In this document: piece by piece, positions 1 to 64,000 of the stretch
Layout of the letters: each line of letters starts with the position of its first letter
Numbering within the stretch: the first letter of the stretch is position 1
Assembly (NCBI GenBank): GCA_024228555.1
Contig: JAAETI010000489.1
Coordinates: 8,332-72,331 of the forward strand
Direction: 5' to 3'
DNA from: a bacterium
GTDB taxonomy: Bacteria; Actinomycetota; Acidimicrobiia; Spongiisociales; UBA5794
DNA length: 64,000 nt
Program-made: the position numbers and the translations under genes
The notes under the pieces: model-generated
What the model was told of the DNA's origin: nothing
What the model saw: only the letters and a program-made list of their open reading frames with translations
The model's database searches: none

Positions 1-1020
1 ATAAACGATCCCGTAGTTCGAGCCGTAGCGGTAGGTGCCCCACTGCTGGTTGGTGAAGGTCGGGAACAAGGCGAGGAAGCCACCGTATCCAACGGCTACC
101 CCAACGACTCCGAGGTAGAACATCGACTGGTTGTCCGCCAAGAAGCTCAGCGACAGAAGAGCCAGAATGGTCACGACAAACACTGACTTCAGAACGTTCA
201 GGGTCCCCAGCTTGTCCGACAGGGATCCCGAGATCAGACGGCTGCTGGCATTGGATATCGCAAGAATGCTGATGATGGTCGCCGCTGCTTCATCTCCAAG
301 ACCGGCTACCTCCAAACCAATGTTCTTGGCTGCTCCGAGAACCAACAGACCCGGGATGACGGCCAGCCAGTACATGACCCAGGTCAAACGGAAAGTACGA
401 GTTCTAACCATCTCATGGGTGGTGAAGTCGTTGGCGCCCTTGGTTGCGGTTGCCTTCGAGTAGCCCGGTGGGTTGCTGGTGAGCTGTGCGCCGAAGATGA
501 TGATGACCCCGGTCACGAGCCCCAATTGGAGGAACGCTGTGGACACGTCGGAACCGTCGATCAGCCACCCGATGACGTCTTTGAAGATGATGCTGCCGCC
601 ACCGAATACGGCTACCGCCAATCCGGTGATCGTGCCCTTCCGGTTCGGGAACCACTTCACCAACGTGGCGATCGGGCAGACATAAACAAACCCGACGCCG
701 GCACCGACGATGACCCCGAAAGTCAAGTACAACATCAGTGGCGTGGTCGCATAGGAAGATAGGATCAACCCACCTCCGTACAACAGGCCACCGATGGTGA
801 TCGTCAGGCGTGGCCCCATGGTGTCGACCAACTTCCCCGAGAAGATGGTGCTGAAAGCGAATACGAACTGGGCGATGGAGTAGGCCAGCAGAACCTCGTC
901 GCTTGACCAGCCCTTTTCGTCCTCGAGAGCGGTGCCGAAGATGCTCCACGCATAGAGACCGGCGATTGTCACCTGGGCCAGTAGGGCGCCAACTAGAACC
1001 ACGTACTTATTCTGCTTCAT
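1..1020 (-). CDS. MFS transporter, OFA (oxalate/formate antiporter-like) family; partial, runs off the left edge
   Basis: Not in the ORF track because there is no stop in the window. Read manually from ATG at 1020: MKQNKYVVLVGALLAQVTIAGLYAWSIFGTALEDEKGWSS...FSGKLVDTMGPR (MFS motif A). Multiple hydrophobic helices, and ...GTYRYGSNYGIVY near position 1, typical of OFA-family C-halves. Confidence 0.85.
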   Translation of the reverse strand, partial: MKQNKYVVLVGALLAQVTIAGLYAWSIFGTALEDEKGWSSDEVLLAYSIAQFVFAFSTIFSGKLVDTMGPRLTITIGGLLYGGGLILSSYATTPLMLYLTFGVIVGAGVGFVYVCPIATLVKWFPNRKGTITGLAVAVFGGGSIIFKDVIGWLIDGSDVSTAFLQLGLVTGVIIIFGAQLTSNPPGYSKATATKGANDFTTHEMVRTRTFRLTWVMYWLAVIPGLLVLGAAKNIGLEVAGLGDEAAATIISILAISNASSRLISGSLSDKLGTLNVLKSVFVVTILALLSLSFLADNQSMFYLGVVGVAVGYGGFLALFPTFTNQQWGTYRYGSNYGIVY

Positions 1021-1088
1021 CCCTCAACCTCACCAGAAGCACGTGTTCGCCGCTCTTCTATTGTCATTGACCGCCGCTACAAAGACAG

Positions 1089-1102
1089 ATTGTGTGCACA
1101 AT
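1089..1102. promoter_or_regulatory. Inverted repeat ATTGTG-N2-CACAAT, candidate (GntR-like) operator upstream of the MFS gene
   Basis: 6-bp inverted repeat in an AT-rich stretch about 70 bp upstream of the MFS start; TTGT-N-ACAA-type cores are typical of GntR-family sites. No cognate regulator is in the window. Confidence 0.35.
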
Positions 1103-1298
1103 TTTTACTTTTTGTCAAAGTTGGATCGAATCAGACTGCGGCTGAGACCAACCAAACACGGACCTACGAGCCTGTGAGCGCTCGCCCAGTGATGCCCGTA
1201 ACTAGTCCTCCTGTACCTCCGTAGTTTGACCCCTTCTGGGTCACCTATTTGCCTTACCTGTCCACTCCTCAAGCCGACTGGATGGAGACCAACCAGAT

Positions 1299-2723
1299 GT
1301 GATGGTGATGGGTAAGTCCCTCAGCTCAGATCGCCTCAGAGGAAGGCGAATCAGCAAGCCTGCGCTCGGCGCCGCGATCAGTGCGGTCATCGCCGTCCTG
1401 ATTGCCGCGCTCCTCCACGCCAACGCTCTGGCCATCGGCTCCTTCCTCGACGACTCCAACGAGTTTGCCCAGTCCGAATCTGCTCTTGTATCAACCCAGC
1501 TCAGCCTGCGCACTCTGAGCCAAGCCGTCCTCCTCGCCGAGGACGTGAACCTGGGTGTTGCCGATCTCGACACCGCAGCGACCGCACGCACCGAAGCCAC
1601 CCGAGCCGTCGGCGATCTGGAAGCAAGACTCACAACGCTGGGTATCGACGTCCAATCATCGACCAGCGCAGTGCAACGGTCCCATCAAGTCGTTGCAGAA
1701 CTCGAAGCGGGCAACGTCGACGAGGCCGGTGAACTCCTCGCCACCGATGCGCTCACATCGTTCGAGCAACTGCGAGACACCGTCGTCGAAAGACGAGATG
1801 CGACACTCGATACGCTCAGTGGAGCCAAGAGCATGACACGGCGGGTCGGAACCATCGCAGGGTTCCTCGTCGCTTTGCTCGCCCCCGCTCTCGCTGTATA
1901 CGCATACTGGCGAATCGCCCGCCGCCAGCTTGATAGCGCTCGCAGCGAGATGGACACCAAGCTTCACGCCGAGCGCCGTGTCATCAAGGCCAAGGACGAG
2001 TTCATCTCGAACATCTCTCACGAGCTGCGCACTCCGCTCACCAGCATCTATGGGTTCTCCGAGATATTGATCGAGCAAGGCATGATCGATCCCGACGAGG
2101 CGCACACTCTCATCTCGGTCATCAACGAAGAATCTGCTGAGCTGAACCGCATGGTCGAGGATCTCCTGACCGTCGCCCGTGACGAGGCAGGCGAGATTGC
2201 GTACAACAACGTAGAGCTCAGCCTCGCCGAAGAGATCGAGACGGTCACCCGTCCGCTGCAGCGAGCGGGAGTATCCGTCAGTGTGGATTGCCCACCGCTC
2301 ATCGTCGATGCCGATCAGCTCCGGCTGCGGCAGATCATGCGCAACCTTCTCTCGAACGCACAACGCTGGGGCGGCGAAACCATCCACCTCTTTGCACAGC
2401 GGGTCGACTCCGCCGCAGTTGTCACGGTCGCCGACAACGGCCCTGGAGTCCCGGCCGACGTCGAACGTCGACTGTTCACCCGCTACATGCACGAAGGCAA
2501 CGAAGCCCTGACCACCGGGACCATCGGACTAGGCCTTGCCGTTGTCAAGATCCTCAGCGAGGGGATGGGTGGCGAAGTCAGCTACGAACACCTCGATGGC
2601 TGGACCCGTTTCGTGGTTCGGCTCCCATTGGCCGGCCCTGAGACGGTGTCCGAAAGCTCACGCCACGACGTACGAGACCGACACATGGCCGTAGCGCCGG
2701 GTGACGGCGCGGCGCTCCCATGA
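1299..2723 (+). CDS. Membrane sensor histidine kinase (2 TM helices, extracytoplasmic helical sensor, HisKA + HATPase_c)
   Basis: H-box ISNISHELRTPLTSIYG, N-box RQIMRNLLSNA, G1 DNGPGV, G2 GTIGLGL; two hydrophobic segments flank a ~140-aa helical region. Confidence 0.95.
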   Translation: MMVMGKSLSSDRLRGRRISKPALGAAISAVIAVLIAALLHANALAIGSFLDDSNEFAQSESALVSTQLSLRTLSQAVLLAEDVNLGVADLDTAATARTEATRAVGDLEARLTTLGIDVQSSTSAVQRSHQVVAELEAGNVDEAGELLATDALTSFEQLRDTVVERRDATLDTLSGAKSMTRRVGTIAGFLVALLAPALAVYAYWRIARRQLDSARSEMDTKLHAERRVIKAKDEFISNISHELRTPLTSIYGFSEILIEQGMIDPDEAHTLISVINEESAELNRMVEDLLTVARDEAGEIAYNNVELSLAEEIETVTRPLQRAGVSVSVDCPPLIVDADQLRLRQIMRNLLSNAQRWGGETIHLFAQRVDSAAVVTVADNGPGVPADVERRLFTRYMHEGNEALTTGTIGLGLAVVKILSEGMGGEVSYEHLDGWTRFVVRLPLAGPETVSESSRHDVRDRHMAVAPGDGAALP

Positions 2724-5700
2724 GATCCAGGTTCGATAGGCTCTTACGCAGTATCTCACGAGCCTCTCCTCGGATCGTCGAACGATGTCACCCCTCTACG
2801 AAGAGGAAGGCCCCGCGGATTGGGTTAGTCCTCCTCCTTGTCGTCGGCACAACGGCGGCGCCGATTCCAGCTGCACAGGCCGCTTCGCCAGCCTTTGTAG
2901 CAGCAACAACCGGCACCTCCGTGGGCGGTGAGGCCTGGATCACGATGGCGCGCCCGGCGGGACTGACGACTGATGATGTTTTGGTCGCCCAAGTCTTGTA
3001 CGAGAACAACCTTCCCAACACCGTCACTCCGCCGTCAGGTTGGATCGAGATTCGCACGGATGAGATGCCCGGCGACCAGATGCTGCAGATCCTGTTCTAC
3101 AAGGTGGCTACGGCAAGCGAACCAGCTGACTACACCTTCAACCTCTCCACAAGCCACCAGGCGGTGGGAGGTCTAGCCGCGTTCCGAGGCGTTGATACGG
3201 GCGATCCAATCAATGCGCACGGCGGACAAACAACGCCTGGTTCGAGCACTATCACCGCGCCGTCAATCGCAACATCGGTGGCAGAGACCACTCTGGTGGG
3301 CTTCTTTGGCATAAAACAGGAGGGCACCATCGACCCTCCGCCCGGCATGACGGAGCGGTGGGATGAGATGCTGACCGGCTCTCCGGCCAGCGACCAACGC
3401 AACGCTGCAGGCGCCACAGAGCAGTTTGGTGGGCCAGGTCCCACCGGGACCCGGGAAGCGTTTCGCACTGCCGGCGACGATAACATCGGCCAGCTGATCG
3501 CACTCGCACCGGCACCGGCTAGCGGCGCGCTGGGCGGGACATACTCCGACGACTTTCAGACGAAGGACTTCACCGGTAGCACTGGCGCGCTGCCTTGGAC
3601 CGGCCCTTGGGTGGAGTCCGGCGAGTCGGACGGGGCTGCCGCCGGCATTATCCGGGTTGTAGATGATCCAAATTGCTACGACGCCAGTTGCTTGGTTCTC
3701 GGAAAAACCATCGCCCCAGATGCTGCCGTCACCCGGGAGGCGAACCTCGCGCCATATGCTTCCGCCACTCTGCGATTCGACTACATAGCTCACAGGCACG
3801 GAAGTGGCGCAGGGACCGCATCCCTCGAGGTATCCGACGGAAGCGGTGGGTGGGCCCCATTGGACACATGGTCCCTAGGCACGGACCTGGGTGACCAAGT
3901 AGGTTTCTACGACCTCTCGCCATTCAGGGCAGCCGACACACGGATTCGGTTCACTGTGACCGGTAGCACCGACGACTCGCACCTCAATGTGGACAATCTT
4001 GTCATTGAGACCGTCGACTGGGCTCAACAGTCAAGCCCAACTTCAAGCGACCTGTTTGCCGTCCAGTTCCCGGTCGATGAATACACCGGGTTTGCCGCCG
4101 GAGACAACGGCGTGATCTTGAGGACCGTCGACGGTGGCGACACCTGGGTCGAACTGCTCACCCCCACTACCGACAGCATCCGTGACCTCAACTTCCCCGA
4201 GGACACGATCACGGGCTTCGCCGTCGGAGCGAACGACACCATCCTCAAGACCACCAACGGAGGCGCAACCTGGGTCGGCTTAACGACCCCGACCAGTGTG
4301 ACCCTCCTTGGGGTTGATCTCATGGACAACCTCTCCGGTTTTGCGGTCGGCAACAACGGCACCATCCTCAAGACCGCTGATGGAGGCGCAACCTGGGTTC
4401 AGAAGCCCAGCGGCAGTGCCGAAGCGTTGCGGGAGGTCGCCTTCCCGATCAATGACCAGACCGGCTATGCGGTGGGGGACAACGGCACCATCCTCAAGAC
4501 CGCTGACGGAGGGGACTCCTGGTCCCCCCAGACGTCCGGTACGAGCCAAACCATCAACGGGATCTACTTTCCTGTTGATACCGACAACGGATACGCAGTC
4601 GCCTCGGGTGGTGAAGTACTTAGCACCACCAACGGAGGGGCACTCTGGCAGATCCACACTCCCACCGGCAACGATCTCCACACAGTCCACTTTCCTCAGG
4701 ATGCTCAGTACGGGCACATCTCGACAGACGGTGGACGCGTCATTGCCACAGATTCCAGCGGATCGACTTGGAGCACCGAGCCCGTCCCCACCAGTGAAGA
4801 TCTGCTCGGTATCTGGTTCAGCAGCCTCACCCGCGGCTGGGTGGTCGGTCGCAACGGAGCCATCTTCGCCACCGGGGTCGCCGGTCCACCCCCTCCCGTC
4901 AATCAGCCGCCAGCCTTTGATCAGGACCTGGGTGATCGCAGCGACGCTGAGGGAACGCCGATTGCGATCAGCTCTGGAGCAACCGATCCAGATGCCAGCG
5001 ACAATCTCATCTACTCTGCTATCGGACTGCCAGATGGCATCGCCATCGATTCGGCTACGGGAACCCTCTCCGGAGTCTTGAGCGCGAACTCCGCCGGCAG
5101 CCATGCGGTCACAGTCAATGTCACCGATGACGGCAGCCCAAGCCTCCAGAACGCAGACGTCTTCACGTGGACTGTGATCCCGGCCGAAGTCACGTATCTC
5201 ATCGCAAACTCCGGTGGCGCAAACGGAGGCGACGACCTGCTCACCGCCGCCGACCGGACAGACGCAGACCCAGCCACCAACGAGACCAACATCGGGACGG
5301 GGACCGGAACAACCAACATCGAAGCTGCCTCGATCCAGCCTGGCACCAACGTTCTGTATGCGGTCGCCAACGATCAGCTCGGCACCATTGATGCCACCAC
5401 CGGCGTCTTCACTCCTAAGGCGTCAAGCGCTGGAGCCGGGAGCGGGTCGGCTGGGCTTGTCGTTTTCGACAACATCGAAAGCCTCACCTTCGACCCCTTC
5501 ACCGGAGATCTGTACGGCACCCACCGCCGTGGTGGTGACTACGAAGGTGACCTCCTGTTCCGCTTCGACCCGGTAACGGGAGCTCACTCGCCAGGAGTAT
5601 TTGGCGGGGACGATTACATACCCATCCAGCCAAGTGGCGTGTTCTACCACTCAGCCGACCTTGCGTTCGATCCGACCGATGGGCAGCTCTATATGGCCCA

Positions 5701-8700
5701 TTGGGCCTTCCTCAATCAGTGGTCGATCGCCACTCTCGATCCGGAGACAGGAGCAAGCGCCACCGTGGGGATTGCTCCCGACGACATTGTGAGCCTGGCC
5801 TTCGACGAGGCTGGCCGTCTCTACACCTCTACCGAAACGGGTGGTGCAGAGACACTGTACGAACTCGACAAAACTGACGGATCCGTGGTCAGCAGCATCG
5901 TCATCGACAACGGCTCCAACTACGAGGCCATGGCAATCGCCTTTCCTGCCAACCCGAATCGGCCGCCGGCATTCGACCAGGATCTGCTTGATCGAACGGA
6001 CCCTGAGAACACGGTGATCTCCTTGTTGGCAGCAGCCACCGACCCCGACGCCGCAGACAGTCTCACATACTCCGCAACCGGCTTGCCGCCAGGACTCGCG
6101 ATCGATCCCGGCAGTGGGCTCATCAGCGGAACGATCAGCTTTGTGGCCGAAGGGAGCTATGCGACGGAAGTCGCCGTCAGCGACGACGGCATCCCCAACC
6201 TCAACGTCACCGACACATTCACATGGACTGTTGGCAACCTCAACCAAGCGCCCACCTTTGACCAGGATCTTCAGGACCGCAGCGATGCCGAAGGCACAGT
6301 CATCTCGCTGTCAGCCTCTGCTGCGGACCACGATGTCGGCGACACCGTCACTTATGGGGCGACGGGACTGCCGACTGGCCTCGGTATCGACACCGCTTCG
6401 GGGCTGATCAGCGGGACGATCGATTACTCGGCGGCTGCAGCAAGCCCGTATGCGGTGACGATCACCGCTACCGACGACGGTGCGCCCAGCGCCAGCGCAA
6501 CTCCGGACACGTTTGCTTGGACCATTCCTGACACGAACCAACCACCGAGCATCGTCAACCCGGGGGCACAGACCACGCCCGAGCTGGCGCCGTTCACGCT
6601 TGGACTCTCCGCCTCAGACCCTGATGGCACCACGCCGTCATTCAACGCCGGCGGCACCCTCCCCACATGGGCAACGCTCATCGACAACGGCGACGGCACG
6701 GCAACTATCTCGGGCACTCCAGGTGCCGGGGCCTCGGGCACTTCGACCGTGACGATCACGGTCTCCGATGGGGGCGTACCGGATCTGACAGACAACGCAG
6801 TCTTCGACCTCACCGTAACCAACACCAATCTGCCGCCAACCATCGTCAACCCCGGCAGCCGGACCATCGGGGAAGGCTCCCCAATCAGCGTTTTGCTGGC
6901 CGGATCTGACCCCGACGGAACCACGGTGAGCTTCTCCGACTCCGGTTCGCTACCGGCGTGGGCAACTCTGACCGACAATGGGGACGACACCGCGATCATC
7001 ACCGGTACCCCCGGTCACAGCGATGCCGCCACCACCGCCGTCACCATCACAGTTACCGATGGCTCACTGACCGACGATGCTGTCTTTGACATCATCGTCA
7101 CCGATGTCAACCGGCCCCCCATCTTCGACGCCGATCTCCCCGATCGCGGAGACGCAGAAGGGGCGGTCATCTCGCTCCCGGCCGCAGCGACTGATCCCGA
7201 CCTCGACAACATCACATACAGCGCTACCGGCCTGCCCCCTGGAGTAGCGATGGACCCGGGCACCGGGCTTGTCGGCGGCACCGTGGCCACGATCGCCGAG
7301 GCCGGTTCGCCCTATGCCGTCACTCTCACCGCAACAGACTCCGGGACACCAAACCTCATCGCAACCGACACCTTCACGTGGGTCGTCACCAATACGAACC
7401 AGCCTCCGGTGCTCGCATCCATCGGTGATCAACTTGGGCCCGAGGAAACCGAGATCACGTTCACCGCGATGGCCACCGATCCAGACGGCGACGGCGTCGA
7501 GTTCTCGTTGGCGGGCGCCCCAGCCGGTGCGGTAATCGACACCGCTACCGGTGTATTCGCCTGGACACCGGCAGAGGTCGATGGCGTTGGCAGCCATACC
7601 GTCACCGTGATCGCCACGGATGACGGATCACCACAATTGACCGACAGCCAGGTGGTCACGATCACCGTGACCGAAGCCAACCGACCACCAACGATCGAAA
7701 CGATCGCCGACCAGACCAGCAACGAGGGCAGCTCAGTGAGCTTGGCGGTTGTCGCCTCGGACCCCGATCTGCCAACCAACCACCTCAGCTTCAGCGCCAG
7801 CGGACTTCCTCCGGGTCTGTCCATCAGTAGCGCCAACGGGCTCATCTCTGGAACCGTCAGCACGGACACGGTCGGCGTGTATGCCGTCACGATCGGCGTC
7901 ACCGACAACGCCGAGCCACCGTATCTGGCGACGACCACATTCGAGTGGACGATCACCGATACCAACAAGGCCCCCCGTCTCGGCCGGGTGAGCGATCAGT
8001 TTGGCGATGAGCAGACAACGATCTCGTTCACTGCGACCGCCACGGACGAAGATGGCGACAATCTGACCTATAGCCTCACCAGTGGCCCTGCGGGGGCCCG
8101 AATCGGTGCAAAGAGTGGTGTGTTCACTTGGACACCTGGCGAGCTCGACGGTCCTGGGACGTTCAGCGCCGTCGTGCTGGTGACCGACGACGGTACGCCC
8201 GCCCTCGGCGACAGCCAGGTCGTCAGCATCACTGTTGGCGAAGTGAATCTGCCACCGACCGTGGACCCGATTGCGGACCAGCAAGGTAACGCCGGGGACG
8301 AGGTTGAACTCGCCATCAGCGCCACTGACCCAGATCTGCCCGCAAACGAGTTCACCCTGTCGGCAACTGGGCTACCCCCTGGCCTGTTCCTGAACCCGGC
8401 CACGGGCGCAATCGGTGGCACGCTGCAAGCAAGCGAGGAAACGATATTCGCTGTGGAGCTGACAGTCACCGACCACGGCATCCCCCAGCTATCCGCCACG
8501 ACTTCGTTCAGGTGGACTGTCAGTCCCGGGGCAGACGAGCCGGACACGGCGGCTCCTCCGACCATCGGCGATATTGGAAACCAGTACACCGACGAGGGCA
8601 GCACCGTGAGCCTCGCGGTGCCTGCCACGAGCAGCGGGACCCTCACATACGCGGCAACCGGCTTGCCGCCGGGGCTCACCATCAATCCCAGCACCGGCTC

Positions 8701-9271
8701 GATCACCGGCTCCGTTGGCACCGATGCCATCGGAACCCACGGGGTGGTGGTGACGGTGACCGACGATGCAACCCCGGCGCAACTGGCTCACTCAGCTTTC
8801 ACCTGGACCGTCACCGACGTAGCTGCAGCTGACGACAAGGATGGCTTAGTTCAGGCGCTCGACGACTTTGCGGCTGAGATTGCTGAGACAACCGGGGTCG
8901 CCGCAGACCAAGAACCGGTCCGGCGCAGCCTCGTCGTTATGGGAAGTGCCGCGGCCGCTACGACAGAATCTCTGCGTTGGCCGTTCGCTCTGTTGGCGGC
9001 ATTGCTCGTTGGCTTTGCGACGGTGGGCCGGGTCGGGCTCTACCCGTTGCTTTGGCGCGGGGACCGCCAGACCGGCACCATCACCCTCTACGACCCTGAG
9101 CTTCTGTTTGGCCTGATTGAGCCCGATGAAGGAGGCGAAGCGGTGCACGTCCACGCCAACGCCTTCCCGCGGCGGATGCGCCCGCTCCTCCAAATTGGGA
9201 TGCGCGTCCGGTACCGTGTGTTAGCGAGCGACAACCGCTCGAGTGCGTGGGGAGCCACAGCCGATGAGTAG
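2720..9271 (+). CDS. Giant (2183 aa) membrane-anchored surface protein: signal peptide, beta-sandwich domains, YCF48/BNR-like propeller, second propeller, 11 Ig/cadherin-like (He_PIG-type) repeats, C-terminal TM helix and cold-shock-like domain
   Basis: Signal peptide ending AQA-A; repeated xILKTxDGGxTW units; 11 N(Q/R/L)PP...D...EG...ATDPD...YSATGLPPGL repeats; TM WPFALLAALLVGFATVGRVGLYPLLW; CSD-like tail TGTITLYDPELLFGLIEPDEGGEAVHVH. The start overlaps the kinase stop (ATGA). Confidence 0.9.
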   Translation: MRSRFDRLLRSISRASPRIVERCHPSTKRKAPRIGLVLLLVVGTTAAPIPAAQAASPAFVAATTGTSVGGEAWITMARPAGLTTDDVLVAQVLYENNLPNTVTPPSGWIEIRTDEMPGDQMLQILFYKVATASEPADYTFNLSTSHQAVGGLAAFRGVDTGDPINAHGGQTTPGSSTITAPSIATSVAETTLVGFFGIKQEGTIDPPPGMTERWDEMLTGSPASDQRNAAGATEQFGGPGPTGTREAFRTAGDDNIGQLIALAPAPASGALGGTYSDDFQTKDFTGSTGALPWTGPWVESGESDGAAAGIIRVVDDPNCYDASCLVLGKTIAPDAAVTREANLAPYASATLRFDYIAHRHGSGAGTASLEVSDGSGGWAPLDTWSLGTDLGDQVGFYDLSPFRAADTRIRFTVTGSTDDSHLNVDNLVIETVDWAQQSSPTSSDLFAVQFPVDEYTGFAAGDNGVILRTVDGGDTWVELLTPTTDSIRDLNFPEDTITGFAVGANDTILKTTNGGATWVGLTTPTSVTLLGVDLMDNLSGFAVGNNGTILKTADGGATWVQKPSGSAEALREVAFPINDQTGYAVGDNGTILKTADGGDSWSPQTSGTSQTINGIYFPVDTDNGYAVASGGEVLSTTNGGALWQIHTPTGNDLHTVHFPQDAQYGHISTDGGRVIATDSSGSTWSTEPVPTSEDLLGIWFSSLTRGWVVGRNGAIFATGVAGPPPPVNQPPAFDQDLGDRSDAEGTPIAISSGATDPDASDNLIYSAIGLPDGIAIDSATGTLSGVLSANSAGSHAVTVNVTDDGSPSLQNADVFTWTVIPAEVTYLIANSGGANGGDDLLTAADRTDADPATNETNIGTGTGTTNIEAASIQPGTNVLYAVANDQLGTIDATTGVFTPKASSAGAGSGSAGLVVFDNIESLTFDPFTGDLYGTHRRGGDYEGDLLFRFDPVTGAHSPGVFGGDDYIPIQPSGVFYHSADLAFDPTDGQLYMAHWAFLNQWSIATLDPETGASATVGIAPDDIVSLAFDEAGRLYTSTETGGAETLYELDKTDGSVVSSIVIDNGSNYEAMAIAFPANPNRPPAFDQDLLDRTDPENTVISLLAAATDPDAADSLTYSATGLPPGLAIDPGSGLISGTISFVAEGSYATEVAVSDDGIPNLNVTDTFTWTVGNLNQAPTFDQDLQDRSDAEGTVISLSASAADHDVGDTVTYGATGLPTGLGIDTASGLISGTIDYSAAAASPYAVTITATDDGAPSASATPDTFAWTIPDTNQPPSIVNPGAQTTPELAPFTLGLSASDPDGTTPSFNAGGTLPTWATLIDNGDGTATISGTPGAGASGTSTVTITVSDGGVPDLTDNAVFDLTVTNTNLPPTIVNPGSRTIGEGSPISVLLAGSDPDGTTVSFSDSGSLPAWATLTDNGDDTAIITGTPGHSDAATTAVTITVTDGSLTDDAVFDIIVTDVNRPPIFDADLPDRGDAEGAVISLPAAATDPDLDNITYSATGLPPGVAMDPGTGLVGGTVATIAEAGSPYAVTLTATDSGTPNLIATDTFTWVVTNTNQPPVLASIGDQLGPEETEITFTAMATDPDGDGVEFSLAGAPAGAVIDTATGVFAWTPAEVDGVGSHTVTVIATDDGSPQLTDSQVVTITVTEANRPPTIETIADQTSNEGSSVSLAVVASDPDLPTNHLSFSASGLPPGLSISSANGLISGTVSTDTVGVYAVTIGVTDNAEPPYLATTTFEWTITDTNKAPRLGRVSDQFGDEQTTISFTATATDEDGDNLTYSLTSGPAGARIGAKSGVFTWTPGELDGPGTFSAVVLVTDDGTPALGDSQVVSITVGEVNLPPTVDPIADQQGNAGDEVELAISATDPDLPANEFTLSATGLPPGLFLNPATGAIGGTLQASEETIFAVELTVTDHGIPQLSATTSFRWTVSPGADEPDTAAPPTIGDIGNQYTDEGSTVSLAVPATSSGTLTYAATGLPPGLTINPSTGSITGSVGTDAIGTHGVVVTVTDDATPAQLAHSAFTWTVTDVAAADDKDGLVQALDDFAAEIAETTGVAADQEPVRRSLVVMGSAAAATTESLRWPFALLAALLVGFATVGRVGLYPLLWRGDRQTGTITLYDPELLFGLIEPDEGGEAVHVHANAFPRRMRPLLQIGMRVRYRVLASDNRSSAWGATADE

Positions 9272-9656
9272 ACAACGAATCTTGATCATCGAAGATGATG
9301 CGGCAACGCGCCATCTATGCGGCCAGATCCTCAAGCCTCGCGGAGCGGAACTCGAATTCGCCGAAGACGGCGCTGAGGCATTAGAGATGCTGAAGCAATC
9401 TCGTCCCGATCTGATCCTGCTCGACATTGCACTACCGAAAGTCGACGGTTGGCAGATACTCGAGTCGGTTCGCGGCAACGCGGATACGGCCGACGTGCCG
9501 ATCATCGTGATCACGGCACACGGTCAGGGTTCAGTTGCGGAACGGGCGCTGCATGGTGGAGCCGACCGGTTCTTTGAGAAACCGTTCTGGCCTCCGGAAC
9601 TATCGGCGGCGGTAGACACACTGCTGGGCACGGTGCCCGCAGATTGTCAGACCTAG
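9264..9656 (+). CDS. Single-domain CheY-like response regulator
   Basis: MSRQRILIIEDD...DLILLDIALPKVDG...IIVITA...FEKPF; no output domain. The ATG at 9264 overlaps the end of the giant gene and has GGAG upstream. Confidence 0.93.
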   Translation: MSRQRILIIEDDAATRHLCGQILKPRGAELEFAEDGAEALEMLKQSRPDLILLDIALPKVDGWQILESVRGNADTADVPIIVITAHGQGSVAERALHGGADRFFEKPFWPPELSAAVDTLLGTVPADCQT

Positions 9657-10084
9657 GCCGGGTCGCCACCCTGGCGAGCCGCAAACCCGGCCACGAGAAA
9701 CTCGCAGGCATACCAAGTCAGCATGGCTGCCGCGATCGGCGCAATCAAAGCCGCAGCCGGGATGACGATTTCATCGCCAAGCTCGAAGACGGGAAGACTG
9801 GTACTGGCCACCGCCGCAGCTAGCCAAATCGCACCAACGATGCCCAGGATCCACGGATAGGAGGTGTCCTGAGCCCAACCCACCTCGGTGGGACGTCGAA
9901 ACATCGTGAGTCGCAGGACGCCGACGGTGGCAACAAGCCCCCAGAACCAGTCCATGATCTTGGCAACGTCGACCACCACCGGATCGCTGCCGAATTCGAG
10001 CCTGGGTGAGCCGAGGCTCATCACCAGGACCGCCACCCAGATCACCGCGATGGTGAGCCAGATCCAAATACTGTTCGTTTTCAT
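9653..10084 (-). CDS. Small membrane protein, ~4 TM helices, function unknown
   Basis: ATG at 10084 after AGAGGGG (the ORF-track start at 10144 is likely too long); four hydrophobic stretches. Confidence 0.75.
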   Translation of the reverse strand: MKTNSIWIWLTIAVIWVAVLVMSLGSPRLEFGSDPVVVDVAKIMDWFWGLVATVGVLRLTMFRRPTEVGWAQDTSYPWILGIVGAIWLAAAVASTSLPVFELGDEIVIPAAALIAPIAAAMLTWYACEFLVAGFAARQGGDPA

Positions 10085-10226
10085 TGCCCCTCTACCAGCT
10101 GGATCGTCACTCGCACTCCCGTGGCACCCCACGAATGTGCACACAATAGAGTCTTGCTCGATTTGCGCCTAGTTGTCCGCCACCGCGGGGCCTAATCCCC
10201 GCGTATTGTGAGAACTGGAGGGAACC

Positions 10227-10964
10227 ATGGCTCACGAAGTTGCTGAACGGATCTATCGGCTCGGCGCTGATCTAGTCAACTGGTATGTCGTCGAAGATGG
10301 CGGCCGTATCACCGTCGTCGACGCCGGCAATCCCAACCAGTATTCCCAGCTGCCCGCCGCACTAGCGAAACTCGGCCGCACTATGGATGACGTGGATGCC
10401 ATCGTGCTCACCCACGCCCACGGAGACCACCTCGGCTCGGCGGCCCACATCAGAGATGTGAGCGGCGCCGACGTCCACGTTCATTCCAAAGATGTCAAGC
10501 TCGCCAGAGGTGAGAGCCACCGCGAGTATGAGCGTCACTACATCCGGGACCTGGGCCACAGCTTTGCGTGGAAGTCGCTCATGTTCTTTCTGCGAGGTGG
10601 CGCCACCAAAGCACCCCCGGTCCATGATTTGGTTGAATTTGCCCACGGAGAGGTCCTCGACATACCGGGGAGCCCGCGTGTCATCCACACCCCCGGCCAT
10701 ACCGAGGGAAGTGCCTGTTTGGAGTTCACGGAACGCGATGCAGTCATGAGCGGCGACGCTCTAGTAACCCTGAGCATCGTTACCGGTGAGCGCACCCCCC
10801 GGATCATGCCGGGGTCGTTCAATGCCAACAGTCCGGCAGCCCTGGAATCACTCAATGAACTCAGAAGCGTCAGCGCTGAGATCCTCCTCCCCGGCCACGG
10901 CGAACCGTGGCACGGGAGTATCGATGCTGCCGTCGTCCTCGCCCAGAAGACTGGCGCTAACTGA
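10227..10964 (+). CDS. MBL-fold metallo-hydrolase
   Basis: THAHGDHLG (HxHxDH), HTPGHT, SGDAL, LLPGHG motifs; GGAGGG RBS. Confidence 0.93.
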   Translation: MAHEVAERIYRLGADLVNWYVVEDGGRITVVDAGNPNQYSQLPAALAKLGRTMDDVDAIVLTHAHGDHLGSAAHIRDVSGADVHVHSKDVKLARGESHREYERHYIRDLGHSFAWKSLMFFLRGGATKAPPVHDLVEFAHGEVLDIPGSPRVIHTPGHTEGSACLEFTERDAVMSGDALVTLSIVTGERTPRIMPGSFNANSPAALESLNELRSVSAEILLPGHGEPWHGSIDAAVVLAQKTGAN

Positions 10965-11121
10965 CGGGCTCGACGTTGATATCCAGCGGCAGCGGCCAAT
11001 CTCCGACCAGCCACTGCCCAGCCTCCACGAATTCTGGTTCTGGCTCGACCGGTGCCAGGTCGGGGGTTTCGGTCCTGTCCAATTCGACAATGATCACTCT
11101 TTGTTGATTGCCAATGTCCAT
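10957..11121 (-). CDS. 54-aa acidic, Pro-rich small protein (MDIGNQQRVIIVE...)
   Basis: ATG at 11121 preceded by GAGGAG; overlaps the 3' end of the upstream gene by 28 nt. Confidence 0.6.
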   Translation of the reverse strand: MDIGNQQRVIIVELDRTETPDLAPVEPEPEFVEAGQWLVGDWPLPLDINVEPVS

Positions 11122-11942
11122 GGTGTGGCCCTCCTCTTGTGTGCCATGACGAACGTCTCCATCTCTGTGAGACGTTGTCCGTGTGTTTCTATCTTCCGTT
11201 CGCACCGAATCACCGCCGGGTCGGCAAAGACACCGTCAATCGTGCCTGCATCGCTGGTCAGCACCACGTGCTTTCCAAGCGAAGCAGCCAGCGCTATCAC
11301 CGTTGCCGACGCGGCGCGGTAACCCTCGTCATGCTCGACCACTTTGCCGGTCAGAGCGACCAAGCCGAGCGCCACGTCACCGATTGCCGTCACATCGAAC
11401 TCGGTATAGAGGGGGTCGACCAACTTTGCTGCGTAGACCCCGCAACCGAGGCGCCCGCATCTCCCATCGGTATGCGGGATCTCCTCGCCGCCACCACGTG
11501 AAAGACAGGTGGCAACAAGAGTGCGTTCCGGCCAGGGCATCTTGACTCCGTGCAGAGCCTCCTCACCGACACCCCACAGGCGAAAGCCAAGGACCGGCGT
11601 CGGAGACCATCCCTCGGCATGGTCCTGCTTCGCCCTTACGATCACATCCTCGAGGCAGAACTCAACCCAGCGCTCGATCCTCTGCACCTCCGAGGACATG
11701 GAGTTGATGTCAACCTGAATCCGAGCCACCTCTTCTTCGAGCTTGGCCAGTCGCCGTTGCCGACTTGCCATGGCGGCGTTCGCCTTCGTGACGTCGATCA
11801 TTCCGCTCAATTCGCCGTAGCGTTCCTGGTACAGACGAACGGTCCGACGCAGTTCTGCGAGTCTCTGGGTGGGCTCAATGTTGAGAACTGGCTCCATCAC
11901 GATCTCCGAGCGAACGGCCTTCGACCATATGTCACCGAACAT
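11094..11942 (-). CDS. Hypothetical protein: N-terminal coiled coil plus a Cys-containing domain (GFRLW...ATC...CGRLGCGVYA...GKVVEHDEGYRA)
   Basis: 282-aa ORF; heptad-like N-terminal third; the C-terminal motif pattern resembles an uncharacterised domain family recalled from actinobacteria and phages. Confidence 0.7.
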   Translation of the reverse strand: MFGDIWSKAVRSEIVMEPVLNIEPTQRLAELRRTVRLYQERYGELSGMIDVTKANAAMASRQRRLAKLEEEVARIQVDINSMSSEVQRIERWVEFCLEDVIVRAKQDHAEGWSPTPVLGFRLWGVGEEALHGVKMPWPERTLVATCLSRGGGEEIPHTDGRCGRLGCGVYAAKLVDPLYTEFDVTAIGDVALGLVALTGKVVEHDEGYRAASATVIALAASLGKHVVLTSDAGTIDGVFADPAVIRCERKIETHGQRLTEMETFVMAHKRRATPWTLAINKE

Positions 11943-12038
11943 CTGTTCGCAACCGAGTTACGGCCCCGTTTTTCGCGACCTAGGCATAGATTTCGCGATC
12001 CTCGCGAGGCGCGGTCGATCCCAGGTAGCGTCACCACA

Positions 12039-12608
12039 ATGAGTGACGGGACACCAAAGATTGCGGCGCACACTCCCGGTGAGTTCCGAGATTGGCTCGA
12101 AGCCAATCATGCGAGCGAGTCATCCGCCTGGCTCATCTTGTGGAAGAAGTCGAGCGGACGCCAGTTGATGACGATCGGTGATGCAATCGATCAAGCGCTC
12201 TGTTTTGGCTGGGTGGACTCCAAGAGCCGATCTCTCGACGACAACCGCTACCTGGTCTACTTCTCTGTCCGCAAGCGTGGCAGCGGCTGGTCCAAGATCA
12301 ACAAAAACAAGATCGCCAAGCTCGAGGCAGCCGCGGCCATGGCTCCCGCAGGAACAGCCGCAGTGGCTCGCGCCAAGGAAGACGGGTCATGGACGATGCT
12401 GGATGGCCCGGAAGCCGGGATCGTACCTCCTGACCTCAAAGCTGCCCTTGAAGCGGCGGGCGCCCGCCACGGTTTCGACAACCTGACCCCCGGTGCTCGC
12501 AAGGCGATCCTCACCTGGCTGGTGACTGCGAAACGCGATGCGACCCGTCAGAGTCGCATCGAAAGAGCTGTCGCCGCAGCCCGAGACGGCAAGTCACCGC
12601 TCGCCTAA
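12039..12608 (+). CDS. YdeI/OmpD-associated family protein
   Basis: FRDWLEANH...WLILWKK...ALCFGWVDS...RKRGSGWSKINK...VPPDLKAAL...AKRDATRQSRIE. True start is the ATG at 12039; the ORF-track extension to 11550 is the antisense shadow of the neighbouring gene. Confidence 0.9.
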   Translation: MSDGTPKIAAHTPGEFRDWLEANHASESSAWLILWKKSSGRQLMTIGDAIDQALCFGWVDSKSRSLDDNRYLVYFSVRKRGSGWSKINKNKIAKLEAAAAMAPAGTAAVARAKEDGSWTMLDGPEAGIVPPDLKAALEAAGARHGFDNLTPGARKAILTWLVTAKRDATRQSRIERAVAAARDGKSPLA

Positions 12609-13441
12609 ACGCCAACGGACTTCTGAATCTCAGCAACCACGAGCGGCGCAGAATCACCAAACAAGAAAGTGATGTGGTTGCCAGGGATCTCGACCAGGGT
12701 CGAGTTCTCGATCCACCCCAACGTGCGTTCGGCCACCTCTCGGGTCACGATCGGACCTACGTCCGCTGATCCCAGCTGATCTGGGGCGCGCAGCAGCAGT
12801 GTTGGCTGCCCGATTCTGCGCACAATCTCCGGCCATTGGATATCGAGCGTGGCCAGCGCCGCCGCCCGGATATGCTCCGGGTCCGAGATCGCTTGCACCG
12901 TCCCATCCGGGTTCGTTCGCAGATCCCTGCGGTAGTACTCCTCGATAGCCGGGTCCCACCATCCGTTGAAGTACGGAGCTGCCTTCACCAACGCCAGATA
13001 CTCGTCCCAGGATGGAAAGACCATGCCGAGACGATCAAGCGATGGCTTGATCTGATCCATGATTCCGATGTGTACCTCGGCAGGAGCATCCATGGCAACA
13101 CATGCGGACACCCGGTCCGGGTGATTCGCCGCCAAGTAGTACGAGACGAGGCCACCAAACGAGTGGCCACCCACGATCGCCCTATCGATGTTCAGAGCAT
13201 CCATGAACCCCAACACATCGGCGGCATGGGTGGCAACGTCATACAGCCCGTCCGGCGCATCGCTTTGTCCGCGACCGCGTAGATCGACTGCGAGCACCCG
13301 AAGATGATCTGCAAGACCGGCCTGCAGCAGACCACCAAAGGAATGGGCATTTGCCGTCAACCCGGGAAGGAGAATGAGGGTCGGGCCACCTCCATCATGA
13401 TCTAGATAGTGGAGACGGACCTGACCGGTTTCAGCAAACAT
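12605..13441 (-). CDS. Alpha/beta-fold hydrolase
   Basis: LLPGLT, DLRGRGQS, nucleophile motif GHSFGG, C-terminal GNH. Confidence 0.9.
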   Translation of the reverse strand: MFAETGQVRLHYLDHDGGGPTLILLPGLTANAHSFGGLLQAGLADHLRVLAVDLRGRGQSDAPDGLYDVATHAADVLGFMDALNIDRAIVGGHSFGGLVSYYLAANHPDRVSACVAMDAPAEVHIGIMDQIKPSLDRLGMVFPSWDEYLALVKAAPYFNGWWDPAIEEYYRRDLRTNPDGTVQAISDPEHIRAAALATLDIQWPEIVRRIGQPTLLLRAPDQLGSADVGPIVTREVAERTLGWIENSTLVEIPGNHITFLFGDSAPLVVAEIQKSVGV

Positions 13442-14961
13442 CAGCCCTCCATGTATTCATCACGAATGATCCTTCGCAAAGTCTTGCCCGCAACGCTCAG
13501 GGGGAACTCATTGAGCACGATCACCTCACGCAGCTTCTGGAACCTGGCGTCGACACGATCATTGACCCACTCAAGCACGGCAACAGGATCGGCCCCGAAC
13601 TCCGGCTCGAGTCGCACCGCCGCCACCGGGCTCTCCCCCCACCGGTCGTCCTCGACTCCAAAAACAGCAACGTCGGTGACCGCCGGGTGTTGGATGACGA
13701 TCTCCTCGATATCGCGCGGGTAGACGTTCACTCCACCAGAGATGATGAGGTCCTTCTTCCTATCAACCAGAAACAGAAAGCCATCGTCGTCGACATACCC
13801 AAGATCACCGCTGTACAGCCACCCGTCCTTGATCGCCTCGGCGGTGAGGTCGGGCCGCTTGTAGTAACCGGGCATGGTGATCGGTCCCCTGCCGACGATC
13901 TCACCGACCTCACCTGCGGGAAGGTCGCTTCCGTCATCGTCAACGATCCGCATCTCGTAGAGAGGCGGAGGAACGCCAACGGATCCGGGTTTGGCGACGA
14001 AATCGTCACGATCCAGGATCGTGACAAACCCCTCGGTGAGACCGTAGAGCTCGTAGAACCGGTTGGGGAGCCGCCGCGCCAGCTCCTCCTTGTGCTCCAA
14101 ATGAAGTGGAGCCCCCACCGAGCACACCATCTCCAATGCTGGCAGATGTTCCTCGTCGAAGTCGTCCTCGGCGAGCAGGGCGATGATCTGCGACGGCACT
14201 GTCATGATGTGAGTGACCTTTTCCGCCGCCATCAGGTCGATCATCCCCCGGGCATCAAACGAAGGCATCAGAACGTAGGTAGCCCCTAGATAGAACGCCG
14301 GCATTAGGGTCAAGAATGCCCCGTTGAACACCAACGAGCCGCTGTGCAGAATCACGCTCTCCGGCTTGATTCGGTACGACGCTGTAAACCCGGTGCAGTA
14401 GGCCATCCGGATGTAATGGTTGTGGACGATCCCCTTTGGCTGTCCCGTGGTGCCAGAGCTGTAGATGATGTTGTACGGATCCTCATCGACAACATCTACC
14501 CAGGGGGGCTCCTCCCCCGAGGCTGCTCCGGTGAGTTCGTGATAGTTGCGATACCCGGGTACGGCATCGGCGTCGGTGATCACGTATCGATCGGTTGCCA
14601 CGCTGATCCGCTCCCGCACGGCATCGAAGTGCGCAACCATGCTCTGCATCGTGATCACCGCTGCTGAGTCAGCATCGTTGACAAGTGTCACCAAACCATC
14701 GCCACGCAACAGCGGGCTGAGCGGCACCACGACCAGGCCGGTCTTGGCCACCGCCTGGTAGATCTCAAGCAGCTCGAGAGAGTTGTCCAACACAACCGCC
14801 ACCTTGTCACCACGTTGCAGCCCCAGAGTCAACAGGCTATTCGCCAGCCGATTGATCCTGATATTGAACTCGGCGTGGGTGTAGCGCCGTCCCTCAAACA
14901 CCACCGCGTTGTGGTTTGGCCGGTATTGCGCATGACGGGTCGCAAGCGTGTTTATGGGCAT
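13441..14961 (-). CDS. Acyl-CoA synthetase (class I adenylate-forming enzyme)
   Basis: YSSGTTGQPKG, YGLTEG, SGDLGYVD, DRKKDLIISGGVNVYP, GKTLRR. Confidence 0.95.
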   Translation of the reverse strand: MPINTLATRHAQYRPNHNAVVFEGRRYTHAEFNIRINRLANSLLTLGLQRGDKVAVVLDNSLELLEIYQAVAKTGLVVVPLSPLLRGDGLVTLVNDADSAAVITMQSMVAHFDAVRERISVATDRYVITDADAVPGYRNYHELTGAASGEEPPWVDVVDEDPYNIIYSSGTTGQPKGIVHNHYIRMAYCTGFTASYRIKPESVILHSGSLVFNGAFLTLMPAFYLGATYVLMPSFDARGMIDLMAAEKVTHIMTVPSQIIALLAEDDFDEEHLPALEMVCSVGAPLHLEHKEELARRLPNRFYELYGLTEGFVTILDRDDFVAKPGSVGVPPPLYEMRIVDDDGSDLPAGEVGEIVGRGPITMPGYYKRPDLTAEAIKDGWLYSGDLGYVDDDGFLFLVDRKKDLIISGGVNVYPRDIEEIVIQHPAVTDVAVFGVEDDRWGESPVAAVRLEPEFGADPVAVLEWVNDRVDARFQKLREVIVLNEFPLSVAGKTLRRIIRDEYMEG

Positions 14962-14990
14962 CGTTGACTCCCCTTCCGTAACATGACCAT

Positions 14991-15770
14991 ATGCTCATTG
15001 GTCCCGTCGCTATTGCCACTGTCTTCACACAGAGTCAGTTCGACGAATACGCAAGACTCTCTGGTGACGACAACCCCATCCATGTTGACCCGCACTTTGC
15101 CTCGCAGACACGTTTCGGATGCACGGTTGCTCACGGCATGTTCTTGTACTCCGCCCTCCAAGCGGCCGTGGCCGCCCAAGCCGCCCAGCCGATCCGGCTG
15201 TCCGCTCAAGAGTTCATGTTCACGGCCCCCACCTACACCGGCGATCCACTGATCCTTTCGCTGCATCCCGCTGGCGATTCCATCGTCGAAGAGATCACCG
15301 ATTCCACCGGCACTGTCACCCTCAAGGGCAAGACCCGTCTCGGGGAACCCGATGGACGTGAACCGGGACCCGCTGAGCTTGTGGTGTCTCCCGGATACAA
15401 GAGCTTTGAAGTCGGTATGACCGCAAGCCGCACGAGAAGCTTCACGAAGGACGATGTGTCCGGGTTTCTGCGGCTGGTTGGTGACCGCAACCCGCTGTTC
15501 GCAGGCGACACCCCCGAATTGCCGCCGGCTCTGCTCGCCGGGATGGACTCGTGCGTGCTCGGGGTGGACCTTCCGGGGCGCGGTACCAGCTGGCTCAAGC
15601 AGAGCTTCGAATATCACCGGCCGGTTGTCGTACCGGTTGAGGTCACGTGCCGGGTCACGATCACCCGGATCCGGCCAGAGAAAGGCCTGATCAACTTGGC
15701 AACGACATGCTCGGTAGCCGACGGAACGATCTCGTCCGGCAAGGCCCTCGTTCTGGCGATCGATGTCTAG
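14991..15770 (+). CDS. Double MaoC/hotdog-domain dehydratase (PhaJ-like R-specific enoyl-CoA hydratase family)
   Basis: LSGDDNPIHVD...AHGMF hydratase motif in domain 1; degenerate second domain LVGDRNPLF. Confidence 0.85.
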   Translation: MLIGPVAIATVFTQSQFDEYARLSGDDNPIHVDPHFASQTRFGCTVAHGMFLYSALQAAVAAQAAQPIRLSAQEFMFTAPTYTGDPLILSLHPAGDSIVEEITDSTGTVTLKGKTRLGEPDGREPGPAELVVSPGYKSFEVGMTASRTRSFTKDDVSGFLRLVGDRNPLFAGDTPELPPALLAGMDSCVLGVDLPGRGTSWLKQSFEYHRPVVVPVEVTCRVTITRIRPEKGLINLATTCSVADGTISSGKALVLAIDV

Positions 15771-15778
15771 CGGCGGAG

Positions 15779-16549
15779 TCACCGCTCTCGCCCCAAGAAT
15801 GCCGCCATCCCCTGCAGAGCTTCGGGGGTGATGATCTGCTCCACAAAAGCCTCTCGCTCCGCCTCCAAACCGGCGGCGACCTCCTTGTGGCCCCGCCACA
15901 ACAACCGTTTGGTGCTGGCAACCGATGCCGGGGCCATCGCGGCGATGTCCTGCGCCGCCGCTTGAGCCGCGGCAACAGTCGATCCCCCATCCACCACCTC
16001 CGACACGATCCCCCAAGAAGCAGCTTGGTCGGCGCGAATGGTTCGGTTGCGCAGCAGGATGTCGCTCGTTCGCTTTGTGCCGATTAGGTCGGGGAGCATT
16101 GCCGTCCACCCACCATCGGGAGAGAAGCCTACGACGCAATACCAAGGCGTGATCGTTGCATCACGAGCCATCAGCACCACATCGGACCCGAGGATGAGAC
16201 CGATCGATCCGCCGGTGACCACACCGTGGACCGCAGCCACAATCGGTTGCGGAAGCTGCAACATCGTCAGGATCACTCTATTGAGCAGCCCGACCGTTTC
16301 GGAGGCATAGTCGGCGAGACCGTCACCTGCGCTGAAGAACCCCCTCACGTCCCCGCCCGTGGAAAAGGAACGCCCCTCCGCACCAAGCACCACGGCCCGG
16401 ATCGAGGGGTCGGCAGCCACGTCCTCGAGGGCAACCCACAAGTCGGTAAGCAACTCGGGGACCAGACTGTTATGACGATCGGGTCGGTTCAATGTCACAG
16501 TGGCCACAGCACCCATGCGGTGCGTCTTGACGAGGTTCGCCCTACTCAC
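15779..16549 (-). CDS. Enoyl-CoA hydratase/isomerase (crotonase) family
   Basis: TVTLNRPDRHNSL, FSTGGD, AAVHGVVTGGSIG, PDGG. GTG start at 16549 after GGAGAA; the ORF-track start at 16837 runs through the phaC remnant. Confidence 0.92.
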   Translation of the reverse strand: MSRANLVKTHRMGAVATVTLNRPDRHNSLVPELLTDLWVALEDVAADPSIRAVVLGAEGRSFSTGGDVRGFFSAGDGLADYASETVGLLNRVILTMLQLPQPIVAAVHGVVTGGSIGLILGSDVVLMARDATITPWYCVVGFSPDGGWTAMLPDLIGTKRTSDILLRNRTIRADQAASWGIVSEVVDGGSTVAAAQAAAQDIAAMAPASVASTKRLLWRGHKEVAAGLEAEREAFVEQIITPEALQGMAAFLGRER

Positions 16550-16910
16550 TTCGATTCTCCGGAACGCGCTGCCAGCCAGGCGGCGAGAGTTGGCCACAGC
16601 ACATGCCGAGCCTTGTTGCCTGCCATGATCCCGATGTGGCCGGCACCGAGCACCTCGGCTTGCCCCAATCAACGACCCACACGTCGTACTGGTGATCTCG
16701 CAGAAACCCCGCCATGGTTCGCGCCGGGTGCAGGTCAAACACATACCACTTGCTGAGCAGAGAAGGGACCAGCACAATCGGGACGGGGTACACGTCGGTC
16801 CCGGCTGGCTGGAGCCGATGCAGCCGGACATCGTCAACTACCTCGTAGATCTCGGCGGGCGATCTGTCAGTTGCCGATTCCATGGTGCCGGGACCAACTG
16901 CAGCGTTCAC
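16546..16910 (-). pseudogene. phaC: PHA synthase (class III/IV PhaC-like) with a large internal deletion
   Basis: Frame 1 gives the PhaC N-terminus (PIVLVPSLLSKWYVFDLHPAR...DVWVVDWGKP). A different frame immediately gives the PhaC C-terminus (EVLGAGHIGIMAGNKARHVLWPTLAAWLAARSGESK*). The catalytic GxCxGG region is missing. Both ends have GTGA overlaps with the neighbouring genes. Confidence 0.8.
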
Positions 16911-18403
16911 GACAGCGTCTCTTTCAGCGAGCGCTTCAGCACCTTGCCGGCAGCGTTGCGCGGGAGCTCGTCGATGACCCGAACGTGCTTGGGGATCTTG
17001 TACCGCGCGAGCTTGTCGCCGCAGAACGCCAGCAGATCGTCACCATCAAAGCCTTCTACCTGGCGGGGCACAACCACGGCGACACCGACCTCTCCCCAGC
17101 GTTCATCGGCAACACCGATGACGGCGACATCCAAGACGTTGGGGTGGTGGAATAGGACTTGCTCGACTTCCGCCGGATAGACGTTCTCACCACCCGAGAT
17201 GTACATGTCCTTCCATCGGTCCACGATGAAGACATAGCCATCCGCATCGATCCGGGCAGCATCCCCCGTGTGTAGCCAGTCGTCGGTAAAGGAGCTCTCG
17301 TTGGCTTCGGGTCGTTCCCAATAGCCGGGAGTGACGTTTGGCCCACGCACCCAAAGCTCACCCACCTCGTCAGTGGCAACGTCGTTCCCGTCCTCGTCGA
17401 CCACCCGAATCTCGGTGTGTAGTGCGGGCTTCCCCACCGAGCCGACCTTGGAGACGGCGTGTGCCTCGTCCGTCAGAAACACAGTCGGACTGGTCTCGGT
17501 CAACCCCATCCCCTGCCGGATCACGACGCCACGATTCGAGTAACGCTCTAGCAGGGCCACCGGCATCGGCGCCCCGCCACAGGCCCACGACTCGACCTTG
17601 CTGAGATCGGCTTCCTCCCACCGCGGGTGCTCGGCAAGGAACTGATAGATCGCCGGAACGCCAAAGAAGTGCGTGATCTCCCCGCTCTCGAGCCACTCCA
17701 GGACCTTCCCCGGATCGAATTCGGCCATGTTGACCGATCGGGCTCCGAGATGCAGACAAGGCGTGGTGTACAGATTGAGACCGCCGGTGTGGAACGTGGG
17801 CAGCACATTGAGGTTGGTGGACTTCGAGGTGAGATCGACAGCATGCCCGATGTTGATGGCATTCCAGAAAATCATGCCGTGGGTGACGATTGCGCCTTTG
17901 GGATGACCCGTTGTCCCCGACGTATACATGATGGCCCACGGGTCGTCGAAGGTTGCGCTGACCGGTCCAATCGGATCGGGGTCGCTCTGCGCCTTTGCAG
18001 CCGAGTAGTCATCCCCCAGTTGCAGTTTGACCGGTGCGGCCAGTTCCGCAGCCGTCACCGCAAACTGCTCCTGATAGATCAGCACCCGGGGACGGCAGTC
18101 ATCGACAATGAACTGCTGCTCAGGGATCGCCAACCGCCAGTTGAGTGGCACCAGAATGGCGGTCAGCTTGGCGCACGCAAACAAAGCCTCGAAGACATCG
18201 GTCGTGTTCCCGGCAAGGAATGCAACCCGGTCACCTTTTACCACCCCGTTGTCGGCCAGCCAGGCGGCAAGACGACGGCTTTGCTCATCGAGCTCAGCGT
18301 ACGAAAGGGTCAGGTCGCGACCCTCGTCAACGAGGGCAGCCTTGTCAGGTGACTGGTCTGCATGGTGGGCAATCCAATCGAATGCCGCCAATTCCCGTGT
18401 CAT
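16907..18403 (-). CDS. Acyl-CoA synthetase (long-chain fatty acid-CoA ligase / MenE-like)
   Basis: YTSGTTGHPKG, GMGLTET, TGDAARID, DRWKDMYISGGENVYP, AAGKVLK. Confidence 0.95.
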   Translation of the reverse strand: MTRELAAFDWIAHHADQSPDKAALVDEGRDLTLSYAELDEQSRRLAAWLADNGVVKGDRVAFLAGNTTDVFEALFACAKLTAILVPLNWRLAIPEQQFIVDDCRPRVLIYQEQFAVTAAELAAPVKLQLGDDYSAAKAQSDPDPIGPVSATFDDPWAIMYTSGTTGHPKGAIVTHGMIFWNAINIGHAVDLTSKSTNLNVLPTFHTGGLNLYTTPCLHLGARSVNMAEFDPGKVLEWLESGEITHFFGVPAIYQFLAEHPRWEEADLSKVESWACGGAPMPVALLERYSNRGVVIRQGMGLTETSPTVFLTDEAHAVSKVGSVGKPALHTEIRVVDEDGNDVATDEVGELWVRGPNVTPGYWERPEANESSFTDDWLHTGDAARIDADGYVFIVDRWKDMYISGGENVYPAEVEQVLFHHPNVLDVAVIGVADERWGEVGVAVVVPRQVEGFDGDDLLAFCGDKLARYKIPKHVRVIDELPRNAAGKVLKRSLKETLS

Positions 18404-18417
18404 CCCGGTTTCCCTCC

Positions 18418-19497
18418 TTATGACGTCGGTCTCTCTCCAGGGCTAAGCAAAGTCCGCAGCCGCTCCCAGCCCTCTTTACGTTTTGCCGCTTTGGCCCGCC
18501 ATGTACCCACAATTCCGTAGGGCAGATAGAGCACCAGCACCACATAGGCGAGACCAATCAGGAGCTCTGACGCAGCCCCGAACCAACGATCGAGATAGAA
18601 CTGGAGCAGGCGATAAACCGCGGCACCGACAAGTGCGCCGGTGATGGTGCCGACGCCCCCGATCAGGATTATGAGCAGGGCGGTGACGGTAAAGCCGAGG
18701 CCTGCGATGTTGGGGGTGACGATTGGCTGATGCATGGTGTGCAGCACTCCGCCCAACGAAGCGGTGACCGAAGCAATCACAAGCACCAGCAGCTTGAACC
18801 AAAACGTGTTGTAGCCGAGCATCAGCGCCCGGTCCTCGTTCTCGCGGATCGCATGGAACACCTTGCCCGATGGCGAGTCGATGATCCGCAAGTACAGGAC
18901 GTAGCAGAGGATCATCAGCGTCATCGTCACCAGGTAGAAGGCAAAGCGCTCGTTGGTTGTATCTAGGAACCAAACCGGCGCCCTCACCCCCTGCAGTCCG
19001 ATTTCCGCTCCCGCCCACTGCTGGAGGTCGCTCGATTGGATCACGATCCAAAACACTGAGGCCAACCCGAGCGTCACCAGGGCGAACGCGATTCCTTTGA
19101 CTCGAACCAGCACCACGCCAAACAAGAACGCCTGGAGAATGGCCGCAATCAGAACGACAACCAGAGCGGCTACCCACTGCATCTCGTGGGTCTTCAGCAT
19201 GATGCCAAAGGTGTAGGCACCGACCGCAAAGAACATGGCATGTCCAAACGACAACAGACCGGTCACGCCCAGGATCAGGTCGTAGCTGAGCGCATAGATA
19301 GCGAGGATGAAGATCTCGATCGCCAGGCCTTGCAGAAAGCGAGCGTTGCCCTGATCGTTCGCAATCACTGCGCCGAGTCCTTGGCCATCGACGATGATCG
19401 AGACGAGGAACGGGAACGCAATGAGCAGCGCAACCATTGCCAGCAAGCCGCGACGCCTGCGCAACCAACTCTGCGGTGTCGGAGTAAGGGTCGTCAT
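18418..19497 (-). CDS. livM: Liv-type (HAAT) ABC transporter permease, LivM-like
   Basis: YDLILGVTGLLSFGHAMFF, AIRENEDRALMLG, IIGGVGTITG-type motifs. Confidence 0.9.
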   Translation of the reverse strand: MTTLTPTPQSWLRRRRGLLAMVALLIAFPFLVSIIVDGQGLGAVIANDQGNARFLQGLAIEIFILAIYALSYDLILGVTGLLSFGHAMFFAVGAYTFGIMLKTHEMQWVAALVVVLIAAILQAFLFGVVLVRVKGIAFALVTLGLASVFWIVIQSSDLQQWAGAEIGLQGVRAPVWFLDTTNERFAFYLVTMTLMILCYVLYLRIIDSPSGKVFHAIRENEDRALMLGYNTFWFKLLVLVIASVTASLGGVLHTMHQPIVTPNIAGLGFTVTALLIILIGGVGTITGALVGAAVYRLLQFYLDRWFGAASELLIGLAYVVLVLYLPYGIVGTWRAKAAKRKEGWERLRTLLSPGERPTS

Positions 19498-21302
19498 CGT
19501 TCGCTCCTTCCCAGTAGACCGGATGGGAGCACAAGCAAGATGACAACCATCAGCAAGATGGCTGCAGCCGGAACCACCGTTGGCGACGGCTTGAACGGCT
19601 CGTCAAGGAAGGGCAAGTTGATGCCTGTCTGACCAAACCTGATGATGATCTGCTGCAACAGCCCTACCAGCAAGGCGCCGGCCGCCGCACCTGGGAAGCT
19701 GGTCAACCCACCGATGGCGAGAGCAACGATCGCACCGAGCAAGAACGTGGCACCCATACCGCTCGATAGGCCAATCGATGGGGCGGCGAGTACCCCACCC
19801 AGGGCAGCGAGACCTGAGCCCATGGCAAACACGAGGGTGAAGACACGCCGCACGTTGATGCCGAGGGCCTCAACCATCTCGGGATCTTGAACGCCGGCCC
19901 GAATCACCATACCGATTCGGGTCTTCTTGAGAAGAAGCGTGACGCCGATCAGGACGAGTGCCCCAACGAGCACGACAAAGCCTTCGTTGTAGACCCGAAG
20001 CCGACCTCCAAACACCTCGACAGTTGAGCAACCGCTAAAGAACCCTCCCAGACCCTGCCCGGGACAGCCTTCCCCGGTGCCGTTGAAAGCTGCGGGTCGA
20101 GCCATGGTGAACTCGGGACGTCCCCAGACCTCGCGCACCAACTCGATGAGGATGAACCCCACCCCGAGGGTGATCATGAGCTGATAGATGGGTCGGTCAT
20201 ATAGCGGTCGTATCAACACGACCTCGATGAAGGCGCCAACCGCAAACCCGAGGCCGGTGGCGACGGCGATGGCTAGGAAGAAGCGCCAAGTGGTGCTGAG
20301 CCCGAAAACCCATTCGTTCAAGGACGCTTTGGTCAGATGTAAGACGATCGCGAGACCAACCATGGCGACAAAGCCCGTCCAGTGTTTCCGCGTCAGTGGG
20401 GCAACATCGCCAATCGCGGTTTGGAGCGACGACAGCGCCAGCGCAATCAAAGAACCACCCAACAGCAACACGACAAAGGCAACGAGAGCCGGCCACCCGA
20501 ACGAGTCGGCAGGCAAAGGAGCCAGCGTGCCCAGATCGACCTGCACGGCAAAGTTGCTGGGGCTCTTGGCGAAGTCCTCAGCATCCCAGATGACCAGGGG
20601 AAACTTGGTCATGGCGGTGATGGCCGCACCCCCACCGAGGGCCAGCAAGCTCCAAGACGTCAGGCTCATCGCCTCCTTGACGGATTCGACAGAGCCATCG
20701 TTGCTTCGCCACTTGCGATAGAGACCGTAAGCGGCCGCAACGAACAAGAGGCTGACGATGATCGTCACACCGGCGCCGGCGCCCGAGACCTCACCTTCGA
20801 TGGCGTCGGCGTCTCCCGCGGCAAAGATCACGTACCAAGCTGCGTAGACCACACCGAGACCCAGTATCCAAATACCGAAGTGCCACTTCCTGCCGAGCGT
20901 GCGGAGCCATCTCGCCATACGTTGCCACAACGGCATGAGTGTGAACGGAGCGATAACGAGCAGCAACGGGACGGTGGCATCCACGGTTGTGTCAAACCGG
21001 GTGTAGACGGTCCAGCCGACATAGGCACCCAGCATGAAGATCTCGCCGTGGGCCAGGCTGAGCACGTCCATCAAGCCGAAGATCAATGAAAGCCCCGAAG
21101 CGACGAGGAACGTAAGAGCTCCAACCGAGAGCCCCTGCATGATGGTGGGGAACCAGTCCTTCGACTCCAACCCAGCAAGAGCGACGATGAAGAGGAAGGC
21201 GAGCGCAGCGAGCACCGAAACCCGGGCCCGGTTCTCCAGCAACCAATCGGCGCGCTGGCGCTGCTTGGACACCTTCTCTGGTTGCTTGGTGTCAGTGGTC
21301 AT
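19494..21302 (-). CDS. livH: Liv-type ABC transporter permease, LivH-like, with a ~240-aa hydrophobic insertion
   Basis: GLSLIFGLMDVLSLAHGE, RAGVQDPEMVEALGIN, AIGGLTSFPGA; 602 aa against ~290 aa for a typical LivH. Confidence 0.88.
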   Translation of the reverse strand: MTTDTKQPEKVSKQRQRADWLLENRARVSVLAALAFLFIVALAGLESKDWFPTIMQGLSVGALTFLVASGLSLIFGLMDVLSLAHGEIFMLGAYVGWTVYTRFDTTVDATVPLLLVIAPFTLMPLWQRMARWLRTLGRKWHFGIWILGLGVVYAAWYVIFAAGDADAIEGEVSGAGAGVTIIVSLLFVAAAYGLYRKWRSNDGSVESVKEAMSLTSWSLLALGGGAAITAMTKFPLVIWDAEDFAKSPSNFAVQVDLGTLAPLPADSFGWPALVAFVVLLLGGSLIALALSSLQTAIGDVAPLTRKHWTGFVAMVGLAIVLHLTKASLNEWVFGLSTTWRFFLAIAVATGLGFAVGAFIEVVLIRPLYDRPIYQLMITLGVGFILIELVREVWGRPEFTMARPAAFNGTGEGCPGQGLGGFFSGCSTVEVFGGRLRVYNEGFVVLVGALVLIGVTLLLKKTRIGMVIRAGVQDPEMVEALGINVRRVFTLVFAMGSGLAALGGVLAAPSIGLSSGMGATFLLGAIVALAIGGLTSFPGAAAGALLVGLLQQIIIRFGQTGINLPFLDEPFKPSPTVVPAAAILLMVVILLVLPSGLLGRSER

Positions 21303-22015
21303 GTCGCACCTCCGGTCCCTGCTCCGAGGTAGCGCTTGATGGTCTCGTCATCGTCGACGAGGTCCTTCATGGCACCGCTCATGATCGATCGGCCCTCCTC
21401 GATGATTACGAAGTGTTGGGCGAGACGGCTCGCAACGATGAAGTTCTGCTCCACCAGGAGGACCGTCGACTCGCTGGAGAGTCGACGAATCGCCTCCATC
21501 ATCTGCTCGATGAGAACCGGCGCAAGGCCTTCGCTTGGCTCATCGATGAGCAGTAGGCGGTTATTGGGGACCAGGGCTCGGGCCACTGCCAACATCTGCT
21601 GCTGGCCACCGGACAGGTTGGTACCGGGAAGACGAATGAGCCGTTTCAAGTCGGGGAAGAGACCAAAGATGAAGTCCTCCTTGGCAGCGAAGTCACCACG
21701 CTCCCGCTCTGCGATGAGCAAGTTCTCCTCGACGCTGAGATCGGAGAAGATGGCGCGATGCTCGGGGACGAACCCGATGCCCATGGCGGCAATGTCGAAG
21801 CTGCGGCGCCCAGTGATATTGTTTCCGTCGTAGAAAACGGAGCCAGAGCGGGCGGGCGTCAGGCCCAGAATGGTCTTGAGCGTGGTTGTCTTGCCGGCCC
21901 CGTTGCGGCCTAGCAAAGCAACAATGTCGCCCTCGGGGACATCGATGGAAACGCCCTCCAGAATGTGAAACTGCTCAATGAAGGTGTGGACTTCCTCGAG
22001 GCGGAGCAGACTCAT
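21299..22015 (-). CDS. livF: ABC transporter ATP-binding protein, LivF-like
   Basis: Walker A GRNGAGKTT, signature LSGGQQQ, Walker B LLLIDEPSEGLAP. Confidence 0.93.
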   Translation of the reverse strand: MSLLRLEEVHTFIEQFHILEGVSIDVPEGDIVALLGRNGAGKTTTLKTILGLTPARSGSVFYDGNNITGRRSFDIAAMGIGFVPEHRAIFSDLSVEENLLIAERERGDFAAKEDFIFGLFPDLKRLIRLPGTNLSGGQQQMLAVARALVPNNRLLLIDEPSEGLAPVLIEQMMEAIRRLSSESTVLLVEQNFIVASRLAQHFVIIEEGRSIMSGAMKDLVDDDETIKRYLGAGTGGAT

Positions 22016-22782
22016 GAGCCACCCCGATCCTCGTAGAGAGCACCGAGATAAGCGGTCTGTACTCTCTCATCGGCTGAAATCTCGGCAGGGGCGCCTTCCG
22101 CCAATCGTGCGCCCTGATGCATCACGGTGATGCGGTCGGACACACTCATAACGACGTTCATGTTGTGCTCGACGAGCACAACGGTCTTGTCGCCTGCTTC
22201 CTGGATTGACTGGACAAGTTCCATGAGTTCGGGGACCTGCTCGGCCGCCATACCCGCTGTCGGCTCATCGAGCATCAACACGTCAGGATCTGGGGCCAGG
22301 ATCATCCCGAGTTCGAGTTTGCGCTGGTCACCATGCGGAAGTGTTCTGGCCAGCGTCAGCGCTCGATCGGAGAGACCCACCTCAGCGAGGACTTCTTCGG
22401 CTCGCTCCAGGTATGCCGTTGACTTCAAATGGGATCTAAACACCCGGAAGCTGTCAGAGCCCAGGGCCTGACACGCAAGCCGAACATTCTCAAATACGGT
22501 GAGGTTGGGGAAGATGTTGGTGATCTGAAACGAACGCCCGATTCCCTTGTGGATCGTGCGGTGCATAGGTAGCTGGGTTATGTCTTCGCCCTTGTACAGC
22601 ACCCGACCGGCGGTTGGTTTCAGGGTCCCGCTGACAAGATTGAAGAACGTTGTCTTGCCCGCACCATTGGGGCCAATGATGGAATGAAGGCTTCCCTCTT
22701 CGATCTCCATGCTGACGTCGTCAACTGCAACCAGAGCACCAAACTCGCGTCGTAGGTTCTGCGTCTCCAGGATGACGCTCAA
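22012..22782 (-). CDS. livG: ABC transporter ATP-binding protein, LivG-like
   Basis: GPNGAGKTT, RSFQITNIF, LPHGDQR, LMLDEPTAG, VEHNM. Confidence 0.93.
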   Translation of the reverse strand: MSVILETQNLRREFGALVAVDDVSMEIEEGSLHSIIGPNGAGKTTFFNLVSGTLKPTAGRVLYKGEDITQLPMHRTIHKGIGRSFQITNIFPNLTVFENVRLACQALGSDSFRVFRSHLKSTAYLERAEEVLAEVGLSDRALTLARTLPHGDQRKLELGMILAPDPDVLMLDEPTAGMAAEQVPELMELVQSIQEAGDKTVVLVEHNMNVVMSVSDRITVMHQGARLAEGAPAEISADERVQTAYLGALYEDRGGS

Positions 22783-22807
22783 CCAGTCCTCCTCACCCTT
22801 TGTTGGA

Positions 22808-22835
22808 GGTGGGGTGGGCCGAAGCCCACCCCACC
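22808..22835 (-). terminator. Intercistronic 12-bp hairpin with a C(UUCG)G tetraloop after the substrate-binding protein gene
   Basis: Minus strand GGTGGGGTGGGC-TTCG-GCCCACCCCACC; perfect stem, no U-tract. Confidence 0.7.
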
Positions 22836-22851
22836 AGTTATCACTAGTCGA

Positions 22852-24237
22852 TCAGCCGCCGAGACTGCCAGCAGGCAAGCTGCCGCAGCGCGACGCAAAG
22901 TCGCCCTCGAGCAGACACGGTGGCTCGGGCCGCACGGTTGCGACGTTCTCGTAGTACATGAACGCCGGGTCATCGATGTTCAACAGAGTCACGACATACA
23001 TGTCCTGCAAGGCAACGTGATCCTCGGGGCGGACCTCGATGAGACCCTTCGGGCCCTCGAAGCTAATGCCCTCCAGGGCTGCCCGCAGCGAGTCGGCGTC
23101 AGACGCACCGGCGGTGGCCTTGAGTGCCTCCACAACCATGATCGCGGCGTTCATACCATCAGCATCGAACAGGTCGGGAACCGTCTCGAAGTTGGCGGCT
23201 ACTTGCTCGATGAGGTAGTCGTTGACCGGGTTGCTGGCTGCGGTGTAGTGGTACAAGATCACCGAAGTCGTCCCGATTGCGTTCGAGAAGAACGCAGGCA
23301 TGACGATGTTGTCGACAAACGGCGAACCGAGAACGGTGTCGTCGTCGATCACGCCAAGGTCGATAGCGGACTGCAGCAACGGTACGAACCCGCCGCCGGC
23401 CCAGGTCACCAGAAGCGCTTCAGCATCGGTGTCGGCCAGGGGTGTCATGTAGGACGTGAAGTCGGTTGTATCCGCAGGTGCGAACACGTCTTCTTCGATG
23501 AACTCGCCACCGTAGAACGTGCAAGCGTCCTTGTAACCGGCCGCTCCGCCATACCCGAACGAGTAGTCAGGAGCGATCTGCACGAAGGTCGTGTAGCCGT
23601 TTCCATTGACGAACTGATCACACAGCGCCATGGCGTCTTGGTAGTTGCTTCGACTTGCCCGGAACGTGTTCGGATCAAAGTCCTTGCCGGTGATGTCGGT
23701 CGCTGCCGCTGGGGCTGCGATCAAGATGACATCGTTCTCACGGGCAATACCCTGCAAGGTCGCAGTCACACCTGAGCTCACAGAGCCGATGATGATATCG
23801 GCACCGTTGACCTCAATGAGTTCGCGAGCTGCTGTGGCGCTCAACTCAGCGTTGGTCTGGTCATCCTTGAAGACCACGTTGATTTCGCAGTCATCGACCA
23901 TGTAGGTCTGCTCGAGCCCGGTTTGGACCTCGCCGCCCGTTGCGTACGCAAAGCCGATCGGAACACCACGATTGACATGGGCTCCGTAGATCGCCAAGGC
24001 ACCGGTCAAGTCGGTGATGACACCAACGGTGATCGGCTCGTCACAGCTGACACCATCGACCTCCGGCAATGTGTCAGGCGTTGCGGACGTCTCGGTTGGT
24101 GCAGCCGTTGTCTCCGCAGCCGCCGCGGTTGTATCCCCCGGAGCTGCGGTGGTCTCGTCTGACTCGCTATCGCCACATGCGGCAGCAAGAAGAGCGAACA
24201 CCACAAGCAGCATCAGCAGCTTGGTTACTTTCCTCAT
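22852..24237 (-). CDS. ABC transporter substrate-binding lipoprotein (Peripla_BP_6 / LivK-like)
   Basis: Lipobox LAAAC, Thr/Ala-rich linker, VGVITDLTGALAIYG, FKDDQ, IIGSVSSG, FEGPKG. Confidence 0.92.
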   Translation of the reverse strand: MRKVTKLLMLLVVFALLAAACGDSESDETTAAPGDTTAAAAETTAAPTETSATPDTLPEVDGVSCDEPITVGVITDLTGALAIYGAHVNRGVPIGFAYATGGEVQTGLEQTYMVDDCEINVVFKDDQTNAELSATAARELIEVNGADIIIGSVSSGVTATLQGIARENDVILIAAPAAATDITGKDFDPNTFRASRSNYQDAMALCDQFVNGNGYTTFVQIAPDYSFGYGGAAGYKDACTFYGGEFIEEDVFAPADTTDFTSYMTPLADTDAEALLVTWAGGGFVPLLQSAIDLGVIDDDTVLGSPFVDNIVMPAFFSNAIGTTSVILYHYTAASNPVNDYLIEQVAANFETVPDLFDADGMNAAIMVVEALKATAGASDADSLRAALEGISFEGPKGLIEVRPEDHVALQDMYVVTLLNIDDPAFMYYENVATVRPEPPCLLEGDFASRCGSLPAGSLGG

Positions 24238-24265
24238 TCAGTTTCCTCCTCTTTCCCTTTTCTGG

Positions 24266-25327
24266 TTATGCGTCGGCCATGTGCTCGTGGAACACACCGT
24301 CGAACTCTTCTGGTTTCTCGATGAACGGCACATGGCCACAGTCGTCGATAACCACTTCCTTGTAGGTGCCACCCGCGGCCGCATAGGCGTCGAGCACAGA
24401 GCGAGTCTGTCCCAACATCGGCTGTGACGGGTAGGCATCGGCGCCGGGGTACCCAGGGACAAGTCCCATGGGGCCCCAGGTGCCGGGATCTGAGGCGGCG
24501 TTGTCGGAGACGGCAAGGTCGTGGGCGCCACGCACCCAAAGCACCGATGGCTTGACCGCCGACTCGACGATTTGTGCTGGGTCGAGCGCATACTTGGGCG
24601 AGAGTGCGTTATTGACTCCGACCACGCCGGGAGCGACATACGGCCAGTTCGCCGACATCACCTTGTCTCCTGGGTAAGCGTCTACTCCGATATGAACTTG
24701 GAGAAGGCTGTCGACGAACGCATCCTCACGTGCAGGAACGAGAGGTGGCTTCCACACCAACGCCCGCAGCGCAGCTCGAGGAGAGAACATCGAATCGGTG
24801 CTGGTGTCGCCTTCGGAGATGAGTCGCACCAACTCGGGGTTGATCAACCCACCGCCGGATCCGGCAAAGTCGTCGTTGGTCGGGTTTCCCTCGACATCAC
24901 GGGTTCCGCCGAAACCGTAGGGCGATCCCGGATCGACTTGCGTGACAGACAGAATTCGTTCGCCATGGCCAGCCATCAGCCACCAGACGATGACGCCTCC
25001 CAGGGAGTTGCCAACGAGATGAAACCTGTCGTGGCCGAGATGGTCCATCAGTGCGATGGCGTCATCGACGAAGTCTCCCATGCCTCTGGTCGCATCAACC
25101 TTGGCGGCAGTGTCGGCTTCGCCGAAGCCACGCTGGTCGGGGGCAATGGCCAGGTACCGGGCAGGCAATCGGACCATTGTCTCTTCCCACCATGTGGCCG
25201 ACGAGAGGTTGCCGTGGAGGAGCAGCACGGGGATCCCGTCAGCCGGTCCGGAGGTCAGCACTCTCGTTGAAATGCGATCGGTACTGATGGTTGTCGCGGT
25301 GATGCCGTCGATCGTCGCGATGGTCAC
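24266..25327 (-). CDS. Alpha/beta-fold hydrolase
   Basis: LLHGNLSS, APDQRGFG, GNSLGG, CGHVPFIE. Confidence 0.9.
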   Translation of the reverse strand: MTIATIDGITATTISTDRISTRVLTSGPADGIPVLLLHGNLSSATWWEETMVRLPARYLAIAPDQRGFGEADTAAKVDATRGMGDFVDDAIALMDHLGHDRFHLVGNSLGGVIVWWLMAGHGERILSVTQVDPGSPYGFGGTRDVEGNPTNDDFAGSGGGLINPELVRLISEGDTSTDSMFSPRAALRALVWKPPLVPAREDAFVDSLLQVHIGVDAYPGDKVMSANWPYVAPGVVGVNNALSPKYALDPAQIVESAVKPSVLWVRGAHDLAVSDNAASDPGTWGPMGLVPGYPGADAYPSQPMLGQTRSVLDAYAAAGGTYKEVVIDDCGHVPFIEKPEEFDGVFHEHMADA

Positions 25328-26859
25328 GAGGACTCCTCTCCAACGAGCAACTTCTTGTCGATTTTGCCGATGGCGGTCTTGGGGATCTCGGGCATCACCA
25401 CGACCGTGCGGGGCAGCTTGTACTTGGCGATGCGCTCTTCGAGGAAGCCAAGGAAGTCAGCTTCCGCAAAGTCGGCGCCGGGCTCGAGAACCACAACGGC
25501 CCTGCCGACCTCGCCCCACACTTCGTGGGGAGCGCCAACCAGCGCCGCTTCGGCGACGTCGGGATAAGCCAGCATCACCGACTCCACCTCGGCGGGGTAT
25601 ACGTTCTCGCCCCCCGAGATGAACATGTCCTTGGACCGCCCCTTGATGGTGAAGAATCCCTCATCGTCTTTGACTGCCAGATCCCCTGTCCACAACCAGC
25701 CATCCTTGATCGTCTCTGCGGTGGCCTCGGGTTGTCTCCAATAGCCGGGGGTGACGTGGGGGCCGCGAATGAGCAACTCACCCGGTTCATTGGGGCCGAC
25801 CTCATCACCGCTTTCGTCAACGATCTTCATATCGATGTGGAAGATGGGGAACCCTACCGAAGTCGTCTTATCTGCAACACGGTCGGCGGGCAGCCAGAAG
25901 TTGTTGCCTGCGGCTTCCGTCAGCCCATAGCCCATCTTGAAATCGACACCCCTATCCCAAAATTTCTGCATGACCGGCACGGGACAGGGCGCCCCGCCGG
26001 ATATGACCAACTCGAGGTTGGAGAAATCGGCACTTTCCCAACGGGGATGGGACTGCAACATCTGATACATCGTGGGCACCGCGACGTAGTGGGTGATACC
26101 GCCGCGCTCCACCAGATCAAAGGACTCGTCCAGATCAAACCCGTCGCAAAGGATGGTGGTTCCGCCGACATGCACCAGCGGCACCATGAAGATGTTAGGA
26201 CCGCCGATGTGGAACACCGGCAACTGGAGAGGTGCGGTGTGATCGGCCGTGATCCCCCATGATGTGATCGTGTTGACGGAGTTCCAGGTGACATTGCCGT
26301 GGGTAAGGATCGCACCCTTGGGGAGCCCGGTTGTCCCGCCGGTGTAATAGATCCCCCAGATGTCGTCCATGTCAAGGTCGGGACGGTCGTCGAGGGTGCT
26401 GCTCATGCTGTCACGGTCGGAGAAAGTGGCGTCACCCTCTTGCGGCTCGACAAGGGCGACGACATGGTTCACAGTGTTCAGGTCGGGTCGAAGTTGGTTG
26501 ACCTGCTCGGCCCAGTCGCTGCTGTAGATGAGCACCTTGGGCTCGGCATCGGCGACGATCTGGCGCAGCTCGTGAACTGTCAGTCGCCAGTTGAGGTTGT
26601 GGAGGATCAACCCGATCTTGCCTGCCGCCCAGAACAGATCGAGATACTCGGGACAGTTCGATGCATAGACCGAAACCCTGTCGCCCTTTTCCATGCCAAG
26701 CGACCGCAGATAGTTGGCAGTCCGGTTTACCCGAGCGTTCCACTCGGCAAACGTTATCTCCGGCCCACCCAGCCGTTCGATGAGCGCCACGCGGTCAGGG
26801 GTCAGGTTGGCCCGCTTCTGCAGCCAGTCGGTTACGTACGTGGAGGTTTGTTGGGTCAT
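25324..26859 (-). CDS. Acyl-CoA synthetase
   Basis: YTGGTTGLPKG, YGLTEA, TGDLA, GRSKDMFISGGENVYP. The ATG at 26859 overlaps the stop of the upstream gene (ATGA). Confidence 0.95.
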   Translation of the reverse strand: MTQQTSTYVTDWLQKRANLTPDRVALIERLGGPEITFAEWNARVNRTANYLRSLGMEKGDRVSVYASNCPEYLDLFWAAGKIGLILHNLNWRLTVHELRQIVADAEPKVLIYSSDWAEQVNQLRPDLNTVNHVVALVEPQEGDATFSDRDSMSSTLDDRPDLDMDDIWGIYYTGGTTGLPKGAILTHGNVTWNSVNTITSWGITADHTAPLQLPVFHIGGPNIFMVPLVHVGGTTILCDGFDLDESFDLVERGGITHYVAVPTMYQMLQSHPRWESADFSNLELVISGGAPCPVPVMQKFWDRGVDFKMGYGLTEAAGNNFWLPADRVADKTTSVGFPIFHIDMKIVDESGDEVGPNEPGELLIRGPHVTPGYWRQPEATAETIKDGWLWTGDLAVKDDEGFFTIKGRSKDMFISGGENVYPAEVESVMLAYPDVAEAALVGAPHEVWGEVGRAVVVLEPGADFAEADFLGFLEERIAKYKLPRTVVVMPEIPKTAIGKIDKKLLVGEESS

Positions 26860-27902
26860 GATGGCGGCCCCCATTGCACAACGCCTGCGCCCCAGACATA
26901 CCCGATGCCGGCGCCAACGATCACCATGAGGTCACCCGGTTTGAGCTTGCCGGCCTTCTCGCCCTCGATCATCGAGATGATCGAATCCTGCTCGCCGATA
27001 TGTCCAATCTCGCCCATGTAGAACGACTGGTCCTCGGAAAGGCCGAGAAGATCAAGGATCTGCTTGTGAGCCGATGGCTTCACCAAGAGCATATTGAGGT
27101 AGCCGAGATCAGTGCGCGCATAGGGAGACCCGTCGGACTTGCTCCCCGATTTCCGCAGTGCCTCGTCGACACAGTGCATCCAGTTGTCGATGCTCACCTC
27201 ACCGAGACGGGCCTTCATCGCCTCCGGTTCGACCAAATCAAACTTGAATTCACCGGCTTTGACTGCCTCATCAGTCGGGTGTTTGACCGTGCCACTTGCC
27301 GGCACAATCACGTGGCGGCTCATCGAGCCATCTGACATCAGGTGGGTGCCGAGCACGTGGTTCTCTGGCCAATCCCGCTTCACGATCATTGCCCCGGCCC
27401 CAGCCCCGATGTTGAAGAGGAACGAGGTGCGCAGATTGGTGTGATCGATGAAGTCACCGATCACATATCCGCCGGCGATCATGATGGTGTCGATGCCGTC
27501 ATCCTCACGCATCAACGAGCGGGCCAGCTTGAGCGCGGCAATCGTTGTGGCACAGCGCATGTGCATGTCCATGCCCCAGGCGTTCGTCGCCCCGATCTCA
27601 TGAGCGAGATCAATCCCGGCCGTCCATAGGTTGTATTCCTTCCACTCCTCAGTGGTGCACAGCACTACATCGATCTCTTTCGGATCGATTCCTGCTTTGG
27701 CAATGGCTTCGTTGGCAGCATGGACGGCCATCATGTTGGGATGCATCCCCGGCTCGGGAATGTGCTTCTGGGTGATCCCAAGCTTCTCTTTGACCACCCA
27801 CAAGGGCAGACCGCTGGCTTCGCTGATCTCCTCGGCTGTCATCACGCTGCCCGGGAGGAACATCCCCGTCGCCACGATGCCCATGGTGAAGTCGTCGGTC
27901 AT
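26856..27902 (-). CDS. FabH/KAS III-like thiolase-fold enzyme with non-canonical catalytic residues
   Basis: GIVATGMFLPG, catalytic Cys in HMRCATT, GAGAGA, GAGIGYVWG; LLVKPSAH and GHIG replace the usual PHQAN and GNT motifs. Confidence 0.85.
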   Translation of the reverse strand: MTDDFTMGIVATGMFLPGSVMTAEEISEASGLPLWVVKEKLGITQKHIPEPGMHPNMMAVHAANEAIAKAGIDPKEIDVVLCTTEEWKEYNLWTAGIDLAHEIGATNAWGMDMHMRCATTIAALKLARSLMREDDGIDTIMIAGGYVIGDFIDHTNLRTSFLFNIGAGAGAMIVKRDWPENHVLGTHLMSDGSMSRHVIVPASGTVKHPTDEAVKAGEFKFDLVEPEAMKARLGEVSIDNWMHCVDEALRKSGSKSDGSPYARTDLGYLNMLLVKPSAHKQILDLLGLSEDQSFYMGEIGHIGEQDSIISMIEGEKAGKLKPGDLMVIVGAGIGYVWGAGVVQWGPPS

Positions 27903-28522
27903 TGATCACTCCTCGGTGGGGTCAGTGCGCAGGCAATAAAGGTCATGACTTCGTCTACGACTTCGGCGGGTGGGGACCGCCCCTCCCACTGCACATATCG
28001 GGCGCCAATCAACTCGGCAATGCCCATCAGGACCCACGCCATCGTTTCCGCCGAGACATGCGTGGCGATCTGACCCTCAGTTTGGGCGAGCGAGAGACCA
28101 CGGATGTAGCTCTCGGCGAGAGTGCGGTAGTGCCACTGATGTGTCTCGGGATCGACGAACTCGGATTCACGAACGACCCGATAAAGGGGACGGTGCTCGA
28201 CCACGTACTCAAAGAAGGTGGTGAAACCCACACGCTCGATCTCGAATCGACTTGCAAGACCGGCGACGGCTTCAGAGATGGCCCGGCGCATGTTGTGGTT
28301 GAGGACGTGGACCAGCTCGATAAAGGCAGTCTTCTTGTCGGGGAAGTAGACGTAGAACGTTCCTTGGGCAACACCGGCGCGGCGGGTGATCTCGGAAATA
28401 GAGGCACGGTCGTAGCTGAGTTCACCGAAGACCTCTTCCGCTGCGGTCAGGATCGCCTGTCGAGTTGCGCGTCCTTTGGCAGTCGGCGGTGCCAACGCAC
28501 CGGTCGCGACCTGTTCGGTCAT
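27899..28522 (-). CDS. TetR/AcrR family transcriptional regulator
   Basis: RQAILTAAEEVFGELSYDRASISEITRRAGVAQGTFYVYFPDK HTH motif. Confidence 0.95.
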   Translation of the reverse strand: MTEQVATGALAPPTAKGRATRQAILTAAEEVFGELSYDRASISEITRRAGVAQGTFYVYFPDKKTAFIELVHVLNHNMRRAISEAVAGLASRFEIERVGFTTFFEYVVEHRPLYRVVRESEFVDPETHQWHYRTLAESYIRGLSLAQTEGQIATHVSAETMAWVLMGIAELIGARYVQWEGRSPPAEVVDEVMTFIACALTPPRSDQ

Positions 28523-28544
28523 CCCGCCTCCCTCGGCCGTACCC

Positions 28545-28577
28545 GAATACTGAATACTGAGTCAGTATTCAGTATTC
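28545..28577. promoter_or_regulatory. Perfect 16-bp inverted repeat, likely TetR operator
   Basis: GAATACTGAATACTGA-G-TCAGTATTCAGTATTC, 22 bp upstream of the TetR start and next to a minus-strand CATACT -10-like hexamer. Confidence 0.8.
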
Positions 28578-28648
28578 ATAGTATGACAGACGACCAGCTT
28601 GGGGCAACTGCTTTTTGAGAGCGCTAATTCGGAGCCATCGGTACCGGC

Positions 28649-29794
28649 CTACGGCCAGGCGACCACACCATCGAGATCTGGGACCGACCGCAGGAAGCGG
28701 GCTATCCCACCAACCGGGGCGGGGAACGTCGTCATACCGCCAGAAGCAATGTCCACAACGGTGGCATAGGGGTAGACAGCGCCTTCCTCAATGAGGTTGA
28801 TCAGCACGTAGTCGTCATCAAGGTCCAACGAATCGATCCCTGCGACGGCCGGAACCTCGGGCAGAGTGACACTGATGATGAGATCACCACTGGCGACATC
28901 GCGGACCTCGATCTCCGGGATAGTGGGAAACCCGCCAGCATTCGGGGCGAGACGCCCCAGGGCCACCTCAGTTCCGTCCGGGGATAGATCGGCATACCAG
29001 AAACACTCAAACGGAACGCAGTCGAACCCACCATCGGGAATGGAATTGGCGGGAGACTCAAAGACCTCTCCCCCGAGATCGGTGAAGACAAGGAAGAAGT
29101 ACGCCTCCCCAGCCCCGTTCCTGACAATCGAGTTTCCTCCAACCGATATCGGCGACGTGCCCGACTCCCAACCACCCACAACACTGACCTCGTCCACAGT
29201 CTTGGCGTCCAGGTCAAACCGCCGCAACGTCTGTTCAGCGGTATCTGGTAGGTCGCCGGAACGACGGGTGTAGTAGATGTGGGTGCTTCCGCCCTGGGTG
29301 GCAGTGTCCTCCAGTTTCAAGCCTTGGTCGGCGGCCGGCACCAGCAACTCCTGCAGTGTCGAAGACCCTTGCGGCACCCAATAGATGATCGAATCGTTGC
29401 CGAGGAAGAACCATGGGTTGCGATGCGGTTGCACGATGAGACCGCCCCGGGTGTCGTCGACGGCAAAGTCGAGTATCCCGCCGACGGCACCAGGATCGGC
29501 CGCCACAACGTGACTCACCACGCCATCAACCGTGGCGACAAACACCCCGTCCTCGTTCGTGATCAGCATCGCCCCGGCCGGAGGGATCGCTGCCGGAGGC
29601 TCGGTTGTTGTCGTCGGTGCCGATGTGGTTGTGGTGGGGGCCGGAACGGTGGAAGTGGTCGCCGCCGGAGCGACTGTCATCGTTGTCTCGGCCGCTGCGG
29701 AACTCGTTGTCGTTCCCTCGTCTGCCGAGTCGCCTCCACATGCTGCAACCAGAAGCACAAAGACGGTGGCGGTAGCAATCAATCGGTTTCGCAA
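28649..29794 (-). CDS. Lipoprotein with Thr-rich linker and probable beta-propeller domain
   Basis: TTG start after GGAGAGAG, lipobox LVAAC, TTT-rich linker, beta-rich body (ADLSPDGTEVA). Confidence 0.8.
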   Translation of the reverse strand: MRNRLIATATVFVLLVAACGGDSADEGTTTSSAAAETTMTVAPAATTSTVPAPTTTTSAPTTTTEPPAAIPPAGAMLITNEDGVFVATVDGVVSHVVAADPGAVGGILDFAVDDTRGGLIVQPHRNPWFFLGNDSIIYWVPQGSSTLQELLVPAADQGLKLEDTATQGGSTHIYYTRRSGDLPDTAEQTLRRFDLDAKTVDEVSVVGGWESGTSPISVGGNSIVRNGAGEAYFFLVFTDLGGEVFESPANSIPDGGFDCVPFECFWYADLSPDGTEVALGRLAPNAGGFPTIPEIEVRDVASGDLIISVTLPEVPAVAGIDSLDLDDDYVLINLIEEGAVYPYATVVDIASGGMTTFPAPVGGIARFLRSVPDLDGVVAWP

Positions 29795-29872
29795 GTCTCT
29801 CTCCTGGAACGGTTGTCTACATGACACACCAAGATGTCGCCAGATACCACTAAATGGTCGAGCCGCCCGCCG

Positions 29873-31018
29873 CTAACGCCCTTGAACCCACGTGACAATT
29901 CTGTGTGCGGCCTCGGTGATGTCTTCGGTCGATTCGGAATACGAGAGACGTATGTAGCGATGACCGGCGACGGGGTCGAAATCGATTCCTGGGGTACACG
30001 CCACACCAATTTCGTCCAGCCAAATCTGACATAGAGCCTGGCTGTTGTCGGTCAGATGAGAGACATCGACATAGAAGTAGAACGCACCATCGGGGGAAGC
30101 AAAGTGATCCAGACCAACAGAGCCGAGCCCGGCGAGCAACACCTGTCGATTGGCGGCATAGCGGGCAACGTTGCCGTCGAGTTCGGCCGTCGCATCGAAA
30201 GCGGCGACCGCGGCGAGCTGCGACAGAGTCGGCGGGGAGATGAACAGGTTCTGCGCCAGACGCTCGATGGGACGGACCAACTCGTCGGGAGCAACCATCC
30301 AGCCCAACCGCCACCCGGTCATCGAGAAGTACTTGGAGAAACTCTGCAGGACCACTGCCTCGGATTCGACACTGAGGGCCGTGGGAACCTGGGTTCCGTA
30401 CTCAATGCCGTGATAGATCTCGTCGGCGATCAAACGGATCCCTTTTGATCGGCAATACGCTGCAATATCTGCCAACTCGGCTGCAGTCAATGCGGTGCCC
30501 GTTGGATTGGCCGGGCTTGCCAGCATGAGCCCATCGAGCGGGCCTGCCTGATCGAGCAAGCTGCTCGTCGGAACAAAGCGGGTGTCCGGCCCGACGGGGA
30601 CCGCAACCGCTTCTACCCCAAAGGCCTCCAGAGTGTTTCGGTAGCAAGGGTATCCAGGTTGGGTGACCGCGACTCGGTCGCCGACATCGAAAGCAGCGAG
30701 GAACCCCAAGACGAAACCGCCTGATGCGCCCATTGTGACGATGACACGGTCCGGCTCGACCACAACGCCGTATCGCTGCGCATAATGGGCAGCGATACGC
30801 TCCCGCAACACGGGAAGACCGGTTGCCCCCGTGTAACCGAGACGGTCGGCGTCGAGCGCAGCGTGTGCTGCCGCCCGTACTGCCGCAGGCGCCGCAGTAC
30901 TCGGTTGCCCCACCTCCAAATGGAGCACCGCTCCTGTGGCGAGCTCGCGTTCAGCGGCAGCCTTCATAACCTCCATCACGTAGAACGGAGGGATCTCTGC
31001 CCTGTTGGCCACCTTCAT
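29873..31018 (-). CDS. PLP-dependent aminotransferase class I/II
   Basis: LEVGQP, SPANPTG, ADEIYHG, SFSKYFSMTGWRLGW. Confidence 0.93.
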   Translation of the reverse strand: MKVANRAEIPPFYVMEVMKAAAERELATGAVLHLEVGQPSTAAPAAVRAAAHAALDADRLGYTGATGLPVLRERIAAHYAQRYGVVVEPDRVIVTMGASGGFVLGFLAAFDVGDRVAVTQPGYPCYRNTLEAFGVEAVAVPVGPDTRFVPTSSLLDQAGPLDGLMLASPANPTGTALTAAELADIAAYCRSKGIRLIADEIYHGIEYGTQVPTALSVESEAVVLQSFSKYFSMTGWRLGWMVAPDELVRPIERLAQNLFISPPTLSQLAAVAAFDATAELDGNVARYAANRQVLLAGLGSVGLDHFASPDGAFYFYVDVSHLTDNSQALCQIWLDEIGVACTPGIDFDPVAGHRYIRLSYSESTEDITEAAHRIVTWVQGR

Positions 31019-31054
31019 GACATCGGAGACTAACGATCGCGGCCGGCTCGGGCG

Positions 31055-32644
31055 CTACAAATGAACCTTGGTGATTCGTTCAATCGGATCGGTCTTGGAC
31101 AGGCGCTCGATGGTCTCGTCGGGCACGTTGGAATCGACACTGATAAACGAGACCGCATACCCTCCTGGTTCGGAACGCCCGGTGCGCCAGGTGGCAATGT
31201 TGACACCCAGCTCGCCGAGCATGGTGCCGACTTTCCCAATGAAACCGGGCTCATCATGGCTGACGGTAACCAGGATGGTGCCTTCCGGGATCACGTCAAT
31301 ACGAAGACCGTCGACATCGACGATCCGCGGCTCGTCGTGGCTGAACAACGATGCAGCCGCGGTGCGGGTACCACCGTCCCACTCCACTCTGCACGAAATG
31401 ATGTTCGGGTAGTCAGTCGTATGCAGCCCGGTTGTCTGGGCGACAATGATCCCCCGCTCGATAGCCACATGAGGTGCGTTTACATAGTTGACGGATCCAG
31501 TTGGGACGGGCTCGAGAACCCCTTTGAGAATGGCGACGGTAATCGGCTTGATGTAGTCATCGATGACTTCGCCTTCTACTGATACCTCGACCTTGGTAAT
31601 GGCGTCCTCGGCTAGCTGTGTCTGCAGACTGCCCAAGCGCTCCGCCATCCCCAGAAACGGCCGGAGCTCCTTGAGTACGTGACGGTCGACCACAGGCATG
31701 TTCACCGCATTGCGGAAGTCGTCTCCGTGCAGAGCATCAACCACCTGCTGGACGATCTGCATGCCAACCTCGCGCTGCGCTTCTTGGGTACTGGCTGCGA
31801 GGTGCGGCGTCACCACGACGTTGCTCATGTGCAACAGCGGGTTGTCCATGTCGGGTGGCTCTTTGGTGAGCACGTCGAGACCGGCCCCAGCTACGTGTCC
31901 GCTTTGCAGCGCCTCGATGAGGGCATCCTCGTCGATGAGTCCGCCGCGGGCTGCGTTGATGATCCGCACACCGGGCTTCATCTTGGCAATCGCTTCTTTG
32001 CCGATGAGGCCCTTGGTGTTGGGAGTAAGGGCGGCATGCAGAGTTACGAAATCGGAGCGTTCCAGCAGCTCGTCGAACGAGACGCGCTCAATATGCATCT
32101 CGTGGGCCCGGTCATCGCTGAGGTACGGGTCAAAGCAGATGACCTCCATGCCAAAGGCGCGGCTTCGCCGGGCGACCCGGCGTCCGATGCGGCCCAGCCC
32201 GACAACGCCGAGCGTCTTGCCGCGGAGTTCGGTTCCCTTGAAGAGCTTCCGCTCCCATTTCCCGGAGCTGAGGCTGGCCGCGGCCTGGGGCACATTGCGA
32301 CACATACCTAGCAGCAGCGCCATGGTGTGCTCGGCGGTGGCAACGGTATTGGCCCCCGGTGTGTTCATCACGATCACGCCACGCTCGCTGGCAGCCTGCA
32401 GATCGATGTTGTCGACACCGACTCCAGCGCGCCCGATGACCTGCAGTTCGTCCGCAGCCGCGATCACCTCGGCCGTCGCCTTGGCACTGCTGCGCACCAT
32501 CAGACCGTGATAGCCGGGGATAGTCTCAGCAAGCTGTTCGGGGCTGAGACCCTTGATGACATCAAACTCGATGTCGTCGACAGACCGGAGCAGCTCAACT
32601 GCTTCCGGCGAGAGGTCATCAGTCACGAGTAGTCGAAACGCCAT
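31055..32644 (-). CDS. serA: D-3-phosphoglycerate dehydrogenase (long form with ASB and ACT domains)
   Basis: RAGVGVDNID, GVVGLGRIG, INAARGG, TPHLAASTQEAQ, C-terminal DEPGFIGKVG ACT domain. Confidence 0.95.
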   Translation of the reverse strand: MAFRLLVTDDLSPEAVELLRSVDDIEFDVIKGLSPEQLAETIPGYHGLMVRSSAKATAEVIAAADELQVIGRAGVGVDNIDLQAASERGVIVMNTPGANTVATAEHTMALLLGMCRNVPQAAASLSSGKWERKLFKGTELRGKTLGVVGLGRIGRRVARRSRAFGMEVICFDPYLSDDRAHEMHIERVSFDELLERSDFVTLHAALTPNTKGLIGKEAIAKMKPGVRIINAARGGLIDEDALIEALQSGHVAGAGLDVLTKEPPDMDNPLLHMSNVVVTPHLAASTQEAQREVGMQIVQQVVDALHGDDFRNAVNMPVVDRHVLKELRPFLGMAERLGSLQTQLAEDAITKVEVSVEGEVIDDYIKPITVAILKGVLEPVPTGSVNYVNAPHVAIERGIIVAQTTGLHTTDYPNIISCRVEWDGGTRTAAASLFSHDEPRIVDVDGLRIDVIPEGTILVTVSHDEPGFIGKVGTMLGELGVNIATWRTGRSEPGGYAVSFISVDSNVPDETIERLSKTDPIERITKVHL

Positions 32645-32648
32645 CGGA

Positions 32649-33470
32649 TCAGCCTTTCCGGACGATCACCTCGCCGGCCTCGGACCGGGCCCGGCTCTCC
32701 TCCAATACGTGTTGATACACGGTACCTGAAAGGTCCATTTGCTCCGATTCGGTAAGTGCCAATTGCAGCACCGGTGCCAGCGAATCACCGACCACCAACA
32801 CGTCTGATTCGGCCACGACATGGGGCCGTGACACAACGCCGGTGTAGCCAACGAAGAGGTCGACGGACCCACGGGCGGCGAGATCACTCACACCGTCACC
32901 AATCAGGATGGACCGACCACGACGCTCCCCCAGCATCTCAGTCACGACCTCAGACTTGCCCTCTGATTGAACCAGCGGGGTCTCTTCGGAGTCCTTGTAC
33001 TCGACGTCGTTGCGTTGACCCCATTGGTCTTGGAGATAATCCCACCACTCGCCAGAAAGCTCGTCATAGAGCAGGTTGACAGCTCGGATGTGATCGTGAG
33101 GCACACCAAGCCAGCGGCCAAAGGGCCGAACCGCAGCCAGCAGACCACCGGAGACAATGAACACCTCTTTGCCTGCCTCGTGGAGTGCGCCAATCACTTC
33201 GGCCGCATGCCGCACCACGGTAGTTCGATAGAGAGCGTCGATTCCGGCCACCTCGGCATGGGTGGGGGCCAACATCTCGAGTCTGCGGTCGTACACGCTG
33301 TGCAGGTATACCTCGCCGTCCATGGCAGCATCCGTCATCGCCTTGACCTCGTCGAACTTGCCCTTCATCCGGGCCAATTCGTCGATTCCCTCGATGGCGC
33401 TGAGGGTGCTGTCGCAATCGAAGAAGATGTAGTCGAATCCGTCAGCAGAATGGAGTGCGGTGCTTGCCAT
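32649..33470 (-). CDS. serB: HAD-family phosphoserine phosphatase-like protein
   Basis: FFDCDSTL (DxDST), VSGG, IGDGVSDL; adjacent to serA. ATG at 33470. Confidence 0.8.
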   Translation of the reverse strand: MASTALHSADGFDYIFFDCDSTLSAIEGIDELARMKGKFDEVKAMTDAAMDGEVYLHSVYDRRLEMLAPTHAEVAGIDALYRTTVVRHAAEVIGALHEAGKEVFIVSGGLLAAVRPFGRWLGVPHDHIRAVNLLYDELSGEWWDYLQDQWGQRNDVEYKDSEETPLVQSEGKSEVVTEMLGERRGRSILIGDGVSDLAARGSVDLFVGYTGVVSRPHVVAESDVLVVGDSLAPVLQLALTESEQMDLSGTVYQHVLEESRARSEAGEVIVRKG

Positions 33471-33542
33471 TTGTCCCGGCCAGTGGTTGTGAAGCCCCGG
33501 ACAATACACAACCTGTCGAGGGCCAATGCTGCGCACGCGCAA

Positions 33543-34517
33543 CTAGCTGTCGTAGACCGCAGGGTTGGCGCAGGCTTCAAGACGCTGCCCAGACAGGCCG
33601 AGGAGCAGGTTGCGGGCGGCAAGGTCCGCCATGTCGGCTCGTGTCCGCTCCGAGGCGCTTCCCAAGTGAGGGGTGACCACACAGTTGGGGAGCTGCGCCA
33701 AAGGATGGTCGGCTCGCAACGGCTCCGGGTCGGTCACGTCGAGGCCGGCGGCGGCAATGGTGCCGGTGCGCAAGGCCCGGACGAGCGCATCGGTATCGAC
33801 AAGCGGGCCGCGGGCAATGTTGACAAGCGTGGCCGTTGGCTTCATCAAGCGAAGCGCCTTCTCATCGATGAGCCGGTAGGTGCCGGGGCCGAGCGAGGCA
33901 GCAATGACAACGTGATCTGCTGTTGCCAAGAGTCCGGACATGTCCCGACGAACCACCCCCAGCTCAGCTTCAATCTCAGGCTTGGCGTTTGGGCTGGTGT
34001 AGACAATCGACATTCCGAAACCCTTGGCGCGTCGTGCGATGGCGGCGCCAATCCGGCCCATACCAACTATCCCAATCACCGATGAGTGCACGTCCTGGCC
34101 CAACAGGAGCTCGGGCTTCCACTCTCCCCACTGGTCCGCACGGACATGACTTACGCCTTCGCCCATCCGACGGGCCGCGGCCAAGAGCAAACCCATGGCC
34201 AGGTCGGCGGTCGCTTCGGTGAGAACACCGGGGGTGTGCCCGACCGGTATCCCACGCTCGGTGCAAGCAACGAGGTCCACATTGTCAACCCCGACCGCCA
34301 TGTTCGATATCACCCGCAATTTCGGTGCAGCATCGAGCAGCTCACGATCGATGCGCTCGGTGAGCATGCAGTAGAGACCCGACACATCCGCAACCCTTCG
34401 CAGCAGCTCGTTGCGGGGGATTACCCCGTCCACCGACCACAGCTCAACGTGTCCGACATCGCCGAGCACACGGAGGGCATCACCGGGAGGACGACGGGTA
34501 ACATAGATTGACATCAC
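33543..34517 (-). CDS. D-glycerate dehydrogenase / glyoxylate reductase (D-2-hydroxyacid dehydrogenase family)
   Basis: MAVGVDNVD, TPGVLTEATAD, GIVGMGRIG, NIARG, LDVTDPEP, PHLGSA. Confidence 0.92.
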   Translation of the reverse strand: MMSIYVTRRPPGDALRVLGDVGHVELWSVDGVIPRNELLRRVADVSGLYCMLTERIDRELLDAAPKLRVISNMAVGVDNVDLVACTERGIPVGHTPGVLTEATADLAMGLLLAAARRMGEGVSHVRADQWGEWKPELLLGQDVHSSVIGIVGMGRIGAAIARRAKGFGMSIVYTSPNAKPEIEAELGVVRRDMSGLLATADHVVIAASLGPGTYRLIDEKALRLMKPTATLVNIARGPLVDTDALVRALRTGTIAAAGLDVTDPEPLRADHPLAQLPNCVVTPHLGSASERTRADMADLAARNLLLGLSGQRLEACANPAVYDS

Positions 34518-34551
34518 GGCGCAATATTACGTGCTTGGCGGTTGCCGAGGA

Positions 34552-37251
34552 CTAGTCGTTGGCGCCGCGGCTCTTCTTGCGAAGATTGGCCATCGTGGTC
34601 ATGTTCGACTTGGCCTGATTGCCCAGACGAGGGAGCTGGGCTGAGCGGCTGCGATAGCGGCTCTCCCGTTGCTTGGGATCATGCTCATCGTCGTCGTCCG
34701 ATGCGCCATCCCCGCCGTCAGCATCGCTGGGCCGATCGGCGCCATCATCACGATCCACCGGCGTTGGCCAGGCCATGCGGGTACGGGGTTGCTCATCAAG
34801 ATCCTCGCTGAGACGATCCAGATCGACCGGCTCATCGTTACTGAGATCGGCCGCCGCCGCATCCGGAGCAACCTGCTCCAGAAGCGCACTCAAGCGATCG
34901 GCAGGATCGCCACCGTCAGCGTCCTCGTCCTCATCGGTTGCCAGGTCAACACTCGGGAAGGCAGCTTCCTGATCTTCTTCCGCGGAATCCTCCGGTGCAG
35001 CTTCCTCTTGCACAAGAGGTGTCGTCTCGTGGGATGAGACGTCGGCAGCGAGGGGTTCGGCGGACGAGATGCCTCTTGCGGAAACCAGCATTGCTTCTGG
35101 ATCCTCTTGTTTGGCTGCGAAGGATCGCTCCCGCTCGGCGAGTTCTTGCTCACGCTGGATGATGTCTTCGCGTTGACGACGAAGCTCCTCCGACATTGCG
35201 ACTTCTTGCTCCGCCTCGGCAAGGAGGGCAGCGAGATCGTCACCCGAATCCGCAGCATCCGATTCGGCGGCAAGATGGGCTGCAGCGGCTTCCTCAGCCT
35301 CGGCGACCAATGCCGCGGCCTTCTCCTCGGCTTCAACGAGCGCCGCAGCGGCCTTCTCCTCAGAATCGGCCTTGACCTTCTCCGCTTCAGCCTGCGCCGC
35401 AGCGATGGTCTGCTCAGCCTCTTCCTTGGCAGAGGCTGCCGCCTCCTGCGCCTCCCGAGCGAGATCATCCGCCTCGATCCTGGCACTGGCCACGATGTCT
35501 TCGCGGGCGTCACCCATGGAGCGATGTGCCTCGGCGAGGTCCTCCGCCTCGATCTTGGAACGGACCGCCTGTGATCGGGCATCCTCGGCCTGGGCGGTCA
35601 GGGTTGCAACAGTTTGACGGACCTGATCGGCCTCTTCACGGGCCTTGGTAATGACCTTGGCGGCTCGCTGCTCGGCTCGTTCCTCGGCATCCGCCTCGAT
35701 GGCTTCCGCTTCGGAACGGGCGGCGACAAGAATCGCTTCGGCTTCGGTGTTGGCTTCCTCGAGATCCAGAGGTTCGGCCTCATCGGAACCTGAGCCCTTG
35801 AGCTCGGTCTCCAGTGCGGCGATTCTGTCCTGGGCCTCAGCAAGGTTCTGCTCGCTGCTTGCCACTGCTGCCTGCAGCTCCGCCACGCCGTCCACATCAC
35901 CGGCGTCGGCGGCAGCCAGGCTGGCTACTTGGCTGATTTCGGCGAGGAGAGCCGCACTGTCTTCCTTGCCGAGCGAGTTGGTGAAGGCGGACTCAAGCGC
36001 GGCCATCCGGTGCGCAAAGTCTTCAGTCTCTGCGTTCTGGCGGTGTTCGGCTAGCTCCGCTTCGATAGCAGCAAGGACATCGCCGGTTGCTGCCGAGCTT
36101 TCCGTTTGCTGACGAACCTCGTCGAGTTCGGCGGTGCGCACAGCCGACTCGTCCTGTGCCGCCTGCAACTGTTCCTTGACAGCTGCCATCTCGTCTGCGG
36201 CAGCAACGGAGTCTGCTTCGAGCCGCTCGAGTTTGGCCTGTGTCGCGGACAGGTCATCGAGCTGGGCCACCGACTCCTGCTGTTTGGACTCGAGCTGTTC
36301 GTTGGCCGCAGACAGCTGTTCGCGGAGAGTGGTCTCACCCTCTGAAGCTGTCTCCTGCAGCTTTGTGACTTCTTCGCTCTTGGCGTCTAGCTCGACACGA
36401 ACCGCAGCTAGGTCTTGCCTGAGCTGGTCGACTTCGGCATCTTTGGCGGTGACTACTGACTCGGTCTCAGCGACATAGGACTTGCTCTGCTCCAGCGCTT
36501 CCTCCGCCGCAGCAACCGCACCGCTGAGGGTTGCAACTTGCTCGTCGCGAGAGCTCAGTTCCTCGGCAAGCCTCTCGACGTCCGCCTGCGATGCTTTGAG
36601 ATGCTCGGCAAGCTCGGCGAAACGCTTCTCCAAGTCCTCCGATGGGGAGCTGCCCGCATCACCTTCAAGCTGAACAATGCGATGGCGGGCTGCGTCCAAT
36701 TCTTCCTTGACGGAAGCGGTGTCGTCGTGGGCGCGACGTACCTGAGCGGAGAGGGCGGTGATTTCGGCTTCGAGGTTCTCGACTACATCACTGCTTGCAT
36801 CGTTACGTAGCCGATCGGCTTCCCGCCGTGCCGCGGCAACAATCTCGTCGGCCTGGGTCCGGGCCGCTGCGATCTCTCCGGCAGCTGGGCCGTCGCCGCC
36901 ACCAGAGTCGACCAGGGCTGCCTCGCGGATCCGTCCCGCCTCGCTGTGAGCTTCCTCTTCGATCTCGTCGGCGCGTCGGCGCGCCCTGTCGAGGATGCGA
37001 TCCTTGGCATCGAATACGGCCATCATTGCGTTGTCAACGGATACCCGCTCAGTGGCGCGGGCCTTGCCTAGATCTCCTTCGAGTTCGCTGACGCGCTGTG
37101 AGGTGCGGCGTGCGTGGCCCTCTAGCTCGCGGAAAGCCTGCTCGAGGTCCTCGAGATAATCCCGGACCTCGCGCTTGTCGTAACCCCGGCGGCTTGGACT
37201 GAACTTGCGTTCATCTATGCGCTGGGCGAGTTGGCTTCGTTCTTCACTCAC
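34552..37251 (-). CDS. DivIVA-domain long coiled-coil protein with acidic disordered C-terminal region
   Basis: N-terminal IDERKFSPSRRGYDKREVRDYLEDL DivIVA motif; ~650 aa of Ala/Glu-rich heptads; Asp/Glu-rich tail and basic terminus. Confidence 0.85.
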   Translation of the reverse strand: MSEERSQLAQRIDERKFSPSRRGYDKREVRDYLEDLEQAFRELEGHARRTSQRVSELEGDLGKARATERVSVDNAMMAVFDAKDRILDRARRRADEIEEEAHSEAGRIREAALVDSGGGDGPAAGEIAAARTQADEIVAAARREADRLRNDASSDVVENLEAEITALSAQVRRAHDDTASVKEELDAARHRIVQLEGDAGSSPSEDLEKRFAELAEHLKASQADVERLAEELSSRDEQVATLSGAVAAAEEALEQSKSYVAETESVVTAKDAEVDQLRQDLAAVRVELDAKSEEVTKLQETASEGETTLREQLSAANEQLESKQQESVAQLDDLSATQAKLERLEADSVAAADEMAAVKEQLQAAQDESAVRTAELDEVRQQTESSAATGDVLAAIEAELAEHRQNAETEDFAHRMAALESAFTNSLGKEDSAALLAEISQVASLAAADAGDVDGVAELQAAVASSEQNLAEAQDRIAALETELKGSGSDEAEPLDLEEANTEAEAILVAARSEAEAIEADAEERAEQRAAKVITKAREEADQVRQTVATLTAQAEDARSQAVRSKIEAEDLAEAHRSMGDAREDIVASARIEADDLAREAQEAAASAKEEAEQTIAAAQAEAEKVKADSEEKAAAALVEAEEKAAALVAEAEEAAAAHLAAESDAADSGDDLAALLAEAEQEVAMSEELRRQREDIIQREQELAERERSFAAKQEDPEAMLVSARGISSAEPLAADVSSHETTPLVQEEAAPEDSAEEDQEAAFPSVDLATDEDEDADGGDPADRLSALLEQVAPDAAAADLSNDEPVDLDRLSEDLDEQPRTRMAWPTPVDRDDGADRPSDADGGDGASDDDDEHDPKQRESRYRSRSAQLPRLGNQAKSNMTTMANLRKKSRGAND

Positions 37252-37311
37252 CCCGTAGCTATCGGCAGATATTGCGTCCGCTTGATAGACAGAATCAGGG
37301 ACCCAGGAGGA

Positions 37312-38121
37312 TTAGATAACCTGGCTGATGCCCTCTTCGAACTCCAGATCCGACATTGCGGCTACTGCGAAGTCGTAGTCAGCCATGGCCCCGGCCTGCT
37401 GCTCGTATACAACGGTGCCGGTGTCCTCGTCGGATTCGGTCGACGACAGGTTGAGGGCATCGAGCTGGGCCTTGATGGTCTCCAACTCGGCACGTGCGTA
37501 CATAGCCTTTTCCTGTGCCTGAGCAAGTTTGTGTTCGAACTCCCGCCTGACCCAGTCCACCTCTCGAGCTGCTGCCCGCAACTCGGAGTTCTGCTGCTGC
37601 TCATGCGTGAGCTGTGCCTGCAGACTGGTGATATCGAGCGTTGTGGTGGATTCGAGGTTGTCAATCGACACGTGGGCATCATTTAGCTGCATACGCAGCC
37701 GCTCGCCGTCGGCCTTGCTTTGTGTCAGGTCATGCTCCAACACGCTGACACGCTGCTCGAGTTCCGGTTCGCGGCCGCGGTTCGCTGCCGCCTCTGCAAT
37801 CAATGACGTTGCTTGCTTGCCTGCGTCCTCTTTTATTTCGGTGGCCCGACGCTCGGCCCTGTCCAGCAGACGGTCCTTGACATCAAAAACCGCAATCATC
37901 GCGTTATCGAGGGAAGCTTTCTCGGTAGTGCGGGCTGCACTGAGATCTCGCTCCAGCTCGACCACTTTCTGCGACGTCCGGCGTGAATGGCCTTCGATGT
38001 CCTGGAATGCATGTTCAAGATCCTCGAGATAGGTCTTCACCTCCCGAGTGTCGTAGCCCTTGCGGACCACGGTGAACTTGTGCTCATCGATCCTTTGGGT
38101 GTGTGGTGTTCGCTCTTTCAT
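37312..38121 (-). CDS. DivIVA-domain coiled-coil protein (short paralogue)
   Basis: IDEHKFTVVRKGYDTREVKTYLEDL; shares DNAMxAVFDxKDRxLDRA with the downstream paralogue. Confidence 0.85.
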   Translation of the reverse strand: MKERTPHTQRIDEHKFTVVRKGYDTREVKTYLEDLEHAFQDIEGHSRRTSQKVVELERDLSAARTTEKASLDNAMIAVFDVKDRLLDRAERRATEIKEDAGKQATSLIAEAAANRGREPELEQRVSVLEHDLTQSKADGERLRMQLNDAHVSIDNLESTTTLDITSLQAQLTHEQQQNSELRAAAREVDWVRREFEHKLAQAQEKAMYARAELETIKAQLDALNLSSTESDEDTGTVVYEQQAGAMADYDFAVAAMSDLEFEEGISQVI

Positions 38122-38159
38122 GATTGTGCTGTCGGCAAGACCCCAACGCGTTTCACTAG

Positions 38160-38525
38160 TTATTTCGCGCTATCTCGAAATAGTGCTAAAGGTGTGGGGG
38201 GGCAAGAAGGGCTAGCGCCGACACGAGGATGCTCACCTTCTCCCCCTCCCGGTCTGGTCCTCCCTTCGGTCGTTGCGAACTCACTGTGTGAATTCGTTTG
38301 GCCCCGCCCTCCCACCAGGGGAGAGCTGAAAGAAGCAACGAAGTCGACGTACCCACCCCGTGGGGGTGTTTGAGGGGGCGGGCTTTGTCCCGGCCCCCTC
38401 AAACGTGGTGGAGCGGCTCCGCCGCAACGGCCACCGAAAGCGGGCGACCGAAAGGTCGCACAAACACAAGCACCGGCCCCAAAGGGCCGGCGCTTGTAAC
38501 TCGCTCGAAACCTGTTTCGAGCGAC
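38160..38525 (-). ncRNA. Candidate structured RNA or leader (five or more hairpins), family not recognised
   Basis: Stems at 38501-38524, 38467-38496, 38444-38459, 38368-38404 and 38161-38182. The one mismatch in 38467-38496 becomes a G-U pair on the minus strand. Confidence 0.4.
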
Positions 38526-38529
38526 ACTC

Positions 38530-40056
38530 TCAGATTGCGTTCACGATGCTGGAGTCGAGACCCGGGTAGGAACGCAGGTACTCACGACGCTCTGCGGTGA
38601 GTGACTCCACGATTGCGGCGTACTCATCGAGACGACCCTGCCGCTCGTACAACTGGTACGGGCGGAGCAGCTCGAAGTCGGGGAAGTCGGGCAAACTCTT
38701 GGCCACGAAGTACCCAAAGTCCGGATCCTCTTCCCACTCGATGGTGCCGGAAACGATCCCCGTCACGACAGCCGAGCTGTGCTTGATCTTGACCTTCTTC
38801 GACCGCTCATCACCGTCGACACCGCCTACCCGGCCGGTATTCATCAGATACACGTCGAGGTCGGGCATCGTGTCGAGCAGTTCGAGCAGTCGGTTGCCCT
38901 GTAGCGCATCGTTGTCAAAAAAGAACGGGTTGGTGCCGGGCACCCTCAGGTTCTTGCCCTCTTCGCCGGCGCCACCGGCGGATGTCCCCTTGGTCTCACC
39001 AAGCATGAAGTAGGCGGCTGCCTGCTCACGCTTCAGCTTGGCGACCGCGGGAATCAAGTTCTCGTTACGGTTCAACAGCAGCATGTAGTTGGCAGGCGGG
39101 ACGTTCAGCGGGGAGCGATGCCGGATGTGGTCCAACCCGAAGGTAGAACGACCATTGGCGGTGTCGGAGTCGTCGAAGAAGTCGACCTTGCCGTCCGGAT
39201 CGCAGTGGGTGTTCTCCAACCACGCATCAGGCCGGGTCGTGCCACCGTAGATGGTCGGCTCATCATCTGCGTCAAGACCGAACGTCTTGGCGAAGCATCC
39301 GTTCTCCGTCGTGTAGACGAGGCCACCCGGCATGATCGCATTGAAGTCGTCCTGTACGGGAAGCGAGCCGAGCTGCTGCCGGAAGGTTGTCGTGGTCTTG
39401 CCGGTGCCCGAGAGCCCGAGGATGATCGCAACCTTCTCTTCACCGTCGATATCCGGGAATGTCTTGAGACCGGAGTGGAGCGCAAGACCGCCACGCTGGT
39501 AGACGAGGTGGTTCCACATGCGCAGCCCCCCCATCTTCGACTCACCGAAGTAGTCGGATCCGAAGACACGGGTCACGTAGTTCTCATGGTCTACGAGGAT
39601 CAGCCGATCGTTCGACTTGCCGGGCGCAGGGAGGCCCGGGGTGTAGATGACGGTGAACTCACGGTCCCAGTTTTCGTCCTTGGGGAAGTACAGCTGCTGC
39701 TGCATCGCAGGGATGTTGGCCTGGGTCCGCTCCATGTATACGGCGGAGGCGGTCTGGAAATCGGGGTCAGGACCGATATAACCCTCGATGAGGATCATGT
39801 CCTTGTCTGCAATGTAGGCATCTTGCTTGGCTGCCCACTCGTTGTACTCCGCCCGCGACATACGGTTCTGATAGTTCTCCTCTTCGACGATGAAGAAGGT
39901 TGAGGCGGCGAGCCGAGCCTTGACCTGCGCCTTGTAGTTCAGATTGCCGAATTCGGTCTCAGTGATGCGTGGCATGTGCTCGAGCACCCAGCCACGCATC
40001 TCTGCCTGGGTTGGGTTGACTGCAACTGAGCGTGCTTCGGGTAGAGCGATTGCCAT
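38530..40056 (-). CDS. pckA: Phosphoenolpyruvate carboxykinase, ATP-type, divergent
   Basis: YFGESKMG, LHSG, P-loop GLSGTGKTT, QDD, TENGCFAKT, TANGR, LMNTG. ATG at 40056 after GAGGAGG. Confidence 0.85.
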   Translation of the reverse strand: MAIALPEARSVAVNPTQAEMRGWVLEHMPRITETEFGNLNYKAQVKARLAASTFFIVEEENYQNRMSRAEYNEWAAKQDAYIADKDMILIEGYIGPDPDFQTASAVYMERTQANIPAMQQQLYFPKDENWDREFTVIYTPGLPAPGKSNDRLILVDHENYVTRVFGSDYFGESKMGGLRMWNHLVYQRGGLALHSGLKTFPDIDGEEKVAIILGLSGTGKTTTTFRQQLGSLPVQDDFNAIMPGGLVYTTENGCFAKTFGLDADDEPTIYGGTTRPDAWLENTHCDPDGKVDFFDDSDTANGRSTFGLDHIRHRSPLNVPPANYMLLLNRNENLIPAVAKLKREQAAAYFMLGETKGTSAGGAGEEGKNLRVPGTNPFFFDNDALQGNRLLELLDTMPDLDVYLMNTGRVGGVDGDERSKKVKIKHSSAVVTGIVSGTIEWEEDPDFGYFVAKSLPDFPDFELLRPYQLYERQGRLDEYAAIVESLTAERREYLRSYPGLDSSIVNAI

Positions 40057-40147
40057 AGGTCCTCCTCGAGGGGCCTGCTGGAGAGCTTGTCTGCTTGGCC
40101 TGACTGTAGCGGCAAGCCGCGTCGAGTTTCCAGAGCATTGTCGGCGC

Positions 40148-40183
40148 AAAAAGACCTGCGGCCCCGTCCAGGACCGCAGGTCT
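40148..40183 (-). terminator. Intrinsic terminator downstream of fbaB
   Basis: AGACCTGCGG...CCGCAGGTCT 10-bp stem followed by a T run on the minus strand. Confidence 0.7.
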
Positions 40184-40204
40184 GATTAGGTCGGTTTTGG
40201 CTTG

Positions 40205-41251
40205 TTAGGCGATGGTCACGGCATCGTCGAGATATACGTCCTGGATGGCGTTGAGCAACTCAATGCCTTCAGCCATTGGGCGCTGGAACGCCTTGCGGCC
40301 ACTGATCAGCCCAGTGCCGCCGGCACGCTTATTGATGACTGCGGTACGCACGGCATCAGCCAGGTCGCTTGCTCCACCGGAAGCGCCACCGGAGTTGATG
40401 AGACCGACACGCCCCATATAGGTGTTCACAACCTGCCAACGGGTCAGATCGATCGGATGATCGGAAGTCAACTCGCTGTAGACCAACGGATGAGTCTTGC
40501 CGAAGCCAACCGCCCCGTACCCGTTGTTGGTGTCAGGCTGCTTCTGCTTGACGATGTCGGCCATGATGGTCGAACCAATGTGGTTGGCCTGACCCGTGAG
40601 ATCCGATGATCCCTCATAGCTCACGCCATCGACCGTGAAGGCACTATTGCGGACGTAACACCACAGGACGGTGAACATGCCGAGTTGGTGGGCGCGCTCA
40701 AACGCTTCAGCCGTTTCCTGAAGCTGGCGGGTGGCCAGATCGGAGCCGAAGTAGATGGTTGCCCCAACCCCGGCGGCACCGAGGTCAAACGCCTGGTCGA
40801 CGGAGCCATACATGACCTGATCCGCACCATTGGGGTAGGTGAGCAGTTCGTTGTGGTTTATCTTGACGATGAACGGGATCTTGTGTGCGTACTTGCGGGA
40901 CATCATGCCCAGAACGCCAAAGGTGGACGCAACTGCGTTGCAGCCACCCTCGATGGCCAGTTCCACGATGTTCTTCGGGTCGAAGTAGGCCGGATTCGGG
41001 GCGAACGACGCCGCTGCCGAATGCTCGATGCCCTGATCGACGGGGAGGATCGATACGTAGCCGGAGCCACCGAGACGACCGTGGTCGTAGAGGCTTTGCA
41101 GACTGCGGAGTACCTGTGGATTGCGGTCGCTGCCTGCGAGAACATTGTCGATGAAGTCGGGACCGGGAAGGCTGAGCTGCTCCTTGTCCACCTTTGGTAC
41201 GTACGAGAGAAGATCTTCGGCCTGATCTCCGAGAAGGGCAGCTAGGTCCAT
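40205..41251 (-). CDS. fbaB: Class I fructose-bisphosphate aldolase (DhnA/FbaB type)
   Basis: [45 protein letters not shown]. Confidence 0.95.
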
Positions 41252-41387
41252 GACGGCTCCTTAGTCAACGCGCGTCAGCGCAGGTCTTTGTCCGTGGGCA
41301 TTATTGCCGAATCGCAGCCCCAATGAGAATCTCCGATCGGCACCCCGGGCAGGGCCATCCGGCAGGTTCTCTCGGATTGGCCGACTT

Positions 41388-43103
41388 CTACAGACCCAGC
41401 TGGTCCGCAATCGCCGCCGCAACCGTGTCGGCCTCCGCCACCAGCGCCATTTCCTGATCCTCCGCAGACAGATTGGTGTCGCGCACAGCTACGAGATCTA
41501 CGTAGATCTTCAGCTTGGGTTCGGTGCCGCTGGGTCGGACCAGAATCCGGCCCCGGTCGCCCAGTCCAAACTCCATCAGCGGTGTTGCCCCCATATAGCG
41601 AGGACGATCCTCAGCACCGAAGCGGTAGTCGGTGGATTCGACGATCGAGACGCCGGCAGCTTCGGTGGGTGGCGTCGCTGCGATGCGCTCCATGGCGGCG
41701 GCGATCTGGGCAGCACCCTCACTCCCTGGCCTGACAATGCTCTTCTGGGTGGACACCCAGAGACCATCACGTTCATAAAGCCGTGCCATGTAGTCGAGCA
41801 CCGACTCACCACGGGCGCTACACGCCGCGGCCAGGTCAGCAAACACGACAGCTGCAGAGATTCCGTCCTTATCGCGAACGGCGGGGCCTACCGAGTAGCC
41901 GAGGGCTTCCTCGTATCCAAAGACAAACGTTCCCTCGCCGGCTTCCTCGAGATCGAGCGCCGCGTTCCAGATCCATTTGAAGCCGGTGAGAGTGGTTACA
42001 AACTTGGCCCCATGGGCGGCGGCAACGCGTCCGAGCATGGGTGACGACACGATGCTGTTGAGCACCAGTGGCTTGTCCGTCTTGGTGTTGGCCAAGACAT
42101 AGTCCGCCAGCAGCACACCGATCTGGTTACCGGTCAGCGTACGCCATCCGCTCGTCCGCTCGAGGCTTATGGCAAGTCGATCGGTATCGGGATCGTTGGC
42201 GATGATGAGATCAGCGCTTACTTCCTCAGCCAGCTCGCCGGCGAGATCGAGCGCTCCCGGCTCTTCGGGATTGGGGAATGCCACTGTTGGAAAGTGTCCG
42301 TCTGGTTCGTACTGTGCAGGAACCGGACGGAAGTCGGGGTAGCCGGAGACCCGCAGGGCCTCTTTGACAAAGATCCCACCGACGCCGTGCAGCGGCGTGT
42401 AGACGATACGAAGGTCTGCCCCCTCAGCTCCCTCGGCACGAACGCTCGCCATGTCCTCGAGGTATCGGTCGAAGGTGTTCTTTGGGACTGGATGAGCCAG
42501 CTCGTCTCGATACTTCCTCGACAAGCGGGGCACATCGGCCGCACCGGCGACTGTGGCGATCTTGGCGGCGACGTCAACGTCGGTCGGCGGAACGATCTGA
42601 GCACCATTGGTGTCGTAGACCTTGTAGCCGTTGTCGTACGGCGGATTGTGGCTGGCCGTGATCACGATTGCAGCCCTCGCCCCCAGCTGCCGTGCCGCAT
42701 AGGCGACGACAGGTGTAGGGACAACGTCAGGGAAATAGCGGACCAGAATCCCGGCCGCCGTGAGCACCCCGACCGCATCTTTCTGGAACCGCTCTGAAGA
42801 CAGTCGCGCATCACGCCCGATGACGACAGGCTTGTCGGAATCGGGGGTGCGCTCTATCAGATACTCGGCAAGACCGCGGGTGGTACGGATTACGACGGCC
42901 CGGTTCATCCGATTGGATCCACCTTCAACCCTGCCGCGCAGTCCGGCCGTGCCGAACATGAGGGAGCCATCCATCCGTTCGCTCAGTTCGGCGACGTCAT
43001 CGGCGTCCAGCAACGCCCCTAGCTCCTTACGGGTCTTCTTCTCCGGGTCGGAGGCGATCCAGGCTTCGGTCCGGTCTCTGAGTTCTTGCGGGATAGTGCT
43101 CAT
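41388..43103 (-). CDS. Phospho-sugar mutase (phosphoglucomutase/phosphomannomutase)
   Basis: FGTAGLRG, phosphoserine motif TASHNP, metal loop DPDTDR, GYEEALG, RPSGTEPKLK. ATG at 43103. Confidence 0.93.
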   Translation of the reverse strand: MSTIPQELRDRTEAWIASDPEKKTRKELGALLDADDVAELSERMDGSLMFGTAGLRGRVEGGSNRMNRAVVIRTTRGLAEYLIERTPDSDKPVVIGRDARLSSERFQKDAVGVLTAAGILVRYFPDVVPTPVVAYAARQLGARAAIVITASHNPPYDNGYKVYDTNGAQIVPPTDVDVAAKIATVAGAADVPRLSRKYRDELAHPVPKNTFDRYLEDMASVRAEGAEGADLRIVYTPLHGVGGIFVKEALRVSGYPDFRPVPAQYEPDGHFPTVAFPNPEEPGALDLAGELAEEVSADLIIANDPDTDRLAISLERTSGWRTLTGNQIGVLLADYVLANTKTDKPLVLNSIVSSPMLGRVAAAHGAKFVTTLTGFKWIWNAALDLEEAGEGTFVFGYEEALGYSVGPAVRDKDGISAAVVFADLAAACSARGESVLDYMARLYERDGLWVSTQKSIVRPGSEGAAQIAAAMERIAATPPTEAAGVSIVESTDYRFGAEDRPRYMGATPLMEFGLGDRGRILVRPSGTEPKLKIYVDLVAVRDTNLSAEDQEMALVAEADTVAAAIADQLGL

Positions 43104-43144
43104 GCCCCCATTATCGGGTTTGTGCCCGCCGGTTGCCAGCCGAA

Positions 43145-43579
43145 TCACGTGGTCTCGGCACCAGGGCCTATGCAACTGGAGCAGGTACCCCTGAAAATGA
43201 CCTGGACATCGTCGACGGTTCCTTCGACTCCGGGCGCATCGACGCAGCGCGGCGAGTCCTCTGGACAGGCAACATCCGAGATGGCTCCACACGAGGTGCA
43301 AACGAAATGGTGGTGCCATCTATCCGCCCATTCGTAGCGGGTAGCCCCTGGGCCGGCGTCGGCCACCATCACCAGTCCCGCTCGGGTCAGGTCATCGAGT
43401 GCGTTGAACACTGTTGCCCGCGACACCACTGCGTCGTTGGCGGCGAGCGCTGTTGAGACCTCGTCGGCGGTCTGGTGGCCACCCAGGTCCCGAAGGGCTG
43501 CAACCACTGCGATGCGGGTCCGTGTTGCCTTCAGACCCGCATCACGCAGCTGGGTCTCAACAGGAGTCGGTGCGGTCAC
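43145..43579 (-). CDS. Fur-family regulator (FurA/PerR-like)
   Basis: GLKATRTR, SRATVFNAL, HHHFVCTSCG, C-terminal CSSC. The GTG start overlaps the dps stop. Confidence 0.92.
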   Translation of the reverse strand: MTAPTPVETQLRDAGLKATRTRIAVVAALRDLGGHQTADEVSTALAANDAVVSRATVFNALDDLTRAGLVMVADAGPGATRYEWADRWHHHFVCTSCGAISDVACPEDSPRCVDAPGVEGTVDDVQVIFRGTCSSCIGPGAETT

Positions 43580-44040
43580 CTCAGATGGGCTCGCAGCATC
43601 CAGAGTTGCTCTTCGAGCCCTTCGATGATGGTTTGCATCAGCCCATCGCTGATCACGTCGAGGTCAGCAATCGCTTCCTGGTGCTGACGGGCGCGGCGTG
43701 CGGCGGATTCGACACGGTTGGCCACATGGGTCATTGCATCGGTGCCATCCAACCATGCAACCGGGAACTCACTGTTGCCACTTTCGTTGACAACATCGTG
43801 GGCCCTGCCTCGCGGCAATGCACCGAGGATGACAACCCGCTCGGCAACCGAATCACTCCAGAGACGCCATTGGTCGATGAGCAGGTCAAGACGCTCGTGC
43901 ACGGGCTGGAAGCTCTCGCCGACGACTGTCCAGTGAGCCTGTTTGCCGACGAGATGCAGATCGATCAGATCGATCATCGTCGGTTGCAGAGCGTCGGCCA
44001 CTTTGTTGGCGGTCTCTTCTGGGAGCACTGTCCAACCCAT
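43576..44040 (-). CDS. dps: DNA starvation/stationary phase protection protein
   Basis: KQAHWTVVG...HERLD...W..DSVAER, LEEQLWML. Confidence 0.9.
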   Translation of the reverse strand: MGWTVLPEETANKVADALQPTMIDLIDLHLVGKQAHWTVVGESFQPVHERLDLLIDQWRLWSDSVAERVVILGALPRGRAHDVVNESGNSEFPVAWLDGTDAMTHVANRVESAARRARQHQEAIADLDVISDGLMQTIIEGLEEQLWMLRAHLR

Positions 44041-44069
44041 TTGCTGCCTCCTCAGGCGATTGGCTTCAC

Positions 44070-44091
44070 TTAGACTATGTCTAGTTTAGAC
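44070..44091. promoter_or_regulatory. Candidate FurA/PerR-type operator upstream of dps-fur
   Basis: TAGAC-TAT-GTCTA inverted repeat plus a further TTAGAC, AT-rich, about 30 bp upstream of dps. Confidence 0.5.
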
Positions 44092-44122
44092 AGTGCAGTC
44101 AGGCGTTGCAGATTCAACGCAA

Positions 44123-44152
44123 GAACGCCTCCCCGCGGACGGGGAGGCGTTC
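44123..44152. terminator. 13-bp perfect hairpin downstream of acs
   Basis: GAACGCCTCCCCG-CGGA-CGGGGAGGCGTTC. Confidence 0.7.
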
Positions 44153-44175
44153 GTCGTCTTGGGTTCTACTGTCGA

Positions 44176-46128
<1,953 letters not shown>

Positions 46129-46218
46129 TCAGTCCTCCTAAGACACGCTCCTTCGCTGCACTCTACGCAGACGAATCGCAGTATTTGAGGGACCAAAGTC
46201 CCCTTAATGATGGCCCGT

Positions 46219-46983
46219 TCAGATTTGGTCGGAAATGGCTGTCTCGAGGTGGTCGAGGATGGCATCGGCAATGATGTCGCGCTCGACATCGAGGACCGCA
46301 ACGTGCCGAGAGTCCTCCAGCCAAACCAAGCCTTTTTCGCTCGATCCGAGGCCGTCGAAGATGATTTCACCGCTCACGGGCTTTACGGTTTCGTCGGTGC
46401 GGGACTGGATCACCAGAGCGGGACACGTGACCCGATGGAGGTTGTTGCCGGCGGCAACCATGAGGTCACCGAGTTCGGCGGCGGTGCCAACTGGAGTGTC
46501 GATATAGCCCTGGTCGAACTCGCGCACCTCGGGTGGGAAGGGCGCCGACGGCTCGCCGATATCGATGCGATGCGAACCACGGTAGATAGTGGCCAGCTTG
46601 TTGCGTCGATCCCACACCCGTTGCGGTGTGTTGATCGTGGTCACCGAGGAGGCACCGAATATCGGGGCCAGCAACAGTGAGATCACCCCGCCCATTGACA
46701 ACCCGATCAGATGCAGCCGCTGGCCGCCAGAGATGATCTCGGCTGCGGGCTCGGCTGCGCTGCGCATCCAATCGCGCCATCCAGTGCCGGCCATGTCTTG
46801 TGGCGATGTTCCGTGACCAGCCAGGAGTGGAGCAACTACCGGGTAGCCGTGTTCATTGAGAACTGTCGCCAAAGGCCGCAGTTGGGCCGGCGATCCGGTC
46901 CAACCATGGAGCAGCAGGATCGTGTCGTCTCCATCCCCCTCGAGGGAGAATGGCGCAACTAGCGGATGCAGGTAGTCGGTCAC
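46219..46983 (-). CDS. Carboxylesterase / monoacylglycerol lipase-like alpha/beta hydrolase
   Basis: LLHGWTGSP, LAGHG, GLSMGG, QSRTD, DSRH. Confidence 0.9.
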   Translation of the reverse strand: MTDYLHPLVAPFSLEGDGDDTILLLHGWTGSPAQLRPLATVLNEHGYPVVAPLLAGHGTSPQDMAGTGWRDWMRSAAEPAAEIISGGQRLHLIGLSMGGVISLLLAPIFGASSVTTINTPQRVWDRRNKLATIYRGSHRIDIGEPSAPFPPEVREFDQGYIDTPVGTAAELGDLMVAAGNNLHRVTCPALVIQSRTDETVKPVSGEIIFDGLGSSEKGLVWLEDSRHVAVLDVERDIIADAILDHLETAISDQI

Positions 46984-47018
46984 ACCCGAAATCTAGCGTC
47001 CGCACCTGGGTTGGACGC

Positions 47019-47049
47019 GATCGAGGGGCCGCATCGCAGCCCCTCGATC
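47019..47049. terminator. 11-bp hairpin downstream of the membrane-protein gene
   Basis: GATCGAGGGGC-N9-GCCCCTCGATC. Confidence 0.5.
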
Positions 47050-47070
47050 TTCAGGTTTGGTTGGTGTGTT

Positions 47071-47562
47071 CTACTCGCTCGAGTCGCTCATGAAGCCCAT
47101 GGCCCCACCAAAGGTGACGAGCACAGTGCCGACAATCAAGACGAAGAAGCCGATGCCGGTAGCTACTTCAAACGCAGCCGGAATCAACCCGCCCTCAGCA
47201 GCCTGACCAAATGCGCCTGCAAGTGTGTCGGCCTTGTCGCCCGCATCGAGATACTTGATGACCGCATAGGCCAGCAAAGCTACGCCGATCACCGAGACGA
47301 TCATTGACGAGATCCTGTCCATCGGTTGCGACATGTCCGGTCGGACACAGAGGAACACAACGGCAATGATCAGGATCACTAGGAGAACCTGAGCCCAAGC
47401 GTCCAGGCCACCCCAAATCGTTGGAATTCCGTCGGGGAAACTGTCGCTGGCCGCATTCAGGTCAGGCAACAGCTCCTCACCGTCGGTGGTCAGCGACTTC
47501 ATAGAGAGGCCGACCACCCCGATGACGACGCCTACAAGCGCAATAAGACGATTTCGATGCAC
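47071..47562 (-). CDS. Membrane protein, ~4 TM helices, function unknown
   Basis: 163-aa ORF with GGGAGAG RBS and four hydrophobic segments. Confidence 0.8.
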   Translation of the reverse strand: MHRNRLIALVGVVIGVVGLSMKSLTTDGEELLPDLNAASDSFPDGIPTIWGGLDAWAQVLLVILIIAVVFLCVRPDMSQPMDRISSMIVSVIGVALLAYAVIKYLDAGDKADTLAGAFGQAAEGGLIPAAFEVATGIGFFVLIVGTVLVTFGGAMGFMSDSSE

Positions 47563-47822
47563 GGTCTCTCCCTCGGTAGATAACTCCCAAGGACCATCGT
47601 AAGAAGTTGAAGCCGATCACCGCAACCACACGGAACACAGATCCGCAGTGTGGGGTTGCCTCGAACTGCGAACATGCGACTCCTGAAGCTGCCATCGGCT
47701 CTTGCTTTCCCCGGATCTATCGACGGCGAGGTGGGTATCTGGGTACAGCCAAAGGACGGGGCCTCAACCCGAATCAGCGATGGAACCTGGGTGGCGTGGG
47801 CCCGGTGATTGGTTGGGCCTGA

Positions 47823-48100
47823 CTACCGGCGGGCCAGGTAACCAACAACAGTCCTGGCGACCAGCTCGTGGGTTTCGGCAAGCAGGCAACCGGGCACAGA
47901 CTCGAAAGCGTCACGGAGATCCAGGACCTCCATACCGACCTCAGCCGCTACCTTCACTGCGAGAAATTGTGGCTGGTCGAGATCGGAATCAGCCATAACC
48001 ACGTTGTCCGGGAAGTAGTACAAGACACCCGGTTCACACGCTTGGATCGACGCCGGGATCAACATCATCACGATCCTGACCTCCGGGACGGTCGCACGTC
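47823..48100 (-). pseudogene. C-terminal remnant of an SGNH/AlgX-like hydrolase or acetyltransferase
   Basis: MMLIPASIQAC...QPQ...GMEVLDLRDAF...HELVARTVVGYL resembles SGNH C-termini; no credible N-terminus or RBS, and the DxHW catalytic segment appears absent. Confidence 0.45.
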
Positions 48101-48321
48101 GACGTCCCCAAGCCCAATGGTGCTGACTCGTCGCGAGCGCAGCAACCGGGCTTTGGAGGACTGAGCGCCGCCGACCGGAGACCAGTCGGTTTCCCCGCTT
48201 TTTGATCAACCGGTCTCGGCTCGGCTGCCGTAGAAAGCTCTATACTCATGTCGCTCGGTTCAACAGCCGCCAGATGGTGTAACATCCCGAACTCCTCGGG
48301 CCCACCCGAAATGATTTTCGG

Positions 48322-48394
48322 GCCCCCATCGTCCAGCGGCCTAGGACTCCGCCCTTTCAAGGCGGCAACGGGGATTCGAATTCCCCTGGGGGCA
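48322..48394 (+). tRNA. tRNA-Glu (TTC)
   Basis: Acceptor GCCCCCA/TGGGGGC, anticodon arm CCGCC-CTTTCAA-GGCGG, T-loop TTCGAAT. Confidence 0.95.
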
Positions 48395-48399
48395 CCCGT

Positions 48400-48477
48400 G
48401 GGGGCGTGGTGAAGTCTGGAGTTCACGCCGGCCTGTCAAGCCGGAGGTCGCGGGTTCAAATCCCGTCGCTCCCGCCA
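48400..48477 (+). tRNA. tRNA-Asp (GTC), CCA encoded
   Basis: Acceptor GGGGGCG/CGCTCCC, anticodon arm CCGGC-CTGTCAA-GCCGG, T-loop TTCAAAT. Confidence 0.95.
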
Positions 48478-48483
48478 CTCACT

Positions 48484-48505
48484 CGCCCGGACATTTGTCC
48501 GGGCG
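48484..48505. other. 10-bp hairpin in the Asp-Phe tRNA spacer
   Basis: CGCCCGGACA-TT-TGTCCGGGCG. Confidence 0.55.
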
Positions 48506-48516
48506 TGTGTGTTGGA

Positions 48517-48589
48517 GGTCAGGTAGCTCAGTTGGTAGAGCGCTGGTCTGAAAAACCAGAGGTCGACGGATCGACGCCGTCCCTGACCA
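48517..48589 (+). tRNA. tRNA-Phe (GAA)
   Basis: Acceptor GGTCAGG/CCTGACC, anticodon arm CTGGT-CTGAAAA-ACCAG, T-arm GACGG-ATCGACG-CCGTC. Confidence 0.92.
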
Positions 48590-48591
48590 CG

Positions 48592-48620
48592 AGAACCCGA
48601 CTCTCCGAGTCGGGTTCTTT
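48592..48620 (+). terminator. Terminator of the tRNA cluster
   Basis: AGAACCCGACTC-TCC-GAGTCGGGTTCT followed by TT; a second hairpin (AAATCCCCTG...CAGGGGATTT) follows. Confidence 0.7.
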
Positions 48621-48713
48621 GGGAAATCCCCTGTCCCGCAGGGGATTTCTTGGAGGCGCCATTGGGGTCTTGCCCCGCAAAACCCCAGCTGCCAACTGGA
48701 CGCCCTTGGTGGG

Positions 48714-50408
48714 CTAGATACTAAACGGTTCGATATCGAACGATCCGTCGTCCTCAAAAACGAACGGGCCACACGCGACGTCAAGCGTGGTCCCGATGTT
48801 CTTCGAGACTGGGAGGCCACCGATAGTTTTGGCTGCTTCTAGAGGATCCGTTCCTGGCGGAACATCGTTAACAGTCTGGACGAACATCCACTTCCTCCAC
48901 GGACCAAGCGGCAGCTTGTCGGCAGGGATCACGCCGTAATAGACACACAAGTATTCACGGTACTTGTCAATCAGTTCTAGCTCTTTGTCTGTGAGCTGGT
49001 CGCCAAGAGAGGTCTGACCGTGGCTAACGGCATCGTCGTCGGTCTTGCGACTTTCGACCCACGCGGTGTTCGTATACGCAGCCGCCGCCACCTTGGGGTA
49101 CTTATCTTGGCCAATGCCTTGCCACGGCCGCAAAACCACCGGATAGTCCTCGTCCTTTCCTACCGGACTCAGGTGCGCGACACAGAAGAACCTGTCGCAC
49201 GGCACCGGCTCCTTCTGCTCGTTCTCAGGGTCTTGGATCACCAGCCCGAACAACCGAATCAGGTCGTCTGGGCGGTAGACGCTGCGGTCCGTAATCAGCT
49301 TGTTGAACAACAGATAGTGCCGGTTCCGTCTCTCCTCAGCGTTGCTGTGCTGGAGCACTCCGCTATCAGAGCGTCGCTCGTAGGTGTACTCCGTATCCAG
49401 AGTGAATGGGATGCCCGGGATGGGGAACTCGCGGTAGCGGATTGCCACATCTGTGTACTCCTCGAGAGTCATGTCACCGGCTTGAGGCGGCGTGGCCGCC
49501 TGACCCTCCCGCGTCGGGTCAACGTCGTCCGACAATGCCGCTGCGATAGCCGCTGCCGCCGCGGCGCCCGCAAGTATTGAACCGCCTACTGTGTTGGGCG
49601 TATCCAACCGCACGAAATTGAGCGGGTTGCAGACATCCAGCTGGAACTCAACATCGAAACCGTTCAATCCCAGCATGCCTGGCTGCACGACGTTCTGCCC
49701 AATACTCCCGTCCCAAACGTGCTCATTCGACAATGCGACCATGTTGTTGGCAGCATCGAATGCAAGAGCACCGAGGGTCCCATACGAGTATGCCTTATCG
49801 TCGAGCCCGGTCGATATTCCGCCGACGAGAGGCTCGAACCGGTCGTCGCGATGACCGCTTTCACCCTCGGTTACGCGCAGCGGCTTCATCTCGATGACAT
49901 CGGTTGGTGTCTCGTCGATATGGGTAGGGATTGGGTCGAGCCCACGCTTGCCGAGTTCCTCAGCTTCGAGTTTGCTCTCAACGTAGAAGTGAATCGCAAT
50001 CTCGTCGGTGAAGCGCCCAGCAACGATCTTGCTACCAACCCCAATACCGGTGATGTTTGGGCGACCAAGCCACTCGCCCTCCAGTCTTTCTTTGACAGCG
50101 AGTGCAGCTTCGGTGGCTGCCTCAACCTCATTGGCAACAACGGAAGCGCCAGGTTCTACGATATCGACCGGCACCCCCTCGATCTCTGTCGGCAAAACGC
50201 TCCAACCGCGCTCCTTGAGCTCGTTCTTGCCCAGTTTGTCAGTGACAGTGATAACGATCGATGCGACACCGGTCAGCTTGCCGGCGGTACGTTTGGTTCC
50301 CGCCCCCACGAGTTCAACGCCCGGTTGCCGCAGCAACCCAGCGGTGTGACGGCGAGCCACATCGATAGCGTTCTCAAGCTCTAGTGCGAATTCCTTGGAT
50401 AGTGCCAT
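48714..50408 (-). CDS. N-terminal half of a Nal1-type trypsin-like (S1) protease (His only) with duplicated pro-domain, hydrophobic helix and C-terminal beta-rich region
   Basis: Two copies of VxGxGxGxK...TG...I...V..K...P..I.G.P.D.VE; then FEPLVGGISTG...YGTLG...LSNEH230V...VVQPG; no DxA or GDSGS; AGAAAAAAIAAAL helix; TDRSVYRP (MG2/Ig-like start). Confidence 0.8.
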   Translation of the reverse strand: MALSKEFALELENAIDVARRHTAGLLRQPGVELVGAGTKRTAGKLTGVASIVITVTDKLGKNELKERGWSVLPTEIEGVPVDIVEPGASVVANEVEAATEAALAVKERLEGEWLGRPNITGIGVGSKIVAGRFTDEIAIHFYVESKLEAEELGKRGLDPIPTHIDETPTDVIEMKPLRVTEGESGHRDDRFEPLVGGISTGLDDKAYSYGTLGALAFDAANNMVALSNEHVWDGSIGQNVVQPGMLGLNGFDVEFQLDVCNPLNFVRLDTPNTVGGSILAGAAAAAAIAAALSDDVDPTREGQAATPPQAGDMTLEEYTDVAIRYREFPIPGIPFTLDTEYTYERRSDSGVLQHSNAEERRNRHYLLFNKLITDRSVYRPDDLIRLFGLVIQDPENEQKEPVPCDRFFCVAHLSPVGKDEDYPVVLRPWQGIGQDKYPKVAAAAYTNTAWVESRKTDDDAVSHGQTSLGDQLTDKELELIDKYREYLCVYYGVIPADKLPLGPWRKWMFVQTVNDVPPGTDPLEAAKTIGGLPVSKNIGTTLDVACGPFVFEDDGSFDIEPFSI

Positions 50409-50417
50409 CGCTGCCCC

Positions 50418-52316
50418 CTAGCTATTGAAGTGGACGTTGAACAGGTTGACGACGTCTCGTATCGGGTTTGCGGTCGCTTGGCCACCTTCGTCGTCGGTCG
50501 GTCCGGCGAAGTTCAGGGCAACCGGACGGAAGCTGCTCAGCTTCACCCAGATCGATCCGGAGTCACCCGCTTGGGAAAGAGGTTGATCCTCCGGGGCAGC
50601 CAACTGGGTTACCGTCACCTGGTTGGTATAGGTAATGACAGTGCCATCGTCCTGGGTTACCGGCGCTGTGGCATTAACAGAGAGAACCGCTCCTCTTGTT
50701 GTGGCGCTGCGTGCACCCGATTTGAACACAAGGTCACCAGTCATGGGGTCTTCAATTCCGCTGTCGCCATTGTCACTGCGGTCAATGGCGATTGTCCCGT
50801 CGAGCGAAAGGACCGGCAAACCGTTGTTGCGGTCATCACCTTGGGCGTCCAGAACGTTGAGATCGACACCACGACTCCCATCGAGAGTCGCCACTGCAGC
50901 GTCCACGTTGCTCGTTGCCCGATTGGACAGCTGCGCAATCTGCCCGATGATGAACTTCGGGTCCGAGCCAGCCGTGACCGAATCAACAATTGCTGACGCG
51001 ATCGCCAGCAGCACGGCAAGGATGATCAGGACAACCTTCCACCAGGGATCCTCAAATGCCAGAGGACCGAACTGACCGGCGTACGCCGGGTTCGGAATCA
51101 CTCGGTAGTCAAACTCAATCGGTAGCCAGAAGAAAGGTTGGAACCGGCACCAGTCGTCTCCGCCAGGACCTTCTCCGAGGCCGCCGCTTTCTGGACCACC
51201 CCAGGGCCCTTCCCAATCGGAGCCCGGATTGTCACCACCCGGCTCGAGACCGGCACATTCGCAATACCGCTTCAGGAGATCGGACAGGAGACAGGGATCG
51301 ACGTCGCCTCCAGCTAGAAGGTCCTCCATGAAGCGACGCAGTCTGTCCCGAACGTCTTCGTCTAACGACCCGCCGCCTCCCGGATGGGGCGGTTTGCGGG
51401 TACAGGGTTTTAGCCTGGCGGCTGCCACCGACTTCTCCGCGTTGTGGCGGTCGACAAGCACTCGTTTGAGGCGCATGTGGACCCGGCCCTCTGGTACCTC
51501 CGCCACGAGCTCGCCGCTGGCTGGATCATACGTGGACCGTGAAACGAATATCTGCCGCAACACCTGGCGATCCGGTGCATCATATGCGTTGTCCCACGCT
51601 ATACGCTGGGCAACGAACGCGGGTTCAGGTTTGCCCGGCCCGGCAGCCGACGCATCGACCTTGAAGTAGATAGTCGTATCGTCCCCAACGCGCAGAGTCG
51701 GCACCCTTATGAATCCGTTCTTCACCTCTTGCTGGAATGCGGCCTGTTCTTGGGAACCCCATGAATCCACAACAACTATCCCCTGGGAGCCAAGCGCCGT
51801 CTTGCTCGAAGGGGCGATACCAATCGAGAATCCCATCCACGGCTCCCAATCGAAGTGCCAATCGTTGCGGATCTTGACACCCATGTACTGCACGCCCTGG
51901 CTCACGTCGAATATGCCGTCGGGGGCCATCATGAGCGTGCCACGGTCGATCGCAAACGGTCGCTGCACCACATCGAATGCTGGGTTGAGGTCCTCACAAA
52001 TGACCACCAGATCGTCGAAGTCTCCATCGCGATTTGCCGCGGCGTTGTCGTCTGCACTCAATACATGAACGATCACGAGCGGGCTCTTGCTTCCGATTCC
52101 CCGGCTTACCAAGCTGTTCTGCCAACCCGAGCCAGCGTCGTTGTTCCACTGCAGCTGCACGGTCCAGCTGTCCCCATCGACAACAACTTCATTGCCGACC
52201 ACGCCAGCGTGAGCGCCGTTACCGAGGACAGCACCGTTCACCACAAACCGTTGCGAGAACCCTGCATTCTTGATTGAAACGCGTAGTTTCCACTTGCCCG
52301 CGAATAGTTCCGCCAT
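50418..52316 (-). CDS. C-terminal half of the same S1 protease (Asp + Ser) fused to N-terminal beta-domains and a TM helix
   Basis: GGGAGG RBS; N-terminal domain ending DGDFDDLVV; Gly-rich linker; TM WWKVVLIILAVLLAIASAIV (aa ~425-445); IIGQIA...D472AAVA, FKSGARSATTRG, GDS586GS, ALNFAG, ANPIRDV; no His motif. Confidence 0.85.
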   Translation of the reverse strand: MAELFAGKWKLRVSIKNAGFSQRFVVNGAVLGNGAHAGVVGNEVVVDGDSWTVQLQWNNDAGSGWQNSLVSRGIGSKSPLVIVHVLSADDNAAANRDGDFDDLVVICEDLNPAFDVVQRPFAIDRGTLMMAPDGIFDVSQGVQYMGVKIRNDWHFDWEPWMGFSIGIAPSSKTALGSQGIVVVDSWGSQEQAAFQQEVKNGFIRVPTLRVGDDTTIYFKVDASAAGPGKPEPAFVAQRIAWDNAYDAPDRQVLRQIFVSRSTYDPASGELVAEVPEGRVHMRLKRVLVDRHNAEKSVAAARLKPCTRKPPHPGGGGSLDEDVRDRLRRFMEDLLAGGDVDPCLLSDLLKRYCECAGLEPGGDNPGSDWEGPWGGPESGGLGEGPGGDDWCRFQPFFWLPIEFDYRVIPNPAYAGQFGPLAFEDPWWKVVLIILAVLLAIASAIVDSVTAGSDPKFIIGQIAQLSNRATSNVDAAVATLDGSRGVDLNVLDAQGDDRNNGLPVLSLDGTIAIDRSDNGDSGIEDPMTGDLVFKSGARSATTRGAVLSVNATAPVTQDDGTVITYTNQVTVTQLAAPEDQPLSQAGDSGSIWVKLSSFRPVALNFAGPTDDEGGQATANPIRDVVNLFNVHFNS

Positions 52317-53021
52317 TGCAAACCTCCCGATGTCCCCTTCGGTTTGGGATTCGATGGAGAGCCCGGTGTCCGCGATCCCCCAGGGTCGACTCCCGTCACC
52401 ACTGTTTATCTCGACGACGCCATAATCCTACGCGGAGCTGGCGCAGTATGGTTCCCCAATCTTGGCAATGAGCTTCGTATAAGTCCCATGCGATCTTCCC
52501 GGACAAGGTTCTCGAGCCGGACTGACGATCTCCCACTCGATCGCGGCTGTCAACGATCCCGCCCGCTCCCAATCCGGGACGGCAGCGGCAATCAGCGCTG
52601 GAGGATGGATCGGACCGTCATCGGGCCTTGGCCGGTCGGCCAATGGGGCTCTTGCCTCCACCATCGTCGGTGCGCACTCGACGATATGGCACGCGAATTC
52701 ATCATGGAATCGATGACCCGTCGGCAAAATAGGCGGCGTCCAGCAAGAAGTGGGAGGGTATCGCGTTGACACCCGGCCGGGTTCAGCCAATGGCCATTCT
52801 GTTGCGCTACCTCGCGTCCGTGCTCGTGCTCGGCAGTTGGCAGAGCTGAAGAGCCGGTGATCAGGATGCGAGGCCTGCCGCGCTGGCTTCGGAGACGCTC
52901 CGGAATGCCCCAGGGCCCAAGCTGGTAGCCCGTTGCTGATCGACGACCGAGGGTGAGCAGCGGAATCAAGTGACAAACCGTGTCGTCTCCAGTGGTTCCG
53001 GTGTTACCGAGTCGTTGCGCG

Positions 53022-54089
53022 CTACCCCTGTAAGCACGGGGCCGCGCCGACGAGCGCCGGTTGTCCCGAGTTCTCGATGAACGCCGGGATCATACAAGCG
53101 TCGATCGTGCCATCCGGAGCAACCAATACCCTGCCGATTGCCGTTGTCGCCCCAGCATGCGACAACCGGGGCCAGACAAAGTTGCCGAGTGTCCAGAAGA
53201 CCGGCTTGCCCTCGATGAATTCGAGTTCGCCCAGACGATGAGGGTGGTGCCCGAAGATGACATCTGCCCCGGCTTCGATCATGGCAACGGCCCTCGCCCT
53301 GTCGTCAGGCCGCGGCTCGGCCTCGAGCTCGAACAGCCAGTGGATGGATACGACCACGATGTCGGCGATCTCAGCGGCTGCCGTGACGGCACGAACCATC
53401 TGAGCGGTGTCGTCCCCCGATGCCATTCCCGGGTCATCGTCGGTTGCCAGCCAGCCGCCGTGCACCACGACGCCGTTCATTCCCAAGACGGCCACCCTCC
53501 ATCCATTGACATCAACGATTGCCGGTGAGATTGCCTCCTCGACGTCGCTGCCCACGCCAACAGGGGCAATCCCGGCTGCCGCCACGTTGAGTTTTGAGTC
53601 GAGCATTGCCTCAACCCCGTAGTCCATACCGTGATTGTTGGCCAGATTGGCGACGTCGACACCGTTGGCGGCCAGCACCGGAAGTGCGGCAGGATCACAC
53701 CTGAAGTTGAACGCATACGGTTGCTTGCTTCCGAGGTTCGATGAGGCACACTCGAGGTTCATCACGGTCAGATCGTCGGCCACCAACAGGCCGTCAAGAG
53801 CTTCGAAGGCGTATTCATAGCCCTCTGTTGCGAGGTTCGGGATGTAGCTCGGATCGAAGTTGCTGTCCCCAACCCCTTGGATGGTGAGCCATCCCTTCTC
53901 CGGGACCGGAGGCTCGGTTGTCGTGGTCGGGAGAGTGGTCCTCGGAGATGTCGTTGCTACCGGAGGCAGAGGCACGAGAGAAGTCTCTCCCATCGCCGGG
54001 TCGACCAGCACATCGGAGCTGCAGGAAGCCAGCCCGGAGGCGAGGAGTGCGACCAGAGCCGCGGTGATCAGACGAGGTGTTTCCTGCAT
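53022..54089 (-). CDS. CapA/PGA_cap family metallophosphoesterase-like lipoprotein
   Basis: Lipobox LASC, Thr-rich linker, GDSN, NLEC, LANNHGMDYG, VSIHW, FGHHPH, WTLGNFVW. Confidence 0.92.
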   Translation of the reverse strand: MQETPRLITAALVALLASGLASCSSDVLVDPAMGETSLVPLPPVATTSPRTTLPTTTTEPPVPEKGWLTIQGVGDSNFDPSYIPNLATEGYEYAFEALDGLLVADDLTVMNLECASSNLGSKQPYAFNFRCDPAALPVLAANGVDVANLANNHGMDYGVEAMLDSKLNVAAAGIAPVGVGSDVEEAISPAIVDVNGWRVAVLGMNGVVVHGGWLATDDDPGMASGDDTAQMVRAVTAAAEIADIVVVSIHWLFELEAEPRPDDRARAVAMIEAGADVIFGHHPHRLGELEFIEGKPVFWTLGNFVWPRLSHAGATTAIGRVLVAPDGTIDACMIPAFIENSGQPALVGAAPCLQG

Positions 54090-54094
54090 ACTTC

Positions 54095-54330
54095 TCACTT
54101 GGCCGGATTCAGGTCAAGATCGGCGAGAAATACATCGCTCGAAGGCTCACGTCCAAAGAACGCACGTGGATGCTCGAAGGCATCGCGGCGGTGACCCATG
54201 GCTAGGACCTCAACGCGGAAGCAGCGACCTACCTCCGGGCTCAGAATCCCCTCATCTGCAAGGACTGAGAACATGTCGTCAGCGTACACATTCGACCACA
54301 GGTATCCGTAGTAGCCTCACAAACCCAAAA
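54095..54330 (-). pseudogene. C-terminal remnant of an M3-family (oligopeptidase A/Dcp/thimet-like) metallopeptidase
   Basis: After an in-frame stop: GYYGYLWSNVYADDMF...GILSPEVG...FR.EVL..G...FFGREPS...FL; the HExxH region is absent. Confidence 0.75.
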
Positions 54331-54534
54331 AAATGGCACCCAATACACCACGTCCCGGGACCGGATCAACGCCGGCGCTGACCAGGGGAAGACACGCCCA
54401 AGGGGCGGCCCGTTTTCGTTATTGTGCACATTGGTCGCTCCGAGCTAGGACCAGATTCACGACAACGAGGGTCCGGACGATCCATCGGCGGACTAGCTTG
54501 AGGCTGTGCAAAGTACCCGATCGAGAGGGCGGAC

Positions 54535-54996
54535 GTGGCGGAGACGATTCTGACGGTCAACGGTTCCTCCGTCACTGTCGACGCACCGCCCGAGATGCCG
54601 CTGCTGTGGGTGTTCAGGGACCTCTTGCATCTGACCGGCACGAAGTACGGATGCGGAATCGGGCAATGCGGGTCCTGCACGGTTCACCTCGATGAGACAC
54701 CCGTTCGTTCCTGCGTCACGCCGCTCGCACAGGTGGATGGCAGGGCCATTACAACCATCGAGGGGCTATCAGCTACCGGGGCCCATCCCCTCCAAGAGGC
54801 GTTTGTCGAACTCAATGTCGCCCAGTGCGGATATTGCCAACCCGGGCAGATCATGACGGCAGCGGCCCTGCTCATCCGACGACCCAACCCCACCGAGGAT
54901 GAGGTAGCGGAGACGATGCGCGATGTGCTGTGTCGATGCGGCACGTACCTCCGGATTCGGGAAGCGATCAGACTCACGGCGGAGCGCCAACAATGA
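54535..54996 (+). CDS. (2Fe-2S)-binding small subunit, IorA/CoxS family
   Basis: [29 protein letters not shown]. Confidence 0.95.
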
Positions 54997-57008
54997 GTCC
55001 ATCCATGGATCGCCGAACCTTCATTCGATCCATGGCGGTGGGGAGTGGCGGCATGCTGCTCAGCGTGTGGCTCGGCTCCTGCAGCGATACCGATGCATCG
55101 CCAACGACTACCACCCAATCGCCGACAACGACGAGTCCGCTCCCGACCACCACGGAAGGGATAGCGGGTGATCCGACCGCGCAGTGGGACGCACACCTGT
55201 TGCTTCGCATTGACGGCGACGGGACGATTACGGTCACGGTCCCGAAGAGCGAGATGGGGCAAGGGGTCAAGACGGCTTTGGCAATGATCGTTGCCGAAGA
55301 ACTCGACGCCGATTGGTCGAGCATCCGGGTCACAACGGCAGATGCCGGACGGACCTACGGAGATCAGGTCACCGGGGGCAGCCTGAGTATGTCGACCAGG
55401 TTTGACTCGATGCGCCGGGTCGGGGCAACCGCCCGGCACATGCTCATCGCGGCCGCCGCGGCCGAATGGGGAATCGACATCACCGATTGCGCTACAGAGC
55501 CTGGAGTCGTCGTCGAGCGCAACGGCAGCCGCCGCATCGGATACGGCGCCCTTGCCGACCGGGCCGCAACTATCGAACCGCCGCCCGCTTCCGAGGTCGA
55601 GTTGAAAGATCCGAGTTCGTTCAGAATCATCGGGACGGAGATGGGTGCGATCGATGCGCCCGACATCGTCTCCGGTGCCGCAATCTATGGCTCGGACGTC
55701 GTACTGCCGGGCATGGTCATGGGCACGGTCGCCCGCTCGCCAGTCTTCGGGGGCCGAGTCGCCGAATACGATGACACCGCCGCCTTGGCGACTGCCGGAG
55801 TCGTCGACGTTGTCGAGATTTCCACGGGTGTGGCAGTTCTGGCGGAGAGTACGTGGGCGGCCATCAAAGGTCGCGACGCTCTACAGATAACGTGGGACAA
55901 CCGCGGCAACGTCGAGCTCAGCGATACGTCGATACGACGCACCCTCCTGGACCGGCTTGACCCGGCCGATCCAGCGCCCGATGCGATCAGCGCCGACTAC
56001 ACCTTCCCCTATTTCCCCCATGGTGCGATCGAACCTCTGACCTGCGTTGCAGACGCCACCGCGGATCACTGTGAGATGTGGGCGGCCACGCAGCATCCGC
56101 AACTCGCCCGAGCCGTCGCCGGCAGAGGTAGTTCGCTTCCAACGGATCAGGTCACACTTCATGTTCCGCTGATTGGAGGCGGCTTCGGACGCCGCCTCGA
56201 CCAGGACTTCGTCGAGGAGGCCGCCGAGCTCTCCGCTGTTGCCGGACGACCGATCAAGCTGTTTTGGAGCCGCAGCGATGACCTGCGCCACGACCGGTAC
56301 CACCCCGCAAGTGTGTGCCGCGCCTCGGGTAGCCCAACGGATCAGAACGAAATCAATCTGGACATGCAGCTCGCCTGGAACGATGGAATCCCAACCGGAA
56401 GCTGGAGGTCCGTGACCGACGTCCCCCAGGCCTTCGCTCACGAATGCTTTGTCGATGAACTGGCCCATGCTGCAGGAGCCGATCCCTACGAGTACCGGCG
56501 GGCATTGCTCAACCCGCGGGAGCAGGCGACTCTCGATCTGGCCGCACGAGAAGCCGGTTGGGGGAATACCATGCCGCCCGGTTGGGGACGCGGCATCGCC
56601 CATCACTCAATGTGGGACGTCACCCCAACAACGATCGTGGCCGAGGTGTCTGTGGACGATGGCGACATCCGTGTTCACCGCATCGTGTGTGCCCTCGACT
56701 GCGGAATCGTGATCAACCCGGACACGGTTGCAGCGCAAATCGAAGGGGCTGTTGCCTTCGCCTTGTCCGCGACGTTGCACGGTGGCGTAACGATTGCCGA
56801 AGGCGCAGTCACGGAATCGAACTTCCACGATGCCCCAATCATTCGGTTTGACGAAATGCCTGAGGTCGAGGTCCATACCGTCGCGTCCGTAGGATCACCC
56901 ACCGGAATCGGCGAAGCTGGAGTGCCTCCGGTAGCACCCGCAATCGCCAATGCGGTGTTCGCTGCTTCGGGAATTCGACTGCGCGACCTGCCCCTCACGC
57001 TCTCGTGA
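54993..57008 (+). CDS. Molybdopterin-binding large subunit, IorB/xanthine dehydrogenase family, with Tat signal and lipobox
   Basis: DRRTFIRS Tat motif, LGSC lipobox, SEMGQG, QVTGGS, GGGFGRR, WRSV, GEAGVPP. The ATG at 54993 overlaps the small-subunit stop. Confidence 0.92.
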
Positions 57009-57097
57009 CGGTAGAGGAACTCGGTCACGGGACCCGGCGACTCGTGTCGCCCGGCTGTGCAATCCACAAGGGAGGGCGTCGGGATGATCTGCCGCGG

Positions 57098-58672
57098 TCA
57101 GTTCGTGGGCGGGGCCACTCCAAGCGCCGCTTGGAGTTCCTCCACGGTGACGCCGAGAGTCTCGGCAGCGGCCCGGAAGTCCGGCGGCGGTTCGCCGAGT
57201 GCGGCCATCAGCTCCTGCTGGGTCACTCCTAGGGCATCGGCTGCCGCAGCCAGATCGGGGCCATCGCCTCCAGGTGCACCACCCTGGCTGCCGGCGTCGG
57301 ATGGCGGGGCCACCGCGCCGTTGCCAGATGCCTCAACAACAACGTCGGACAACCCAAGGGTCTCCGGGCCGTCACCTTCGGACGGAGCGACGTCACCGCC
57401 GGTCACACACAACGCATAGTTGTCGCTGCGGATCGCATCCCCTTGAGGTCCGCGACCGAACTCAAATGTCTCCGTGTTGGTCTTGGGGTCGCTGCGCTGG
57501 GCGCCAGCGCCATGAACATCTATCCAACTGTCCCCCATGTAGCCAAGAGCACGGCCGAAGGAGATGTAGGTAGCCGCTGTCACGTTGCTCGGGTAGCTGA
57601 TAAACGTTGTGCTGCTCCAGTAGAAGCCCCAGTCCGTCTCCCCGGCTTCGTTGGTGATCGGAGACAGGGTGAACAGTTGGTCGATGGCAGGGCTATCGGT
57701 TGTATCCGGCGAGCGTTCGTAGTCGATGATGCTGTGCAGCTCCTTGATGTTGGGAAGACGCCAGTCGTCCGATCCTCCCAAGGTCAGGTCGTTGCAGTAG
57801 TTGAGCGCACCTTCCCAGTCGTAGGTCTCGCCGTTGTCGCCCTGGGTCCAGGTCAGGCCGGTGGCGCTGTCGCTGATAGTGCCATCGCCGCTGTCGGCAT
57901 AGTCGTTGACACCGTACGAACCTTCGCCACGAACGTACTGTGCGAAGTAGCCACCATTCGGTGACGCTTCGACGGGGTAGCACTTGATCCGGCCGTCAGA
58001 GAAGTTGAACCCGAAAAAGCAGCTCTGGTTTCCGTTGACCGTCGAGGTGTAGACAGTGCTGGATAGCCATTGCGCATCGATCACCCGGTTGCTTCCCGTT
58101 TCGTCGCCATAGAGGAATACAAAGTAGTCCTCGTCGATGAACGGCCGGAGTCCATCCACATCACTTGATTCGGCCCCACCGACATCCACGCCACTGAACA
58201 ACGCCAGCGAGTACAGCTCCTTGATCGTTGGTAGACGCCAGTCGTCGTATCCGGCAAAGGTATAGGTCTCCAGGTCGTCCATCGCGTCGGCGTAGTAGGT
58301 CTTGTCTCCGGCATCCTGGATCCACATCAGACCGGTGTTGAGATCGGTGACCGTTCCGTCGCCATTGTCCTGATAGGACGGCTGCACACCTTCATATTGG
58401 GCGTCCTGGCCGCTGAACTCATCGCCACATTCGATCACTTCGTCATCGGAGAAGCACCAGGTCTGGTCGGTGTCCACCACCTGATAGGCCAACCCGGCGC
58501 CAGACTCGGAACCAACCCCAGGGTCATCTCCGCTGCCGGAAACCTCACTCGCTGCGGTGGTCTCGGTTGCCGCTGAGGAAGCAGTGGATTCGGAGTCGTC
58601 GCCGCCGCAAGCCGCAGCGAACAGCACCAATACAAGGATCAGTAATCCGAGAGTGCCGGATCGGGAATACAT
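57098..58672 (-). CDS. DUF1566 (Lcl C-terminal-like) domain lipoprotein, two copies
   Basis: Lipobox FAAAC; DNGDGTVTDLNTGLMW...DWRLPTIKEL and DGTISDSATGLTW...DWRLPNIKEL; C-terminal AAxxLGVT.xEL repeat. Confidence 0.88.
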   Translation of the reverse strand: MYSRSGTLGLLILVLVLFAAACGGDDSESTASSAATETTAASEVSGSGDDPGVGSESGAGLAYQVVDTDQTWCFSDDEVIECGDEFSGQDAQYEGVQPSYQDNGDGTVTDLNTGLMWIQDAGDKTYYADAMDDLETYTFAGYDDWRLPTIKELYSLALFSGVDVGGAESSDVDGLRPFIDEDYFVFLYGDETGSNRVIDAQWLSSTVYTSTVNGNQSCFFGFNFSDGRIKCYPVEASPNGGYFAQYVRGEGSYGVNDYADSGDGTISDSATGLTWTQGDNGETYDWEGALNYCNDLTLGGSDDWRLPNIKELHSIIDYERSPDTTDSPAIDQLFTLSPITNEAGETDWGFYWSSTTFISYPSNVTAATYISFGRALGYMGDSWIDVHGAGAQRSDPKTNTETFEFGRGPQGDAIRSDNYALCVTGGDVAPSEGDGPETLGLSDVVVEASGNGAVAPPSDAGSQGGAPGGDGPDLAAAADALGVTQQELMAALGEPPPDFRAAAETLGVTVEELQAALGVAPPTN

Positions 58673-58793
58673 CGTGTTCTCCAGGCTTCATCGTGGGCGG
58701 CCACCCAATCACAACGGGAAGCCGCTTTGTCCCGAAGGTACGACCCCGCCCTCAGTGGAGACTGGTCGCTACCTTAGCGATTCCTCAGGTTCG

Positions 58794-59110
58794 TCAGCGG
58801 TCATCGGTGGAGGCAAGTGGGAGTGCGATCTGGGCGGTGACCCCTCCCAGGGGGTGTTTGGTGGATCTGGACCTCACCACCGTGAGACAGCACGACCTCA
58901 CGGACGACGGCGAGCCCGAGTCCGTGATCAACCACCAAGACCAAGGCTCTCCCGCCCGATTAGCTCCTCGAGATCGGCGTCGACTCCGGCGTGTGGGCGA
59001 CGGCATTGGCAATGAGATTCTCAATGGCCCGGCGCAACCACACATAGTCGTCCTCAACCACGACAGAGCCCGACGCCTCGGTAGCAACAAGCCTCCCTGC
59101 CACCGAGCCC
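58794..59110 (-). pseudogene. Remnant of a histidine kinase HATPase_c domain
   Basis: LRRAIENLIANAVAHTP (N-box), then a frameshift to LVVDHG fused directly to LGLAVVREVVLSHGGEV (segment between G1 and G2 missing), then a frameshift to GGVTAQIALP. Confidence 0.75.
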
Positions 59111-59170
59111 CTCTGTGAACGAACTGGCTCCACTCTGGCCGAGCTACCGCTGCCAGCTGACCTGGAGGGT

Positions 59171-61888
59171 TCACCCGGTCGAGCCGAGACCGCCTGCGAT
59201 GGCGTTGACGGTCTCGATCAGTTCGCTGAGGAGTGCTTCATCGGCTGGAGCGGCACGCCACTCCCGGATCAGCCGGACCTGACGTTCGTGAAGAGGACGC
59301 AACGCAGGTGCACGCAATTCGAGGGTCCTCGATATGTTCGGACGACGCACCCGCAGCGGGCCTCCGTAGATCTCCTCGAGAATCGCCATCGTGCGCTGTC
59401 GCTCGTCCAGAATCGGATCCAGAAAGGTGTCGCGCAGGTCCATATCATCGACAAGACCTGCGTACGTCCGCATCACGTCGGGGTCGGAAGTCGCGATGCT
59501 GGTGGCGGCGTTGCTGATCACGTAGTGAAGCGGTGGCCAGTCGAAGACGTTACCCAATAGCCGGGTGTATTGAGCGCCGTCCCTGGATCGCAGATCCGCA
59601 AGCGCCGAACCGAGCCCGTACCACCCCGACAGGTAATAACGGGACTGACTCCACGCAAACACCCACGGGATCGCACGGAGATCGGCCATCGTCGGTTGAC
59701 CGGTTCTACGTGCCGGCCGCGACCCAATACTGCTTCGTTCGATCACATCAACAGGCGTGGCCTGCCGAAAGAAGTCTACGAATCGATCCCCCTGCAAGAG
59801 GTCCACATATGCGTCCCGGCTCCACGCCGCAAGCTGGTCCATGACGGGTTCGAGGTCGTGCGGCGTCACCCGGGTCGCCTGCGTGCCAATCGCCGCACCG
59901 GCCGCACCGGCCAACAGCAGCTCGAGGTGCCGCTCCGCGGTTATCAGATTGGCATACTTCTGGGCAACAGTTTCGCCCTGCTCGGTCAAGCGGAGCACGC
60001 CCGTCATCGACCCAGGCGGTAGCGCCCTGAGGAACCGGTGAGTTGGACCCGCACCGCGGCTGATAGTGCCGCCACGGCCATGGAAGAAACAGATTTCCAC
60101 CCCCGCCGACTCGGCAACACCGGCAAGAGCTTCCTGCGCCCGGTACAGACCCCACTGGCTCGCCAGAATGCCACCATCCTTGTTGCTGTCGCTGTAGCCA
60201 ATCATGACCTGCTGCAATGGAGCCGATCCGTCCGCCGCTTGTGCGTCGAGGGTGCGTCGGGTCAGAGGGTGCCCCAGGAATCCCTCGAGAATCCGTGGAC
60301 TCGCGGCAAGATCATCGATCGTTTCGAACAGCGGCACCACCGGGATCAGACATCGCGGACCCGAGTCATCCACCACGACCAGCCCCGCCTCCTTCGCAAG
60401 GACATAGACGGCAAGGAGATCCGATACATCCCGCGTCATCGAGACAATGAGGCTGCCTAGACCATCGGCACCGCGCTCGTCGATGTGCTGTCGGAGCACC
60501 CTGAAACACGAGAGCACCGCCTCGGCCTCGGGACCGCGTTGGGCGTCTGGCGCAGAGAGCGGCCGCGACGACACCAGTTCCGCGGACAGGAGGTCGAGAC
60601 GAGACTGCTCGTCCCACTCGCCGAAAGACTCCCCATCGGGGATCCCGGCTGCCGCAAGCAACTGGCCAACAGCTAGATCGTGGAAACGGCTGTTCTGCCG
60701 AATGTCGAGCTTGGCGAGGTGAAACCCAAACGCTTGCACAAACCGGACGACCGAATCGAGATCATGCCGCGCCAACCGGTCGGCGCCAACAGCGGAGAGC
60801 CACTCGCCGAGGCGGGCGAGGTCGGTCAGCGCCTCTGATGCACTCTTTATGGGATTGGCGGCGTCGCCGCCGGGGAGTCGGGCGCGAATGAGGTTGACGC
60901 ACTGTCGGAAGGACTCCTCGGGATTGCGTTCTACGGCACGTTGGCCCGCCGCCCCGGCCGCTTCGGCGGTCGCCACTATCCACTCAGACATGTCGTTCGG
61001 GATCTCGTGAAGCAGATTGGAGAGACTGAGCCCCACCGCAAGCTTGCGTAGAGCCTCATCAAGGAGCGCTACGGCCTCATTGTGCAGATGGTCGAGCGTT
61101 CGCCCCGTGACCTCAGCCGTTACAAACGGATGCCCATCACGGTCGCCTCCGACCCACGTGCCGAACGAAACTCGAGGCAGTGCTCGGGTTGTGAGCAACA
61201 TCGGATCGAACTCGGCGTCTTCCCAAGCGAAGCCCAATCGGTCGTCGAGGCGCCCGATAACCTCGGGGAAGACTCGCACGAGGTAGTGAACAACGTTGCG
61301 GAGTTCGTCGGCCACGTCGGGACGTTCGAGAAAGATCTCACCCGTTCTCCATAGGCGTTCGAGTTCCGCTCGGATGTCACGCTCAATGCCGAGGCGTTCC
61401 TCGTTCGTCCACATCTGATTCTCGCGCTCAACGAGTCGCAGGTAAATGTTTCTGTATTCTTCGAGCACAGTCGCCCGCTTGGCCTCTGTGGGGTGTGCGG
61501 TGAGCACCGCCTCGACAGCAATGCCGGCGAGACCCTGCGCAATCGCGTTTGCATCGTGACCAGCCGCCTTGAGATCCGCCAGCATGCGACCCCACAGTCC
61601 CGAAACGGACTCCAGGCCAGATTCGTCCTGGAGCCGCCGCTTGTGCTGGGCCGAAGCATTCTCCTCAGCAAGAGTGGCCAGCCGAAACGCTATCGACAAC
61701 GCCTGCGTGAGGCGACGCTGGTCCACGTCACCGGCGACACCTGGCGTGGATTCTCGCCATGGAAGCGCCGCGGCAACATCACCGAACCCGAGATCGCCCA
61801 ATACCTCGCAAAAGGAATCAAGGAGAAAGGCGAAGTCATCGTCGACTTTATTCTGGTCGAGCGTCAGCGGTGCAGGTACTTGGGACAT
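59171..61888 (-). CDS. ppc: Phosphoenolpyruvate carboxylase
   Basis: VLTAHPTE, WVGGDRDGHP, QQVMIGYSDSNKDGG, FHGRGGTISRG, LRAIPWVFAW, GLGSTG. Confidence 0.97.
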   Translation of the reverse strand: MSQVPAPLTLDQNKVDDDFAFLLDSFCEVLGDLGFGDVAAALPWRESTPGVAGDVDQRRLTQALSIAFRLATLAEENASAQHKRRLQDESGLESVSGLWGRMLADLKAAGHDANAIAQGLAGIAVEAVLTAHPTEAKRATVLEEYRNIYLRLVERENQMWTNEERLGIERDIRAELERLWRTGEIFLERPDVADELRNVVHYLVRVFPEVIGRLDDRLGFAWEDAEFDPMLLTTRALPRVSFGTWVGGDRDGHPFVTAEVTGRTLDHLHNEAVALLDEALRKLAVGLSLSNLLHEIPNDMSEWIVATAEAAGAAGQRAVERNPEESFRQCVNLIRARLPGGDAANPIKSASEALTDLARLGEWLSAVGADRLARHDLDSVVRFVQAFGFHLAKLDIRQNSRFHDLAVGQLLAAAGIPDGESFGEWDEQSRLDLLSAELVSSRPLSAPDAQRGPEAEAVLSCFRVLRQHIDERGADGLGSLIVSMTRDVSDLLAVYVLAKEAGLVVVDDSGPRCLIPVVPLFETIDDLAASPRILEGFLGHPLTRRTLDAQAADGSAPLQQVMIGYSDSNKDGGILASQWGLYRAQEALAGVAESAGVEICFFHGRGGTISRGAGPTHRFLRALPPGSMTGVLRLTEQGETVAQKYANLITAERHLELLLAGAAGAAIGTQATRVTPHDLEPVMDQLAAWSRDAYVDLLQGDRFVDFFRQATPVDVIERSSIGSRPARRTGQPTMADLRAIPWVFAWSQSRYYLSGWYGLGSALADLRSRDGAQYTRLLGNVFDWPPLHYVISNAATSIATSDPDVMRTYAGLVDDMDLRDTFLDPILDERQRTMAILEEIYGGPLRVRRPNISRTLELRAPALRPLHERQVRLIREWRAAPADEALLSELIETVNAIAGGLGSTG

Positions 61889-62116
61889 ACAGCAACTCTA
61901 AAGCGGTGAGATCCGCCACCGAGACGGTGCGAGCGACCGGCCACAGCGCTTGTACAGGCGTCGCCGGGTGTCTAGCCCGTTCGGGGCCCGTGGATATCAC
62001 CCTCAATCATTTTCGCCATTTTGCCGACATAGACCGAATGCGAACTATCAGTGGACATACACGGTGATCTCTCGATGAACCCGACGTCCGCACACTCGAT
62101 ACTCTTGGGGGAGACG

Positions 62117-63556
62117 ATGACAACGCATCAGCCCGAACGGGCACGACAAGGCCTGACCTGGTTCAGTACCAGTTTCGCGATTGTGGCCGTGATGGCCATG
62201 GTGGCGGCACTCGTAGCACCCAGCGATGGAGCAACAACCGCAGCTAGTCCTGACAGCCTGTCATTGTCGATGGTCGAGCTGCTTGGCGACGAGACCGGCA
62301 GCGACGCCATCTCACTGTTCGAACTCAGCGACGACGTATTGTCGCACTCTCAGATGGCGGATGGCGGCGACGGCAGCGGCGTCGATGTCGCTCTGATCGA
62401 TTCAGGTGTTGCCCCCGTCGAAGGTCTCGACGTCGACAATGTGTTGCATGGGCCCGATCTCTCTTCTGAGGGCGCCTACCCCGAGGTCGCGTACCTCGAC
62501 ACGTTCGGTCACGGCACCCACATGGCTGGCATCATCGCCGGTCGTCGCGCCGGTGACGAAGGTATCGCTCCCGGCGCCCGTATCGTCAGCGTGAAGGTCG
62601 CCGGCGAAGACGGTGTCACCTCGGTTGGCCAGGTCGTGGCCGCCATCGACTGGGTCGTGGAGCACCGCAACACCGACGGCTTGAACATCCGGGTCCTCAA
62701 CCTCTCGTTGGGTCAAGCCGGAGTGTCCAATCATGAAGGCGACGCATTGTCCGCCGCTGTCGAACGAGCCTGGAACGCCGGCATCTTCGTCGTCGTGGCC
62801 GCAGGCAACAGCGGCCTATACCAGACCCACCTCGATTCCCCGGCTGTCGACCCCTTCGTCCTGGCTGTCGGCGCCGTCGACTCCAACACCAGCTCCAGGT
62901 CGCGATATCAGACCCCGACGGCCTGGACCGCCCAAGGCGACGGGAACCGCAACCCCGACCTCGTGGCCCCCGGCCGCTCCATCGCTTCGTACCGGGTCCC
63001 CGGCTCCACCGTTGACAACGCAGCACCGTCAGCCCGCTACGGAGACGACCTGTTCCTCGGATCGGGCACCAGCCAGGCTGCTGCTGTCATGAGTGGCATT
63101 GCCGCCCGTCTCCTCGAGGACAACCCCAGCATGAAGCCGGTCGAACTGAAGCAGACGCTCAAGTCAGCATCAAGAACCTCGATGTCCAACGAGGCCATCA
63201 TGGGCGAGGGTGCCATCCACGGCGGGATCGCCTGGAGACAGCCCAGCTACGGCGCATCCGCCCAAAGCCACCGGACCGCAGCAGGTCCTGGAACCGGTAT
63301 TGCCACCCCCACCGGCGCCACCTGGTCCGGCGGCACCTGGTCCGGAACATCGTGGTCCGGAGCAACCTGGTCCGGAACATCGTGGTCCGGAGCAACCTGG
63401 TCCGGAACATCGTGGTCAGGGACATCGTGGTCCGGGACATCGTGGTCCGGAGCAACCTGGTCAGGGACATCGTGGTCCGGAGCAACCTGGTCAGGAACAT
63501 CGTGGTCAGGGACATCGTGGTCCGGAGCAACGTGGTCCGGTTCCGGTTGGGAATAG
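62117..63556 (+). CDS. S8 (subtilase) serine peptidase with C-terminal GxxWS repeat tail
   Basis: Triad VALIDSG, GHGTHMAGII, GTSQAAA; N-terminal hydrophobic segment. ATG at 62117 after GGGGAG. Confidence 0.92.
   Translation: MTTHQPERARQGLTWFSTSFAIVAVMAMVAALVAPSDGATTAASPDSLSLSMVELLGDETGSDAISLFELSDDVLSHSQMADGGDGSGVDVALIDSGVAPVEGLDVDNVLHGPDLSSEGAYPEVAYLDTFGHGTHMAGIIAGRRAGDEGIAPGARIVSVKVAGEDGVTSVGQVVAAIDWVVEHRNTDGLNIRVLNLSLGQAGVSNHEGDALSAAVERAWNAGIFVVVAAGNSGLYQTHLDSPAVDPFVLAVGAVDSNTSSRSRYQTPTAWTAQGDGNRNPDLVAPGRSIASYRVPGSTVDNAAPSARYGDDLFLGSGTSQAAAVMSGIAARLLEDNPSMKPVELKQTLKSASRTSMSNEAIMGEGAIHGGIAWRQPSYGASAQSHRTAAGPGTGIATPTGATWSGGTWSGTSWSGATWSGTSWSGATWSGTSWSGTSWSGTSWSGATWSGTSWSGATWSGTSWSGTSWSGATWSGSGWE
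63314..63553 (+). repeat. 16 tandem 15-bp coding repeats (GATWS/GTSWS pentapeptides)
   Basis: Direct read of tandem units GG(A/G)(GCAACC/ACATCG)TGGTC(C/A) with no spacers. Confidence 0.95.
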
Positions 63557-63674
63557 CATCAAGGATGCCTCGGATTGACCTGGGCCAGCATGAGTATGAA
63601 GCCGATCGAATCCGATAAGGCAACGCTGGAATAGAAATACCGCCAATCACGCAAGAAGCGTCGGACAAAACAGC

Positions 63675-63703
63675 AAGACCCGGATCGTGATGATCCGGGT
63701 CTT
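63675..63703. terminator. 12-bp hairpin downstream of the S8 gene
   Basis: AAGACCCGGATC-GTGAT-GATCCGGGTCTT. Confidence 0.65.
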
Positions 63704-64000
63704 CGTTGTGGTTGGGTGGGACTTGCACTCACCTTGCCGACACCCTTCGACGTAGCCGGATGTCGAGGACCCGAAGACTTCCAGGCATGTATACGACCTG
63801 TGGTAGCGGTCTACCTCGACCTCGGCCGTCGCCAGTCTCTCGGTTCTGATCTCTGTTGCCTCCTCGTCGGCACAGCGCATTGACACACAGACCTCGAACC
63901 GTTGGAACACTTGTCGCCCCAAGACCGGTGTCGAGTGTGCACGATCGCCTGCGGTGGGGGCAACCGTTCGTGACCACCTTGGTCAGTACAGCTGGGGTCC

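Follow-up and report, generated by a model that had tools for sequence, protein, structure and literature searches.

The output of a two-component pathway is, nearly without exception, DNA-binding, enzymatic or motor-binding, and the targets of stand-alone receivers are, to our knowledge, known case by case only. In the so-called three-component systems, such as MtrAB-LpqB, LiaFSR and VraTSR, an accessory membrane or surface protein is added to the two-component pair; we know of no such accessory protein that is a giant Ig-repeat protein, nor of one with a cytoplasmic domain of the nucleic-acid-binding type. Other two-component systems that have an accessory protein in the membrane or at the surface are QseG-QseE (PMC12691602), HmrC-HmrA (PMC11481889) and the case reported in bioRxiv 10.1101/2025.01.23.634444. 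The locus analysed here, located in a 64,000-nucleotide stretch of DNA from a member of the Acidimicrobiia (the window), resembles these systems in that a sensor kinase gene is fixed to the gene of a membrane or surface protein from which the kinase probably receives signals, a genetic linkage of the three-component type. On the other hand, the regulator at this locus has no output domain.

In RsgI-type anti-sigma factors of cellulolytic clostridia, which are single-pass membrane proteins, polymers are sensed outside the cell by a carbohydrate-binding module, and the signal is relayed by a small domain in the cytoplasm. The surface protein of our locus likewise combines a single membrane pass with an outer module that looks carbohydrate-binding and a small, putatively signalling, cytoplasmic domain; in RsgI, however, it is the N-terminal domain that lies inside and binds a sigma factor, the ectodomain is small and no kinase is involved. 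ToxR and CadC (N-terminal winged-helix DNA-binding domains, no kinase) and the CSD-DUF1294 proteins (a cold-shock domain, CSD, at the N terminus, followed by a polytopic membrane domain, no ectodomain) resemble it in that a nucleic-acid-binding-type domain is held by transmembrane (TM) segments at the inner membrane face. Giant C-terminally anchored surface proteins and He_PIG or cadherin-like adhesins, such as Ebh of S. aureus, have short charged tails or sortase signals at their ends. Our protein shares with them a signal peptide, a long Ig-like array and a C-terminal TM anchor, but has a folded CSD at its end and a gene that is locked to that of a kinase. The cold-shock proteins themselves (Csps; CspA/CspB, PF00313) are about 70 aa long and free in the cytoplasm, whereas in the family described here the CSD is the C-terminal part of an exported protein of 940 to >2300 aa, a few residues below the TM helix.

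A unit of kinase, surface protein and receiver

The ORF list and direct reading of the window revealed three genes on the + strand that overlap at their stop and start codons, encoding a sensor histidine kinase (1299..2723), a large type I surface protein of 2183 aa (2720..9271) and a receiver-only response regulator (9264..9656; 130 aa counted from the ATG). The kinase stop and the large-gene start overlap in ATGA at 2720..2723, and the receiver start and the large-gene stop overlap by 8 nt in ATGAGTAG at 9264..9271 (ATG 9264-9266, TAG 9269-9271). The same ATGnnnTAG overlap of surface-protein stop and receiver start was found in loci L001, L002, L014 and L017. Because a divergent - strand gene (start near 1020) bounds the unit upstream and a convergent - strand ORF (9653-10144) bounds it downstream, the unit comprises exactly three genes, in agreement with the preliminary description of this DNA, which had taken the two overlaps as evidence of a single unit. 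A public contig from an independent assembly spans 1000-10200 with one mismatch to the window, and therefore the fusion of the tail described below to the surface protein is not an assembly artefact. Contigs of the locus were absent from RNA runs of the same samples.

The kinase is of the classical HisKA type, with the H-box His and both HisKA (aa 231-298, 66.4 bits) and HATPase_c (aa 339-445, 73.5 bits) domains by Pfam; the H-box SHELRTPL is invariant across the kinase alignment. Its two TM helices (aa 17-51 and 182-207) enclose a helical extracytoplasmic sensor of ~145 aa that carries the family motif QAVLLAED..LGVAD. The public gene call for the kinase begins at the ATG at 1308 and gives 471 aa. 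The receiver is a single-domain CheY-like protein: Pfam detected Response_reg (99 bits over aa 6-117 of 130) and no other domain, as had been stated of its missing DNA-binding domain, and the acidic pair D11/D12, the phospho-acceptor D54, T84 and K106 are present in alignment with CheY, Spo0F and PhoB. Having no output domain, it must therefore act via a protein partner.

Hydropathy analysis of the large protein gave only two hydrophobic segments, aa 31-55 and aa 2084-2111. The first belongs to a signal peptide (aa 1-55, 2720..2884) with a basic n-region, a hydrophobic core at aa 33-52 and AQA|A at its end; this peptide is lost in public gene calls starting at M76. An extra N-terminal domain (aa 56-265, 2885..3514), for which Pfam and PDB sequence searches returned no match and which is missing in the orthologues of L001, L014 and L017, is followed by a distal "tip" domain conserved in the family (aa 266-437, 3515..4030). 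The tip, a CBM-like or LamG-like beta-sandwich, has a jelly-roll fold that contains two conserved Cys and looks carbohydrate-binding. Further along the chain are a BNR/Ycf48-like beta-propeller assigned by Pfam (aa ~440-730, 4037..4909), a He_PIG domain at aa ~736-820, a module with neither Pfam nor PDB sequence match (aa 825-1100, 5192..6019) that is common to the window, L001, L003, L023 and L026, and a stalk of He_PIG, Big_9 and cadherin-like Ig domains assigned by Pfam (aa ~1100-2040, 6017..8839). In the whole protein Pfam matched He_PIG eleven times (E 1.9e-116), PSII_BNR/Sortilin, Big_9 and Cadherin_4/5, and at least 11 Ig domains (He_PIG/cadherin-like) could be counted. The exported protein stands on the cell surface with its ligand-binding-type domains distal, atop the Ig-like stalk; a single helix holds it in the membrane, with a folded CSD directly beneath. 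We considered a protein with a C-terminal sorting signal for sortase and rejected this assignment: the last 200 aa contain no LPXTG-like motif, the sole LPxTG string (LPWTG) lies outside them and not beside the anchor, and a folded domain of 70 aa follows the TM helix.

Transmembrane helix and cold-shock tail

The C-terminal region consists of a conserved extracytoplasmic juxtamembrane helix, RSLVVM... (aa 2069-2087, 8924..8980), a single TM segment supported by hydropathy, alignment and AF2 (aa 2088-2112, 8981..9055) and a CSD of five beta strands (aa 2116-2181, 9065..9262). The juxtamembrane helix opens a 115-aa module (juxtamembrane helix, TM helix and CSD) that recurs throughout the family; among family members P20 and G35 of the module do not vary, and P41 and R45 hardly do. 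The preliminary description had located the TM helix at ~8978-9055, which matches the second hydropathy segment (nt about 8969-9052), and the tail sequence that it quoted, with LLFGLI as RNP1 and VHVHA as RNP2, was read exactly so. The cytoplasmic location of the tail, also proposed there as against an extracellular one, is what a cleavable signal peptide followed by one TM helix would predict, although the charges flanking the TM segment of one mini-protein of the family, P0045, would permit the opposite orientation.

The assignment of the tail as a CSD holds by several measures. Scanned alone (73 aa) against PF00313 it scored 30.4 bits (E 3.7e-7), above the gathering score of 27, whereas within the whole protein it reached 23.9 bits, below that score; PF00313 is also listed among the precomputed Pfam matches of the relatives. 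The closest PDB sequence match of the tail is M. tuberculosis CspB (9xw3), and the actinobacterial CspB signature YDP..GFG is present. In the AF2 model of the module, strands at residues 48-57, 62-67, 74-77, 94-100 and 107-113 are predicted to form a five-stranded antiparallel barrel of the OB fold (pLDDT about 88-91), preceded by a low-confidence coil at residues 38-44. A Foldseek search with this model placed CSDs at the top of the ranking, and the predicted barrel superposes on E. coli CspA (1mjc) with a TM-score of 0.88 and an rmsd of 2.0 A.

The binding face is only partly that of a Csp: the RNP2 His and, family-wide, the RNP2 Phe are conserved, whereas other residues stand in place of W8, F17 and F30, and the beta3-beta4 loop is an Arg-rich addition. 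In Bs-CspB numbering the window tail has W8->L, F9->Y, F17->L, F27->H and F30->A and keeps F15 and H29. Across 22 aligned tails, H29 is present in all, F27 is Phe in 21 (the His at this position being unique to the window), position 15 is F or Y in 18, position 17 is Leu in 19, position 30 is Arg in 10 and other residues elsewhere, and W8 shows no conservation. Across the family about half of the canonical aromatic nucleic-acid platform is thereby retained, and the window tail is the most degenerate family member at this face; it is also near-neutral (pI about 6), compared to a pI of 10-12 for most family tails.

Conservation and linkage across loci

TM+CSD tails on other large surface proteins, which the preliminary description had suggested looking for, proved to exist in number: an exhaustive phmmer search yielded a family of about 27 clusters at 50% identity. 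They were found in proteins of Acidimicrobiia and from marine sediment, whose ectodomains are of the He_PIG/cadherin type, range from 940 aa to >2383 aa and are highly variable. The 115-aa block aligns across the family essentially without indels, and by sequence comparison no other part of the surface protein is nearly as well conserved. Between the window and L014, for example, identity amounts to 94.8% in the tail, 87% in the receiver and 81% in the kinase, versus 52-62%, with rearrangements, in the ectodomain. Among distant members the juxtamembrane helix (0.43), the TM segment (0.39) and the CSD (0.43) are equally conserved.

The kinases encoded upstream of family members share 47-68% identity over their full length, including the sensor domain. 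This kinase family occurs in 21 non-redundant loci with downstream sequence, and in each of them a homologue of the surface protein is encoded next; the sole exception to this order is L030/31, where the kinase is truncated. The tail was present at each of the 10 readable non-redundant gene ends of kinase-linked surface proteins and was absent from all 44 control loci, which have other kinases, and the start codon of the surface-protein gene overlaps the kinase gene end by 4 or 11 nt in 16/16 loci checked. The surface-protein gene is invariably coupled in translation to this one kinase family. No protease gene is linked to any family locus.

The receiver is less constant. It overlaps the stop codon of the tail gene in the window, L001, L002, L014 and L017, follows it after 13 nt in L013 and, in L023 and L026, lies immediately upstream of the kinase, and no receiver gene was found near the module in L003, L008, L009, L010 and L011; for this reason it may not be an obligatory partner. 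Receivers also adjoin two mini-genes that encode TM+CSD only (convergent in L004-6, with a 4-nt overlap in L012), and these mini-genes have no kinase within 10 kb. The linked receivers share 34-54% identity with each other as compared to 25-37% with CheY, Spo0F and PhoB (the outgroup), and this similarity appears to exceed that to the outgroup only modestly. The invariable core is kinase plus surface protein, with the receiver adjacent in some lineages only. Of the kinase-giant-receiver order put forward earlier, the kinase-giant part is conserved far beyond close relatives, while the receiver is found downstream in the window's clade, upstream of the kinase in two loci and is missing nearby in other loci. 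The architecture had also been thought undescribed: we found no published description of it in the literature, but automatic annotation has already recognised the CSD and labels such a protein "cold shock domain-containing protein".

A possible signalling module and its alternatives

We tentatively favour, at somewhat less than an even chance, a reading in which the three genes form a dedicated "three-component" membrane signalling module of Acidimicrobiia with the CSD as its effector or docking element. The juxtamembrane/TM block would pair with the kinase in the membrane, and the surface protein would be the kinase's extracellular co-sensor of glycan, particle or contact binding. The stand-alone receiver would be phosphorylated by the kinase and would then bind the membrane-tethered CSD, acting as cytoplasmic effector or docking site of the pathway, and switch the ligand of the CSD, which would most likely be single-stranded RNA or DNA and less likely a protein. 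Kinase pairing, receiver phosphorylation and the effector role of the CSD are suggested solely by gene linkage and conservation. The earlier proposal of a receptor wired to a two-component relay appears well supported by the comparative evidence as to the wiring, not as to the receiver as a fixed neighbour, and surface contact as the signal is a guess. A bolder version, in which the tethered CSD is a new two-component output, with receptor and kinase setting receiver phosphorylation and the receiver gating RNA or ssDNA binding at the inner membrane face, or with the CSD freed by cleavage within the membrane, is possible but doubtful.

Alternatively, the large protein could be an adhesin or S-layer-like anchored protein whose kinase and receiver merely control its expression or sense envelope stress, the CSD, uninvolved in signal transfer, being a cytoplasmic stopper, an anchor or a general RNA chaperone. 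Two-component genes commonly adjoin genes under their control, the adjacency of kinase and surface protein could reflect mere co-regulation, many family members have no receiver nearby, the aromatic face of the tail is degenerate and the ectodomains are variable and adhesin-like. However, a receiver without a DNA-binding domain cannot itself regulate transcription, the start-codon overlap with the kinase gene at 16/16 loci argues for a fixed stoichiometry, and conservation of the tail far exceeds that of the ectodomain (94.8% vs 52-62%). Moreover, H29 and F27, needless for a mere stopper, are conserved, and TM+CSD mini-genes devoid of an ectodomain still adjoin receivers; we consider this reading rather unlikely. 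The same two residues, which are nucleic-acid contacts in Csps, and the high pI (10-12) of most tails speak against a CSD that binds no nucleic acid and instead contacts the DHp or catalytic domain of the kinase, switching it between kinase and phosphatase, so that the surface protein would sense from both sides of the membrane. Such a role would fit the strict kinase and facultative receiver linkage as well as the loss of half of the aromatic platform, and kinase control by accessory membrane proteins is well documented (e.g. QseG-QseE, PMC12691602; HmrC-HmrA, PMC11481889). Still, mini-genes that lie beside receivers with no kinase within 10 kb do not agree with it, and we judge it unlikely.

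Regulated intramembrane proteolysis seems quite improbable. In this Notch-like scheme ligand or shear would trigger cleavage at the juxtamembrane and then the TM segment, freeing the CSD as a soluble Csp (RNA chaperone or antiterminator). It would account for the conserved juxtamembrane helix, the invariant or nearly invariant helix breakers in and after the TM segment (P20, G35, P41) and the low-confidence coil at residues 38-44, and classical CSDs do function as small soluble proteins; yet a protease gene is linked in no locus, and the strict kinase linkage and the receiver linkage are left unexplained. Finally, it is hardly credible that the tail is an artefact, be it a CSD-like stretch arisen by chance, a separate csp gene fused by frameshift or in assembly, or a sequence lying outside the cell. 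The whole-protein CSD score below the Pfam cut-off (23.9 bits) and the ambiguous flanking charges in one mini-protein would allow such an artefact, but it is contradicted by the same in-frame fusion in at least 10 independent loci, the concordant second assembly, a CSD fold supported by the predicted model and Foldseek, and a signal peptide with one TM helix that would fix the C terminus inside the cell.

What is new here is the 115-aa juxtamembrane/TM/CSD block as a small family tied to one kinase family. It provides a rule for annotation that groups this kinase family with the RSLVVM...TM...CSD tail and the TAHGQ-type receiver. The gene order suggests an undescribed wiring of a surface receptor to two-component signalling, and the comparative data indicate a specific partner for the receiver, namely the CSD in which a giant surface protein ends beneath the membrane. 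Should the tail bind RNA, a direct line would lead from a surface binding event to RNA control, and, if the CSD is a two-component output, post-transcriptional control would be driven directly by a surface event in monoderm bacteria. If it binds the kinase or the receiver, the OB/CSD fold would be newly used as a signalling adaptor. Overall, the module offers a handle on surface and polymer sensing by the abundant but uncultured marine Acidimicrobiia.

A three-gene unit and its chromosomal surroundings

The unit consists of three + strand genes encoding a sensor kinase (1299-2723, 474 aa) with HisKA and HATPase_c domains in Pfam, a large surface protein (2720-9271, 2183 aa), and a receiver (9264-9656, 130 aa counted from its ATG) in which Pfam finds Response_reg only (aa 6-117). 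It lies in chromosomal DNA (the G+C content of the window is 58-64%), flanked by a divergent - strand gene starting near 1020 on one side and by a convergent - strand ORF (9653-10144) on the other. Both gene overlaps claimed in the preliminary description were found at the nucleotide level: CCCATGAGA puts the ATGA joining the kinase stop to the start of the large gene at 2720-2723, and GCCGATGAGTAGACA shows the receiver gene opening with ATG at 9264, ahead of the large gene's TAG at 9269-9271. That this arrangement is an artefact is hardly credible, since an independent public assembly contig (39.8 kb) spans 1000-10200 with one mismatch; the trio and the tail fusion are therefore real, and neither assembly nor reading has produced them.

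The public gene call for the large protein (P0005, 2108 aa) starts at M76, inside the gene, and loses the signal peptide; the 2116-aa gene call of the near-identical protein MCP4305689.1 likewise starts internally without it. The ATG at 2720, overlapping the kinase stop, restores the signal peptide, and this start position is kept in 16 out of 16 related loci. No Rfam match was obtained in 1-12000, the promoter/terminator scan at the locus gave nothing exceeding chance, no contigs of the kinase/surface-protein/receiver locus turned up in the three RNA runs of the same samples, and no curated NCBIfam model reached its cut-off for the kinase, the large protein or the receiver.

The convergent ORF codes for a small protein of 143-163 aa that has about four TM helices and lacks any Pfam match; the stop codons of this ORF and of the receiver gene overlap by 4 nt, and it is arranged alike in two related loci (L001, 10724-11215; L002, 6499-7014). 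A mobile-element or phage origin was considered and rejected, as the flanking genes are those of ordinary chromosomal metabolism. The stretch 12605-28522 carries acyl-CoA/fatty-acid metabolism genes (three AMP-binding ligases, a MaoC dehydratase, an enoyl-CoA hydratase, a KAS III-like protein and a TetR regulator) and a branched-chain amino-acid type ABC transporter, with no mobile-element genes. Further on (34552-38121, - strand), there are two neighbouring DivIVA-domain genes, one of them unusually long (899 aa), where the AT skew is strongly negative (-0.23 at 36-38 kb).

A family of membrane-tethered cold-shock domains

The Pfam cold-shock domain (CSD, PF00313) matches the large protein at aa 2118-2176 with 23.9 bits in the full-length context, below the cut-off of 27 bits, while the last 73 aa scanned alone score above it (30.4 bits, E 3.7e-7). 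Sequence comparison ranks M. tuberculosis CspB (E 1.2e-4), a plant CSD and the Csps of Neisseria and E. coli as the closest solved relatives. When the last 115 aa were modelled with AlphaFold2 from an alignment of 22 family tails, one long helix (residues 2-35) covering the juxtamembrane and TM parts was followed by a linker of low confidence and then by five strands (block pLDDT 88-91). In a Foldseek comparison of the tail model with the PDB, cold-shock domains take the best ranks, E. coli CspA coming first (CspA-normalised TM-score 0.88, rmsd 2.0 A across 68 columns). The OB/CSD fold originally proposed from a sequence pattern has thus held up in both the domain search and the predicted structure.

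Residue comparison of the 22 aligned tails (Bs-CspB numbering) showed that F9 (Y/F in 22/22), F15 (F/Y in 18/22), F27 (21/22), H29 (22/22) and R56 (21/22) are kept, and that W8 (variable), F17 (L in 19/22) and F30 (R in 10/22) are replaced; F27 is changed to H in the window's tail alone. The tails of the window's clade are near-neutral (pI about 6), and most family tails have a pI of 10-12. Because the binding residues are kept only in part, nucleic-acid binding by the tails is plausible yet uncertain, and most uncertain for the window protein with its F27 to H change and near-neutral pI.

The family itself emerged when the last 88 aa were run with phmmer exhaustively against 1.84 billion representatives, giving 171 matches, about 27 of them aligning from inside the TM segment to their own C terminus; word-index searches with tail and tip-domain alignments (8000 candidates scored) yielded mostly fragments. 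Its members are proteins full of He_PIG/cadherin repeats that share a C-terminal block, with the consensus R(S/T)LV(V/L)M..A..... (M/L).(F/L)P before the TM segment and GR(V/I)G..P...RG.R..G(T/V)V..YD...G(F/Y)GL(I/V)..D..G..VF(V/F)H... after it. The alignment of this 115-aa block is essentially indel-free, with R1, P20, G35, G51, G63, V74, H77 and G92 invariant, and ectodomain lengths include 940, 1016, 1054, 1664, 1847, 2083, 2183, 2298, 2330 and >2383 aa. Compared with the nearest relative (L014), the tail encoded in the window is 94.8% identical, the receiver 87%, the kinase 81% and the ectodomain, which is rearranged, just 52-62%. Among distant members, the juxtamembrane helix (0.43), the TM segment (0.39) and the CSD (0.43) are equally conserved, which is unusual for a plain membrane anchor. 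Two mini-genes, P0045 (110 aa; L004, 10001-10333) and P0035 (98 aa; L012, 269-565), consist of a TM helix and the family CSD alone, with in-frame stop codons upstream of both. The N-terminal flank of P0045 is more basic than the C-terminal one, which leaves its membrane orientation ambiguous.

A Kyte-Doolittle scan of the 2183-aa large protein shows two hydrophobic segments only, aa 31-55, a signal peptide (KRKAPR n-region, AQA|A), and aa 2084-2111; a predicted signal peptide and one TM helix are the elements of a type I topology. Sortase-type anchoring was rejected, LPXTG being absent near the anchor. For the ectodomain, Pfam lists He_PIG ("putative Ig") in eleven stretches (E 1.9e-116), together with Big_9, Cadherin_4/5 and a PSII_BNR/Sortilin propeller. 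Its distal tip domain (aa 266-437), common to nearly all family members and bearing two conserved Cys, was modelled from an alignment of six rows as a beta-sandwich (pLDDT 78.6, pTM 0.78), whose best structural matches, with TM-scores of 0.5-0.7, are carbohydrate-binding modules (CBM61, a porphyran-binding CBM, CBM16 and CBM4), adhesin domains of gingipains and the ligand-binding domains of ephrin receptors; one relative has a Laminin_G_3 match. Neither the extra N-terminal ~210 aa (2885-3514), for which Pfam and PDB sequences gave no match, nor the aa 825-1100 module could be assigned. Overall, this make-up is that of a putative stalked ligand-binding surface protein.

Ectodomain modules are shuffled even among close relatives. 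Orthologues lack the extra N-terminal domain, two loci (L014, L019) have no match to the BNR propeller segment, and the surface proteins of two others (L023, L026) begin directly with the aa 825-1100 module.

Linkage to the kinase and the receiver

Two species-level genomes, both Acidimicrobiia MAGs found with a four-sequence tail alignment, carry the trio and its flanking genes as in the window. Among distant family members (tails 33-42% identical), the kinase gene is directly upstream in L003, L007, L008 and L009, and in L010 the upstream kinase is broken over several reading frames, with further fragmentary ORFs before the called surface-protein gene. The kinases traced upstream of distant tails are 47-68% identical to the window kinase over their full length and have an invariant QAVLLAED..LGVAD motif in the extracytoplasmic sensor. 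The reading-frame breaks in L010 (1344-4962) run through the kinase and into the N-terminal portion of the surface-protein gene; they reflect a pseudogene or else frameshift errors on a 350-kb (possibly long-read) contig. In L009 (2463-3973) and L010 (1-1029), ECF sigma factor and Glucodextran_B-domain genes, absent from the window, lie upstream of the pair on the opposite strand.

A search of metagenome contigs with the kinase alignment gave 64 loci; all loci were scanned with purpose-built tail, kinase and receiver HMMs, and the ORF that follows each kinase gene was inspected. The next gene encodes a signal-peptide homologue of the large protein in 21 out of 21 non-redundant kinase-family loci having downstream sequence, and the tail is present in all ten non-redundant readable gene ends but in none of the 44 loci whose kinase is of another kind. 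In 16 out of 16 loci, the start codon of the surface-protein gene lies within the end of the kinase gene: 12 have ATGA or GTGA, and 4 overlap by 11 nt. The single exception (L030, 7503-8513; L031, 9962-10972) is a kinase copy truncated at about residue 326, after which the surface-protein gene is absent; this is probably a decayed locus. The invariable gene order, the tail in readable ends and the overlaps are strong evidence that the kinase and the surface protein form a fixed pair, predicted to be stoichiometrically co-expressed.

Of the kinase, surface protein and receiver order expected at the outset, the first two genes are thus conserved, and receiver adjacency is limited to some loci. 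In the window, L001, L002, L014 and L017, a receiver-only gene overlaps the tail stop codon as ATGnnnTAG; such genes precede the kinase in L023 (one) and L026 (two), another is 4 kb off in L022, and in L013 another receiver starts 13 nt after the tail gene. No receiver gene was found near the module in L003, L008, L009, L010 and L011. Each mini-gene adjoins a receiver-only gene (convergent in L004-6, ATGA overlap in L012). Linked receivers have LD(I/L)ALP..DGW(E/Q)(V/I)L and (I/V)TAHGQ in common and are 34-54% identical mutually vs 25-37% to CheY, Spo0F and PhoB. As receiver-only genes sit beside ectodomain-less mini-genes and are absent near several loci, the receiver is a recurrent rather than universal partner, linked to the TM-CSD block and not to the ectodomain.

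A possible mode of action

Comparative analysis and modelling show a strongly conserved juxtamembrane/TM/CSD block and its CSD fold. Gene order likewise shows a linkage to one kinase family that is obligatory and translationally coupled, and a recurrent one to an output-less receiver. All functional claims for the module, made for a MAG of an uncultured organism with relatives from marine sediment and related metagenomes, rest on gene linkage, conservation and models in a modest number of independent lineages. At a little under an even chance, we favor a three-component system, in which the juxtamembrane/TM block would pair with the kinase in the membrane, and the surface protein would become its co-sensor. 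The kinase would phosphorylate the receiver, which, having no output domain, would act on the tethered CSD, the only conserved cytoplasmic partner in sight, altering what it binds, be it ssRNA, ssDNA or a protein.

The same linkage could be read otherwise. It is rather unlikely that the large protein is an adhesin with merely neighbouring regulators, and unlikely that the CSD acts on the kinase itself; a CSD released by proteolysis seems quite improbable.

Each component of the proposed three-component system is of a known kind, be it the CSD, the HisKA kinase, the CheY-like receiver, the He_PIG adhesin or the pairing of a kinase with an accessory protein (PMC12691602, PMC11481889); their combination is not. 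In the Caulobacter Hmr paper, cold shock figures merely as a stimulus (PMC11481889). The preliminary description knew of no account of this architecture, and a full-text literature search likewise brought up neither a C-terminal CSD anchored by a TM helix nor a two-component system with a CSD as partner. The CSD match itself is not new, as the near-identical MCP4305689.1 is already annotated automatically as "MAG: cold shock domain-containing protein". The novelty lies in the TM-CSD family, in its topology and in the fixed wiring that joins it to the kinase and the receiver.

What the first reader, a model, noticed from the sequence alone, without database searches (positions are those of the whole stretch)
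49520..51050. Each protease half carries a hydrophobic helix right at the split point
Seen: in B, GGSILAGAAAAAAIAAAL (aa ~275-292) follows the QPG end of the N-half by ~30 aa. In A, WWKVVLIILAVLLAIASAIV (aa ~425-445) precedes the IIGQIA start of the C-half by ~10 aa. Neither protein has an evident signal peptide. Inference: the helices occupy the loop that joins the halves in single-chain homologues, and could pair in or on a membrane to tether them. Alternatively they are membrane-inserting segments unmasked by autoproteolysis, which would make the pair a protease-activated membrane effector.
Basis: partly seen in the sequence, partly recalled or inferred. Interest (0 to 1): 0.7.

Follow-up and report, generated by a model that had tools for sequence, protein, structure and literature searches.

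The report
Split protease fused to hairpin arms

Summary
A (50418-52316, minus strand) has a 21-23 residue hydrophobic helix after an invariant DPWWK. B (48714-50408, minus strand) has an Ala-rich helix. Both flank the break in a split chymotrypsin-fold protease: His230 is in B; Asp472 and Ser586 are in A. Both helices are conserved in every homologue.

The helices do not belong to the protease. Genome scans show three related architectures:
- ordinary single-chain NAL1-like proteases ("P"), with only an 8-12 residue loop at the break point;
- single-chain protease-less proteins ("X"), in which the two helices are neighbours, separated by a 21-42 residue Gly/Cys-rich, Lys/Arg-poor loop;
- the split pair, always in the order A then B.

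So A is the X N-half plus helix 1 plus the P C-part, and B is the P N-part plus helix 2 plus the X C-half: a reciprocal chimera. One lineage inside the split clade lost the protease and rejoined the helices.

Helix 1 is predicted to insert into membranes on its own. Helix 2 is marginal and almost invariant. Helix 1 has one conserved face. Pairing is therefore likely but was not shown.

No export signal exists anywhere in the pair, so the protease should be cytoplasmic, yet it sits where X has a translocated loop. A protease-gated insertion switch is possible but untested.

Function is unknown.

The parts
50418..52316 (-). Gene A (632 aa): X N-half, helix 1, then the C-part of the protease
   Evidence: ORF. 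Module HMMs A_N1, A_N2, A_Cys, A_TM and ProtC were found in this order in about 45 species. More than 100 homologues.
51987..52316 (-). A residues 1-110: LecB/PA-IIL-like beta-sandwich (A_N1)
   Evidence: AF2 pLDDT above 90. Foldseek against LecB lectins: probability 1.0, TM-score (target) about 0.6.
51417..51986 (-). A residues 111-300: beta-sandwich body (A_N2), shared with X forms
   Evidence: HMM hits in both split pairs and X forms. pLDDT above 85.
51144..51416 (-). A residues 301-391: Cys-rich module of two helices between Gly-rich disordered loops; found only in split pairs
   Evidence: Near-invariant C305, C342, C351, C390. Helices 319-334 and 341-355. Absent from P0121/P0122 and from the X clade.
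51036..51077 (-). A residues 414-427: 'GQFGPLAFEDPWWK' motif preceding helix 1
   Evidence: D423, P424, W425, W426 and K427 are invariant in 93 sequences. The same motif is present in X forms.
50976..51035 (-). A residues 428-447: hydrophobic helix 1 (TM1)
   Evidence: Kyte-Doolittle 2.74. Hessa-scale sum negative. Conserved stripe L430/A434/L437/A440/S441, with the other positions variable but hydrophobic. AF2 gives one continuous helix 424-451.
50421..50969 (-). A residues 450-632: last two strands of protease barrel 1 (Asp472 at nt 50901-50903), barrel 2 (Ser586 in GDSGS at nt 50559-50561) and the C-terminal helix
   Evidence: BLASTP against single-chain proteases, E 1e-12 to 7e-15. Foldseek against SGPB, TFPA and NAPase, probability 1.0. 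D472 is invariant and G584-S588 are at least 90% conserved.
50409..50417 (-). 9-nt A-B spacer (TAG GGG GCA GCG ATG) with a G-rich Shine-Dalgarno-like run
   Evidence: The gap is 4-22 nt in 41 of 43 pairs.
48714..50408 (-). Gene B (564 aa): protease N-part, helix 2, then the X C-half
   Evidence: ORF. Modules B_NTD, ProtN, B_Ala and B_C. Homologues.
49854..50408 (-). B residues 1-185: two tandem copies of the NAL1_N-like N-terminal domain
   Evidence: Pfam NAL1_N at residues 121-154, E 3.5e-4, below the family cut-off. Profile against NAL1 structures, E 7e-5. B 1-85 and B 112-175 both match the single NTD of a single-chain protease.
49677..49853 (-). B residues 186-244: first strands of protease barrel 1 with the catalytic His230 (nt 49719-49721), ending in QPG
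   Evidence: H230, Q242 and P243 invariant. BLASTP E 1e-18. Homology to ordinary proteases stops at residues 244-252.
49587..49676 (-). B residues 245-274: conserved linker 'FQLDVCNPLNF.R.DTP' with invariant C260
   Evidence: Retained in P0121/P0122.
49533..49586 (-). B residues 275-292: Ala-rich helix 2
   Evidence: Kyte-Doolittle 1.94. Hessa-scale sum +1.55. Almost every position is at least 82% conserved. Helical in the AF2 model of the X form.
49500..49532 (-). B residues 293-303: 'SDDVDPTREGQ' cap motif after helix 2
   Evidence: S293, D294, D297, P298, R300, G302 and Q303 invariant. The same motif is present in X forms.
48717..49499 (-). B residues 304-564: beta-rich X C-half (B_C)
   Evidence: 47% identical to the C-part of P0122. 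HMM hits in X forms. pLDDT mostly above 85 in the X model.

Best explanation
The two hydrophobic helices are the two arms of one conserved membrane-type helical hairpin. That hairpin belongs to a second protein family, called X here, not to the protease. X runs: beta-sandwich body, DPWWK, hydrophobic helix 1, short Gly/Cys-rich loop, Ala-rich helix 2, 'SD..DP.R.GQ', beta-rich C-domain. Genes A and B are a reciprocal chimera of X with a cytoplasmic NAL1-like chymotrypsin-fold protease P. A is the X N-half, helix 1 and the P C-part (Asp, Ser). B is the P N-part (two NTD copies, His), helix 2 and the X C-half. All of this is shown by sequence. Neither module is complete in one chain, so A and B must assemble one-to-one, helped by translational coupling. 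Inferred: the conserved face of helix 1 (L430, A434, L437, A440/S441) packs against the almost invariant Ala-rich helix 2, in or at the cytoplasmic membrane, and this ties the halves together. More weakly inferred (my estimate 0.25-0.3): neither protein, nor the P family, has an export signal, and the X N- and C-halves lie on the same side. The assembled protease must therefore be cytoplasmic, yet it occupies the place of the loop that X forms put across the membrane. The hairpin then cannot span the bilayer as it does in X until the protease is cut away at the conserved linkers. On this reading the protease acts as a removable plug that gates membrane insertion.
For: Conservation of both helices. 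Split point and complementary alignment to single-chain proteases: L081 residues 34-182 match B 103-251; residues 175-337 match A 450-631; homology to ordinary proteases ends at B 244-252. Three architectures in 79 genome loci. Hairpin in 31 X forms: loop of 21-42 residues, 30% Gly, K+R 2.1% against 8.8% in the body (p about 5e-18), at least two Cys in 30 of 31. Natural protease-less forms P0121/P0122, made of A 1-445 plus B 251-564, nested inside the split clade. Helix 1 hydrophobicity, with helix 2 marginal. One-face conservation of helix 1. AF2 model of the X form has pTM 0.81 with both bodies above pLDDT 90 and the hairpin at 50-69; A alone has pTM 0.59. Protease identity: NAL1 profile hits and S1 fold hits. 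The five single-chain proteases examined in full and A and B have no hydrophobic N-terminus. A-B gaps of 4-22 nt containing a Shine-Dalgarno-like motif.
Against: No model or experiment shows the two helices in contact in the A/B complex. Hairpin confidence in the X model is low (pLDDT 30-69). Helix 2 has a positive predicted insertion energy. The positive-inside bias is clear in X forms but weaker in split pairs: body side 3.3 K+R against protease side 2.0. This fits either reading. The hydrophobicity scale values were recalled from memory, and no dedicated TM or signal-peptide predictor was available. Helix 1 is hydrophobic enough for SRP to insert it co-translationally, which would export A's C-part and contradict a cytoplasmic protease. 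There is no evidence at all for autoprocessing. The body consists of Ig-like and lectin-like beta-sandwich folds with conserved Cys, which is more typical of extracytoplasmic proteins.
Confidence: 0.55

Rival explanations
1. Constitutive transmembrane hairpin with an extracytoplasmic protease. Helix 1 acts as a signal-anchor that exports A's C-part. B's N-part reaches the same side by some route. The X body stays cytoplasmic. The pair would be a membrane-spanning sensor-protease, like a polytopic protein with a large periplasmic loop.
For: In X forms the hairpin has the signature of an in-out-in topology. Helix 1 is strongly hydrophobic and would be recognised by SRP. A single chain of this design would have a standard topology.
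Against: B has no signal peptide, and 270 N-terminal residues would have to cross the membrane ahead of a weakly hydrophobic helix. That is unprecedented in prokaryotes (own knowledge). A and B are never fused and their reading frame is not conserved. Single-chain relatives of the protease lack signal peptides. NAL1 is intracellular (PMC12012508). The protease halves have no conserved Cys.
Confidence: 0.15
2. Not membrane at all. The helices from several A/B units bundle into the hydrophobic core of a soluble oligomeric cage, comparable to the NAL1 hexamer.
For: NAL1 needs a hexameric cage for activity (PMC12012508). Helix 2 is conserved on all faces, as expected for a helix buried among other helices. 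A protease in the loop position cannot cross a membrane.
Against: Helix 1 is hydrophobic on all faces, but only one face is sequence-conserved; the others vary among hydrophobic residues, as for lipid-facing surfaces. It carries a WWK aromatic-belt motif. X-form loops are depleted in Lys/Arg and carry paired Cys.
Confidence: 0.12
3. Two independent membrane anchors. Each helix merely anchors its own chain, and assembly is driven wholly by the protease and body halves.
For: Both modules offer large complementary interfaces. There is no direct evidence of helix-helix contact.
Against: Helix 2 is too weakly hydrophobic to insert alone. Its near-invariance and the single conserved face of helix 1 point to specific packing. 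The helices stay adjacent in every X form and were rejoined after loss of the protease.
Confidence: 0.08
4. Compositional accident or mis-annotated ORFs.
For: None. Pfam, NCBIfam and PADLOC give no family above threshold.
Against: The pair is present with the same order, motifs and catalytic residues in about 45 species across bacterial phyla and archaea, and in more than 1300 Legionella pneumophila assemblies.
Confidence: 0.01

Closest known systems
NARROW LEAF 1 (NAL1) serine protease of rice (PDB 7Y77, 8HAU, 8PMG and others) and its uncharacterised bacterial single-chain relatives
   Same: An N-terminal alpha/beta domain (Pfam NAL1_N) is followed by a chymotrypsin-fold protease with a His-Asp-Ser triad. 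The B profile hits NAL1 84-210 (E 7e-5). The A profile hits the NAL1 C-barrel (E 0.36). Neither has a signal peptide.
   Different: NAL1 and the bacterial P proteins are single chains with an 8-12 residue loop at the point where A and B are broken. They have no hydrophobic helices and no X domains. NAL1 has one NTD copy where B has two.
Two-component viral proteases: flavivirus NS2B-NS3 and hepacivirus NS3-NS4A (own knowledge)
   Same: A chymotrypsin-fold protease whose N-terminal barrel is completed by strands from a second polypeptide, with hydrophobic membrane helices lying directly next to the contributed strands. This is the best analogy for how the pair may work.
   Different: The viral cofactor contributes no catalytic residue. 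Here the triad itself is divided (His on B; Asp and Ser on A). The viral parts come from a polyprotein. There is no second split module and no detected homology.
Protease-activated membrane effectors, such as bacterial gasdermins with their associated proteases (own knowledge)
   Same: A protease is genetically coupled to a membrane-inserting element.
   Different: There is no gasdermin fold and no PADLOC hit. The pair is not in defence islands, is absent from phages and is nearly absent from plasmids. Here the protease is covalently interposed between the hairpin arms rather than being a separate enzyme.
Helical hairpins with an Ala/Gly-rich inner helix: the F-ATPase c-subunit and the hydrophobic hairpin of pore-forming colicins (own knowledge)
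   Same: One strongly hydrophobic helix is paired with a small-residue-rich helix across a short loop. The small residues allow tight helix packing or ring formation.
   Different: No sequence or fold relationship was tested or found. The flanking domains are beta-sandwiches, not helical bundles.
Uncharacterised 'X' family found here (for example P0138 from Limnobacter; Aquimarina, Marininema, Halosimplex; loci L052-L084)
   Same: The same body domains, the DPWWK motif, helix 1, helix 2 and the 'SD..DP.R.GQ' motif.
   Different: X is a single chain with no protease, no Cys-rich module and usually no lectin-like first domain. Its loop is short and carries a CC motif. It has a conserved upstream partner gene Y in 22 of 31 loci.

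Membership tests
Chymotrypsin-fold (clan PA, S1-like) serine protease | Catalytic triad in the order His, Asp, Ser, with a GDSG-type motif | tested here: met
   H230 in 'LSNEHV' (B) and D472 in 'VDAAV' (A) are invariant; S586 in 'GDSGS' (A) is conserved in at least 90% of sequences. The order is restored when B precedes A.
Chymotrypsin-fold (clan PA, S1-like) serine protease | Double beta-barrel fold | tested here: inconclusive
   The AF2 model of A's C-part matches SGPB, TFPA, NAPase and Glu-SGP (probability 1.0, TM-score (target) 0.42-0.52, covering roughly two thirds of the target). B's part is supported by sequence only. The assembled two-chain domain could not be modelled.
Chymotrypsin-fold (clan PA, S1-like) serine protease | Protease domain on one polypeptide | tested here: not met
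   The domain is broken between B 244 and A 450 in all of about 45 species, with separate ORFs and no conserved frame.
Chymotrypsin-fold (clan PA, S1-like) serine protease | Proteolytic activity | not testable with these tools
   Needs expression of A+B and an activity assay, with S586A as control.
NAL1-like proteases (Pfam NAL1_N, PF25608, plus protease) | NAL1_N domain directly upstream of the protease | tested here: met
   Window B scores 20.7 bits, below the cut-off of 27. PF25608 is precomputed for most B homologues, and the B profile hits NAL1 structures at E 7e-5.
Transmembrane helical hairpin | Two hydrophobic helices of about 20 residues joined by a short loop | tested here: met
   Met in 31 X forms and in P0121/P0122. 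In the window the two arms are on different chains, with the protease between them.
Transmembrane helical hairpin | Predicted insertion energy favourable | tested here: inconclusive
   Helix 1 has a median of -1.0 to -2.0 kcal/mol. Helix 2 has +1.9 to +2.5 (recalled Hessa scale, no position terms).
Transmembrane helical hairpin | Positive-inside charge bias | tested here: inconclusive
   Clear in X forms (3.8 K+R on the body side, 0.64 on the loop side). Weak in split pairs (3.3 against 2.0).
Transmembrane helical hairpin | Membrane localisation | not testable with these tools
   Needs fractionation and topology reporters.
Known anti-phage defence systems (PADLOC) | Match to a defence-system protein model, or a defence-island context | tested here: not met
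   No PADLOC hit. Neighbours are housekeeping or unrelated genes and are not conserved. No phage copies, and one plasmid species only.
Gasdermin-type or other known pore-forming effector | Recognisable pore-former fold | tested here: not met
   Foldseek of the X and A models returns only beta-sandwich arrays, the LecB lectin and S1 proteases.

The most novel reading that the evidence does not exclude
The pair is a new kind of protease-gated membrane switch. A two-chain cytoplasmic protease is interposed between the arms of a transmembrane hairpin and physically prevents the hairpin from spanning the bilayer. On a trigger sensed by the beta-sandwich/lectin-like body or by the Cys-rich module, the protease cuts its own conserved linkers. 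The freed arms then insert, possibly as an oligomeric ring with the Ala-rich helices inside. This changes membrane permeability or signalling. The protease-less X forms, with their partner Y, would be the ungated version.
Probability: 0.22. Interest if true: 0.9.

Novelty: new variant of a known kind. Interest (0 to 1): 0.72.

Why it matters
Naturally split chymotrypsin-fold proteases with the catalytic triad divided between two gene products are, to my knowledge, undescribed. Four literature searches here turned up no description of this gene pair. In this pair two unrelated modules are each cut in two and cross-fused, so that two chains must interlock to rebuild both. That gives a natural example of obligate heterodimerisation by reciprocal domain splitting, with a membrane-type hairpin at the seam.

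The family is old and broad. It occurs in many bacterial phyla and in haloarchaea, Methanosarcinales and Thorarchaeota, and it is a conserved chromosomal pair in Legionella pneumophila (UniProt Q5ZYV3 and Q5ZYV2). No member has a known function.

It also links the plant yield gene NAL1 to a large prokaryotic protease family. It offers a testable model for how proteolysis could be coupled to membrane insertion.

Tried and rejected
- Pfam, NCBIfam and PADLOC on A and B gave only a sub-threshold NAL1_N hit.
- Single-sequence PDB searches found nothing useful.
- A fused A+linker+B model with a block-diagonal alignment was the direct test of helix packing. The first alignments were wrong because MAFFT stacked the B rows on the A rows. 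I did not try to get around this.
- The first alignments for the X-form model were also mis-registered. Using trimmed pieces and four bridging sequences fixed this.
- Alignment A7 was contaminated by two B-type rows (P0135, P0136) and was rebuilt as A8.
- Stop-codon read-through producing an A-B fusion was considered, because A and B are in the same frame in the window. It was rejected because the frame is not conserved.
- A conserved third gene for the split pair was looked for and none was found.
- Fold searches for the function of the X body gave only generic beta-sandwich matches. The Fusexin1 match has TM-scores of 0.12-0.16 and was discarded.
- Literature searches for the Legionella accessions, for split proteases and for bacterial NAL1 relatives found nothing relevant.
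- Rfam, repeat and promoter/terminator scans around the locus found nothing beyond three tRNAs.
- MAFFT once aligned B's helix region onto A's helix region. I treated this as an artefact of hydrophobic composition, not as evidence of duplication.


Full report
**1. What is in the window**

Two ORFs lie head to tail on the minus strand. A is 50418-52316 (632 aa). B is 48714-50408 (564 aa). They are separated by TAG plus 9 nt containing a G-rich Shine-Dalgarno-like run. The neighbours are housekeeping genes: acetyl-CoA synthetase, an esterase, and a tRNA Glu-Asp-Phe cluster at 48322-48590. GC content is unremarkable.

- A 425-444, 'WWKVVLIILAVLLAIASAIV'. The best 19-residue Kyte-Doolittle window scores 2.74, and the next best in A scores 1.06.
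- B 275-292, 'GGSILAGAAAAAAIAAAL'. Its window scores 1.94, and the next best in B scores 0.92.

On the Hessa biological scale (values recalled from memory, no position terms) the sums are -1.55 and +1.55 kcal/mol. All other segments are above +9. Neither N-terminus is hydrophobic.

**2. The protease really is split**

B carries an invariant 'LSNEHV' (H230) and ends its protease part at Q242-P243-G244. A carries an invariant 'VDAAV' (D472) and 'GDSGS' (S586).

The B profile hits the rice NAL1 protease structures (7Y77, 8HAU and others) over B 121-235 at E 7e-5. The A profile hits the C-terminal barrel of the same structures, weakly (E 0.36). The NAL1 triad is H234/D291/S385, and NAL1 works as a hexameric cage (PMC12012508).

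Single-chain prokaryotic relatives settle the matter. In L081 a 338-aa protein aligns residues 34-182 with B 103-251 (E 1e-18) and residues 175-337 with A 450-631 (E 1e-12). L071 and L017 behave the same way.

In an exhaustive phmmer search with B, dozens of ordinary 320-430 aa proteases match B only up to residues 244-252.

In the single-chain proteins the junction is 'QPG', then 8-12 residues, then the strand leading to the Asp.

The AF2 model of A has pLDDT 83.4. Its C-part matches SGPB, Thermobifida protease A (rmsd 2.9 Å over 127 columns), NAPase and Glu-SGP with probability 1.0.

**3. Both helices are conserved, but in different ways**

In 93 A sequences D423-P424-W425-W426-K427 is invariant. 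The following helix has a conserved stripe (L430, A434, L437, A440/S441, then D445, A449, D452), which is one helical face. The remaining positions vary among hydrophobic residues, with 1-1.8 bits of entropy.

In B nearly every helix position is at least 82% conserved, followed by an invariant 'SD..DP.R.GQ'.

So helix 1 looks like a lipid-exposed helix with one packing face. Helix 2 looks like a helix packed on all sides.

**4. The decisive comparative result: three architectures**

I scanned one genome per species with the A profile and obtained 79 loci. I then scored stop-to-stop ORFs with nine module HMMs. Three architectures emerged.

- **Split pair.** [A_N1, A_N2, (A_Cys), A_TM, ProtC] followed by [B_NTD, ProtN, B_Ala, B_C], always A then B. 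It occurs in about 45 species from many bacterial phyla and from archaea (Salinigranum, a Methanosarcinales MAG, a Thorarchaeota MAG).
- **Single-chain protease-less 'X' proteins.** [A_N2, A_TM, B_Ala, B_C], in about 30 species.
- **Ordinary single-chain proteases.** [B_NTD, ProtN, ProtC]. One of these lies 3.4 kb from a split pair in L017.

Hence A is the X N-half, helix 1 and the P C-part. B is the P N-part, helix 2 and the X C-half.

In the 31 X forms the two helices are neighbours: 'LPFQDPWWK', helix 1, a loop, the Ala-rich helix 2, then 'SD.RDP.R.GQ'. The loop has these properties:

| Property | Value |
|---|---|
| Length | 21-42 residues |
| Gly | 30% |
| Ser+Thr | 22% |
| K+R in loop | 2.1% |
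| K+R in body | 8.8% (binomial p about 5e-18) |
| At least two Cys | 30 of 31 loops |
| 'CC' motif | 26 of 31 loops |

Flanking charges show a clear positive-inside pattern: 3.8 K+R on the body side against 0.64 on the loop side.

**5. A natural deletion experiment**

P0121 and P0122 (697 and 672 aa, 64% identical to each other) equal A 1-445 followed directly by B 251-564. They have no protease and no Cys-rich module.

I built a neighbour-joining tree of the A_N2+TM region. The split clade (42 sequences) and the X clade (29, plus one truncated sequence) separate cleanly. P0122 sits inside the split clade, next to the cyanobacterial and Dehalococcoidia pairs.

So the chimera probably arose once. 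At least one lineage later excised the whole protease and rejoined the two helices into a hairpin. This is the strongest available evidence that the helices are one functional unit, independent of the protease.

**6. Structure predictions**

The X form P0122 was modelled with a hand-checked block alignment. It gave pLDDT 79.3 and pTM 0.81. Both bodies are above pLDDT 90. Helix 352-374 has pLDDT of about 55-62, the loop is below 50, and helix 404-421 is at 51-69.

A alone gave pTM 0.59, with a single continuous helix 424-451 flanked by low-confidence linkers.

The high pTM of X suggests that its N- and C-halves pack together on the same side. The hairpin is not confidently packed against the body.

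Fold searches show the first 110 residues of A to be LecB/PA-IIL-like (TM-score (target) about 0.6). The rest of the body is generic Ig/MG/DUF11-like sandwich arrays. No enzyme or pore-former fold was detected.

**7. Gene organisation and distribution**

- A-B spacers are 4-22 nt with a Shine-Dalgarno-like motif in 41 of 43 pairs. The frame is shared in only 22 of 43 pairs. This indicates translational coupling, not read-through.
- No third gene is conserved next to the split pair. X forms have a conserved upstream partner Y in 22 of 31 loci, and Y has no database match.
- The pair is a fixed chromosomal locus in Legionella pneumophila (UniProt Q5ZYV3 and Q5ZYV2), indexed in 1385 blocks of the collection.
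- It is absent from phage records. Among plasmids it is found only on a 205-kb Methylocystis parvus plasmid.
- It has no PADLOC match.
- Literature searches found no description of the pair.

**8. How it most likely works**

*Shown.* The helices are the arms of the X hairpin. The protease is interdigitated at the hairpin loop. Both modules need both chains.

*Inferred.* The helices pair, through the conserved face of helix 1 against the small-residue helix 2, in or at the membrane, and help lock A to B.

*Topology argument (inference).* X forms look in-out-in. A, B and the single-chain proteases have no export signal, and the protease halves have no conserved Cys. The protease should therefore be cytoplasmic, although it sits where the translocated loop sits in X. 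Three outcomes are possible.

- The hairpin is held at the inner face until the protease is removed. I give it about 0.25.
- The protease is exported by an unknown route (rival 1).
- The helices are not in a membrane at all (rival 2).

The weaker charge bias in split pairs does not discriminate between these outcomes.

A simple origin would be the insertion, into the loop-coding part of an X gene, of a DNA fragment running from the middle of one protease gene to the middle of the next in a tandem array. This is speculation.

**9. Verdict**

- The architecture appears to be undescribed.
- The function remains unknown.

Noticed in passing
window 49854-50408 (B residues 1-185): B carries two tandem copies of the NAL1_N-like N-terminal domain. 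B 1-85 and B 112-175 both align to the single NTD of a single-chain protease. NAL1 and the single-chain relatives have one copy.
   Followed up: partly
window 51144-51416 (A residues 301-391): A Cys-rich module: near-invariant C305, C342, C351 and C390, plus further Cys, in two predicted helices between Gly-rich disordered loops. It is present only in split pairs. It is missing from the secondarily protease-less P0121/P0122 and from the X clade. It could be a zinc or redox site, or the substrate or regulator of the protease.
   Followed up: partly
window 51987-52316 (A residues 1-110): The first domain of A has the fold of the Ca-dependent fucose lectin LecB/PA-IIL (Foldseek probability 1.0, TM-score (target) about 0.6). 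I did not check whether the sugar- and Ca-binding residues are kept. Most X-clade proteins lack this domain.
   Followed up: no
L006:4153-5001 and the equivalent gene in 21 other X-form loci: X-form genes have a conserved partner gene Y (about 280 aa) on the same strand, immediately upstream and often overlapping. Its N-terminus contains 'W.LSPDIWV'. It has no hit above the family cut-off or E-value threshold in Pfam, NCBIfam or PDB sequences; only sub-threshold matches (Pfam Pgp3_helical at 21.2 bits against a cut-off of 27; PDB 8vx7 at E 0.12).
   Followed up: partly
X-form loci L052-L084, hairpin loop: The loop between the two helices almost always contains two adjacent cysteines ('CC' in 26 of 31 loops) in a Gly/Ser/Thr-rich, Lys/Arg-poor stretch. 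Split pairs keep a single invariant Cys (B C260) at the corresponding place.
   Followed up: partly
window 50409-50420: In this window A and B are in the same reading frame, separated only by TAG GGG GCA GCG. The same is true in Legionella, but not in about half of the pairs, so programmed read-through is unlikely.
   Followed up: yes
window 52317-53021: About 700 bp upstream of A has no convincing ORF, Rfam match, repeat or strong promoter-like site. It is an unusually long non-coding stretch for this window.
   Followed up: partly
window 48322-48590 (+): A tRNA-Glu(TTC), tRNA-Asp(GTC), tRNA-Phe(GAA) cluster converges on the 3' end of B. tRNA clusters are common integration sites, but the local GC content does not differ from the surroundings.
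   Followed up: no
L017:11343-12452 (minus strand): In a Gemmatimonas MAG an ordinary single-chain protease of the same family lies 3.4 kb from the split pair. This shows that the two forms coexist in one genome.
   Followed up: no
P0133 (470 aa, from an NCBI record; close in sequence to the Microseira pair): A degenerate in-frame fusion. It has helix 1 and part of A's protease C-part joined to B from 'NEHV' onwards, with a frameshifted end. It is probably a decaying copy of the pair.
   Followed up: no
P0138 residues 401-427: A sub-threshold match to NCBIfam 'choice-of-anchor X' (E 1.7e-4), a motif typical of surface proteins. Together with the Ig/lectin-like folds, this sits awkwardly with the cytoplasmic location I infer for the body.
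   Followed up: no
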